A stretch of DNA of 64,000 nt from Octopus vulgaris (Eukaryota), in contig OX597826.1 in assembly GCA_951406725.2 (NCBI GenBank), positions 50,654,001-50,718,000 on the forward strand. Reading direction: 5' to 3'. This document shows positions 1 through 64,000 of the stretch, piece after piece. The first letter of the stretch is position 1. Each line of letters starts with the position of its first letter. A program made the translations under genes and the position numbers. The notes beneath the pieces are model-generated. The model did not search any database. It saw only the letters and a list, made by a program, of their open reading frames with translations, and had not been told where the DNA came from.

Positions 1-300
1 GATTTAAAGGCTTTGACTTAATTTGTCTTTGTAGTTCTATGTTCTAAAGCCAATAAAACAAATGCCAGTCAGTCATATACTGGGCTCAATTCAGTACATG
101 ACTGTAGCATTGTGTTATATTAACCTAGTCTGTGAAATTATAGTCTGATACATCAACTGATGAGAAGCAGAAATACTAACCCTCATTTGCTGTTTATTAA
201 CCTCCAAGTCAACTCTGGTCAACCAGATTCATCATCAGAAGCATTCCTATCACAACAATCTAATCTATTTTCAGTCGTTGTGTAGTTTCGATTGTATTAA

Positions 301-521
301 CCCTTTAGCATTCAAACCGACCATTTCCGGCCCAAATATTCTACTTGTTTTATGCCCAAATTGGCCAGATCCAACCTTTCATACCTATCCCACAATGTGA
401 TTCTGAAAAATAAGCAATCACATTATTGAAATCTTGAAGCTTCTAAATACTGCATGATTAATTAAAAACAATGTGAATAAATAAGCATTACATTTGACAG
501 AGTAATCTGAATGCTAAAGGG
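301..521. mobile_element. piggyBac-type non-autonomous MITE
   Basis: TIRs CCCTTTAGCATTCA...TGAATGCTAAAGGG with TTAA on both sides (297-300, 522-525); second copy at 9112-9332. Confidence 0.85.
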
Positions 522-1114
522 TTAAATGATGTATCCAGTTTTAAAATGATAGGGTCTTTGAAGGTTTGAGTTTGATGAGTGACATTGTGCTAGTCTGAGA
601 GTCAAGAGGTCCTTTTTCTAAGTGTGTGAGTGTGCATATCTGTTTGTGTAGCAGCAAACAGATATAAGCTCATGGGCTTTGAGTAGGAGTTAGTCATTGT
701 TGGGGGCTCTGAAAAGAAAATCCCCGTGTCTGTGTTGCAATGTTATATTGAAGATGTAGGGGGTAGAATGCCATGTGGTTTTTAAGAGTTCTAGTTATAA
801 GTAGTTCATGTTTAGGAAATTGAGGGAAGCAATAATATTTTCTTTGCTATATGTAGACACATATCCTTCTTGCTGTCATAGAACACAAAATTGGCAGAAC
901 CCTTTACATGGACTCAATGCAGTAAGGTGGAATTAGATGTAAGTGTGGAGATTTTTTTCTGCAAGGATACTGTTTACAAAACCATCAAAGCTGAAAAAGA
1001 GGATTCCACAAATTTGGTAAAGCTTATTTTGGCAAGGGATCAAAAAGATTGGCTACAGTTTAGGAAGTGGAAGATCTTGCAGCAGTACACAAAGGCATCT
1101 TTCACAGTTTAAAT

Positions 1115-1434
1115 CAGTGATTCTTAACCTGGGAGTCGTGATCCCTTGGAGGGGGTGTCACTTAGGATTTTTCGGGTGGGGGTCTTCATAGAGGCTTTGG
1201 GAGAAAGTAATTTATTTGATGTATTTGAGATTTGCAATTCAGTTGTATTGCTGTATTGCAGTGTTATGTATTACAGCTGCTAGTGGCATCATGACCATAT
1301 GTGCTTCACTCCAGCTCCATGACTCCCATGACACTTTGTGTTCCAAGACCATTACAAAATTCATTACAGGGGTCACAGTAATACTCTGGAGAGTCTCATG
1401 GAGTAAGATGATGAAAAAGGGTTAAGAACCTCTG
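1115..1434. mobile_element. hAT (Charlie-like) MITE
   Basis: TIRs CAGTGATTCTTAACC...GGTTAAGAACCTCTG and a perfect 8-bp TSD GTTTAAAT (1107-1114, 1435-1442). Confidence 0.85.
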
Positions 1435-2669
1435 GTTTAAATGATGGTGAAGCAGTTGTGTTGAGTAAGAGTTGTCCAGTTTGTAGGAGTGAGTGATTTG
1501 TTTTCAAATGTTCTAAAGCATGTTCACTGCCTAAACTGCTGCAGAGTGAATCATTTGGGGCTTGGAGGTGTGAGTTTTGGATGTGTATGAGATGTGGAGG
1601 TACATGCCTGGGACAGTGGTATTAGTTACCTGACTTCTTTCTGGTGGATCAGTACTTGTGCTGTTCGGGATACTTAGCATAAAACTACTGGAGTTCTGAC
1701 CTTATCAGGTCTGGGAGGTCATTGGGGGCATTGCATGGTGTGTGAACATCTGTGAGCTGTCATGATACAGAAATGGTTTGGAGGTGAGAAAGAAATGTAA
1801 AGTGTAAGTTTGGAGTGTGTCAGTTGGTCAGAGAATGTGCATTGGAGATGAATGTAGATGATGATGATGATGATGATGATGATGACAGTTGAGGGATGTA
1901 AAAGATTTGATTTTTGCATGAGAGTGGACTGGTTGTTTTATCATTTGTTAGAACAGTACATTTCATTCTGTGAAGGTACATGGCTTTGTGTTTTGAGTTA
2001 GAGGCATAATGATTAAGTCATGAGTTCAATTCTGAGACCAGGTAGTGTGTTTGTGTCCTTCATGTTGTTATAGGCCACTCAGCTAAAAACGAGTAGCAGC
2101 AATAGCTGGTAGTGGTGGTGGTGGTGGGGTTAACCCTGCACTGCTGTTCCGTATAGGTGACACCATTTTGTTCCTTGTCATTTTAAAGCCATTAAGACAA
2201 GAATAATCTTGGGCTTAATGGGAATTTGGGAGCCTGTAACTCTTCTTTTTTTTTTTTTTTGTTAACTAACACTTAAATCTCTATGATTGTTAGCCCGACG
2301 CTTTAACCGCTGAGCCATGCACCTTCACAGTGTTTCTCTTGACAACATAGATAGCTTAAAAAAACAAACAAGAAAAATAAGAACACAAAGAGTAAAGAAA
2401 CTCAATGTTCATTGGTTGTACAGCAGAACAAGGATGTGGGGGAAGGTCTTGTTGGTGTGTGAAAATATTTAAAAGTAACAAAATGAAAAAATGTTTTCTC
2501 ATGTTGGTTGAAAATTAGGAGTAGTAACAGGGGCAGTGGTGGCATAGTAATTGATTTAAACAACCACAATACATTACTGGTATTTGTTTCATTGCCCACA
2601 ACTCCCTTTTCTCTACCCAAAGAAATGATTGGTCAAGTTGACCCTGTTTCCCTTCATCATTGGAAGTGT

Positions 2670-2862
2670 GGTCTGGAGGAAGGAGCTCTTCTCATAGCCT
2701 TTTGGCCTGGAGGAAGGGACTCTGGTCATAACCTTGGCCTGAAGGAAGGGACTCTGTTTATAGCCTTGGTCTGGAGGAAGAGATTCTGTTCATAGCCTTG
2801 GTCTGAAGGAAGGGACTCTGCTCATAGCCTTGGCCTGGAAGAAGGGGCTCTGTTCATAACCT
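2670..2862. repeat. Minisatellite, ~32-bp unit, about 6 copies
   Basis: Repeats of GGAAGGGACTCTGTTCATAGCCTTGGTCTGGA-like unit. Confidence 0.75.
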
Positions 2863-3859
2863 TTTCAGGTGCTCCAAGACTTGTGGGACTGATGTCATAA
2901 ATTTTTCTCATGAACAATTACGGCAATTGCTGAATATAAGACTAATGAGATGATGGTGGTGGTGGTTCTTGTTGTTGTATGGCCTTGGCTGAACCTTAAT
3001 TGACCAGTGCTTTGTTTAAAGACATTCCAGCCATGATTATCCTGTATTATCTTTTTCTGATATAGTGAATATAAGACTACTACATTTAATGTGTCTTTTA
3101 AGTTATGATTTGAGGGATATTTGGTTGTTATTTCTAACAGGTCAAGCAAAGTGGTGAATTGGCAGAGTCAGTAAAAATTAGATAGAATATCTTGTGGCAT
3201 TTGTTCCAGCCAACTCTTGCATTCTGAATTCAAATCCTAGTGAGGCGAACATTGTCTTTCATCCTTTTGGGGATCAGTAAATAAAATATAAATTCCAGGT
3301 TAAGGGTATGACAGAAATATTGTAGAATCTGACAGGGTACCTTATTTCTCTTCCAGTTGTTTGCATTATGAGTTCAAATTCTGCCATGCCTACTTAGTCC
3401 GTAGCCCAGTTTAACACCAGAACCTGGCTCTTGGATGCCTTTAGTGAACTTTCCTCTGTTTTAGCAAGCATTCAGGTCAGGTGGTAGAAAAGGGAACCTT
3501 CAGGGTCTTAAAACAACTGGAGTTAGACAGTAATATATTGATATGAGCAACATCTTGGTCACATCAATATGTGTGAATGCAAAATAGAAACAATGCCTGC
3601 ACTGCAAATAGCTAAAACAGAAAATGGCATTTCTATCAGGTTGAGCAACTTTGGAGGATGTGAGTTTTTTTTTTATTTGTCTGGGTTGAAATAAAGGAAA
3701 ACATTATTAGAACGGAATTGATATTGCTGTTTTGAAAGGTGTTGATGTGTCTGGGGCTATTTGCATCTCGTCACCTGGTCACTTAGTATGCTAGAAGTAG
3801 CAACTATGTCTCCCTCTCTCTTCGGCTACCACCAGCAAACCATCTCAAAAACAGGAAAT

Positions 3860-4394
3860 GAAACATCAACATCATCATTATTCAATGTCTGTTTTTCCAT
3901 GCTGGCATGAGTTGGATGGTTTGACTGGAGCTGGTAAAGCTAGGAGCTACACCAGGCACCATTTTCTGTTCTGGCATGGTTTCTATAGTGGGATGCCCTT
4001 CCTAACACCAACCACTTCATAGAGTGTACTTGGTACTTTTAACATGGCACCAGCACTGTCAGGTTCACCAAGTAACTTGTAAGACGAGTAGCAATTCTGC
4101 TGTGGCGGATAGATCTTCTTGAGTACAGCAATGCACCAGGTATCACTCCTTGGTCATCATCTTCATAAGGCTCAATGTCTTGAGATTGGCTTTCAATACT
4201 TTGTCCCATGTCTACCTGGGTTTCCTTCTTCCACAAGTTCCATTTACTTTAAGTGATTGGCACTTCTGTATGCAACTGTCTTCATCCATATTTATCACAT
4301 GACCAAACCTGCATAGTCCTCTCTTTTGCACACTGCATCTAATTTCTCTTATGCCCAACTTTTCCTTCAAAACACTAGCACTTTGTCATACATG
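3860..4394 (-). mobile_element. Degenerate RTE-clade LINE 3' portion (interrupted by mariner)
   Basis: Reverse strand resembles the 3' end and 3'UTR of the LINE at 43561-45041 (GTCGRGRPRKTWDEV-like region, (GAT)n tail). Confidence 0.65.
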
Positions 4395-4396
4395 TA

Positions 4397-5259
4397 CAAG
4401 GCAGAATTTAAAGGTTCCCAGACTAGTTATGCTTTAAAAAATTAACGTATTTTCCTAAGTTTTAACATCATTTCCCTAAAAATAGTCATCTTGCACAGCA
4501 ATACACCAGTCTCAGCATTCCTACCACTTTTGGAATCCAACCTGGAAATTGCTTTCCGTAAGTCAAGGATCTTCTGCAGTTTGCTCTGGATCTCAATAAC
4601 AGTGTTAAGATGGCAACCTTTGAGTTGCATTTTCACCTTGGGGAAGAGCTGGAAATCCATAAGTGCTAAATCTGGTGAATAAGGCAGGTGCAGCAGTGAT
4701 ATCATATTGTTTTTGGTGCGGAACTCATGAGTGAGGAGAGCTCAGTGAAGAATACAATTCTTTGCACCCCACAGATCCAGTCACTTTCACTGAATGTCCT
4801 CTCAAATGCTTCAAAATGTCGCAGTAGAGCTCTTGATTGATGGTCTGGCCCTGGGGAATGAATTCTCAATGCATGATACCACATTTCTAGGGTGACTTTT
4901 GTGGCAGATCTCCCAGATCGTTCACTATCTTCCAGGGATGTTCTTCCGCTTTTGAAGTACCTGTGCCACTTGAAACATTGTGTACGATCCATTGCCTCAT
5001 CGCTGTAAGCTTGCCAAAGCATGCTCAATGTCCCTGTAGCAGACTTTCCTAAGTTTAACGTAAAATTTCACATTGGCTCTTTATTCCTGTCCATGACAAA
5101 ATTACAGACTACAGCTACATGTGATGACAAAACTACAAATTTCACAAGTTGCAAAGTAAACATAGCAATGTCACTCAGCACACTGTCTCATGAAGGTCAC
5201 TGCTAGTCCTCACTGTGCACGCAATGGTATGCTGCCAGCTGTTGGCTCACTACAGAACT
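4397..5259 (-). mobile_element. Internally deleted Tc1/mariner transposon (transposase pseudogene)
   Basis: ORF 4702-5028 encodes a mariner HTH region (QAYSDEAMDRTQCFKWHRYFKSGRTSLEDSERSGR); ORF 4442-4705 has the mariner (P)YSPDLA-xD motif; left end preceded by TA. Confidence 0.85.
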
Positions 5260-5570
5260 AGTTTCACTACCACATAGCATTGCTGATCATATACATGTAT
5301 CATACAATCTTCTTTTCTCATAGAGAGAGAGAGAACTTTGGTTGCCAACAGAGGTAAAAGTTCTCAAAATTTTCTGTATCCTATTCTTATTGTAGTGATT
5401 ACACTTTCTGTGCATCCTCCCTCACAGCTAATTAGATCCCTGAGGTAGCAAAAATTATCCACTACCTGTAAAGAGCCTTCAGGGCATTCGAAAAAATTGA
5501 TTTCCTGAGTCTCTAGTTTTTACGACTCCTGTGCATCTTCCACATGCAAATGCTACCTTCTCAGATAACC
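5260..5570 (-). mobile_element. Degenerate RTE LINE fragment, continuation of 3860-4394
   Basis: Reverse strand corresponds to the KFRELLPLL...LYDACVRTAMLHGSE region of the LINE at 43561-45041. Confidence 0.6.
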
Positions 5571-8502
5571 ATATTGAAACATATTGGAAATTTAAGTCTA
5601 GAAACATTATGCATGGAAAATTAAGACGGTTGGCCATAACTGGAATGCCAATTAACTGTAAAGCAGTGGAGAAGGAAGAAGACTAACATATAGTTTAGCA
5701 CCAAGTATGAACACCACCAAATGGAAGTGCCTCTTCACAGCTATTTCCTTGTGTATCCTAGTTTAAGAATAGATACACTACGTCCTTGTAGAGGCGACTA
5801 AAATATTTAGCTGTAGGGAGGGCATTTGGTTGTCAGACCCTACCCAAAAACCTGTCTGAAAAAGCATGGAAAACGGATGTTAAAAGAAAAAACAAAACAA
5901 TGATGACGTTATTGCTAATTTTGTTGATCTCTTTTGAACTGTCTGTGAATTGTCTGATAATGAAGTGATATGTTAAAAATAACATAAGAAAGATCGGTCA
6001 AAGTATCTGCTTGAAGATAAGTAGACAAACCACATTGTTTATTAATGACAAACAAGGGATTGTTCTTGATTAGTCACGATTGTGCTGTTTATGATGACAT
6101 TACATTCAGCACTCACTCACATAAAATAACAAAAAAAGAAGAAAAAAAAAGAAGAGAACTCAGACAAGATTCAATAATTTACACAAGCAGTTATCAACAT
6201 TTTGCACCACCTTTTAACAGAATGTCATGGTTTTCTACATAATACCGGATTATTTAAATCAAACAAGAGCTATACTCTCTTTAGATATTTGCATATTCTA
6301 GTGACCCCTATGTTAACTTTTGTATGAATTACTAAAGAAAGGGAAGATTATAATGTAATGAAATCCTATTGGGTCTTGGTGCATCGTCAGTCATGTTCTC
6401 TGCTCACTGATAACTATCTAACTCCTATGTAAGCTTGATAAAGAGTTGTTTTGAAAATATGTTTAAAATCTATGTACTGTACTTGGTTTAAATATTCTAA
6501 GAAAAATCATAATCCTTTAAACACTCATTGCCCCCACTTGTTACCTCTTTATGAGCTCACAAGGCTTTTAAGGGAGTACTTTTACCCAGATTAAGGACTC
6601 CTTAGGACCAACATCCAATCATACATATCTGTTACATATCTTTGCTTCCCTCCATTCTTTCCTCCTTATCTCTCTGTCTCTTTCACATACTTGTATGTGT
6701 ACACACACAAACACACACACACACACACGACCAACCAAAGCAATCAACACCAATCTCAAAGGGAAAAATGGCATAGATGACTTTGGCAGGATTTGAACTC
6801 AGAGCACAGAGAACTGTATGGCATTCTGATATTTTAACAATTCTGTCAATTCACTGTTTTCAGTGGAGTAAAGGATCATCCACCATCCATTCTTCTCCAG
6901 GATATTTATTATCACCTGCGGTTGTTGGGTCTGTAGAGAAAGGGGTTTGAAATGACTTTGCTGAGGACCAAACTTACAAATCTAGCATGTTACAAACCTT
7001 TTATCATTCTTGTATGTGTTTATGTTCTGAGTTCCAATTCTGCCAAGGCCAAATTTGCCTTTCATCCTTTCAGGGTTGTTAAAATAAAGTATCAGGCAAT
7101 TACTGGGATTGATGGTTTTGACTAACCCCATCCCCTCAAAACTGCTGGCCTTGTGCCAAAATTAGAAAGAATTATTATTATTATTGAAGCCCTGAACCAA
7201 CCACCACTACTACTACACACTGCTGCTGCTACTACTACTAATACTACTGTAGTGAGCTTGCAGAATCACTAATGTGCTGGACAAAATGCTTAATGGCTTT
7301 TCTTCTGGCTTTGCTTTCTGAGTTCAAATCCTGTCCACATCGACTTTACCTTTCATCCTTTCAGGGGTGGTTAAATAAGTAAGTATCAGTCGAGTACTGG
7401 GGTCAATGAAATTGTCTAGTCCCCTTCCCCCAAAATTTCACTACAAGAGGAGTGGATTTCAAGCAAAAGTCAAGTTACCATACAGTGGCCTTGCATGGCT
7501 GAATGGTTAAGATGCTTGCTTCCCAACCACTTGGTTTCAGAGTGCTTTGGGCAATTGTCTTCTCTTATAGCTCCAGGCTAATCAAGGCCTTGTGATTGGA
7601 TTTGATTGACTGAATGTGAAATAAGCTTGTTTTGTGAGTATGCCTGTGTCTGTTTAAATTTTCACTTCTCTGAAAATCACAAGCTACAAGTGGTGGTGGT
7701 GGTGTTGTCATTTCTCCTGTCAACCAACCATCTGCTGGCTTTTGACCTTCAATGACATATGAAATAAGAAAACCCTTACTTGAAAAAAAAAGGTAAGAGT
7801 TAGTGATAGGAAGGGTATCCAACCATAAAAACGATGCCTACATAATATTTTTTTCTCCATAATGTATATGAAGAAACAAATATGAACAAAAATATTTGGA
7901 AAATATTTTGACTGGGAAATTAGTGTCGGTAGAACTGTGAATGGCAGAACATTCTAAAATTCAAATCCTGATGATGGAGCAAGTTTGATTTTTATTCAGC
8001 TAGGATTCTATAAAATTATCAGTGACACTATACTAGGACATCATCGTTCCACAAAAATTACAGCCTGTACCAAATAGATGAAACTCATTTTTCTGACATA
8101 GACCAGGTATGGCAAAGTTCAGTGGTCATGACCTGAGCATGTGGTGAAATATTTTGAAGGAATAAATTAGTGAATATTAAGCAACACACACATGCGCACA
8201 CACACACACACACACGCACACACACACACATGCACACACACACACAGAGGCTCATATGCATGCACATACACAGGCACACCAGACACAGTAAACTAGACAT
8301 ATACACATTAAATTTGATACCGCATAAGCGTATTTGTTTTAGCTATAAAATATTAGTCACAAGAATAAACCAAACCACTAGCTTGGGAAAATTTGGTGAA
8401 AAGCAACCCCTGAAAATAATATGCGTACACTTACACTTATAGCAGCTTGTATACACACATAAATACTCACTCACACGCACATATCTACACACAAGTGTGT
8501 GA

Positions 8503-8550
<48 letters not shown>

Positions 8551-9111
8551 ACACACACACACACAGAATCACCAGCTTGAGTCATACATTATTATTTGTC
8601 ACGGCATTACACCTTTTTGTGAGAGATTTTTACTCACACACACACAAGACATCCATAATACTCTATTGACTTCAGATAAACAGGGAGTTACCCAAAAGGC
8701 ACTAAAAACTGCTAGGTACCACTTTTTACTGTTGTTGGATATAAGTCAAGGTTAAAGAAACTTTTCATAATTCATAAAAACCAGTAAGGCCAGTTTATAG
8801 TGACAATAAACAGTTCTTCCTCCTGTTTTATGGCATTCTCCTTTTTCCATGCTAGCATTGGTTCGCCAAATATATTATTGGGGCATTATTTTACAACCAG
8901 ATGCCCCTTTTGTTGTTATCCATTATCTGTTTTTGAAGTAAGAGATTTCTTATTTCATATGTCTTTGAAAGAATGAAGCAAGCAGACAGCTTTTTTGACA
9001 GGAGTGACAACACTGCTTGCTGTTGGTGACTTTCACAAAGCACATGTTTTTTTAAAATATTTTATCTGTTTCAGTCTTTGAACTGTGGCCATGTTAGGGC
9101 ACTGCCTTTAA

Positions 9112-9332
9112 CCCTTTAGTATTTAAACCGGCCATATCCGGCCCAAATATTCTACTTGTTCTATTTTCAAACCGGCAGGATCTGGCTTTGCACACTTGTC
9201 CTACAATGTCATTCTAAGAATAAGCAATCACATCCTCAAAATTTCTATACTACGATGTCTTTGCATGATTAATTCAAAACAATATGCATTAATAAGCTTT
9301 ACATTTGACAGAATAATCTGAATACTAAAGGG
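9112..9332. mobile_element. piggyBac-type MITE nested in a SINE
   Basis: CCCTTTAGTATT...AATACTAAAGGG with TTAA duplication; SINE sequence resumes on both sides. Confidence 0.85.
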
Positions 9333-9871
9333 TTAAAGGGTTTAGTTAAACAAATCACTCACAATACTTAAGCCTGATATTTATTTTATGAATCTCTTTT
9401 GCCAAACCACTAAGTAATGGGGATATAAACAAAGCAACATTGGTTATCAAGTGGCAGGGGCAAACACACACACATGCACTCATGCAATATGCTTCTTTCA
9501 GTTTCTGTCCATCAAATCCACTTGCAAGGCTTTGGTCAGCTCAATGCTATAGTATCAGACACTTTGCCTACTGTGCTGCACAGAAGGATTGAACCCAAGA
9601 CCTCATAGTTGGGAAACAAGCTTCTCGACTACACAACCATGCCTGCCTCTTCATGGTGAAGCTATAGGATGTTATTCAGGCACTCAACTGTGAGTCCACT
9701 TGCATCTTATGTGGAAACAGCTGTAAGCTAGTGAAGTTCATAACATAATATCATTTTTCCTGTGCCATCTCTTTTTCTTCTTATTACTGCTCTATACTCT
9801 TCTAACACTTTGTTCTGAAACATATGCATGTTGAATTCTGCAACAGGTTATTTGTTTCACAATTCCTAAAC

Positions 9872-9904
<33 letters not shown>

Positions 9905-10301
9905 CACCACTTTTCTATGCTTGCATGGGTCAGATGGAGTTTATTGAAGCAGACTTTCTACAGCCAGGTGCTCCTTCTGTCATTAGCTCTCACCTGTTTC
10001 CATGCAATGTAATATATTTCCCAATGGCCAGACATGTTCTTGCAGAAGATCGGAACTGAATGATCAAGCTTGTATGAAAATGACACTCACCTATATTTAT
10101 CATGTGATATCAAGACAAGGGGGGACACACACACACACCTTTGATGGGCTTACTCTTGTTTCCATCTAACACATCCACTCACAAGGTATTCATCAGCTTG
10201 AGACTATTGTAGAAGACTCTTGCCTAAGGTTCCATGCAGTGGGACTGAAGAGGGAAAACTCTTTGCCCTTGAGTCACCTTTGTAACTTTCTATTAATCAT
10301 A

Positions 10302-10330
<29 letters not shown>

Positions 10331-10332
<2 letters not shown>

Positions 10333-10671
10333 ATGGAAATTGTAGCTGTGATACCAGTGCCAGTGGCACATAAGAGAACCATCCGAACGTGGCCGTTGCC
10401 AGCACTGCCCCAACTGGCTTCCATGCTGGTGGCACGTAAAAAGCACCATCCGATCATGGCCGTTGCCAGCCTCGCCTAGCACCTGTGCTGGTGGCACGTA
10501 AAAAGCACCCACTACACTCACGGAGTGGTTGGCGTTAGGAAGGGCATCCAGCCGTAGAAACATTGCCAGATCAGACTGGGCCTGGTGCAGCCTTCTGGCT
10601 TCCCAGACCCCGGTTGAACCGTACAACCCATGCCAGCATGGAAAGCGGACGCTAAACGATGATGATGATGA

Positions 10672-10675
<4 letters not shown>
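10331..10675 (+). mobile_element. RTE LINE 3'UTR-only copy
   Basis: Closely matches 44636-45041, including GGTGGCACGTAAAAAGCACC subrepeats and the (GAT)n tail. Confidence 0.8.
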
Positions 10676-10712
<37 letters not shown>

Positions 10713-11141
10713 ATTAGCACATAGGGTCTTGTCCCAATGTATTTTGAGAACATCTTTAATTGAAGCAAATAGCTTCTACACTATTACATTGTGAGATTCT
10801 GATGCTCATGTCTTCGCATATATTTTCTATTCATCCCAGGTAGATGTACTCCTTCACCTCCTCAAGTTCATTACTTCTCACCACTATTATTCTTATGCTT
10901 TATTTTCAGACCTCATGTATTTTGTTTCCCTTAAGGTCTGCTGCTGAACTCTGGGTATCCGACTCTATCTGTATGGTCTGCAGCAAATTTGCAGGAGTCT
11001 AGAAGTTTGATTTGTTACTTAGACAAATGTTCTTCATAAAATTCTTGTTGCTTTCTTTGTATCTTTTTTTTTACACCGATTTTTTTTTTCTTTTTATTAT
11101 TTGTTTTTTAATAATTTATTTTCTTTCTTTATCTATTCTAG

Positions 11142-11229
11142 AGTCACTCAGCCGAAATTACCTCGAAAAAAGCAAGCCTCCATTGCAGATGGCTCTTCAT
11201 CCTCTGATGAAGATGGTGATATAGCAATG
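11142..11229 (+). CDS. Penultimate coding exon of GAB/DOS-family adaptor (VTQPKLPRKKQASIADGSSSSDEDGDIAM)
   Basis: Long pyrimidine tract then TAG acceptor; GTGAGT donor; phase-0 end splices in frame onto 15063; non-repetitive sequence. Confidence 0.7.
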
Positions 11230-11355
11230 GTGAGTATCACACACACACACACACACACACACATGCATATTTTACTATTATTTTCATGTTATATAAACAC
11301 ACACATGTAACTACTATTCTTATATCATATAAATATACTTGCATATGAGTGTATG

Positions 11356-11412
<57 letters not shown>

Positions 11413-12130
11413 GTATGATAATATAAATAATATATAGATATATGCATATATACATACATTTATGTACTTTTTGTCTGCCAAATTCACGAGGTAATTGATT
11501 TGTTTGGGGCTGAACCCACTACCATGTGGTTGCAAAGCAAGCTTCTTAACTTGGCAAGGGGTCTGACCTATGCAAAGATAGAAAAGTGGACATCAACATG
11601 ATGATAATAATTCAGTGAGACATATTTCCTTTGTTTGGAGTCTTGAGCTCAAATTTCTCCACTGACCAATAGAAACTGTCCTATATAATAAACAGAGTGC
11701 TCACACACTTTGTCTGGTGAGCGCAATAACTTTAATTACTCTAGGCTATAAATCTTTATCAAAGTGAAGTACACATTTATTGAACGATACTTAAAGCAAC
11801 CAAACATGAGGAAGGGAAACAACTCTCTAGAGTTCCAATTTAATTAATACTGAAATTGGCAACGTGGTGAGAAGAGGGTTAACTTTCCTTTCTTGAATTT
11901 CCTCATTGGCAGTGAAATACATCTTGTAATTTTTATGCATACTTATTTCTGCTGTTGTATTTATGACTTGTAATTTACTAAGGTACTACTGTTACTTACT
12001 CTCTTTTATTTAATATGATGGTCTGAAAAGGGTGCTCTGTTCCCCTTATCACCAGTTGTGATGGAGTGACAAATTCAGATACACACATCTGTGTATGTCT
12101 GTATTTGTCAGACACATATATATACATATA

Positions 12131-12326
12131 TACTCTTTACTCTTTTACTCTTTTCAGTCATTTGACTGCGGCCATGCTGGAGCACCGCCTTTAGTCGAGC
12201 AAATCGACCCCGGGACTTATTCTTTGTAAGCCCAGTACTTATTCTATCGGTCTCTTTTGCCGAACCGCTAAGTGACGGGGACATAAACACACCAGCATCG
12301 GTTGTCAAGCAATGCTAGGGGCACAA

Positions 12327-12359
<33 letters not shown>

Positions 12360-12511
12360 CGACAGGCTTCTTTCAGTTTCCGTCTACCAAGTCCACTCAC
12401 AAGGCATTGGTCGGCCCGGGGCTATAGCAGAAGACACTTGCCCAAGATGCCATGCAGTGAGACTGAACCCAGAACCATATGGTTGGTTAGCAAGCTACTT
12501 ACCACACAGCC
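12131..12511 (-). mobile_element. tRNA-derived SINE with internal (CA)n; octopus-type family
   Basis: tRNA-like head on - strand, (AGAGTAA)-type tail; related copies at ~24665-24962, ~47835-48122, ~49650-50040 and many degenerate ones. Confidence 0.75.
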
Positions 12512-12512
12512 A

Positions 12513-12554
<42 letters not shown>

Positions 12555-13066
12555 CGGACTTCTTCCAGTTGCCATTTACCAGATCCACTCATGTGGCTTT
12601 GGTCAGCCTGAGACCATAGTAGAAAATACTTGCCCAAGGTGCCACACAGTGGAACTGAACCTGGAACCATGTGGCTGGGAAGTAAGCTTCTTACCACACA
12701 TCCATGAATATATATAAATAAAATCATCATTTAACACCAACTTTTCCATGGTTGTATGAGTTTGATGGTATTTGTTGAGGCAGATATTTCTACCTCTGGA
12801 TGCCTTTCCTGTGATCGACCTTCACCTCACCTGTTTCTGAGCAAGGCAATATTTCTTTATGGTCACACATAAGACAGGGTACATGCAAATACACACACAC
12901 ACATATCTATTCAATGGGCTCCTTTCAGTTTCCATTCACCAAATCCACTCACAAAGCTTTGGTTGGCCCTAGGGCTACAGTAGAATGTAATTCCCAAAGA
13001 TGTCATGCAGTAGGACTGACCCCCATACCTGGCAAGCAAACTTCTTACCCACACAGCCATGCCTGC

Positions 13067-13179
<113 letters not shown>

Positions 13180-14767
13180 GTGTGTATATTCCACACAATT
13201 AGATATTGATATTGTCTCCTATAATAAGGATTTCTTAATCTCATTTACAGAGCACTACATAAATTTATGAGAGAGAAATAATTTGTTGTAAAGTGCCAAT
13301 TCAGCACTGATTAAGCAAACTAATGATCAAGCTCAGGAGAAGCTCTGTCAGTTGGGGTTCGTCATGCATTTGTACATGTATGTGCAGGCCTGAGCTGAGG
13401 TATATTTTTGAGAAAGACTAGCAGTTGCTCATATATGCAAGTCTCCCATCTGTCTCCATGCCATCAGTGTTCACTTCAAGGAAAGGCTGCTGACTTGGGC
13501 TGATACATATTAGCACCAATGTCATTACAGGTACTACTGTAAGAACATAGAGCTGGGATAGATATATCTATCCTTTTTACCATGGTACACTCATTTCATC
13601 ATCATCATCATTTAATTTCTGTTTTCCCTGCTGGCATGGGTTGGAAGGTTTGACAGAAGCTGACCATCTGAAAGGCTGTTCGGGCTCCTTGTCTGTCTTG
13701 ACATGGTTTCTATGGCTGGATGCTCCTCCTAATGCCAACCACTTTACAGAATGTACTGGGTGCTTTTATGCAGCGCCAGTACAGGTGCTTTATATGTGGC
13801 TCCAGCATTTACAAGCCCACAAGATGCTCAATTGGAAAGGGTTGCAAGGAATGGTGTTTCTATGCAAGGGCAACCATGCTTTTACTTAGCTTGGCATATC
13901 TTTTCAAGCACAGCAAACTGCCAGAAGTTTCGGTCTTCTGTCATCCCCTCTGTGAGTCCCAACGTTTGTAGATCCTTTCTCACAAACATTGGGACATACT
14001 ACGCTTATCAGGAATTGATCTGTGATAACACAGATCAGCAGTCAGTTAAGGATTCTGCTTGGATTACAAAAGTGCATCCCAATAACCACCCACAATGCTC
14101 TGCTACCCAGAATGTATTGATTATTGTGTGTTTACATCTCTGTGCTGTGAAGGTGTTATTTGGATAAGTTAGGATGGCAACTTGGTCTCGCAACCAAACC
14201 CTTTGTTTCTCCCTATATGCTATTCTTCATTTATTGCTGTCCCTTTTGACATGGTGTTTTATTTTTGTTTATCTATTTTTTTACGAATGAGATACTCATG
14301 TTAGACAAGGATATATGTACAACAAAAAATCTCACACAACTCTCAGACAACTCTGCTAGTCCGCTGCTTTGGCTTGATACTTTTTGACTGGTGACAAAAG
14401 GTAAAGTTGACCTTGCAGGATATGAACTCAGATAATAGTATCAGAACAAATACCAGATACCATTCTTTCTGTCAAGTAGCTGTCTTTGAGGCTATGTAAC
14501 ATAAGTGTACCTAATGGTCAAAAACATGAGAGAGATGTCCTCTTGTTAGATTGCAGTTAGTTGAAGCCCAATTGTGATTGAATAGAGATACCACCATCTG
14601 CCTCCTGAGCACATAATTTTCCATTGAAATAGATGCTCTATGTCCTCCTTTGACCATACTAACACATCCCAATTTGATGAGAAATAAAGTGTTTTTAAAG
14701 TTTTCCTCTTTTGTATGCATTCAGTTGCATAACTTGTTACACAAGTATTCAATATCAAGGCAATATT

Positions 14768-15000
14768 AAGGCAGCGAGCTGGCAGAAATGTTAGCATGCC
14801 GGGCGAAATTATTTGTGATATTTCATCTGCCGTTATGCTCTGAGTTCAAGTTCCACTGAGGTCGACTTTGCCTTTCATCCTTTTGGGATCGATAAATTAA
14901 GTACCAGTTTCGCACTAGGGTCGATGTAATCGACTTAATCCCTCTATCTGTCCTTGTTTGTCCCTTCTATGTTTAGCCCCTTGTGGGCAATAAAGAAATA
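14768..15000 (+). mobile_element. tRNA-derived SINE (GGCGGCGAGCTGGCAGAA family) with TSD
   Basis: A/B-box-like head (TGGCAGAA..GAGTTCAA); direct repeat AAGTATTCAATATCAA on both sides. Confidence 0.8.
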
Positions 15001-15062
15001 AGTATTCAATATCAAAGTTTTCTCTCTGTATATATTGATAACATATATTTTCTTTTTCTCAG

Positions 15063-15257
15063 ACTAAACAAGGAATGCGTCAGATATTACCAGCACCAGG
15101 TAAACCAGACTGCGGAGAGTTGAAATACTTGGACTTAAGACTTGACGACACTGCTGAGACCCCAAGTGGACCTCCTCCTTCTTGTGAATATCGGGAGATA
15201 GACTTTGTAAAGACCAATGCTTTGAGAAATGTAAAAAATGCCAGGGTGCTGGAATAA
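15063..15257 (+). CDS. Terminal coding exon of GAB/Daughter-of-sevenless family docking protein
   Basis: TTTTCTCAG acceptor, TAA stop; TKQGMRQILPAPGKPDCGELKYLDLRL...CEYREIDFVKTNALRNVKNARVLE contains the tandem SHP2-binding tyrosines (YLDL as in GAB1; YxxxDFVKTxA as in Drosophila DOS). Confidence 0.85.
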   Translation, partial: TKQGMRQILPAPGKPDCGELKYLDLRLDDTAETPSGPPPSCEYREIDFVKTNALRNVKNARVLE

Positions 15258-15394
15258 CGATGATGGAATTTAATAAAAAAAAAAAAGGGGGGAACAGAAA
15301 AGCAAAAAAAAAAAAAAAGACAATTGCTGTAGGGTCCTTCAACTGTCATATTTTTAAATGTATATATACATATGTATATGTGTATGTATGTGTG

Positions 15395-15427
<33 letters not shown>

Positions 15428-16259
15428 AACTACAGCTGTTAATTGCAGTCGAGGATGACTTGGTAGCATTTCCTATACTTTTGCTAATGGTTTTAGGCCC
15501 ATGTAGTTGCAATAATGTATATACAGATACACATATATAAATATATATATACATACATATGCACACGCACATACAATCATTCATAGAATTATGTATATAT
15601 ACACAATCACACACATGTATTTATACATACTTTTATGTATATATACAAATATATATGCACATGCATACACAGATTTATACATACATTCATGTATATATAT
15701 ATATATATAGAAACACACACACACACACACACACATGTATACAGATATACATACTTCAGATTACTTCAATGAGAGGAAAAAAAATATTCCTTTTTTATCA
15801 TAAAAACCAAAAAAAAAAAAACAAGCAACAAAAATTATCCCACCGAAAAAAGAGGGGAGAAGCTCAGAAGTGAAACTTTTTTTGTATATTTTCCAAAAAA
15901 AAAAGAAAAAAGAGAAAGAAAAGTCATTCTTGATTGAGGACAAGAGAAATAAAGAACATGGTATTATTAATGATAATAATAATGATAATAATAATAATAA
16001 TATCCTTTTTACACTTTCTTTACATGTTGCTGTTTTATTATTCCTTTTCCTACACTATCATCACATCTATTTGTAAAAGAAAAACAGACAAATATTTTTT
16101 TGTTTTGAAATTCCAAGAAATGAATAATTGTCCAATTCCAACTTTGTGATGGTAAATCTTCAACTGACATTTTTTTTTTTTTTCCCCATCTTAATTTTCA
16201 GCCAATCCAGTCCACCCCAACAATAACAACTAAATATAAGAACATGCATTCTATTTCTG

Positions 16260-16295
<36 letters not shown>

Positions 16296-17390
16296 CCTTG
16301 TTTTTGTTATTTTTTAATGAGTGTATGTCTGTGTGAGAAAAGTGATGAGGGTTTTTAGTGGGGGTGCAGTGATCGATTCATTAATGTGTGTGTATTTACA
16401 CGTATATAGATAGACACGTATAATGAAGTATTTAATATTCACGTATATCTGTGTGTGTGTGTGTGTGTACATGTAAAAGGTCTTTTGGTGTGTGTGTTTG
16501 TATGTATATATATGTGTGTGTGTGTATATATATATATATATACACATACACACATACACACACACTTAAATTTACAAGTATAGATTTATACACCATCCAA
16601 CACATACGTCCTTACACAATTACCCACATACATCCAAGTTTTTCAGAATTATTTTTTATCAAAACCAGCATCATTGTTATCATCATCAGCAGCATCACCA
16701 CTTATAATTGTCAGTATCTGTTCCTGTTTCTGAGTTCAAATCCTGCCTAGGTGAACTTTACCTTTCAACTCTGCTAGGTCGATAAAATAAACTACCCTGA
16801 AAATTACTAAATTTAAAAAGAATCATTATTTTTAGCTTGTCTGTGGATGGCAGAATTGTGCTGGTTGTTTTGTTGCAACACTTTATTTTTTTTAAGTTCA
16901 AATTCCACTAAGACCAATTTTGTCTTTCATCCTTTCAGGATTGATAAAAATTATTTAAAAAAACAAAAAAAAAACAATATTCTGAGGTTAATGAAGTTGA
17001 CTTCTACCTATTTTTTTTTCTTTAGAAATCTACCATTTAAAAGAAAAAAAAGCAAGCTTCTTACCACACATCCACACCTGTACTATATGAAAGTTATTAT
17101 TTTTTTTTTTAAATTAGAACGATTTTGTTTTTTAATTGGAAGCTAATTAAAGTTAGGAAGTTTAGGAGTATACAAATATATATGGTTTACATTTAAAAGC
17201 ATTAGTTGTTTCACTTTCTGCAAATTTAAAAGGCTGAAAAGTATGTCTTGACAAATTCCATTGGGCCTGTGCAAGCGATGGCAAAATGGGAATTAGAACA
17301 ATGATGAGTAGGAGGAGGAAAATGTAATTTAAAATGCAAATGAAATATATTTAAATATTTACTTCATATATAAGTGAAATATATTTTTGC

Positions 17391-17435
<45 letters not shown>

Positions 17436-17438
17436 ATA

Positions 17439-17690
17439 TGGAGGCACGTGGCTTCGTGGTTAGGGTGTCAGTATCATGATCGTAAGATTGTGGTTTCGAT
17501 TCCTGGACCGGGCGACACGTTGTGTTCTTGAGCAAAACACTTCATTTCATGTTGCTCCAGTCCACTCAGCTGGCAAAAACGAGTAACGCTGCGATGGACT
17601 GACATCCCGTCCAGCTGGAGAACACATACGCTATTGAAACTGGGAAAATGGGCCCATGAGCCTGGTTAGGCTTTAAAAAAGCTCATTTAT
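17439..17690 (+). mobile_element. tRNA-derived SINE (GGAGGCGCGTGGCTTAGTGG family)
   Basis: A box TGGCTTCGTGG, B box GTTTCGATTCC; near-identical copy at 54205-54455. Confidence 0.8.
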
Positions 17691-18302
17691 TTTTTTTTTA
17701 TATATATATATAAATTAAGTTTTGCAACTTTAAATCACATTTTCCTTCACTTGCTTCAGTCGTAATGATGTGACCATGTTGGGGATTTTTGGTCAATCAT
17801 ATTGACCCCTATACTTGTTCTATCTTTTTGCCAAATCACTAAGTTATGACAGCATAAACAAGCCTACACTATTTGTGAAACAATGGGAGACAAACACACA
17901 CATGCATATACATCTTAATTAGTGAATGACGAAAAGCTTTGTTAATGAAAATGATCACGTGACTCCCTTTTTTTGTCATTAAATAATTGATATTATGCTC
18001 TGTACTGCCCTAACACTTTACTCTAAAGCATAAGTATACTGAATTCTAACAACTGGTTATTAGTATCCGCTATCCCTAAGCAAATTCATACTATATGTAT
18101 ATATAATACACACACACACACACACATATATATTATAAATTAAATTAGAGATAAAACCACTATTATGCAACTCAAACAGTGATAGACATAAACCAAAACA
18201 TAAATAACAAATAATATATATTTTTATAAAACATATAACTTATAACTAGATCTCAAAAAGTATAAAAATGAATGATCAATATATAATATAGTAAGTAAAA
18301 AA

Positions 18303-18403
18303 AAACTACGAACGTTTCATAGCTACAATTAAATTTTAATTATAATTAAGTTTAAATTCAATTGAAATAAATTCAATTTAAAATTATAGTCAATCTTCAG
18401 GTT
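18303..18403 (-). ncRNA. Minimal type I hammerhead-ribozyme-like motif in an AT-rich, possibly Penelope-derived repeat
   Basis: Minus strand: AAC-CUGAAGA-UUGACUAUAAU...AUUGUAGCUAU-GAAA-C-GUUC-G-UA-GUU; helix II has mismatches including the first pair. Confidence 0.45.
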
Positions 18404-20013
18404 AATGATAATAGTTACATAAATAAGCAAATATAGTTAAACAATATTTATTTAAAAAATAAATAAAATAATAATTTTTCTTATAGAAAAAAACTCCATT
18501 AACTAAATTAGAAACTTAAAGCATTGGCTTCCACACAATTTCTATCTATTGAATCCACTTACAGACCCATAGTAGGAGATAATAGCCCAAGTTGCCACAC
18601 AATGGGACTGAACCTGAAACAACTTGGTTGTGAAGCAAACTTCTTAACCACACAACAATATCTCCCCTGGTTATTCTTAAAACATTTTTCTTTTGTGTGT
18701 GTCTAAGATTCCAAATCTCTGATATCCAGAACATAAGAATGAAAGTTTTTCTTTAAAAATAGGAATAATAAAAGAAAGAAAGGGAGAATTTAAAGAATCC
18801 ATGCTAAATCCATGAAGGGGTTAATCAATCTCTTTTATTCTTCCCCAAAATGTGTTACTTTGTGTCAATTAGGATTGTTGGCAAAAATGGTAAACTGTTA
18901 CAACTTTTTTTTCTGGTTTTCTAATTGTTTTCTTATAGTTTTGTGAGGAAACTGGAGAGCATCTATCCATGACACTGCTTCTGTATTGCTTTTCAGGGCT
19001 TACTAGAATGCCCTGAATGTAATAAGGGTGGAGTCTGTTGAATGTATCCAATGATTAGGTGGTGGTAGGTGTGAGGGTGATGGATTAAATCTACCCATGA
19101 ACAAGGGTGGGGTACAGCTTCCATTTACTCAATTTCACTTTCGCACCAATCAAATCACAGTCAAATCTCTCACAAATCACATTATCTGTGAGAAAAGAAA
19201 GACATGTTAATGTAATTCTGTTACACCCCAAAAAAGATGGCATGGTCACTGGTGGACAGCCTTTGACCATAAATTTTGCTCAGTCAGGATTAACCTCAGG
19301 TTAACAATCCAATTCCACTTACAAGTTTACTTATGTAGAAGACATTTGTTCAAGGTGTCACACAAGACTGAATCCAAAAGCACTTGATTACATAAACTTT
19401 ATGACTCACCTGGCCCATCTCTGCACTCTTAGACATGCTTAATGAACTTGACTTTTATTTGGCATAGATTCATGACACTGGTTGAAGGCTATAAATTGTA
19501 GAGGTAACATTAATCAATCTAACATCAATCAATCACTAACGGAAACTGCTCTATCAATTCCGTTATTCACCATTCTTGCTTTTAATAGGTGCATTGACAA
19601 CATTAATGAAAAAGGTTCACTTAAACATTTCCGAAGAATTCTGACAATTCATGAACTTAAGTTGTAAGTCACTGCACTTACCGTCATCGTCATTTTATGT
19701 CCATTTTCCATGCTGGCATGGGTTGGACAAGTTGTGACAATCTGGATCAGCTCTCATTTGGAGTTTCTGCCTTCCTAGATGCATCGACATCCACATTTCA
19801 CTTATACATGTCATTTGGTAAGGTTATTATGGTTGGATCCTTCTCAACATCAATCACTTTACAGTGGACTAGGTGCATTTTATTGTAGCACCAGCACTAG
19901 AGGAGTTATCTTGCCTCTGCAATATTAAAGAGTTCTCACATCTTACATTATCTCTGTTCATTCATCAATCATTTTACAGAGTGCATTAGTGACACCAGCA
20001 TAGAGAGGTTGGT

Positions 20014-20404
20014 GACACCCATAAAATTATCAACCATCTTACAAACAATAACTCTGAGCACCTTTTCAAACTCCACCCGTCTAACACCCGTGGACATATT
20101 TACAAAGTCAGAAAACAGCACAGCTCCCATGACTTTAGGAAACATTTTTTCACGCTGAGAGTTGCTGAAGCATGGAACAAACTGCTGGCATCAGTTGTTA
20201 GTTGTCGGAGCACTGCATCCTTCAAAACTTGCATGCTTTCTGAGATTCGCCAACACTACACCTGATTTTCTCCCCTCCATACACACACAAGCATGTATCT
20301 GACTCGTACATTGTTCGCTTTCCAGACATTTGTACATTACTGCATATACTTTATATGCACTTTCTGACAAGTTGTGGTGCACCTGAGCACTGTATACAAT
20401 AATT

Positions 20405-20440
<36 letters not shown>
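20014..20440 (+). mobile_element. CR1-type LINE 3' end
   Basis: Translates HLFKLHPSNTRGHIYKVRK...FRKHFFTLRVAEAWNKL (TRGH and FFxxRVxxxWNxL motifs); (ATT)n tail. Confidence 0.8.
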
Positions 20441-20442
<2 letters not shown>

Positions 20443-21747
20443 AAGGTACCTCACTACTAAGTTATCTGTTCAATGTAGACATAATCAATAGAGTGAGTAT
20501 GAGTACAAGTATGAATACAATAGATTAGATAGTTATTAGGATTATTGAGGGAGTAATAGAAGAGAAACAGTGATAGGTAGCTTCATGTTGGATGTAGACA
20601 GGATAATGAAAGAAAGAGTAAGTTGTGTGTAGGTGGGGAGTGATGGAAGTCAACAATGATTTGAAAAACAATGATTGGTGAAACAATAACATTAAAGATG
20701 GGTGATGGTAAAAGTGTGTGGTGGGGTGGGAGAACAATGACTAACTGTCTCTCTCTTTACATAAACACCATGATGATAGAGTAATAGTTGAAAGCAACAA
20801 AAAATGGAAGTAGACAATTAACAGAAATAGCAAAATAATAATAAAAATATACATCCTAACCTCTTTCACATCTACCATTTACATGCATGTGTGTGTGTAT
20901 ATTTTTTGTTTCAGTCATTGGACAGCCATGATATGGTACATCCTTAAAGAATTTAGTTGGACAAATTGAACCCTGTACTAATTTAATTTTTGTTTAAGTA
21001 TGGTACTTATTCTGTCAGTCTCTTTTGCTGAACCACTAAGTTACAGAAAGATGAAAAGCACAGTCAACCTCAGCAGGGATTTGAAATCAGAACAAAGAGC
21101 AGGAACAAATACCACTAAGCATTTTGTCCAACATGCTAATGATTCTGCTAGCTCACTGCTTTAATAATAAGAAGAAGAATAAGCAAGGCCTGAAATTTTG
21201 TGAGGAGGGGAGCTTGGCGGATTAATAATAATAATCCTTTCTACTAAAATCACAAGGCCTGAAATTTTGTGGCAGGGAACTAGTTAATTACCCTGACACC
21301 AGTGTTTCACAGGCACTTAATTCATCGACCCTGAAAGGATGAAAGGCAAAGTCAACCTCAGTGGAATTTGAACTGCTAAGAATTTCATCTAGTGTGCTGC
21401 CTTAGTAATTATTATTATTAGTATTATTATTATTGTTATTAATAAGGGCAGTTGGTATGCAGAATCGTTACAAGTGTCGGAACAAAAAGCTTAGTGGCAT
21501 TTGTTCTAGCTCTTTCCATTCTGATTTCAAATCCCATTGAGGTCAGCTTTATCTTCCCTCCTCTTAAGGTTGATAAAATAAAGTATGAATCAAGTACGGG
21601 GAGGGATGGGGGGGGGTCAATGGTATTAACTACCTCCCTCCTTACAAACTGCTGCCTTGCACCTAAATCAGAAACAATCGTCATTATTACTGTATCAGTC
21701 AACTATCCCCTACACCAAATTTCAGGCCTTATACTTATATCAGAAAC

Positions 21748-21778
<31 letters not shown>

Positions 21779-21779
21779 G

Positions 21780-22150
21780 AGTGAGAGAGTAGTGCATGCC
21801 ATCAAAGTGAAACTGGGGTACAAATATACCAAGCCCAATATACCCATCATGACTACACATCTGATAAGGGTACACCAGGCACATGCATCACGGCCATATG
21901 TATATGACTTGGTGATCTCATATCAAGATAAATAGTGCATGACCCTGCCAGTGGGGACCAGTTAGAATTTTCTTCAGGTCAAGTAGCCCATTCCACTCAA
22001 AAGATCCCTGAACAAGGATTCTTTAAGGATGTTGAATGAAACACCCATGTTTCCAGAAATGAATTATTCAAACCATAAAGAATTCCTCTCAACACAAAGC
22101 TCTGATGCTTCCCTACTACTTCTGCTCACGATCAGAGATGCACATAATGT
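21780..22150. mobile_element. Unclassified interspersed element bounded by (ATT)n tracts
   Basis: Non-simple sequence sandwiched between two (ATT)n runs, as expected of microsatellite-targeting retroelements; class not determined. Confidence 0.4.
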
Positions 22151-24752
22151 CATCATTATTATTATTATTATTATTATTAAGGTGTCGAGCTGGGATTGAT
22201 GCAATTAACTTACCCCTTCTCCTAAAATTACTGGCCTTGTGCCAAAAATTTGAAATCATTATTACTACTACTATTGTGGTTGATGGCAGAACTGTTAGGA
22301 CACTGGATTGTGATAATTTGCTAAGTCCCTTTAGATTCTGAGTTCAAACCCCACCATAGTTCACTTTTTCTTTCATCCTTCCAAAGATCAGTATAATAAC
22401 CAATTATCAAGTATTGTGTTTGGTTGATTAAATCAGTCACATTCCGTTCCTCAAATTAGTGGTTGTGTGCCTTAATCATTATTATATTATTATTATGATT
22501 ATTACAATTAAGGTGGTGGATTGGTAGAATCATTAGTTTGGTGGTGGGTTGCATAAAAGATGAGTGGAAAAGAGGGAGATGAGGTAAAATAGGATAACAG
22601 TATACAAAATGTTGGAGTCCATCTATGAAGCAGTCCTAATACAAGAGGACCTCTAGCTAAAGCCAGTCAAGGAACTCCACAGACTCCAGGATCACCTTGA
22701 CCACTGATAGAGGAGAACCTGCACTTAAGTACAATCAAGGAACCCCACATATCCAGGATTACATTAACTACTGATAGCACAAGCCCATGCCTGACTGTTG
22801 TTCTCTAGTCTACAGGTATATGCTTAGAGTAAGTCTGGTTTCCAGTTTAGGCCCAAGACCAGCAATTCTGAGTATAGTAGGTGTAATCAAACCATCAACC
22901 CCAGTACTTCACCGGTACTAGATTTTATTAATCCCACAAAGATGAAAGGCAAAGTTGACCTCTGTGGGATTTGAACTCAGAATGGAAAGATCTGTAACTC
23001 ATCTAACAATTATGTAAGCCAATCATATCTGAAATCTGTCTCTGTCCTCAAATGAACTCCTACTTCACATAACTGAATATTCTATTTTACTCAAACAAAC
23101 AAGCCCCCTTTCATTGGTCTTAACTCTTCTATAATTTTCTCTTTATGTCTCATCAATATACAATGTTATAAAACTTCACCAAATTTCTGTAATACAACCA
23201 AATAAGTCTATGCCACTGTACCATCGAAATGGTATTTACATTTTCAGTATTTTTATAACAATTTATGGTTATGCATGTGTAGATAACACATGCACATATG
23301 ACCAAACACACACACCCAAGTTCAACTGTGGTTTTTAGTCAGAACAAGCACAGACCTATATGAAGATAGTGAAGGTGTATAAAATAGTTTAATGAGTCAT
23401 ACTCCAAAGGTGATCTATACTCTGCACATAGATACACAGACATTCACATACATGTATCTATAAGGGTGTGTGGGTGAGCATATGTGTGTGGGTGTCATGC
23501 TGATAAAGTATCTTTGTAAAAATTAATTACATATGAGCAAAGGCTTATACAAAGAATAATGCATATGAGCATACAAATATATGAAAGTGTGTGTGTAAGC
23601 ATAACCTATGTGTAAATATATGTAATTACAAGTAAATGAATAATTGTATGATATAAGTGTCTATTGAATGCTTGTGCACAACCCTGGCAACATATACACA
23701 CTGGATTCTTTGACCAAATATACAGGAGCTGATTTCATTGTATAATATGTTGTTACCTGAATAGTGATTAACTGTTTGTAATATATGAGAGAAGTGCTCT
23801 TGTAAAACCATTTTCTTCATATTTCCTCCACACATCTTATATTGTGTTACTCTCTCAAGAAATATGTATTTTCTCTCACAACTCTCTCTCTCTCTCTCCT
23901 TCCTTCTTTTTTTTCCTTTCTCACACACATACATTCTCTTGTTAGTTTCCCAATGTGATATTGGAGAGATACATGTAGCTAGTCATGCAAAATGTGATCA
24001 GCTCTGTTGAATGAGCATCAAAGACTATGGCGATTCCAGATAAAGGGTCAGCAAAGCCGGTGTGAACAACAAAACTCTACACTAAATGCAATAAAGTACT
24101 TAGTTTCAAGTCCCAGACTTGCAGTGATCAACTTTACTTTTGTATCCTACCAAGGTGGATAGCTTAAGTAAAAGTAATGATGTACCAGGAGTCAATTCAG
24201 ACATCATCCCTTCATCATCATCATCATCATCATCATTTAGTGGCTGTTTTCAATGCTGGCATGGGTTAGACAGTTTGACTAGAACTGGTAAGCTGGAGAG
24301 CTGTACTAGGCTCCAGTCTGGTTTGGTACGATTTCCACAGCTGGATGTCCCTCTTAATGCCAACTACACCCAGAGTATAGTGGGTACCATTTACATATCA
24401 CTAGCACAGTTGCTTTTTACATGCCACCAGCACACACACACATACACATATGACAAGTTTCTTTCGCAGTTTCTATCCCTTGTTTCATTGAAAATTTAAT
24501 CTTTTGCTTAAATAAAAATGTAATTTTATTATATCAGAGGTTTAAGAGATAGAAAAAGTAACCTCTTTGACTAGGTCCTTAAATCTTTAGATACCAACCT
24601 GCCTGGGAAAGCCCTTGGTTCTTTGATACAAACTCTGTCTTAAAGTAATCTAAATTAAATTCTCTGTAAGCCTAGTACTTATTCTATCGGTCCTTTTTGC
24701 CGAACCGCTAAGTTACAGGGACAAACACAAACACATAAACACACACACACAT

Positions 24753-24800
<48 letters not shown>

Positions 24801-27800
24801 TATATACAACAGGCTTCTTTCAGTTTCCGTCTGCCAAATCCACTCACAAGGCTTTGGTCGGCCCGAGGCTATAGAAGAAGACACTTGTGCAAGGTGCCAC
24901 ACAGTGGGAATGAATCTGGAACCATGTGGTTGGTAAGCAAGCTATTTACCACACAGCCACTCAAAATTAAATAAATGTAGAATATATATAAACAGAAATA
25001 TGGTAACAAAATGGCTTAATTTGTAGGGCATCTATTGCTCATTTAAAACCCTACCAAAAGAAAAGTTCACTTTTCTTTTAAACATGATGCTTTCTTTGTG
25101 AAGATGGGTAACCCATAAAAAGTTTTCCCTTATAACCTTAACATCTATATATATATGTTATTTCTACCAGATGAAAAAATATGTCCTATACAATTCTTCC
25201 ATGTTTAGTTTCCTCACATGTCTGTGTGATTTATTCAGAATTTTATAATTTATGAATGTGCTAGAAATTATGAAGTACTGACATATACATTATAATCGTT
25301 TTAATGACTACTTTTCCATGCTTGCATAGATCAGACAATTTATTGATGTGGAATTTCTATGGAGCTGGATGTCCTCCCTGTCACCAACTCTTAGGTAATA
25401 TTTTCCTCATGTCCAGACATGTTTTCATGGAAGATCGGAAATGAATGACACCACTTGCATAACAGTGACACTTGTTTACAACCACCATGCAATGTCAAGG
25501 TAAGGAGACAGTAATACACATACAAGCACGCGCACACACACACACACAACAGGCTTCTTTCAGTTTCCATCTACCAAATCCACTCGCAAAACTTTTGTTG
25601 GCCTGGGGTACTATAGTACAAGACACCTGCCCAAAGTGCCATGCAGTGAGATTGAACCCAAAACTATACATTTAGGAAGCAAATGTTTTACCATATATAT
25701 ATATCATCATCATGGGTTGAGACAGCTTGATAGGATTCAATAAGAGGATGACATCTAGTGTCTCAGTTTTGGCATAGTTTCTATGGTTGGATGCTCATCT
25801 TAACAATAACCACTTTACAGAATTTATTAGGGGGGTTTTCCTATAGTACCATTACTATAGAGGTCGCCTTGCCATTAGCAAGTGTAAAGAACCTTCTCAA
25901 GCCCTGCCTTGTCACTACTCAATTTGGTTTAGCATATAATATACATGCAACACACCAAAATGGCCTGTCGGTAATAACAGTTTTTCTCTTAGTTCTTGCA
26001 TTATTTTCTGTTTTACATTTGATAAACGGAAGCCTTCTCCAAAATATATTAGAAGCATCAAATAAGCTACATAAGGTAATGCAAAAGCTTGTCCTTGTCT
26101 TCATTTCTTGGCATCACCTTACATATTTTACTTAATTTCTCACCTGCATTGCTAAAGTATTTTTTCAAACAGTTATACCAGTTATACCATTTACACACAC
26201 ACACACAAGATGTAGTTGTGTGGCCAAGAAGCTTGCTTCCCAATTGCAAGGTCTCAGGTATAGTCACATTGCATGGCACATTGGGCAAGTATTTTCTACT
26301 ATAACCCCAAGTCAACAGAAACTGAAGCTTGTCATATGTGTGTGCATACTCTTGTTGTCATGTCATGTGATGGTTGTAAATGAACATCACCATCATACAA
26401 GCATCGTTGTTCATTTCCTGTCTTCTGTGAAAGCATATGTGGTCATGGGAAAATATTAACTTGCTTGGCAAGATGTGAGGGTTGACGATAGGAAGGGCAT
26501 TTGGCCATAGAAAATCTGCCTCAACAAATTCCTTCTGACCCAAGCAAGTATGGAAAAGTGGACACCAAATGATGATGATGGTGTGTTGAAAATCTTGAAG
26601 AATTATATGGAATTACTGTATTGATTTAGATAAGTATTAATATGGATAAGAAAACCCCGTGATATGATTTATGGAAAAGATCATGTTTTCTCCTCACTCT
26701 CCATGTATAAATAAGAATTTATATATTTGTAAAGATTAATTAATAAATGTTCTTAAATTCAATAATTAACAAGTCAAATACATTGAAATAGTGACTCAGT
26801 ATTGAAATATGTATTAATTAATGTAAATTATTATTAATTAGTGGATGACTGTTACTTCAGCATTTTAAAATTAATTGTTCCAAATTTATTACTATGTGGC
26901 TTTCTTACATTTATTAAATTATACATAATTAACAATGCTAACATAGGATGGTTGTGTCCTCTGTGTGATTACGTGGCCTGTGAGAAACAACAGCTAAATC
27001 TCTCTCAATTTACATTTTACTGTTTTGGAAAAGAAACAAATATATGGTGTGGCAGAAAAACCTCCAATATTTTAGTCAGCCATTGGTGTGGCACTAGTGA
27101 AGTTAGGTAGCTGGTAATAGTGTCTTTGTGTAGCTAATGCTTAACCATTTTCTTTTAGTTACCATCATGGTTTGATTTGGTGCATATCATATGTTTCCTG
27201 TTGAAACACTTGTCAACCTCTAAAATATGCAAGGTTTTTATGACACACCCTGCATATCCAAGATACATTTTGCTTTGAACAAAAACTGAATAAAAGTTGA
27301 TCACAGCTTGCATTTATTTGAATAATATGTCTTTATAACCAGATATGAGCCAGAGTTTAACTACAACAACAATAGCACTCTAGCTCATGCATTCTGAGTT
27401 CAAATTCTGTTAAGGTAATCTTTGACATTCATCTCTCTGTCATGAGTAAAATAAAGTACCAAATCAAGTACTGAGGTTAGCATAATTGCATATTCCTCTT
27501 CTTGTCACAATTTCAGGCCTTGTGCCATGGAAACAAAGGTGGCAAGTTGACAGAATCATTTGCCAAGGAAAAATACTTAGCAGCATTCTTCTGGCTCTTT
27601 ATGTACATAAGTTCAAATCCTGCCTAGGTCTACATTATCTGTCATCCTTTAGGGTTGATATAATCAATACCAGCTGAACATTGAAGTCGATGTAATTGAC
27701 ATTTCCCTCTCATTAAAATTCCTGGCCTTGTACCAAAATTAGAAAATTATTACTATTTAACTGTATTTGATCAAGGTTAATATGGAGGGGGATATAATAG

Positions 27801-29366
27801 CACCCTCCACACACACACATACGCAAATTGGCAAACAGAGGAATTATTTGACAGAATTGTTAGAACCATATTTCTTTCTCTTCTTAAGATTCTGAGTTCA
27901 AATTTCACTGAGGTCAAATTTACCTTTCATTCTTCTGGGGGTCAATAAAGTCCCAGTCAGGTACTGGGATTGTTTTAATCAACTAGTCCTTTTCCCCACA
28001 TTTCTGGCATTTTGCCTATGTTACCAACAATCATTATCATTTAACAAAAAAAAAAAAGAAATCATCATCATAATTATTACTGTGATGTACCCTCACCATC
28101 ATTGTCCTAATTATTATTATTATTGTTAAGGTGGCAAACGGTCAGAATTGTTAGCACACTGGATGAAATGCTCAGTGGTGTTCCACCTGTCGCTACATTC
28201 TGAGGTCAACTTTGCTTTTCATCCTTTCAGGGTTGATAAATTAAGTACCAGTCAAGTACTAGGGTTGATGTAATTGACTATCCCCTCCCCCAAATTTCAG
28301 GCCCTGTGTCTATAATAGAAAGGATTATTATTATTATTGTTATGTACCCTCACCCTGTTATTGCCATTATCATCATCGTTATTATTATTATTATTAAGGT
28401 AGTGAGTTGGCAGAATTGTTAGCACTTCATGCTAAGTGCTTAGTAGCATTTTTTTCTATGTTTTAAGTTCAAATCCCACCAAGGTCAACTTTGCTTTTCA
28501 TCCTTTTGGGGGTCAATGTAATCAGCTTGCTCCATCCCCTCAAAACTACTGGTTTTGTGCTAAAATCATCATCATCATCATCTTCAACATCATCATCATG
28601 TTATCCCTCTACATTCTCTGAAAAATTGCAGAAGTACAAAAACAATAGTCAGCTAATATGAATTCCATCCATGCCCTTCCTTCCAAATGACAACAGCTTA
28701 AAACATTTAAGTATGTTAAACCAAACCATTGGCTCACCATACCTTATTATATATTACTGCTTTAATTTTACCAAGGAGAATATGGGTAGCCCAATGGTTA
28801 AGTTATATAGCTCATGATTAGAAATTCCTGGGTTCAGCTCTTTCCCTTTGAAGTTGTCACATCCTTGATATTTTGCTACATCAAGAGTGAAAATGACCAA
28901 GAGATTGTTTGGTTGCAACTACATAGGGACCTAAGACAATGAATAAAAGTATGGTAGAGGGTGCCAAACCTTACTTGTGTGTATGGCTCGATAATAGCAG
29001 TGGGCATTTGTACTCTCTCTTTTCTGTTATCTCTTTCTATTTCTTTTGTTCTTTACTTTTTCTCATATGTATTACTATCTCTCTCTATCTCTCATACTTG
29101 TTTCTTAAACTTCTTTCAGATTGTGGGGTTCTTTTTCTTTATTGTAAAGGCAGAATCATTAGAGTACTGAACAAAATGACTTGCAGTATTTCTTTTTGCC
29201 TTTCACCCCTCTGAGTTGAGAGCATAAGATACCCCAGTTAAATACTGGGTCAGTATAACTGACTGTTGTACCCTCTCCCACCCAGTTTCAGGCCCTGTGT
29301 CTAAATAAAAAATTATTGTTAGTAAACTGTTAGAGCATTCCAAAAAAAAGAGAAAGCCATTGCACA

Positions 29367-29421
<55 letters not shown>

Positions 29422-29565
29422 TTTAAAAGGACCAGAAATATAACAAAATATAACTCAGAGTTTCATGTTCCCATTCATCGGTCAGTTTTGTTAACAAAAC
29501 TGTCCAACAGATGGGAACGTGAAACTCTGAGTAACAGCTTTTGTTATATTTCTGCTCCTTTTAAA
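29422..29565. repeat. Palindromic fold-back element with two head-to-head hammerhead-like cores
   Basis: Arms TTTAAAAGGACCAGAAATATAACAAAA / TTTTGTTATATTTCTGCTCCTTTTAAA centred on GTTAAC. Confidence 0.75.
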
Positions 29566-29645
29566 TAAAGCATATTACTCTACCTCTGGTATTTGAGTAC
29601 TCTTTTTGCCACCTTGTTTCACATTTATGTGCTTACTCCAGTATG

Positions 29646-29683
<38 letters not shown>

Positions 29684-29733
29684 TTAAAATTAAGGATAAA
29701 ATCTATATGTGATTTTATCAGGTAATTAGCTAT

Positions 29734-30046
29734 ATAAACTATATTAAGGGCAACCGGTGAGTGTTTCATCAGGCCAGCTCACATGCTAAAAGAAAATGCC
29801 AAATGGCGCTAAACTACCTTGAGTATCATATAAATGTGCACTGAAAGCGAGGGATTAAATTAAAAAAGATTTATGAAGAGGTTTAGTTATGTATCAATTG
29901 ATTTCAGGATTATAGACGAATACCCATTTTCTTTCCTCAGTGTATGTTTGGGATATTTAAGGTAGTTTAGCGCCATTTGGTGACTTCTTTTAGCATATGG
30001 CCTGGCATGTTGAAATATTCACCAGTTACCCTTAATATAGCTTTAT
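29734..30046. repeat. Inverted-repeat (fold-back) element
   Basis: Arms CTATATTAAGGGCAAC...CCAAATGGCGCTAAACTACCTT and AAGGTAGTTTAGCGCCATTTGG...GTTACCCTTAATATAG. Confidence 0.75.
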
Positions 30047-30066
30047 AATTATACTTATAAAATTAT

Positions 30067-30136
<70 letters not shown>

Positions 30137-31235
30137 AATAAACACACATACTCACACAAATATATATATGTATACATATATGTATGAACTGAACTGGCAC
30201 TGTCAGTTATGATGACGAGTGTTCCACTTGATCCAATTAACTGAAAAGCCTGCTTATGAAATTAATACGTAAGTGGCTGAGCACTCCACAGACAAGTGTA
30301 GCCTTAATGCAGTTTTCAAGGAGATTCAGTATGACAAAGAATGTGACAAGGCCAGCCCCTTTGAATTACAGGTACGATACATTTTTGCCAGCTGAGTGGG
30401 CTGGAGCAATATGAAATAAAGTGTCTTGCTCAAGGACACCTCATGACACCAGGTATTGAACTCATGATCTTACAGTCACGAGCCAAATGCACAAATCATT
30501 AAGTCATGCAACTTCATACATATATGTAAATGCATACATACATACACATATTCGAAACGGAGACAGATTTCCAACAATTTAAAGTGGAATGCATAATAAT
30601 TGCAATGTATCACATGAAACCAATGATAGTATTGTAAATCCTTAAATTATATATATGTATATATATATATATATGTCTTTTACTTGTTTCAGTCATTTGA
30701 CTGTGGCCATGCTAAAGCACTGCCTTTCGCCAAGCTAATCGAACCGCTAAGTAACAGGGATGTAAACTCACTAACATCGGTTGTCAAGTGATGGTGGTGG
30801 GGGGTCAAACACATGCACACAAATATATATATATATATAAAAATTAAATTAGAGATAAAACCACTATTAGGCAAATCAAACAGTGAAAAACATAAACCAA
30901 AACATAGAAATAAAATTAATTCATATAAAATACAAAATATATAAAATTGAAAATTTAAATAATTTAAATTTAAAGTTAAAAATTTAAAATTATTAATTTA
31001 TATATATATATATATATATGATGGGCTTCTTTCAATTTCCATCTACCAAATCCTCTCACAAGGCTTTGGTTGGCCCAAGGCTATAGTAGAAGACACTTGC
31101 TGAAGGTGACATGCAGTGGGACTGAACCCAGAACTATGTGGTTAGGAAGCAAGCTTCTTACCACACAACCATGGCTGTGCCTATATATGTATATATACAC
31201 CTATATATGTATATATATGTATATATATATGTATA

Positions 31236-31285
<50 letters not shown>

Positions 31286-31934
31286 CAACCATGCCTGCTC
31301 CTATATATGTATATATATACACACACACACATACAAAGACAAAAATATATTGATGCATACTTATACACACAAGCACTTATGTGTACACACAAACACCCTA
31401 CCATCACACACATCCCCACCCTTCTCACTCCTCCCCCCACCAAACATACCTAATTCTGTAATGTTACAACCTTGTGTCATTGTCCTAGTGTGTGTGTGTG
31501 TTTCTTTTTGTTGCTTTTGTTGGGGATTTTTTTTTTTCAGTTGTTTAATATTTCCCAAATCTTGTTTCTTTCATTGATCATCAATAAATACTGTTGGAAG
31601 GGGAATTTTTGTTTTATATTTTTTGCTTGTTTTTATTTCTCTTCCTCCACCCTCACCTTTTTCCAGTTTTTATTTTAGTTATCCATTTACTTATTTCTCA
31701 ACTGTTCATAGGTATTTTCCTCTTAATCAGTGGTTCAATTCATTTGGTTTATTTGTTTCATGTCATCAATTATTGTTAGCATAGGATATGTGTAGTGGTA
31801 TGGTTAGAAGTTTGCTTTCCCAAGCACATGGTCCAGTTCTACTGCTTGACACCTTGGACAAATCTCTTCTGCTATAACCTCAGGCTGACCAAAGCCTTGT
31901 CAGTATATTTAGTTGACAGAAACTGAAAGAAACT

Positions 31935-31970
<36 letters not shown>

Positions 31971-31972
<2 letters not shown>

Positions 31973-32340
31973 GTAAATCCTTGAGTATAAATCCGCATTT
32001 TTTTCCCAAAATTTAACGGTCAAAATCCTTAGTGCATACTATATACGAGGTTAAAAATGAAAACTATTTTCTCAGCAATGTCCAAGTCTCCATTTGCTGT
32101 CTGGCAATGTTTATTCAGTTGCATTTTGTGATGTCGGGTGCGAAAATACCTTAAGCTAAGCCTGAAAGCAATGAAGTCATAAAAGAATCATCCATAACTT
32201 GCATTAAGCAACATTTATTAAAATAAAAGTATTCAGAACACAGAATAACATGTAACAAACACAATTTGCAAACATATTTACATTCCCAAATTACAGTTAA
32301 GAACATCACCATTATTGTATTACGCATGCACGGAAGTGTT
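31971..32340. mobile_element. pogo/Tigger-like MITE fragment, one end only
   Basis: TA-CCGTAAATCCTTGAGTATAA terminus after a (TA)n run; other TIR not found. Confidence 0.45.
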
Positions 32341-32884
32341 TGTTCGACTAGGTGCTACAGGTGAGGGTTGGTGACAGAAAGGGTATCTAGCCATAAGAAA
32401 TCTGCCTCATCAAATTCCGTTTGACTCATGCCAAGCATAGAAAAGAGGACATTAAAATGAGTCTAGCAGAAATTGCACCAATAATGATTACTTTCCAACT
32501 TAAAAATAAATTCTTCACCAGAAACCCCAAATGTACCCCTAGAATTCTAACATTTCTCTCAGGTTAGGAATTGTTGACCTAAACATATATCAACATGGTT
32601 GTAGTAAGACTTGAACCCACAACCTGTTAATTAACAATCTATATGTGTTATATAGAGACTTCTGGTATCAGTATAAGACTAGAAATTTGTGAGTGCTATA
32701 ATTAATTGTATTAACCTCATTATACAGCTGATATTTATTTTGCTAACCCAGAAGGCAAAGTCAACTTTATAAAAGGATACCAGGTATTTAGTCTAGCACT
32801 CTACTGTTTGTGCCAATCCACAAGCCTCTGTGATTGTAGAATAGAAAACAATGTTTCCAGTAACCTGAAGGTATAAAAAGCTGG

Positions 32885-33116
32885 AAGGCGGCGAGCTGGC
32901 AGAAACGTTAGCACGCCGGGCAAAATGCTTAGCGGTATTTTGTCTGCCACTACGTTCTGAGTTCAAATTCCGCAGAGGTCGACTTTGCCTTTCATCCTTT
33001 CGGGGTCGATTAAATAAGTACCAGTTATGCACTGGAGTCAATGTAATCGACTTAATCCGTTTGTCTGTCCTTGTTTGTCCCCTCTGTGTGTAGCTCCTTG
33101 TGGTCAGTAAAGAAAT
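32885..33116 (+). mobile_element. Young tRNA-derived SINE with 16-bp TSD
   Basis: TSD AGGTATAAAAAGCTGG at 32869-32884 and 33117-33132; CpG-retaining body; same family as 14768, 60760-60985(-) and 62660-62890(-). Confidence 0.85.
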
Positions 33117-33288
33117 AGGTATAAAAAGCTGGTGTTTTTAAGACCCAATATAAAAAGACAGGGTGGATGTAAATGCTAGATGTCATTCCATCAATCATAC
33201 TATACACTTAGACAAGCAATCTGTCAACAGACAAGTCTGTAGTTTTCTTTAAATGATGCTACTGGTCTTACATCCCCAGCTAGAAGTA

Positions 33289-36200
33289 GCAACTAGATCT
33301 CCCTCAATCACAGTGTACTGGCTTAAATAAAGAACGATACAATGAACAGAATATCAAAATATCATTATCCAACAGATGGTTTCCCTAATGTTCTGGTGAA
33401 GGTGAGGAAAGTACCCATTTATAGTTGGTCCCAGTCCCCATCCACCCTGTCATAAGTTGAACACCTCTGATGATAGCTTTGTTCAATCAGAACTGACTTT
33501 GGGTGGAGTAAACAACATGTAGGACCCATCAACTGAGGACTTAAAACATTCTAAATGCCATAAATTAATGATAGATCCATTGGAAAGCTAAAACAAACTA
33601 GAATGTTGTTCACAAAAATACATTATATAAACTATAAAAACTCCAAATGATTTAATCTGGTATTTTACCTCTACTACTACTACTACTACTATTATCACCA
33701 CCACCACCACCTCAATCTCCCAGGGCCATTTTAGCAGCATTAAAAACTCCTTGGCAAATCAGTGCACTGGGCCCTATAATATGTATTTATTGAAAGCTAC
33801 AACATATATAGATTAAAATTCCCCCTAGACCTGTGAGGCTACTAGGCAACTACTCAGTATACTCATGCCTGGAGATAGCACTACCGCCACTACCCCATCT
33901 GCTACTACTTTTGGCAATAAATATTTTTTAGTCTGAAATATTAAAAGGTTTCTTGTTGACTGTCAACAACAATTATTTTTTTTTGCTCTGAAGAAATTTA
34001 ATTTATTAATTAATTAAATAAAATCAAAGATAAATCAAAGTAAATTCAGTATCACAAAGGATGTTGTTCATCTTAATTCTTTTGAAACCAACCCACCCAA
34101 GGCTATCACCTCTGGCTTCATAGTACAATGCACTAATCTTTAAAGGTTTCATATGAGAATTAAAAAAGTTTTCTGTTATAATTTTATGTAAGAATTTTAA
34201 TTTTAGTTTCATTACAAATACCAACTTAATAATTGTTTCTGATAAAGATACAGGACCAGAAAGTTATGGGAGAGAGGGCTAGATGATCACCCTCCCTCCC
34301 ACCCAGTATTTTGACTGGTACTTTATTTTATTGACTGTGGGAGGATGAAAGGCATAAATGACATTCGCAACATTTGAACTCAGAACATAAAATGCCACAA
34401 CTAAATGCTGCAAATCATTTTGTCCAATACCCAAACAATTCTGCCAACCTATCACCCTGATGTAAAAGTAAATGATATTTAGTCTGATGATCTACTGACA
34501 TGATGGCAATGTTTAATAGTTCATTAAGCATTTAATTATTTTGAAAATTAAATTAAGCCATGGATAGTTTATGTTGTGAGAAATATGGCCACAAAAGGTT
34601 TAATCAAAATATGACATTGTAATTTCTTTCCTGTCATATTGTTGCTTTGTCCCAGGTGAGGTTTGATCAAGCAGACCTATGAACTATCAAAGACATTCCA
34701 GTTGTGACCATCTCATCTTGTTTATATATCCAAGACTACACTGTCCAATGTATTATTACCTTTCATTCTTCTGGAGGTCTAACTTCATTTATAATATTTT
34801 TTAAGATGGTAAGGTATGGTCTGAAAGATATATGGCTCCCTAGATTGGTAGTTAGCTCCAAGTTAGCCCAGATTGAACAGACCATGATAAAAGACATTCC
34901 AGTCCTTGTTTATTTATGTTTGTTGGCTAACATAAAATATCTGGGATTACATTATCCAGTGAGTGAGAGCTTCTATGTGGTGACTCAATCTGCTTGACAT
35001 AACAGCTAAATATCTCTCACCTCTCATCCTGCCATGATTTTCTTGTAGATGTTAATACATAGATGTTTAAACTTATTGATGTCCCCAGTTCAGGAGGACC
35101 AACATTTAAAGATGCAACCCTTTCTCTCTAGACTCACCACTAGAAAAATTACTTTCTAAGACATTAAAAGACATTCGATTTTAGTTGCCTTTCTTTTATA
35201 TTTTTGTTTAACTGTAGAAGAAAATGGAATGTTCTTAGCTTTTGAAGAACTTTATAGACTGAAATAAAACTGAGTGTGATTGTTGTAACGATGTGAAAAT
35301 TGAACTTTTGGTTTGGGCAAGGTGAGAGAGAGTTCCAGAGAAGTTCAAGATGGAAGAAAGTGGGATTAAGTAAAAATGTTGGCATGAAAGATAGTCAAGA
35401 AGATGTCAGACACAGTGATATAAATTTATTCTTTGGTGGCATTGCGCTAATTATTATTATGATTATTATTAATATTATTATCATTAATGATTGACAAATG
35501 ATCAAAATAAAATATTTTAAAATTTTTTCCAAGAATTATAATGCAATGTCCCAGAATGACCATAGCTGTGATGACTTAACTGACAAAATGAACAAAGATT
35601 ACATAATAATTTTGCTATTTACTTACTGCAAAATTTTTTTTTTTTCTTTTTGATCTTTTTATTTTTCATTCCTGACAATTTGGGATATCCTTTGAAAAAT
35701 AAAAGATTAAAATCATGGCAAAAATATTTCCAAACTATTTATTTTTAATTTTTTGCAATTCTGAAGAAGAAAATTATTTTGCATGGATTGTGGTTATATT
35801 GCAACAGGCAAAGACAAAATAAAAAAAAAACTGTCCAAGAAAAAAAATCTGTCCTCATTAGCTTCAAAACATACTGAAAAATTATTTTTAAAATCAACTG
35901 CTTTTTCATTATCAGTTTTTTCTAAATAAATTAAAATATTAATCTTACAATGCTTTTGTTTTAAATATTTATTTTTAAAATGTTCTCATGTCTTCAACGT
36001 TTTGTTTCTTACTTTCACTAAATAAATGGTAAATCAAGGACTTTTAGCTGCCATAAGTCACAATCAAAACCTTGTTCCATCTATGACACCACCACACTCA
36101 CGTTCACTCATATCTCAACACTGATGAAATGTTGGTATTTAGAAAATGTGCTGAAAATTATGAACGAAATTTGAGCTTCATGCATGTGTTTTTTGTTTTA

Positions 36201-36313
36201 TTTTTCCAGTTTCACTGGTTTCCTCATATTGTAGGAGAGAGAGAGAGGAGAAATGTTATTAACATACTGATATTTGAACTCTAAAAAAAAAAAGAACAAT
36301 TTTAACTCCAGTA
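33289..36313 (+). repeat. 3 kb direct duplication, copy 1
   Basis: Collinear with 41433-45885 from GCAACTAGATCTCCC to TAACTCCAGTA, with scattered substitutions and indels. Confidence 0.95.
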
Positions 36314-39300
36314 TGAACGTGTGAGTGCGCATACGCGTACATGTGCGTGCGCATGCGCGAACGTGTGAGTGCGCATGCGCAAACGTATGCTTACGTATGC
36401 GCGAACGTTTGCTTGGGCATGCGCGAAAGTGTGCGTGCAAACGCGCGAACGTATTACTACGCATGTGCTAACGCGTGACTGCGCATTCGCGAAAGTGTGA
36501 CAGTGCATGCGCGAATGTGTGAATTTCGGGCAAAATTTTCCAAAAATTTTAGTGAAAAGTTTTCGGTCAAAATTTTCCAAATATTTTTCTGCAATATTTT
36601 CGGTGAAAATTTACCAAAAATTTTTGAGGAAAATTTTTGAAAATTTTCGAAAAATTTTCGGATAATTTTCGTCAAAATTTTCCAAAATTTTTCTGCAATT
36701 TTTCAAAAAAAAATTTTTGGAGAAAACTTTCGGTGAAACTTTTCGAAAAATTTTCCGGACAAAATTTTGGGGATAATTTTCAATGAAAATTTTCGAAAAC
36801 TTTTTGTGAAAAATATTCGGTCAAAATTTTCCAAATATTTTCCTGCAATATTTTCGGTCAAAATTTTACAAAAATTTTTGGGGAAAATTTTTCAAAAAAA
36901 TTTTCGGTGAGCGTGTGCGTGCGCATGCGCGAAAATGTGACTGCGCACGCGCGAATGTGTCACTGCGCATGCGCGAAAGTGTGACTGCGCATGCGCGAAA
37001 ATGTGACTGCGCATGCGCGAGAGTGTGACTGCGCATGCGCGAATTTGTGACTGCGCATGCGCAAACGTGTGATTGCGCGTGCGCGATGTTGTGACTGCGC
37101 ATGCGCGAATGTTTGACTGCGCATGCGTAAAAATGTGACTGCGCATGCGCGAAAGTGTGACTGCGCATGCGCGAAAGTGTGACTGCGCATGCACGAAAAT
37201 GTGACTGCGCACGCGCGAAAATGTGACAGCGCATGCGCGAGAGTGTGACTGCGCATGCGCGAATATGTGACCATGCGCGAATGTGTCACTGCGCATGCGC
37301 GAGATTGTGACTGCGCATGCGCGAATGTGTGACTACGCATGCGCGAAGGTGTGACTACGCATGCGCGAAAGGTCTGACTGCGCATGCGCGAAAGTTTGAT
37401 TGCGCCTGCGCATGCGCGAAAGTGTGAAAATTGTCGAAAAAATTTTCGTGGAAATTTTTGGGGAAAATTTTCAATGAAAATTTTCGAAAAATTTCGGGCA
37501 AAATTTTCCAAAAATTTTAGTGAAAAGTTTTCGGTCAAAATTTTCCAAATATTTTTCTGCAATATTTTCGGTGAAAATTTACCAAAAATTTTTGAGGAAA
37601 ATTTTTGGGGATAATTTTCAATGAAAATTTTCGAAAAATTTTCGCTCAAAATTTTCCAAATATTTTTCTGCAATATTTTGGTGAAAATTTTCAACAAATT
37701 TTTCGAGAAAACTTTCGGTGAAAATTTTCGAAAAATTTTCCGGACAAAATTTTGGGGATAATTTTCAATGAAAATTTTCGAAAAATTTTTGTGAAAAATT
37801 TTCGAAAAATTTTTGTGAAAAATATTCGTTCAAAATTTTCCAAATATTTTCCTGCAATATTTTCGGTGAAAATTTTACAAAAATTTTGGGGAAAATTTTT
37901 CAAAAAAAATTTTCGGTGAGCGTGTGCACGCGTATGCGCGAAAATGTGACTACGCACGCGCGAATGTGTCACTGCGCATGCGCGAAATTGTGACTGCGCA
38001 TGCGCAAAAGTGTGACTGCGCATGCGGCAAGGTCTGACTGCGCATGCGCGAGAGGGTGACTGCGCATGCGCGAGAGGGTGACTGCGCATGCGCGAGAGGG
38101 TGACTGCGCATGCGCGAATTTGTGACTGCGCATGCGCAAACGTGTGATTGCGCATGCGCGAATTTGTAACTGCGCATGCGCGAAGGTCTGACTGCGCATG
38201 CGCGAAGGTCTGACTGCGCATGCGCGAATGTTTGACTGCGCATGCGCGACCGTGTGACTGCGCATGCGCGAAAGTGTGAAAATTTTTGGGTGAAAATTTT
38301 CGAAAAATTTCCGGGGAAAATTTTTGGGGAAAATTTTCAATGAAAATTTTCGAAAAATTTTCGGGCAAAATTTTCCAAAAATTTTAGTGAAAAGTTTTCG
38401 GTCAAAATTTTCCAAATATTTTTCTGCAATATTTTCGGTGAAAATTTTCAAAAAATTTTTGGAGAAAACTTTCGGTGAAAATTTTCGAAAAATTTTCCAG
38501 ACAAAATTTTGGGGATAATTTTCAATGAAAATTTTCGAAAAATTTTTGTGAAAAATATTCGTTCAAAATTTTCCAAATATTTTCCTGCAATATTTTCGGT
38601 GAAAATTTTACAAAAAAAATTTTTCAAAAAAATTTTCGGTGAGCGTGTGAGTGCGCATGCGCGAAAATGTGACTGCGCACGCGCGAATGTGTCACTGCGC
38701 ATGCGCAAAAGTGCGCGAATGTCTGCGTGGGCTGCGCATGCGCGAATGTCTGCGTGGGCATGCGCCAAGGTCTGACTGCGCATGCGCGAAATTGTGACTG
38801 CGCATGCGCAAAAGTGTGACTGCGCATGCGCGAATGTTTGACTGCGCATGCGTGAAAATGTGACTGCGCATGCGCGAAGATCTGACTGACTGCGCATGCG
38901 CGAGTGTGACTGCGCATGCGCGAATGTGTGACTGCGCAGCATGCGCAAACGTGTGACTGCGCATGCGCGATGGTGTGACTGCGCATGCGCGAGAGTGTGA
39001 CTGCGCATGCGCGAAGGTCTGACTGCGCATGCGCGAAGGTCTGACTGCGCATGCGCGAATGTCTGCGTGCGCATGCGCCGAGGTCTGACTGCGCATGCGC
39101 GATATTGTGACTGCGCATGCGCAAAATTGTGACTGCGCATGCGCGAATGTTTGACTGCGCATGCGTAAAAATGTGACTGCGCATGCGCGAAGGTCTGACT
39201 GCGCATGCGCGAGAGTGTGACTGCGCATGCGCGAATGTGTGACTGCGCATGCGCAAACGTGTGACTGCGCATGCGCGATGGTGTGACTGCGCATGCGCCA

Positions 39301-41432
39301 TGGTGTGACTGCGCATGCGCGAGAGTGTGACTGCGCATGCGCGAAGGTCTGACTGCGCATGCGCGAAGGTCTGACTGCGCATGCGCGAATGTTCTGACTG
39401 CGCATGCGCGAAGGTCTGACTGCGCATGCGCGAATGTGACTGCGCATGCGCGAACGTGTGACTGCGCACGCGCGAAAGTGTGAAAATTATTTGGGGAAAA
39501 TTTTCAATGGAAATTTTCGAAAAATTTCGGGCAAAATTTTCCAAAAATTTTAGTGAAAAGTTTTCGGTCAAAATTTTACAAATATTTTTCTGCAATATTT
39601 TCGGTGAAAATTTACCGAAAATTTTTGGTGATAATTTTGATAATTTTCGGTGAGCGTGTGCGTGCGCATGCGCGAAAATGTGACTGCGCACGCGCGAATG
39701 TGTAACAGCGCATGCGCGAAAGTGTGACTGCGCATGCGCGAATGTCTGCGTGCGCATGCGCCAAGGTCTGACTGCGCATGCGCGAAATTGTGACTGCGCA
39801 TGCGCAAAAGTGTGACTGCGCATGCGCGAATGTTTGACTGCGCATGCGTGAAAATGTGACTGCGCATGCGCGAAGATCTGACTGCGCATGCGCGAGTGTG
39901 ACTGCGCATGCGCGAATGTGTGACTGCGCATGCGCAAACGTGTGACTGCGCGTGCGCGATGGTGTGACTGCGCATGCGCGAGAGTGTGACTGCGCATGCG
40001 CGATGGTCTGACTGCGCATGCGCGAATGTCTGGCTGCGCATGCGCGAATGTTTGACTGCGCATGCGCGAATGTCTGCGTGCGCATGCGCGAAGGTCTGAC
40101 TGCGCATGCGCGAAATTGTGACTGCGCATGCGCGAATGTTTGATTGCGCATGCGTAAAAATGTGACTGCGCATGCGCGAAGGTCTGACTGCGCATGCGCG
40201 AGAGTGTGACTGCGCATGCGCGAATGTGTGACTGCGCTGCGCAACGTGTGACTGCGCATGCGCGATGGTGTGACTGCGCATGCGCGAGAGGGTGACTGCG
40301 CATGCGCGAGTGACTGCGCATGCGCGAATGCGCATGCGCATGACTGCTGCGCATGCGCGATGGTTGACTGCGCATGCGCGGAGTGTGACTGCGCATGCGC
40401 GAGGTTGACTGCGCATGCGCGAGGTTGACTGCGCATGCGCGATGGTGTGACTGCGCATGCGCGAGAGTTTGACTGCGCATGCGCGAAGGTCTGATGCATG
40501 CGCATGCGCGATGGTCTGACTGCGCATGCGCGAAGGTCTGACTGCGCATGCGCGAATGTGACTGCGCACGCGCGAAAGTGTGAAAATTTTTGGGGAAAAT
40601 TTTCAATGGAAATTTTCGAAAAATTTCGGGCAAAATTTTCCAAAAATTTTAGTGAAAAGTTTTCGGTCAAAATTTTACAAATATTTTTCTGCAATATTTT
40701 CGGTGAAAATTTACCGAAAATTTTTGAGGAAAATTTTTGGTGATAATTTTGAAAATTTTCGGTGAGCGTGTGCGTGCGCATGCGCGAAAATGTGACTGCG
40801 CACGCGCGAATGTGTCACAGAGCATGCGCGAAAGTGTGACTGCGCATGCGCGAATGTCTGCGTGCGCATGCGCCAAGGTCTGACTGCGCATGCGCGAAAT
40901 TGTGACTGCGCATGCGCAAAAGTGTGACTGCGCATGCGCGAATGTTTGATTGCGCATGCGCGAATGTGTGACTACGCATGCGCGAAAGAGTGATTGCGCA
41001 TGCGCGAACATGTGACTGCGCATGCGCGAACCTGTGACTGCGCATGTGCGAATGTTTGACTGCGCATGCGCGAACATGTGACTGCGCATGCGCGAAAGTG
41101 ACTGCGAAAGTGTGAAAATTTTCGAAAAATTTTTGTGAAAAATTTTCGATGAAAATTTTCGAAATATTTTTGGGGAAAATTTTTGGTGAATATTTTCGGT
41201 GAACGTGTGCGTGCGCATGCGCGAACGTGTTACTGCGCACGCGCGAACGTGTGACTGCGCATGCGCGAACGTGTGACTGCGCATGCGCGAAAATGCGACT
41301 GCACATGCACGAATGTGTGACTGCGCATGAGCGAAGGTCTGACTGCTCTTGCCTAAAATTGTGACTGCGCATGCGCGAAAGTGTGACTGCGCATGCGTGA
41401 TAGTGTGACTGCGCATGCTCGAATGTGTGACT
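36314..41432. repeat. Bipartite satellite: 7 GC blocks of (GTGACTGCGCATGCGCGAAN)n alternating with 6 AT blocks of (GAAAATTTTC)-like repeats
   Basis: Approximate blocks: GC 36314-36520, AT -36908, GC -37425, AT -37918, GC -38278, AT -38640, GC -39482, AT -39650, GC -40582, AT -40762, GC -41113, AT -41200, GC -41432; block junctions are conserved. Confidence 0.95.
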
Positions 41433-44400
41433 GCAACTAGATCTCCCTCAATCACAGTGTACTGGCTTAAATAAAGAACGATACAATGAACAGAATATCA
41501 AAATATCATTATCCAACAGATGGTTTCCCTAATGTTCTGGTGAAGGTGAGGAAAGTACCCATTTATAGTTGGTCCCAGTCCCCATCCACCCTGTCATAAG
41601 TTGAACACTTCTGATGATAGCTTTGTTCAATCAGAACTGACTTTGGGTGGAGTAAACAACATGTAGGACCCATCAACTTTGGACTAAAACATTCTAAATG
41701 CCATAAATTAATGATAGATCCATGGGAAACCTAAAACAAACTAGAATGTTGTTCATAAAAATACATATAAAATATAAAAACTCCAAATGATTTAATCTGG
41801 CATTTTACCACCACCACCACCTCCTCGCCCTCCTCCTCCTCAATCTCTCAGGGCCATTTTAGCAGCATTAAAAACTCCTAGGCAAATCAGTGCACTGGGC
41901 CTTATATGTATTTATTGACAGAAAGCCACAACATATATAGATTAAAATTCCCCCTAGACCCGTGAGGCCACTAACTACCCAGTATACTCATGCCTGGAGA
42001 TAGCACTACCACCACTACCCTATCTGCTATTACTTTTAGCAATAAATATTTTTTAGTCTGAAATATTAAAAGGTTTCTCATTGACTGTCAACAACAATTA
42101 TTTTTTTTGTTCTGAAGAAATTTAATTTATTAATTAATTAAATAATATCAAAGATAAGTCAAAGTAAATTCAGTATAACAAAGGATGTTGTTCATCTTAA
42201 TTCTTTTGAAACCAACCCACCTAAGGCTATCACCTCTGGCTTCATAGTACAATACACTAATCTTCAAAGGATTCATATAAGAATTAAAAAAGTTTTCTGT
42301 TATAATTTTATGTAAGAATTTTAATTTTAGTTTCATTACAAATACCAACTTAATAATTGTTTCTGATAAAGACACAGGACCTGAAATTTATGGGAGAGAG
42401 GGCTAGATGATCATCCTCCCTCCCACCCAGTATTTTGACTGGTACTTTATTTTATTTACCGTGGGAGGACAATAGCCATAAATGACATTCACAACATTTG
42501 AACTCAGAACATAAAATGCCATAACTAAATACTGCAAAGTATTCTGTCCAATGCCCAAACAATTCTGCCAACCAATCACCCTGATATAAAAGTAAATGAT
42601 ATTTAGTCTGATGATCTACTGACATGATGGCAATGTTTAATAGTTCATTAAGCATTTAATTATTTTGAAAATTAAATTAAGCCATGGATGGTATATGTTG
42701 TGAGAAGTATGGCCACAAAAGGTTTAAACAAAATATGACATTGTAATTTCTTTCCTGTCATATTGTTGCTTTGTCCCAGGTGAGGTTTGATCAAGCAGAC
42801 CTATGAACTATCAAAGACATTCCAGTTGTGACCATCTCATCTTGTTTATATATCCAAGACTACACTGTCCAATGAAGGGTCCTTCATTTATTATATTTTT
42901 TAAGATGGTAAGGTGTGGTCTGAAAGATATATGGCTCCCTAGATTGGTAGTTAGCTCCAAGTTAGCCCAGATTGAACAGACCATGATAAAAGACATTCCA
43001 GTCCTTGTTTATTTATGTTTGTTGGCTAACATAAAATATCTGGGATTACATTATCCAGTGAGTGAGAGCATCTATGTGGTGACTCAATCTGCTTGACATA
43101 ACAGCTAAATATCTCTCACCTCTCATCCTGCCATGATTTTCTTGTAGATGTTAATACATAGATGTTTAAACTGGGGATTAACCTTATTGATGTCCCCAGT
43201 TCAGGAGGACTGACATTTAAAGATGCAACCCTTTCTCTCTAGACTCACCAATAGAAAAATTACTTTCTAAGACATTAAAAGACATTTGATTTTAGTTGCC
43301 TTTCTTTTATATCTTTGTTTAACTGTAGAAAAAAAAGGAATGTTCTTAGCTTTTGAAGAACTTTATAGACTGAAATAAAACTGAGTGTGTTTGTTGCAAC
43401 TATGTAAAAATTAAATTTTTGGTTTGGGCAAGGTGAGAGAGAGTTCCAGAGAAGTTCAAGATAGAAGAGTGTGGAATTAAGTAAAAATGTTGGCATGAAA
43501 GATAGTCAAGAAGATGTCAGACACAGTGATATAAATTTATTCTTTGGTGGCATTGCGCTAGACCTTGCTCTAATTGCTGAGTCGCTATCAGAACTGGAGG
43601 AGAAGTTTCAGGTGTGGAAACAAGGATTAGAATCGAAGGGCCTCAGAGTCAATCTAGCTAAAACCAAAGTCGTAATCAGTAGGAAGGTAGACAAATCACA
43701 AACGCCTTCAGGTAGATGGCCCTGCTCGATCTGTAGAAAAGGTGTAGGTAGAAACTCTATAAGATGCACCAAGTGTAAGCTATGGACACATAAGAGGTGC
43801 AGCAATGTCAAAGGAAGGCTAACTAGGAAGATGGTTTTGTATGTGGCAGATGCTCAGGAACAATAAACACTGAAAATGCTCTGAGACCAACTTCCGTCAC
43901 TTTCCAGGGAGAAAAACTAGAAATAGTTGATAGTTTCCGTTACCTAGGTGACCAAGTCAGCAGCGGGGGCGGGTGTGCTGAAAGTGTAACTGCTAGAGTA
44001 AGAATAGCTTGGGCAAAGTTCAGAGAGCTCTTACCTCTGCTGGTGACAAAAGGCCTCTCGCACAGAGTGAAAGGCAGACTGTATGATGCGTGTGTACGAA
44101 CAGCCATGCTACATGGCAGTGAAACATGGGCCATGACTGCTGAGGATATGCGTAAGCTCGCAAGAAATGAAGCCAGTATGCTCCGATGGATGTGTAATGT
44201 CAGTACTCATACTCGGCAGAGTGTAAGTACCTTGAGAGAAAAGCTGGACCTAAGAAGCATCAGTTGTGGTGTGCAAGAGAGATGTTTGCGCTGGTATGGT
44301 CATGTGGCAAGAATGGATGAAGATAGTTGTGTGAAAAAGTGCCACACCCTAGCGGTTGAGGGAACCTGCGGAAGAGGCAGACCCAGGAAAACCTGGGATG

Positions 44401-45885
44401 AGGTGGTGAAGCACGACCTTCGAACTTTAGGTCTCACTGAGGAAATGACTAGAGACCGAGACCTCTGGAAGTGTGCTGTGCGCGAGAAGACCTGGCAGAA
44501 CAAGTGAGTCCATAACCTGTGGCCTTCTACATGGGATGGAGCCAGCCTACGTATGCATACCTTCCCTTCTTGGGACACAAAACTCTACTTGTGAAGACCT
44601 GTTGAGGCAAGTGAGGATCAGAATCGAAATCGATCAATGGAAATTGCAGATGTGTTACCAGTGCCGGTGGCATGTAAGAGAACCTTCCGTTTCGCGACCG
44701 TTACCAGCGCCGTCCCGACTGGCCTCGTGCCGGTGGCACGTAAAAAGCACCATCCATTTGTGTCCATTGCCAGCCTCGCCTGGCCCCCGTACCGGTGGCA
44801 CATAAAAAGCACCATCCGTTCGTGGCGGTTTGCCAGCTCTGTCTGGCACCTGTGCAGGTGGCACGTAAAAAGCACCCACTACACTCACGGAGTGGTTGGC
44901 GTTAGGAAGGGCATCCAGCCGTAGAAACACTGCCAGATTTGACTGGGCCTGATGAAGCCTTCTGGCTTCACAGACCCCAGTTGAACCGTCCAACCCATGC
45001 TAGCATGGAAAACGGACGCTAAACGATGATGATGATGATGATTATTATCATTAGCGATTGACAAATGATCAAAATAAAATATTTTAAAATTTTTTCCAAG
45101 AATTATAATGCAATGTCCCAGAATGACCATAGCTGTGATGACTTAACTGACAAAATGAACAAAGATTACATAATAATTTTGCTATTTACTTACTGCAAAA
45201 TGTTTTTTTTTCTTTTTGATCTTTTTATTTTTCATTCCTGACAATTTGGGATATTCTTTGAAAAATAAAAGATTAAAATCATGGCAAAAATATTTCCAAA
45301 CTATTTATTTTTAATTTTTTGCAATTCTGAAGAAGAAAATTATTTTGCATGGATTGTGGTTATATTGCAACAGGCAAAGACAAAATAAAAAAAAACTGTC
45401 CAAGAAAAAAAATCTGTCCTCATTAGCTTCAAAACATACTGAAAAATTATTTTAAAAATCAACTGCTTTTTCATTATCAGTTTTTTTCTAAATAAATTAA
45501 AATATTAATCTTACAATGCTTTTGTTTTAAATATTTATTTTTAAAATATTCTCATGTCTTCAACGTTTTGTTTCTTACTTTCACTAAATAAATGGTAAAT
45601 CAAGGACTTTTAGCTGCCATAAGTCACAATCAAAACCTTGTTCCATCTATGACACCACCACACTCATGTTCACTCATATCTCAACACTGATGAAATGTTG
45701 GTATTTAGAAAATGTGCTGAAAATTATGAACGAAATTTGAGCTTTATGCATGTGTTTTTTGTTTTATTTTTCCAGTTTCACTGGTTTCCTCATATTGTAG
45801 GAGAGAGAGAGAGGAGAAATGTTATTAACATACTGATATTTGAACTCTAAAAAAAACAAAAAAACGAACAAGTCTAACTCCAGTA
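41433..45885 (+). repeat. 3 kb direct duplication, copy 2 (with 1.5 kb LINE insertion)
   Basis: Matches 33289-36313 apart from the insertion at 43561-45041. Confidence 0.95.
43561..45041 (+). mobile_element. 5'-truncated RTE-clade non-LTR retrotransposon
   Basis: Begins at the end of the YADD motif (DLALIAESLSELEEKFQVWKQGLESKGLRVNLAKTKV); then Cys-rich finger, FRYLG, MLHGSETW, LRWYGHVARM, RGRPRKTW; frameshift near 43835; 3'UTR subrepeats and (GAT)n tail. Confidence 0.92.
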
Positions 45886-46501
45886 AGACCTGATCTTTCA
45901 CGAAGCAGTTTTAAATAAACACTGTAAGTCATATAGCCATGTATTTTACTATATATCTGTCATCTCACCATCCTTTGTGTGATAAAACATATGTCATCTA
46001 TTTAAATGTCAGTATATTACACAGGCTGTGTGGTAAGAAGCTTGCTTCCAAACTGCATGATACTAGGTTCAGTCCCACTGCATGATACCCTGGGCAAGTG
46101 TTTTCTACTACAGTCTTGGACCAACCAAAGCTGTGTGAGTAGATTTTGCACAATGAAATTGAAAGGAGTCCATTGTATGTGTGTGTGTGTTATTGTCTCT
46201 TTATGTTCACATTGCTAAGTAGTTGTAAATGAGTATCACCTTCATGCAGGTGGTGTCTTTTGTTTCCAGTCTTTCACTAAAACATGTCTGGTCATGGAGA
46301 AGTACTACTTTGCCTGGAAAAAGGGTTGGTGAGAGGAAGAGCATCTGGCCGTAGGAAATCTGACGTTAAACCAATAATGATGATGATAATGATGATGATG
46401 AGGAGGAAGAGGAGAAGATAAGTGCTATTGAGTAATTATAAGCTGTTGTCAAGCAAAGCTTGCAATGAAGGTTCAATTCACAACTGAGCTATTTACTCCT
46501 A

Positions 46502-46723
46502 CCCTTTTGTTACTGTATTTATTTTGAGATGCTCTGTGTTTCTTTCAATTAATTTTAAATATAACAAAGAATTTAGTAAAATAACTTAGTTATCATTAAG
46601 CTAGTGTCAGGAACATAAATTGTGACTAAGGTTTGGTGGAAGATTTTAATTCAAAACTTATGAAAACGAGACATTTGTACTACAGAGCCAGAGCCGGTTT
46701 TGGCCGGGTTGGTAACGAAAGGG
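46502..46723. mobile_element. piggyBac-type MITE (second family)
   Basis: CCCTTTTGTTAC...GTAACGAAAGGG-TTAA; degenerate relatives at ~55110-55640 and ~56260-57356. Confidence 0.7.
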
Positions 46724-47100
46724 TTAACTCTTTCAGTTCTGAATTCACAAAATCACTTTTTTAAACATAAAATACTTTTTAAAGTTGCTTTTATATGAAA
46801 CTCATGAACCCGGAACCATGTCCTACACCTATAAATGATGATGATGGTTTAGTAGAAAAAAAAAACTTAGTACCAAGTTAACCAAGTAATACACAGTGAG
46901 ATGGAATCAAGAGCCGTCTTGTTGCAACAGGAAACCTCCTAAGCACACATCCATGCCTGTGTCCACTCAAAACACCCAACAGTTTATCTCAAAGGACTAA
47001 ACATGTTTACATGTCCCTAACAAATTACATCTTATGCTGTATAGGAAAAGGTAAAGTTTTATCAGAATTATGTTTGACTTCAGAGAAACCTATATATATA

Positions 47101-47545
47101 TCATCATCGTTTAGCATCCACTTTCCATGCTAGCATGGGTTGGACGGTTCAAATGGGGTCTGGGAAGCCAGAAGGCTGCACCAGGTCCCAGTCTGATCTG
47201 GCAATGTTTCTACGGCTGGATGCTCTTCCTAACGCCAACCACTCCGTGAGTGTAGTGGGTGCTTTTTACGTGCCACCGGCACAGGTGCCAGACAAGGCTG
47301 GCAAACGGCCACAATCGGATGGTGCTTTTTACGTGCCACTGGCACGGGGGCCAGGCGAGGCTGGCAATGGCCACAATTGGATGGTGCTTTTTATGTGCCA
47401 CTGGCACGAGGCCAGATGGGGCGGCGCTGGCAACGGCCACATTCGGATGGTTCTCTTATATGCCACCGGCACTGGTATCACAGCTGCAATTTCCATTGAT
47501 GTTGATCGATTTCGATTTTGATTTTCACTTGCCTCAACAGGTCAA
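47101..47545 (-). mobile_element. RTE LINE 3'UTR-only copy
   Basis: Reverse complement of ~44595-45041. Confidence 0.8.
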
Positions 47546-47938
47546 TATATATATATATACAATATATATATTGTAATATCTCAGCAGAATTAGTTATAGC
47601 AGTAACATGTAGTAACTCTGTAAAGTGGTTGACATTAATAAGCAAAATATTGGAGCTCAACATGGTCATCTGGCTCATCAGATACTGGCACTTCATTTGT
47701 TTTGACAGGTGTTGCAGTTGATCTGATCAACGGAACAGCCTACCTGTGAAATTAATCTGGAAGTAACTGAGTACTCCACAGACGTGCATACCTTTAACAT
47801 ATTTCTCAGGGACATTCAGCATGGCACACAATGTAAGCCTAGTACTTTTTCTATTGGTCTCTTTTTTTTGCCGAACCACTAAGTTACGGGAATGTAAACA
47901 CACCAGCATCAGTTGTCGAGCGATGGGGGGGGGGACAA

Positions 47939-47981
<43 letters not shown>

Positions 47982-48692
47982 TATAATCAACAGGCTTCTT
48001 TCAGTTTCCGTCTACCAATCCACTCACAAGGCTTTGGTCGGCCCGAGGCTATAGTAGAAGACACTGAACCCGGAACCATGTGGTTGGTAAGCAAACTACT
48101 TACAACACAGCCACTCCTGCGCCTCTGTTGAGAATATGGATAATATTACAGGAACCAGTGTATGTATTGGTTTCAAGTTTTGGCACAATGCCAGCAATTT
48201 CTGCGAGGGGGATAAATTAAATACATTAACCCCAGTGCTCAACTGGTATTTGTTTTATTGACCCTGGAAAGATGAAAGGTTAAAGTTGCCCTTAGCGGAA
48301 TCTGAACCAGCATATGCATTGCCATTTGTAAGTTGTGAAGTGGCTTAAGTTTCGATGAGATTCATTCCAGTATTCTTTTAACTGCTTCATGGAGCAGATA
48401 ATGAAATTCTCTCAGACTTTTCCATAACAGGGAAGAATATCCTGATTTAATTACAAAGAATAAGTGAAATGAGAAAGGTACTTACATTTTCATGGATAGC
48501 TCACTCTTGCAGTAGTGGTGTTGATGTCAATATTGGTGGTAATTTGTTATTGCTGTCAGCCATGAGAGTATAAATGAAATTCCATTGTAGGGGGAAATAT
48601 TCTTTTAAAACTGGTATGAATGGTACTAAGCTGATGAGTACAAGGTGTTTTTCTTATTTGTAAAAGAAGGAAAAACTGTTTGCTGATGTTAC

Positions 48693-48730
<38 letters not shown>

Positions 48731-48734
48731 CAAC

Positions 48735-49423
48735 CTGGGCCACAGCAACAAAGTCCACCTGCCACACTTGATAGTCCATCACTGCCTCAAGGTCCTGGAT
48801 ACATTCCAGGACAGTGTCTGCAATCAAGTTGTCGATGCAAGTGCGACAAAGTTTTCCTCTTCTTACATCACCATGAAGTGGGTTCCATAAGACTGATTTG
48901 GATGCCAGGAGTTCAAAGTGGCACACACAGTGACCAGATAGTCACAGCTGTCTTTGCCTGATCTTCTTGCTAACTTTCAAGCAGTTCTCCATAAAGGCAC
49001 TTGTTTGTCATATGTTGTTGCCATTTCATATTTAGGGCTCTTGTAGCATCCTTATGTAGCAGCCATCTAACCTGTTTGATAATTTCTTTGTCAGTATCCA
49101 TGTATCACTGCCATATAATAGCATTGATATGACAGTTGCCATGAACAAATCTGCCTCATCTTGCTGTTATAGGCTTTTTTTAGTTCAGCATGGTTGCAGG
49201 GATAACATAAAGGCACTTGTTTGTCATATGTTGTTGCCATTTCGTATTTAGGGCTCTTGTAGCATCCTTATGTATCAGCCATCTAACCTGTTTGATAATT
49301 TCTTTGTCAGTATCCATGTATCACTGCCATATAATAGCACTGATATGACAGTTGCCATGAACAAATTTGCCTGATCTTGCTGGTATAGCCTTTTTTAGTT
49401 CAGCATGGTTGCAGGGAAAACAT
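48735..49423 (-). mobile_element. Degenerate RTE-like LINE 3' fragment with an internal 216-bp tandem duplication (48990-49205 / 49206-49421)
   Basis: Minus strand LASKSVLWNPLHG..RRGK..TCID-like C-terminus and (TAA)n tail; duplicated unit starts CATAAAGGCACTTG. Confidence 0.65.
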
Positions 49424-50868
49424 TCAATAACACATTTTAAAGGATTTTCTGCACCCAGAACATCTTGCTGGTGACCATGTTTGATGAGAGTGGGATGAAG
49501 ATCAACTCCTCTCATGATAAAATTTAAAAAAACAAAATTGCTAGAAAAGCCATGAAAAACATGAAAACTGGTACTGGAATATCAATACTTGCTAGTATAC
49601 TGCTGTTGTTATCCTGGCGGAACACCCAGTAAATATTTGCAAAGTATGTTACTCTTTACTCTTTTACTTGTTTCAGTCATTAGACTGTGGCCATGCTGGA
49701 GCACCACCTTTAGTCGAGCAAATCGACCCCAGGACTTATTCTTTGTAAGCCTAGTACATATTCTATCGGTCTCTTTTGCCGAACTGCTAAGTGATGGGGA
49801 CGTAAACACACTGCCATCGGTTTTCAAGTAATGTTGGGGACACACAGACACAAGCATATACACACACACATACATATATATACGATGGCCTTCTTTCAGT
49901 TTCCATCTACCAAATCCACTCACAAGGCTTTGGTCGGCCCAAGGCTATAGTAGAAGACACTTGCTCAAGGTGCCATGCAGTGGGACTGAACCCAGAACCA
50001 TAGGTTGGTAAGCAAGCTACTTACCACACAGCCACTCCTATGCCTATGTTGCAAAGAAATAATTCATCATAAGCATCCCTATTGGGTAACAATTCTAGAA
50101 GAAAACACAACACATTTACACCACAGAATAGGGTAGTTAGATGCCATTATAAAGTATAAAGTTGGTGGTAAGTTCACAACATACAAGAACACCTCCTGAG
50201 AAAGCTAACGAAAATGTACAGAGATAGTATTCCAAGTGTTGAGGTAAATTTAATAATCTTGAAACACCAACTCAAGGCTCACAATAAAACATTCTGCCAC
50301 TGCAAAAAAATATTACAGCAAACTAGGATACAAGTTTGCTTTTAACTTACAAACTGTATGCAAAGACACTAGGGAGGAAAATATTGCAAGAAGAATCCCT
50401 TCCCAGGGAGATCTAAAATCATTCTGGTTAAATGAAAGACTCCAAACTGTAATATGGGTAGACATATCAATATCAACAGTAAAACATACAATTGATGTCA
50501 AAACTTTACCCAATGCTGTGGGAAAGCTAGATAATAGGAATACATCAGGAAGAGACTCTAAAGTCAGCTACAGTTATAAGGCACTGACATTTTATAGATA
50601 GCCATTTTATACATGTTTCAATAAACTATGGAAGACCAGAGAGACATACTGAATTGATTTGCCATAATACTAGCAAACTTTGTGGCCAAGAAGAAAAACA
50701 TTGCTTTGACAGAGAATAACATGAAACAAAAGTGTATTTTGCACTAAAAAGCCAATATGAGAGTTGCTCTCATGGTAACTACCGCAGTGTAGTTTGTTCT
50801 AATAGAACATCTACACTGAAGTTGGGATAAATATTACCTCTTGGTATTAATACTGTCTCTATTGCTAA

Positions 50869-51217
50869 TCTCTCTATATATAAAGTTGAAGTTGTCTGTG
50901 TATGGCAGGTTTGGTAGCCTTCAACTAACACTATTTCCTCTGAGACCCTGCGGTGCAAGTTGACCAAAATTGAGAGTATGATAGAAAAAGGCTTGCTCTT
51001 CATTCCATAGAAGAAAAAATTCAAATCGGACCATGTTAACACCAAAAATCATTTACATCAAAAAGTGCTTTTTTTCTATGAAAATCCCTATTTTTTACGA
51101 TTTTTTGACTGCTGTGTCGCCATTTTTCGGTGTATTTCAACCAGAAAAATGTTCACTTAAAAATTCCAATTCTAAAGGGTTGGAACAAACTCGAGCAATG
51201 CTGGACGATAGTGCTAG
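50869..51217 (+). mobile_element. Non-autonomous Helitron
   Basis: A|TCTCTCTATATATAAAG 5' end; 3' GC-rich element followed by CTAG|T; no TSD. Confidence 0.7.
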
Positions 51218-52004
51218 TATATATATATTTTTGATAAGTTAACTGGCTAATTGCAGCTGTCTTTAGCAGTCGAGTGTCCATCATTTACAAGACCAAACAA
51301 AGTTGAAATCACATAATCTGGTGGTCTTGGCACTGGAGTTAGCAGGGATTTATCTCCCCAGTTGAGATATAAACAGGAGTGTATTTGGCACTATTATGGG
51401 AGTTGCTCTCATGTTAACTTCCACAATAAAGTGTGTTCTAATAGAACTTACAGTGATAGAGTTTAGTTGCCCTGCAGGTGTGAACATCTCTTCCAAAGTC
51501 AGAGTAAAAGAGAATATCCGTAGAAAATTCTTTGAAGCCTGTAGCTCCTTTAACAGGATTATAAATTTATAAATCCTAGAGAATATAAGATTTTCATGTA
51601 GAGACTGGCTAACATGAACTTTACACACAATCTGCAAGTGAAACTGTAAAAATATGCAAGACTTTCCTAAAGTTCAATATGTTATAATAATCATTCTTAT
51701 CCAAACTCCAATTATTGATCTTTTGTACCTTTGTTAGAAACCTATTCCTTTTAGAAAGAATGGTAATAAGTCAAAAGACATACAGACAAAAAGAAAAGAA
51801 AACAAACAAATAAAGAAAACAAAACTCAAGTTACATTTTGGAAGATTTTTATATATAATTTAAAAATATAGATAACAACAAGTGAAGAATTTGTAATATT
51901 TAACAACTAAAGAATGGATATGAGAAGAAAATGGCCAAGGGAAATGGGACATCTGAAATGGAATATTTATGTTTGTCTGTGTTTATATATATATGACAAT
52001 TATT

Positions 52005-52225
52005 CGGTAGCCATGATAAAAAACTCCGAGTTTTGGATGCCGAGGTGGAAATCCATGCCACCATCTCTTCAGTTATCCGGCCATTATCCGGAAAACTGAA
52101 GAGATGGCGGCGTGGATTTCCATCTTGGCATCCGAGGCATTTTTTTGATGGCCGGATAACTGAAGAGATGGCAGCATGGATTTCCACCTCGGCATCCGAA
52201 ACTTGGAGTTTTACCATGGCTACCG
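52005..52225. repeat. Fold-back element with three copies of a hammerhead-like unit
   Basis: CGGTAGCCATG...CATGGCTACCG termini, ~78-bp arms and a partial third copy in the loop; CTGAAGA at 52096 and 52160. Confidence 0.8.
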
Positions 52226-52229
52226 TATA

Positions 52230-52293
<64 letters not shown>

Positions 52294-53299
52294 TGAGTGA
52301 GTGTGTACATTTGTGGTTGAGTGTATGTAGAAACTGGAGTCCAGAATGAAGTAAGTAAAAGAGAGGGCTTTCTCTCCAGGAGTATTGTTTTCAGTATTGT
52401 TCAATGTGAGAACAAATTGTAAGAAGGAAGATTCAGCAAAATTGGGAGAAATTATCTTTGAAAAGACTCATTTTTATATTTGAAGATTTGTCTGACAGTT
52501 TGTGTTTTAGATTTTCGTTGTTGAATGAATCACAGCATTTGAAAATTAGCTCTATTCCATAAGTAAAAGTGAGAAACTTTTCTCCAGGTGCTCTAGAACG
52601 AGTTTTTGTTTCAACAACAGCAGCACCACTATCTGTTCTTCTTGGAGAGCATCAGTCAACAGAATTCAAACTGTGTTTGGAACTTTGAGGAGGAGACCTG
52701 CTGACATAAGTTTCCATCATTTACTTAGATCTCTGAGACTATTTGAGAATTAAGTAGTATATTTGCTGTTATAGACTTGACAGAATTGGTAGAGATGCAA
52801 ATATTAGGAGATTAAATGAAGATGTGTTGTGTGAGATATTGATGTAGGATGAGATGTAAGTGGGGTTGAGGTAATTATCCAAGAATCCAGCCATATTGTA
52901 ATGTGTCGGGGAAACTGGGGAAGAGATATGTCAGTACAGTTTCTAGTCGGGTTAGAAAATGGTAAATACAAAGGATGACTTTGGAAGGGTTAGAAATTGA
53001 AAGAAATGGAAGGCTTCGTTGTAACCAACTAATGCAGATAGGTGGCATGATACACAAACTGTATCTAACCACCTTCTTTATCTTTTGTGAAGAACCTGTA
53101 CTAGAGGGCATATTATGAATGTCAGAGAGGAGGAGGAAATTGAGGGCAGGGATGCTAGGTTTGTGTCTAAGAAGGAATGAATTAATGTTATGGTAAAAGA
53201 GTAGGGATCACATGCTTTGGCTTGGATAAGGTGAAAGGGTTAAAATGTAGCCCAGTAGAAATCAATTTTACACCTTATCATTACAGATGAACAGACACA

Positions 53300-53640
53300 T
53301 AGAAGACCTCCTTTGATCATGAAAGACCATGGGATTGCACCTAGGAAGTTACCCTCCGAGGCACAAGTTTGAGCAAAGTTGCTTGGGGAAGGCCAGCAGT
53401 TTCCCATGCATTCCAACCTCCTCTCTCCACACCACCAGTGTTATCCAAGGGAAAGGCAAAGACCTATACAGCTTGGCACCAGTGACATTGTAACTTATTT
53501 CTATAGCTGAGGGAACTGGAACAATGTGAAATAAAGTGTCTTGCTCAAGAACACAGCACACAGCCTGTTCCGGGAATCAAACTCACTACCTTATGATTGT
53601 CAGCCCGATGCTCTAACCACTGAGCCATCTGCCTTCACAA
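53300..53640 (-). mobile_element. tRNA-derived SINE
   Basis: Minus-strand head TGGCTCAGTGGTTAGAGC...GTTTGATTCC, followed by the GTGTTCTTGAGCAAGACACT core. Confidence 0.7.
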
Positions 53641-54204
53641 CAAAACATACACATAACCTAGTAGATATGTGTGTGTATATGGGTTTATAATTTTCATTAT
53701 CATTATCACCAACACCATCATCTTTCAACTACATCTAGGATGGATGAATGGGTCCCCATTACATTCAACAATGAGAAAATTCAGTTGTTCAATCAACTGA
53801 ACTACCTGTTCATTGGATAAGTGTGTAAGTGGCAGAGTATTCCACAGAAACATATAGCCTTATCTTAATTCTTTGGCAGTATTGATGCAACACAAAATAT
53901 GACAGCTGTACCTTTTGAATTACAGGTATCCAATGAGCTTCAATGCAGTTTCATTCATAACATATGGGTGAAACCAAGGTTTTCGAAAATGACATTTACT
54001 CAAAATTGCCATGCAGTGGAATTGAACCTGGGACCTCATGATTGTGTAGCAAACTTCATAATCATTTGACCACACTTCACTACAACTAGCACTAGTGTCA
54101 TTATTGAAAGTATTTACAAATTATTCACAAATACATACACAATCAACAAAGACATATGCATACAAATAAATATCTATATTTATGCATGTATATTTACACA
54201 ATGT

Positions 54205-54455
54205 GGAGGTGCGTGGCTTAGTGGTTAGGGTGTCAACATCATGATCGTAAGATTGTGGTTTCGATTCCTGGACCAGGCGACGCGTTGTGTTCTTGAGCAA
54301 AACACTTCATTTCACGTTGCTCCAGTCCACTCAGCTGGCAAAAATGAGTAACGCTGCGATGGATTGGCGCCCCATCCAGCTGGGGAACGCATACATACGC
54401 CATTGAAACCGGGAAACCGGACCCATGAGCCTGGCTAGGCTTTAAAGGGCACATT
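54205..54455 (+). mobile_element. tRNA-derived SINE (same family as 17439)
   Basis: Near-identical to 17439-17690. Confidence 0.8.
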
Positions 54456-54802
54456 TATTATTATATTTACACAATAGCAAATAAATAATTTTCAGGTTTT
54501 TGTTTGCTTGTTAATGAACGATGGAATCATTATCAATTAGTGCCATTAACAATTAATAGAAATTAGAGAAGAAAATGGAGAATTGATGTGATAACTTCTA
54601 ATGATATAAGCAGGATGTTATAATGGTAGTGACACTAGATGGCAGATTTGTGATATCTCACTCTGCTTAACTTTGAAATTCTAGTAGAAATTTGTTGGTA
54701 TTTAAGAAAGAAGAATTCCTCTTCTTATAAACACTTTTATTACTATATTTCTGCTGAAACATTTATGTATTTGTTTTGCAAGATTCCTGATGTGAAATTG
54801 TG

Positions 54803-55117
54803 TGTTGAAACAGATATTGTAATATTTTGGGATGGTCATTTTTTTTCTGCCAAATAAACACATGCACTGTATATTTGTTCTTCACTTCAGCTTTATTATG
54901 GTTCTTATTTTAATGTCGTTTTTGTTTGAAATCTTTTGTCACATATCACTGAAGAGGTCACAGGATGTGTGACAAAAGATTTCAGGTGAAGGACACTAAA
55001 ATAAGAACAAAAATAAATCCCAAGTGAAGAATGACTATATAATGCATATGTTTATTCGGCAAAAAAAAAAAGGAAAAAAAAATCCATCCTGAAATATAAC
55101 ACTATCTGTTGAAACAC
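54803..55117. repeat. Degenerate fold-back element with central CTGAAGAG
   Basis: GAAATCTTTTGTCACA / TGTGACAAAAGATTTC inner arms, with complementary outer arms. Confidence 0.65.
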
Positions 55118-55199
55118 TTGTTTCAATTAATTTTGAAAATAATGAATTTAATAAAATAGCTTTGTTGTAATTAAGTTGGTGTATTTAGAAGATATATTA

Positions 55200-55545
55200 A
55201 ATCAAATGGAAATTGTAGTTGTGATACCCATGCCGGAGGCACATAAAAAGCACCATCCAAACGTGGCCGATGCCAGCGCCGCCTTGACTGGCTTCCTTGC
55301 TGGTGGCATGTAAAAAGCACCAACTAATCATGGCTATTGCCAGCCTCCCCTGGCACCTGTGCCAGTGGCATGTAAAAAGCACCCACTACACTCACAGAGT
55401 GGTTGGTTTTAGGAAGGGCATCCAGCTGTAGAAACACTGCCAGATCAGACTGGAGCCTGGTGCAGCCTCCTGGCTTCCCAGACCCTGGTTGAACTGTCCA
55501 ACCCATGCTAGCATGGAAAACGGACGTCAAACGATGATGATGATT
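55200..55545 (+). mobile_element. RTE LINE 3'UTR-only copy inserted in a piggyBac-like MITE
   Basis: Matches 44630-45041; (GAT)n tail. Confidence 0.75.
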
Positions 55546-56498
55546 AATATGAAATTTTGATGGAAGATTTTTATTTAGATCACTTTAAAATGAAGAATTT
55601 GTATGATAGAACTCAGGGTGATTTCAGGAGGGTTGGTATCAAAGAACAGAAAAAAGAAGAAAAAGAATGTTTTCAGCAGCTAATGTTGTGCTAATGAAGG
55701 AACTTCTCAGTGGTTGCTTCACATGCAAGAGATAGCAACCAAATCACCCTCATATCATACTCTACTGTCTTAAATAAGAGCATATTGAATAAGGTGGTCC
55801 TGAATGCATTGTACCATGGAAAAACCTGGACGGCCATGGCTAAACTGCCTCTTATTTGTACGTCAGCTTGATTAGAACTGACCCGATGCTAAATAACTAC
55901 AATAACATACTGGCCATTCTTGACGGCACTGCCATTACGGTCATTATTGCCGGGCACAGCTGATTACACCACCTGTTCTGGGATATGCGGCCCACTTCCC
56001 CCTCCCCTTACATCTTCTGCTGCTTTACCCCTGACCTCTTTTTCCCATTTTTTCTGATCTCACTCCTTTTGTTTCTTTGTATTTAAATGTTCTAATAATA
56101 TAAAAATGTCTTTTTCGATTAAAAAAATAATGAAAAAAAAAAAAAAAAAGAATATGATGCTTATGTAGAGCACCAAAAACAAACAAGAATAATAGAATTA
56201 AGTAGATTATCCAACATGGATGAAGAAAATAACAGGGGAGGTTTTACTCATTTCTTACAATATTTCTACTGAAATATATATCATTTGCTTCAATTAATTA
56301 TGAAAATAATGAAGAATAGTAAAATAACTTTGTCATTATGAAGCTAGCATTTGCAATGTATATTAAAATATTTTGATTGAAGATTTTAATTTACATTACT
56401 TTAACCCTTTTGTTACCACATTTCCGTTGAAATACAGTAGATATATTTTAATAAATTTTGTCGTTAATCCTTTTGTTACTGAATTCCTGTAAAAATAC

Positions 56499-57049
56499 TG
56501 TGGTGTTATGAGCTGTGATGAGCTATGTGGTGTTGGTGGAGGGGATTGCAGATGAGGTAAATGGAAGTGAAGACTACAGGGGCTGGTGGAAGAGCCACGG
56601 GGGCATGCGTGGGCAAAAAGCATATGGGGCAGTTGGACGAGAGACAGGAGCGTGCAAGGACATGTTTTTTTTTTCGACAGTGATTGCTCATCCCGCCTAG
56701 GTCAACAGGTATGGTCTCTGTATTTCTTTCTCCCATTTTCTTCTTTTTTCTGTTGTTTTTTTCCTCCATCACACTACAAGCTATTTTGGTCCATAACAAA
56801 AAGAAGCAAAGAAGGAGAAAGAAATACAGAGACCTTACCTGTTGACCTAGGCAGGATGAGCGATCACTGTCAAGAGAAAAAAACATGTCCTTGCACACTC
56901 CTGTCTCTCATCAAACTGCTAAACATGCTTTTTGCCCATGCATGCCCCCGTGGTTCTTCCACCAGCCCCTGCATTCTTCACTTCTGTTTACCTCATCTGC
57001 AATCCTCTCCACCAACACCACATAGCTCATCACAGCCCATAACACCACA
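56499..57049. mobile_element. Long fold-back MITE with TGT...ACA ends
   Basis: ~235-bp arms (56499-~56731, ~56815-57049) that are highly complementary, ~85-bp spacer. Confidence 0.85.
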
Positions 57050-57723
57050 AACACCATAACTACAATGCCTTTGTTTTAATTGATTTTTGGTAATAATGAA
57101 GAACTTAGAAAAATAACTTTTAATATGGAATTTTAATGGGAACTTTTTATTTACTTCACTTTAAAATAAAAAATCTGGTATCTTAGTTCTATGGATGGTA
57201 TTGGGTGATTTGGTATCAAAAGGGTTAAGCTGCTTTTTGGAACATAAATCAACATGAAATTTTAATGGTAACTTTTTAATTTAGGTCACTTTTAAACATG
57301 AAGTATATATCACAGAACCAGGGGTGGTCTCAGGTGAGTTGGCATCAAAAGGATTAAATAAATAGGATTTTTATTTATAAATTCCATTATAAAATATTTA
57401 TACACTTACATAGCTAAAAGGTTCCAAATAGGGTGGTCTGCTCCAAGCATCATTTTTTTAGAGCAGCATTAGATGATGTTTTTTAAGAGGTGCTGAAGTT
57501 GGGGATTTAATAAATGCAGTGAGGTGGTAGTGGGTGAAAGATGTGATGAAGAGGTGTGAGGGAGAAGTAGAAAGAAGGATGAATGAGAGACAAAAACTCC
57601 ACTGAACCCAGCTGACCTCAGCGATTAACCAGTTTATATTCATGCTTAAAGAACTCTTTGAATCACCCTGTATAAATATATTTATGTATATAAACATATG
57701 TATGTATATACATATGTGTGTGT

Positions 57724-57763
<40 letters not shown>

Positions 57764-57800
57764 ACTGCAAGAAGAATTAATGTTTATAACTGGATGTTTA

Positions 57801-57887
57801 TTAATTCACTTTCGATAATCCAGAAAGAACGACTGTGACTATTGTTAGACCGAATGCTAAAAACAGGATTAACATGTTTTTGAGTCC
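57801..57887 (-). CDS. TMEM144: TMEM144 terminal coding exon (GLKNMLILFLAFGLTIVTVVLSGLSKVN*)
   Basis: TTTCAG acceptor, phase 0, TAA stop; matches the TMEM144 C-terminus (GLQNYLLMILAF...AFSKI). Confidence 0.9.
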   Translation of the reverse strand, partial: GLKNMLILFLAFGLTIVTVVLSGLSKVN

Positions 57888-58560
57888 CTGAAATATAGAA
57901 GAGAGAAAATGGTTAACTTCAGGTGAAAAAAAAAAACAACAACTTATTCTATACATTTATTGTTACATTTGTAGTTGTTGTCGACTTGATAGAAGACCAC
58001 AAGATTATCCACCATCTTCATAACACCAACTTTGGCCACCCTTTTTCAATACAATATCTACAACCCACATAGTTTTAATGTCCCCCTTTTCATGCTTGAG
58101 TATATTAGGGCAGATTTTCTATGGCTGGATTCCCTTCCTGTTGTCAACCCTCGTCTATTTCCAAGCAAGGTAACATTTCTCCATAGCCAGACATGTTTTT
58201 GCAGAATATTGGAAATGAATGACACTACTTGTATGAGTGTGACAATCATTCTACAAACATCACACAAGGTCAAGGCAAGAAGACACATACAACACATGCA
58301 TACACACACAGACATATATATACATACAAATGAACCTCCCTCAGTTTCTGTCTATCACATCCTCATGTTATATTACACACACACACACACACACATTCAA
58401 TAGTATGCTTTACCAGATATCTTAATATTTGACTAAGGTAGTTGCAAGCTTAAAATTCAATTCCAATTTGAAAACTGTGTCATAATTGTATTATCCACAT
58501 AGGGACAGACTAGATTCTTACTAACTTGGATCATACATTATTAGAAATAATCACAAAACC

Positions 58561-58766
58561 AATTATTGATATTTTGAATGTATTATTTAATACATATATT
58601 TCAAGTAGTTATGTAACAACAATTTGTTATGTGTCACCCTCATCAGTCAATTACAAACAAAATATTTGCCTCTAATCAATTAATGAGGATGATACTTATG
58701 TAGCAAATTGTTACATAACCCCTTGAAGCAGATGTATTAAATAATGCATTCAAAATATTAATAATT
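58561..58766. repeat. AT-rich fold-back element with degenerate hammerhead-like cores
   Basis: AATTATTGATATTTTGAATGTATTATTTAATACAT / ATGTATTAAATAATGCATTCAAAATATTAATAATT arms; CTGATGAG on - strand at ~58639-58646. Confidence 0.7.
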
Positions 58767-58789
58767 CTAAATACTCTCATTCAACACAG

Positions 58790-59000
58790 CAGTTGCAGGC
58801 TGGAAGAGGCCTTGTGGCAGGCCTGCACCAAATAGCCGGATGTAATTGGGAAAGATCTTCAGAGGTTTGACATTACCTTAGAGGATACAGAGAGGCTGGC
58901 ATGGGACCGTCAGCAATGGAGAGCACGGATGATGCCTCTGAGACCACTAATCTGTGATGACCACAGCTGCATCAAGTAAGAGCATGAAGCCAAGAAGAAG
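58790..59000 (+). mobile_element. Short RTE-like LINE 3' fragment
   Basis: AGWKRPCGRP...DLQRFDITLEDTERLAWDRQQWR-like translation. Confidence 0.55.
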
Positions 59001-59991
59001 CCAAGTGTGTGCGTGTTGGCTAGCCCAGGGTTATACTAGAAAATATTTGCCCAAGGTGTCACAAATTAAGACTGAACCCAAATCCATGTGATTGGGAAGT
59101 GAATGTCTTAACCACACAACCATGCCTGCGCCTTATAGAATGCCAAATTTCATAATCTATTGTGTCATAGAAATAACGTGCTAAAGCTTCTGTCTTTTAG
59201 CAGGGCAAGTTAGCTTCATATAGTCAATACTTTCCCAAATTGTCCATCAAAATGCAGGTATGGCAGTATGGTTGAGATGTTGAGAAGCTCCTGTGTGTAC
59301 ATAGCTTGGAATGGTCAAAGCTGGAAGCCCTTTCATCCAAGGCCTACTCAGTTAAGTTTGAGCTGAAACTAAATAACATTAGTAACAGTAACAACAACAA
59401 CAACAACCATAGCAGCAACAACAGTTGACTATTAACTTTTTAAATGACAGGCTCATCCAAGCTGAGCAAATATGAAAAAAAAAAAAAAAGATTTAAAAAA
59501 CAAAGAATCAGACATGGGTGTGTGGTAAAAAGCTTTGTTTACCAACCACATGGTTTTAGGTTCAGTCCCACTGCATAGCACCTTTGGCAAGTGTTTTCTA
59601 CTATAGCCTCAGGGTAATCAAAGCCTTGTGAATGGATTTGGTAGGTGGAAACTGAAAGAAGCCCGTCATGTATATATATATATGTGTGTGTGTGTATGTG
59701 TGTGTGTAAGTATGACTGTGTCTGTGTTTGTCCCCATCACCAATTGACAACTGGTGTTGGTGTGTTTACATCCCTATAACTTAGTGGTTTGGCAAAAAGA
59801 GGCTGATACAAAAAGTACCAAACTTTAACGTAAAATAGTACTGGGGTCGATTCATTCGACTGAAATCCTTCGAAGTGGTGCCCCAGCATGGCTGCAGTCA
59901 AATGACTGAAACCAGTGAAAGACAAAAGATAACCATAACAAAATAAAAAAAAGAAAAAGAAATAAAAAACATTAAAAAAATTGTAGTTTAC

Positions 59992-60263
59992 CTTAATTTC
60001 TTTGAAGAGCAACACTCCCCATGCTGAGGCAATCAACATCGGCCCCGATGTGATAATGGGGAAGGAGACTGGTTCCAACAGAACGGCATTGGCCACGAAA
60101 AAGCAGGCCGTGGCAACACCCCACATTATTCCTGATATGATCCCTGGGAGAATAGCTTTAGGGTAAACTACTGGTTTGTTACGCATGAAAATAACATAGA
60201 TACAGAAATACACTGATGCAGTCAAGTAAATCCCACAGTAATGAGCGAAAACATAGTCCAAAC
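59992..60263 (-). CDS. TMEM144: TMEM144 penultimate coding exon
   Basis: TTTCTAG acceptor and GTAAAC donor; LDYVFAHYCGIYLTASVYFCIY...PGIISGIMW...VSFPIITSGP..WGVLLFKEIK is the recognisable TMEM144 (DMT-like) segment. Confidence 0.93.
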
Positions 60264-60289
60264 CTAGAAAAAAAAGAGAAATAAATAAA

Positions 60290-60680
60290 TCATCATCATC
60301 ATCATCATCATCATCGTTTAACGTCCGCTTTCCATGCTAGCATGGGTTGGATGGTTCAACTGGGGTCTGGGAAGCCAGAAGGCTGCACCAGGCTCCAGTC
60401 TGATCTGGCAGTGTTTCCACAGCTGGATGCCCTTCCTAACGCCAACCACTCCGTGAGTGTAGTGGGTGCTTTTTACATGCCACCGGCACAGGTGCCAGAC
60501 GAGGCTGGCAAATGGCCACGATCAGATGGTGCTTTTTATGTGCCACCGGCACGGAGACTGGATGAAGCTGGCAACGGCCACGAATCGGATGGTGCTTTTT
60601 ACATGCCACCAGCACGGAGGCCAGTCAGGGCGGCGCTGGCTACGGCCACGTTCGGATGGTTCTCTTACGTGCCACCGGTT
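60290..60680 (-). mobile_element. RTE LINE 3'UTR-only copy
   Basis: Reverse complement of the LINE 3'UTR with (GAT)n tail ending ~25 nt from the TMEM144 acceptor. Confidence 0.8.
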
Positions 60681-61084
60681 ATGCTAGGTGCAGGTGTGGC
60701 AAAAAGTATGCTTCCCAACCACATGGTTCCAGGTTCAGTCATTCTACATGGTACCTATTTCTTTACTACCCACAAGGGGCTAAACACAGAGAGGACAAAC
60801 AAGGACAGACAAATAGATTAAGTCGATTATATCGACCCCAGTGCATAACTGGTACTTATTTAATCGACCCTGAAACGATGAAAAGCAAAGTCGACCTCGG
60901 CAGAATTTGAACTCAGAACGTAGCGATGGGCGAAATACCACTAAGCATTTCATCCAGCGCGCTAACGACTGCCAGCTCACCGCCTTTCTACATGGTACCT
61001 TGGGCAAGTGTCTTCTACTATAGCTTTGGACTGACCAAAGCCTTGAGAGTGGATTTGGTAAATGGAAACTGAAAGCCCTTTGTA

Positions 61085-61260
61085 TCTTATATATAAATGG
61101 CAATTTCTGTCTTTGTCTGTCAGCACATCTGCCTGTTACCATTTTCTTGCCCAAACCAGGGAACCAATCTTCACCAAACTTTGTATACATGTTGAACTAA
61201 CATCCAGTTCAATTATAGGCTAATTGGATTTCAATTCGAATTGATAAAGGACCAACTACA
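61085..61260 (+). mobile_element. Possible Helitron-like 5' end
   Basis: A|TCTTATATATAAA..TCTGTC..CCAATCTTCACCAAACTT; 3' end not identified. Confidence 0.4.
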
Positions 61261-62115
61261 GGGGGTTGGGCTATTACATGATAAAATGAGAGTGGTGCAA
61301 AAGTGTTAGGTTCAGGAGAATGTAGCATAATGAGGCTGACTAATATCAGGAGACAGGAAGAGATCGACACAGGGAAAGTGAGAGACAAACAGGGACACTT
61401 CCATATATATAAAAGAGTGTTTGAGTGTGTGTGTATCTTCCTTATGCATTAAAAAATTGAGTCGCCAATTTTGACGTATGGGGTATCGAAAGATTCAGGA
61501 ATCTTATGACTACCAAATAGACTTTATTTTCATTTACAAAAAGTTTACATTATAATCTTTTCTATAAGTCAACTATCATAAACATTTTATACCACTATGA
61601 CAACGTCACATTTTCTATATGAGTGTGTACCTTAATAGACATCCATTTCTCTATATGTTATGACGAAATTGAGTCACTCACTCTCTTGCTCTCTCACATG
61701 CCCATGTATATATACAAAAAAGACGTATGCATGTGTATTTATGTATGTATGCATGTGTATTTATGTATGTGTATATGAAAGACATTGTGAGACAGAGGGA
61801 GAGTGCCACTTACACATAGATGACAACACACACCTTCACTCACTCTATCTCCTCCTCTCTCTGTCTCACATACACATATGCACACACACACACGTCCAGT
61901 TCATATATATGTTCATACATCATTCACTTTCTACTATCTTTCATTTTCTGCTCTCACTTCAAAGCAAATGTCGCAGTTTCACTTTCTCTTCTCTTTCAAT
62001 TACTGTTCTCTTCAAAGCATAAAGAAATAAAAAATTTATATGGAAATTAATGAATACATTTGAAAACTGAGTTGCCGATTTTTCTGAAGAAAAACAGCTT
62101 TTTTTTTTCACCTAC

Positions 62116-62213
62116 CATTAGGACTGGCACCAGAATAATGATCTTGAATATAGATAGCTGGAACAAAGTTGAGACCATACAGGCATCCAGAACCCAGAGC
62201 TAAAACAGTACCT
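62116..62213 (-). CDS. TMEM144: TMEM144 internal exon (GTVLALGSGCLYGLNFVPAIYIQDHYSGASPNG), not in the ORF track
   Basis: CATTTCAG acceptor, GTAGGT donor; phase-1 end joins GT-TTG-GAC of the next exon; matches TMEM144 G..LA..SG.LYG..FVP.IYI.DH...GAS. Confidence 0.9.
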
Positions 62214-64000
62214 CTGAAATGAAGAAAACAATTGGATTACAGAAACGTGAAATATTCAACTGGTGTCATCATCATCATCATCATCATTTAACATTCACTT
62301 TTCTCTGCTTGCATGGATTAGACAGAATTTGTTGAGGCAGATTTTCTGAAGCTAGATACCATTCCAGTTGCCAACCCTCACTTATTTCCAAGCAAGGCCA
62401 GACATGTTTTGCTGTTTATCTTCTGTAATTTTGCATGATTGAAGGCATCCCAGCCTGGGCCATCTTGTCTTTTTGTCCTTTTTTTTCTTTCAATGCTTCC
62501 TTCTTTATTTAAGATGTGTGTGATTCGAGGGAGATTTGGTGACTATTTCTGATACATTGAGCTCCTACCGAGAACAACCATCATTGGCTTGAACTGATAT
62601 ATTGACTATCATAGCAGCTATTTTACTTGCATGTTTAATTATTTCATTTTTATATATATTTCTTTATTGCCCACAGGGAAGCTAAACATAGAGGGGACAA
62701 ACAAGGATAGACAAAGGGATTAAGTCGATTACATCGACCCCCAGTGCCTAACTGGTACTTATTTAATCGACCCTGAAAGCATGAAAGGCAAAGTTGACCT
62801 CGGCGGAATTTGAACTCAGAATGTAACGGCAGCTGAAATATTGTTAAGCATTTTGCCCAGCGTGCTAACGATTCTGCCAGCTCGTTGCCTTTACATATTT
62901 ATAGCAGAAGAGAAATGGATGTTGTGATGCTTATGCCTTTCCCAGGAACATTACCTACAGGAATGATATGGAGTTAATACAAACAGAATCAAAACTGGTT
63001 CGAAAATGACATTAATACTAAGAAAGCTTAGAGCTGTGGATTAGCAGAATCGGTGGAACATCAAGAAAAATCCCTTGCGGTATTCACCTGCAGCCATTTA
63101 TCTTTTGAGTTCAAATCTAGCTGTTGCAAAAATTCACTATTTCATCTTTCTGAGTTTAAATCCTACAAGAGTTGTTTCCCATTGTATCAAGTCATCAATA
63201 TGGATTGACGAAATTGTTAGAGTTCTCACGAAAATGCTTTGCGATGCTTATGCTATGGCTCTTTACGAACTATGTTCGAATCTCACCAAGATCAACCTTG
63301 CCTGGTAAACTTCTTGGGCCCAATAAAATAAGTTCCATCCAATATCATATTTTATATAAGTTATATATTGTTCAAAATTCACAGACATGTACTTGTGTGA
63401 GAAATCAATATGATAAACACTAAAGGCAAGTTATTTGAAACGTTGAACATTATATTAAACAAGTGCGATCATGTGAATTTTTAAAGAATTATTCTCTTCT
63501 CTGCCAAGCAGAGTTCGCACCTCCTACTGCCATTAAAATACAGCCTAATAACCTCCTGTTGATGTTATATTGCATTACATCTTTTAATTGGCATTCACAG
63601 CTGGCTAAAGTGGTGACATTAAGAGTTACCTGGATCTTAAAAGAGGATCCGTAACCCGTGGCTTTTATTGAATATATATGTGTATATATGTATAAACACA
63701 CACATACACATCCAATGAGTGAGAAGATGCTTGTACAAGTGTACAATAGATGAACACTAGATTAATGCTCAGAAATGTCCAAAACTTTTAAGGATCCAAC
63801 TTTCTAATCAGGGTAAAAATAATTCCACAGAAAACGAGTTGGCTATTAGAACAGTGTAGTCCAAGCATGTCATAAAAACACAAAAGATGGACAAAATTGT
63901 ACATATGTGGCATTATTATATCATTTATATCAGTTACAAAAGATGTATAATTTACAAAAGGTGTAGCTCTTGTTGCGTTGCTATGTTTGTAATGAAAATA

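Follow-up and report, generated by a model that had tools for sequence, protein, structure and literature searches.

The 3' ends of the octopus GAB2 and TMEM144 genes flank a 5.1-kb array of CpG-rich palindromes and A/T-rich DNA, and the question that this locus raises is how such an array came to lie there and whether a protein holds it in shape. We analysed it within a window of 64 kb, the whole stretch of DNA under study. The array lies where an earlier note had placed it, at 36314-41432, with 2 further bases common to the right flank. GAB2 and TMEM144 converge on it and no gene start is close by (Table 1). The CpG richness that had been described for it also holds, with a CpG observed/expected ratio of 1.88 in the array versus 0.22 and 0.36 on its two sides. 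Neither Rfam nor a tRNA scan gave any match in the window. We considered a coding array and rejected it: there are long stop-free frames on the minus strand because the unit has no stop codons, but indels switch the frame throughout. At the GAB2-TMEM144 locus the array has most likely been tolerated as a passenger, without being needed for regulation.

Table 1. Positions of the array blocks, the flanking duplication and the neighbouring exons in the 64-kb window.
Feature	Position	Strand	Description
GAB2/DOS last coding exon	15054..15254	+	21 kb left of array, pointing towards array
Left duplication copy	33289..36313	+	flush against array
GC block 1	36314..36521	+	9 complete degenerate 22-bp units; 19% unit divergence, core 13/100
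A/T block 1	36522..36911	+	390 bp; 5'-truncated relative to A/T block 2, 2.6% from block 2
GC block 2	36912..37424	+	~23 units
A/T block 2	37425..37920	+	496 bp
GC block 3	37921..38278	+	~16 units
A/T block 3	38279..38643	+	365 bp; 1.7% from A/T block 2
GC block 4	38644..39482	+	~38 units
A/T block 4	39483..39654	+	172 bp; 0.6% from A/T block 5
GC block 5	39655..40582	+	~43 units; 41-42% of 30-mers in common with GC blocks 4 and 6
A/T block 5	40583..40766	+	184 bp; has a 138-bp identical segment in A/T block 4, offset 1099
GC block 6	40767..41114	+	~16 units
A/T block 6	41115..41203	+	89 bp; 9-11% from every other A/T block
GC block 7	41204..41434	+	10 complete degenerate units; last 2 bases common to right copy
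Right duplication copy	41433..45885	+	holds retroposon piece; right-copy variants in runs X1, X2 and X3
5'-truncated non-LTR retroposon piece	43561..45035	+	in right copy; PHD-like finger, (GAT)n tail; right end approximate
TMEM144 last coding exon	57804..57890	-	16 kb right of array, pointing towards array

The array is a two-part minisatellite with higher-order repeats of roughly 1 kb. Seven GC blocks alternate with six A/T blocks between them, as had been proposed. The GC blocks sum to 3425 bp, or ~156 units, which falls within the 150-170 estimated before, and they hold 149 cores at no more than 2 mismatches; the units recur every 22 bp (120 of 148 spacings), where ~20 bp had first been given. 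These units are nested inside A/T+GC units of 0.4-1.1 kb, spaced at 1009, 723, 1011, 1112 and 437, with near-exact segments at offsets of 968-1112. Monomers thus run head to tail within a longer unit of higher identity, which defines a higher-order tandem repeat. Recurrent junctions, another earlier claim, were found at all 6 AT-to-GC transitions and, as GAAAGTGTGAA, at 5 of the 6 GC-to-AT transitions, the first of which is a deletion form. Close pairs of A/T blocks are 0.6-4.3% apart, 30-mer sharing peaks between neighbouring GC blocks (4-5 and 5-6), GC block 1 has no 30-mer in common with the other GC blocks, and the 79 distinct unit types stand in ordered series. Core divergence reaches 13% and 8.8% in the two terminal blocks and 1.2-3.2% inside, so the ends are the most degenerate part, as had been noted; the array edges are oldest. 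Nested periods, similar neighbours and degenerate edges are also features of higher-order satellite and minisatellite arrays with variant-repeat interspersion, although the octopus higher-order unit is composed of two monomer classes that are unrelated and opposite in composition.

The A/T blocks proved to be built differently from what the earlier note had supposed. AAAATTTT occurs 80 times in the array, compared with a maximum of 7 in 500 first-order Markov resamples, and A4T4-type tracts are a likeness to curved (GA4T4C)n DNA. However, the monomers are 10-15 bp and not ~10-11 bp, with periods of 24 and 37. Tract-centre coherence is 0.80-0.93 at 12.3 bp in five of six A/T blocks and 0.12-0.31 at 10.5 bp, and only 30% of 107 spacings measure 9.5-11.5 bp. 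Over 4 tracts, local phase coherence at 10.5 bp is 0.42, which equals random (0.45) and not the ideal (0.94). Because the tracts are 12.3 bp apart and lack coherence at the 10.5-bp helical repeat, where 10-10.5-bp phasing would be expected, we conclude that these blocks do not belong to classic curved (GA4T4C)n DNA.

The core of the GC unit is GCGCATGCGC, present in 113 exact copies where 500 first-order Markov resamples gave at most 4. As sequence, the NRF1 site named before is therefore correct: PMC10810270 gives the GCGCATGCGC-type site as the one that human NRF1 prefers, and the CpG-rich tandem tract repeats this consensus, which is that of the human protein, from unit to unit. The core carries 52 substitutions in 1690 positions and the remainder 288 in 1712. 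Allowing for descent, inferred changes per site are 3.2 in the core versus 6.9 outside it (all blocks; Mann-Whitney p 0.013), or 1.4 versus 5.1 in interior blocks (p 0.003), so that the spacers change 2-3.6 times as much as the core. The contrast between a near-invariant core and variable spacers thus stands for the core, but not for all of the spacer: invariance equal to that of the core is also seen at two non-palindromic positions, a T three bases into the unit and an A that follows the core by two bases. Alleles in at least 3 units number 4 in the core and 16 outside, and singletons 12 and 8 (Fisher p 0.02), in a test biased by spacer allele saturation and with 9 of the 12 core singletons in terminal blocks. 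Among 29 interior core substitutions, 15 break GCGCNTGCGC; given this and the two invariant outside positions, site-specific mutability or homogenisation may suffice without a protein. CpG sites have been retained. Among inner CpGs, transitions affect 2 of 238 sites where the units are interior and 7 of 57 where they are terminal, in blocks that are not homogenised; in the flanks, 7 of 11 CpG sites differ by transition between the duplication copies. Purines and pyrimidines alternate over 12 bp in most such runs (121), while five extend to 21 bp and one to 35 bp. Other motifs in the array are the E2F-like TTTCGCGC (28 copies), TTCNNNGAA (19), TTCGAA (16) and one heat-shock element; we set them aside because they are expected in dyad-rich repeats.

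The flanks hold a feature absent from the earlier reading, a 3-kb direct duplication. The array fills the join of its two copies exactly (3.0 kb; Table 1). BLAST self-matches pair 33289-35449 with 41433-43560 (93%) and 35459-36316 with 45026-45888 (97%). The copies differ at 99 of 2956 aligned bases (3.3%), patchily, at 0.8-7.8% per 250 bp. The retroposon piece (PF00628, E 1.6e-05), presumably RTE-like, entered the right copy after the duplication. The left join is flush and the right join has 2-bp microhomology, an arrangement that fits junction-insertion duplications (direct repeat of unique DNA on both sides of an insert, 0-10 bp of microhomology). The array has neither a terminal inverted repeat nor poly(A) nor a telomere repeat, and the best inverted match between its ends is the 9-bp core. 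AGTA precedes the left copy and also ends both copies, either as a possible 4-bp target duplication or by chance. In GC block 1 the core divergence of 13% far exceeds the ~1.7% per copy predicted by the age of the duplication; therefore, this block was captured already degenerate or is older than the duplication.

We used public read contigs to ask about abundance. Summed contig depth on 36331-36450, which is not a copy number, was 2341 times single-copy in run X1, 716 in X2, 215-285 in X3 and 10788 in X9, where the 5.1-kb array alone would give 46-94 in simulation and 235 at the extreme bound. The excess is clear in X1, X2 and X9 and marginal in X3, whose value is not clearly above that bound; it concerns the GC unit alone, which was the part mapped. 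It indicates that more 22-bp units probably sit elsewhere in the genome. Among the sequencing runs, none of RNA was listed as containing the sequence, and small shares in runs presumed to be RNA were left out of account. The rough total is 10-800 kb by run, a 40-fold spread that remains below 1 Mb in all 4 runs.

Beyond the octopus, the exact two-unit pattern had no match in viral, metagenome or prokaryote genome contigs. Looser core patterns retrieved 10 viral and 96 metagenome loci (L011-L106), all with unrelated spacers. The metagenome arrays carry an TGCGCATGCGC core in tandem at periods of 18-41, with at most 15 exact cores and a best spacer alignment of 70% identity, and the search that retrieved them used exactly this core and no control palindrome. 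In all but one of 11 foreign arrays (10) the core is better conserved than the spacer, which we do not count as support because they were picked for exact cores. By a density cut-off, dense A-tract blocks on both sides were found at none of the 74 loci with both flanks. At one locus, L016, the repeat finder and inspection by eye revealed A/T-rich repeats on both sides.

The explanation that we favour, at about even probability, is that a satellite was captured during repair of the duplication and then amplified in place, its core likely bound by NRF1/EWG and likely unmethylated. The repair event that produced the 3-kb duplication would probably have copied in a piece of a repeat family from elsewhere, by template switching or end joining, which PMC3638133 describes as hard to tell apart. 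The duplications of the FoSTeS/MMBIR or end-joining class treated there share foreign DNA at the join of the duplicated segments and 0-2 bp of microhomology. The insertions described in that text are small, whereas the octopus insert is 5.1 kb of satellite, and it is far bigger probably because it grew afterwards. Growth in place, likely by unequal exchange, agrees with neighbours being most alike: A/T blocks 4 and 5 are 0.6% apart and blocks 2 and 3 1.7%, with block 6 at 9-11%. Binding of an NRF1/EWG-type factor, which we predict as likely from the core's sequence, would then act as the filter that retains the palindrome. NRF1 binding is methylation-sensitive according to PMC10810270 and PMC6600276, and the array would probably stay low in methylation. 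Against the latter, PMC9476566 reports that in O. bimaculoides satellites were the repeat class with more methylation.

The same site could serve instead as an NRF1-driven promoter repeat, with donors near chromosome ends or fixed landmarks that drive non-coding transcription, like the human subtelomeric 61-29-37 repeats; the interstitial copy would still open chromatin while its A/T blocks keep nucleosomes off. PMC6600276 describes the human repeats as a composite of short tandem tracts that includes a CpG-rich minisatellite with a methylation-sensitive NRF1 site per unit, the 29-bp repeats driving TERRA in a methylation-dependent manner. A total of 10-800 kb with a 40-fold spread between runs would fit many chromosome ends having a few kb each, and retention of the core and its CpGs points the same way. 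The octopus array differs from that description in its exact GCGCATGCGC, its 22-bp units and an A/T-rich partner alternating six times, and it is interstitial. The telomere repeat TTAGGGTTAGGG has no match in the window or within the array, genes lie on either side, and both neighbours end towards the array, which does not fit a subtelomeric position. Among the 96 metagenome loci, L044 alone has a telomere-like repeat beside a palindrome array, inside a retroposon-like fragment rather than at an end. We consider this account unlikely.

Equally unlikely, in our judgement, is a neutral array that no protein binds, in which the palindrome and the A/T dyads persist through hairpin slippage and arm-to-arm copying. 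As single strands, GC and A/T blocks do fold better than shuffles (z -3.0 and -3.9), the G-to-A change that is common behind the core (17 units) lengthens the palindrome, and conserved positions exist outside the NRF1 site too. However, the commonest core variant, central T to C in 10 units, breaks the palindrome and keeps GCGCNTGCGC on the other strand; in one metagenome array, L017, perfect cores take turns with GCGCAGGCGC, a non-palindromic sequence that fits the consensus as well, amid variable spacers; and CpG decay is low even in the terminal blocks.

Carriage as cargo of a mobile element, either Helentron/HINE-like or an LTR-type derivative with the 3-kb copies as long terminal repeats, is very unlikely, even though the 22-bp unit is probably present elsewhere by read-contig depth. 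In Crassostrea gigas, also a mollusc, PMC7492417 describes short satellite-like arrays dispersed in Helentron-associated Cg_HINE elements, some with two arrays. The octopus array directly abuts the duplicated flank and shows none of the modules of such an element (subterminal inverted repeat, microsatellite, 3' palindrome), and it is flanked by a 3-kb duplication where Helitrons, according to that same paper, leave no target duplication. For the LTR version, a LARD-like element should have dispersed long terminal repeats with TG...CA ends and a short target duplication, whereas the 3-kb copies end GC...TA. In its parts without other repeats, the 3-kb sequence has ~2 times single-copy depth (X1: 120 versus 60-71) and is therefore no dispersed LTR.

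Higher-order structure and dyad symmetry are typical of centromeric satellites, and this array resembles them in both. We nevertheless find a centromeric or heterochromatin-seeding satellite extremely unlikely, and with it the centromere seed of the earlier note: the rough abundance (by run) makes the 22-bp unit probably too scarce for a main centromeric satellite, although libraries biased against GC palindromes could conceal further copies, and the array here is only 5.1 kb among ordinary genes, with a 22-bp unit and no helical phasing. The relative methylation of octopus satellites (PMC9476566) would favour it.

An artefact in which the assembly linked two haplotypes by way of a collapsed repeat is hardly credible, because variants of both copies occur at about single-copy depth in X1, X2 and X3 (three studies, one run possibly being the assembly source), contig record 32 of X9 bridges the left join (35492-36449), and contigs in X1, X2 and X3 start exactly at 33289, the branch point that the right join predicts. 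The mis-join that had been named as a danger is thus unlikely, and the 79 unit types in ordered series also argue against it. In favour of an artefact are the patchy identity of the copies, the internal unit number, which short-read contigs cannot verify, and the right join, at which no listed contig shows array letters; that join is observable only as a branch point, a SINE-like repeat in the mapped sequence having masked joints and loose ends. In X9 the left join is present and the depths are compatible with two copies, with only left-type contigs among those listed. Of the 15 listed diagnostic sites, 11 have the left-copy state in contig 31 of organism D; judged from these sites, the duplication is older than the split from organism D. 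No empty, unduplicated ancestral site appeared in the public runs compared.

A literature search gave no account of this octopus repeat, in a collection that lacks most subscription papers and repeat databases, so that a RepeatModeler entry in an octopus genome supplement may exist; the word 'satellite' was absent from the cephalopod genome and repeat papers and the 2026 review that were text-searched. Cephalopod tandem repeats are almost undescribed, and the array supplies exact 22-bp and junction probes for a family that seemingly varies widely in amount between close relatives. A bolder possibility, which we regard as decidedly doubtful, is a portable octopus CpG-island-like module of NRF1 blocks and nucleosome-disfavouring A/T blocks, parallel to the TERRA promoter, pasted by break repair and varying in amount up to 40-fold between close relatives; NRF1-core minisatellites might then recur across animals, titrating NRF1 and seeding open chromatin. 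The locus would record satellite movement at a duplication join in a germ line. If NRF1 does not bind it, the array is an ordinary, though tidy, composite minisatellite. If NRF1 does, ~113 perfect sites in 5 kb, with more elsewhere, would allow a test of factor titration by satellites, or of unmethylated islands, in an invertebrate.

We conclude that the array, a two-part satellite, is genuine: a minisatellite of composite make-up that lies where two duplicated copies meet. The earlier note had placed 7 palindrome blocks and 6 A/T blocks at 36314..41432, and both counts and coordinates hold; the GC blocks sum to 3425 bp and the A/T blocks to 1696 bp. Its estimate of 150-170 units also stood (~156), but its period of ~20 bp did not, as core-to-core spacing is 22 bp in 120 of 148 cases and a repeat finder gives the same GC period. 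The array contains 113 occurrences of GCGCATGCGC and 80 of AAAATTTT; the highest counts across 500 Markov resamples were 4 and 7, respectively. The junctions recur as described (AT-to-GC, 6/6; GC-to-AT, 5/6), and the reported high CpG density in a CpG-poor region was confirmed by observed/expected ratios of 1.88 in the array versus 0.22 and 0.36 outside. No second array-like sequence was found within the 64-kb window.

The A/T blocks differ from their earlier description. Instead of ~10-11-bp units, we found monomers of 10-15 bp arranged in 24- and 37-bp periods, with tract centres coherent at 12.3 bp (0.80-0.93 in 5/6 blocks) rather than at 10.5 bp (0.12-0.31). Across four successive tracts the 10.5-bp coherence is 0.42, close to that of random phases (0.45), so planar curvature is not predicted and the claim of curved (GA4T4C)n DNA, ideally 0.94, fails. 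Z-DNA, also proposed, is possible yet unremarkable, because most alternating purine-pyrimidine runs are 12 bp.

A direct duplication around the array had been overlooked: 3025 bp on its left (copy B, 33289-36313) recur on its right (copy B', 41433-45885). The order flank-B-array-B'-flank matches that of a tandem duplication with junction insertion, as set out in an excerpt of PMC3638133, where template switching and end joining are described as hard to tell apart. The left join is flush and the right has 2 bp in common; no terminal inverted repeat, poly(A) or telomere repeat was found in the array. The left breakpoint falls within a short interspersed-repeat fragment (33281-33330), with a similar start near 3790. 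B' was later interrupted by a truncated retroposon piece. Of 2956 aligned bases, 99 differ between B and B'; the divergence varies from patch to patch (0.8-7.8%) and is lowest at 35539-36288, a pattern suggestive of gene conversion. We consider an LTR-type element unlikely, as the flanks are not a dispersed LTR, and likewise the oyster Helentron element, whose modules (from an excerpt of PMC7492417) the array lacks.

Part of the stretch is present in 20 of 24 listed public runs (four organism labels, ten studies); the best run share is 0.41, whereas the flanks account for only ~0.20 of the distinct 31-mers. Contigs of 4 of the 24 runs were aligned to 32300-36450, a region whose SINE-like repeat swamped the joint tables. 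In runs X1, X2 and X3, variants of both B and B' occur at roughly single-copy depth (for example, 82/164 at 35279 in X1 and 65/112 at 33581 in X2), and each run has a contig beginning exactly at 33289, the point at which the assembly graph branches into a second upstream context. In run X9, labelled organism D, a single contig covers 35492-36449, and another is of the left type at 11 of the 15 diagnostic sites listed; the B/B' split therefore predates divergence of the organism D lineage. X9 has no break at 33289 and only left-type contigs among those listed, at depths that fit two copies. A mis-join, which the earlier note had considered, is thus countered at the left join by the X9 contig across it, whereas the right join has the branch at 33289, its array letters being in none of the contigs listed for the four runs. 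The assembly itself may derive from one of these runs.

Higher-order spacings are 1009, 723, 1011, 1112 and 437 bp, and near-exact segments recur at offsets of 968-1112. A/T blocks 4 and 5 diverge by 0.6%, 2 and 3 by 1.7%, and block 6 from all others by 9-11%. Shared 30-mers peak between neighbouring GC blocks (4-5, 0.42; 5-6, 0.41); GC block 1 has none in common with the rest, and for GC block 7 the share is at most 0.04. This pattern would fit interior blocks that undergo unequal exchange while the edges stay frozen. Core divergence in GC block 1 is 13%, well above the 1.7% per copy since the duplication; this block therefore either was degenerate when captured or preceded the duplication.

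Relative to single-copy depth, summed depth on the GC-unit segment 36331-36450 was 2341-fold in X1, 716-fold in X2, 285-fold in X3 and 10788-fold in X9, while a SINE-like control spanned only 0.88-1.44 million. Unitigs from the array alone predict 46-94 under looser alignment settings, with an extreme bound of 235, which X1, X2 and X9 exceed; X3 is borderline. Because summed contig depth is no copy number and there may be library bias on GC palindromes, the rough totals of the 22-bp unit (X1, 85-175 kb; X2, 26-53 kb; X3, 10-21 kb; X9, 394-804 kb) indicate presence elsewhere and order of magnitude only. In the origin we propose, a satellite piece would have been copied into the duplication join from a repeat family elsewhere and then re-amplified in place.

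The exact two-unit pattern had 0 matches in viral, metagenome and prokaryote contigs. A looser pattern, scanned with this core alone, matched 10 loci in viral and 96 in metagenome contigs; their periods range from 18 to 41 and their spacers bear no relation to those of the array. When a strict threshold was set on tract density, none of 74 loci had A/T-tract blocks on both sides of the palindrome block. Metagenome locus L016 (132-1055) has 20-bp units that share the TGCGCATGCGC core of the array, between two A/T-rich repeats, the first of them tandem; the alternation is that of the array but the sequence is unrelated, and the unit recurs with other flanks in L040, L053, L074, L090 and L099. 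Metagenome locus L017 (1165-1594) is an array of 21-bp period in which GCGCATGCGC alternates with GCGCAGGCGC as the core, among variable A/T-rich spacers (divergence 0.06 in the core, 0.38 in the spacer). On a viral contig of 235,646 bp (L004, 1362-1663), six GCGCATGCGC cores, some with short A/T tracts after them, form a cluster whose size and place we take to be reminiscent of a cytomegalovirus lytic origin. The literature searched, a scope outside which supplements and repeat databases lay, held no description of the array, and a term search found no use of 'satellite' in PMC9068888, PMC8967140 or PMC12988792.

Under unbiased tiling, 52/1690 substitutions in the 11-bp core against 288/1712 outside bear out the claim of a near-invariant core and variable spacers, although two positions beyond the palindrome are equally invariant. 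When descent was taken into account, with the 79 distinct units linked in a spanning tree, changes per site were 3.2 in the core and 6.9 elsewhere (p = 0.013), and 1.4 and 5.1 in interior blocks (p = 0.003). Core and non-core positions have 12 and 8 singleton alleles, and 4 and 16 alleles in at least three units. Weighing against retention of the core, allele numbers in the spacers approach saturation, terminal blocks hold 9 of the 12 core singletons, and 15 of 29 interior core substitutions disrupt GCGCNTGCGC.

The core holds as an NRF1 site by sequence, as had been claimed: excerpted text of PMC10810270 gives GCGCATGCGC as the human NRF1 preferred site, GCGCNTGCGC as the consensus, and fish, sea urchin and fly as having homologues, a conservation from which we assume an octopus homologue. 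Pure hairpin correction could instead keep the palindrome, and GC and A/T blocks both fold well as single strands; however, the most frequent core variant breaks the palindrome while retaining the NRF1 consensus on the opposite strand, and L017 likewise retains it with another, non-palindromic centre. For these reasons we lean towards a protein filter acting on the core and away from hairpin correction.

In the duplicated flanks, transition differences occur at 7/11 CpG sites versus 50/941 other C/G sites; in the array, 2/238 interior inner CpGs and 7/57 terminal CpGs have decayed. On these counts methylation appears lower in the array than around it, the flank sample being small at 11 CpG sites. 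Counting against low methylation, an excerpt of PMC9476566 gives satellites as the relatively more methylated repeat class in O. bimaculoides.

The array sits between converging 3' ends, 21 kb from GAB2 and 16 kb from TMEM144, within the 42-kb interval between their 3' exons. No gene start was found near it, and no RNA family or tRNA in the 64-kb window. A frame at 4702-5067 (-) presumably recalls a decayed mariner-type transposase.

Features of the window, with coordinates counted within it
Feature	Position	Strand	Remarks
Array	36314-41432		+2 bases common to right flank
Non-LTR retroposon piece, truncated	43561-45035		PHD-like finger, (GAT)n tail; target, (ATT)n run of right copy
GAB2/DOS 3' exons	11143-15254	+	
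GAB2 last exon	15054-15254	+	100% to protein named Octopus sinensis (queried exons)
TMEM144 3' exons	57804-62221	-	
TMEM144 last exon	57890-57804	-	100% to protein named Octopus sinensis (queried exons)
Six fold-back (inverted repeat), MITE-like elements	56499-57049; 51963-52268; 54802-55117; 29733-30047; 29422-29565; 58561-58766		140-550 bp
Tandem duplication	48990-49423		216 bp, two copies, 95% identity
Minisatellite	2669-2863		32-bp unit, 6 copies

By analogy, the closest working parallel may be the human 61-29-37 subtelomeric repeats, which, in an excerpt of PMC6600276, have NRF1 sites in each 29-bp unit and drive TERRA. The array differs in being interstitial and without a telomere repeat, and is therefore not a member of that family; there is a slim chance that it is a portable NRF1 island paralleling the TERRA promoter repeats. 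We put at roughly even the overall reading, in which no function at the locus is inferred: that of a composite minisatellite sitting between duplicated copies, probably taken from a repeat family located elsewhere and then amplified again, with NRF1 binding and low methylation both likely.
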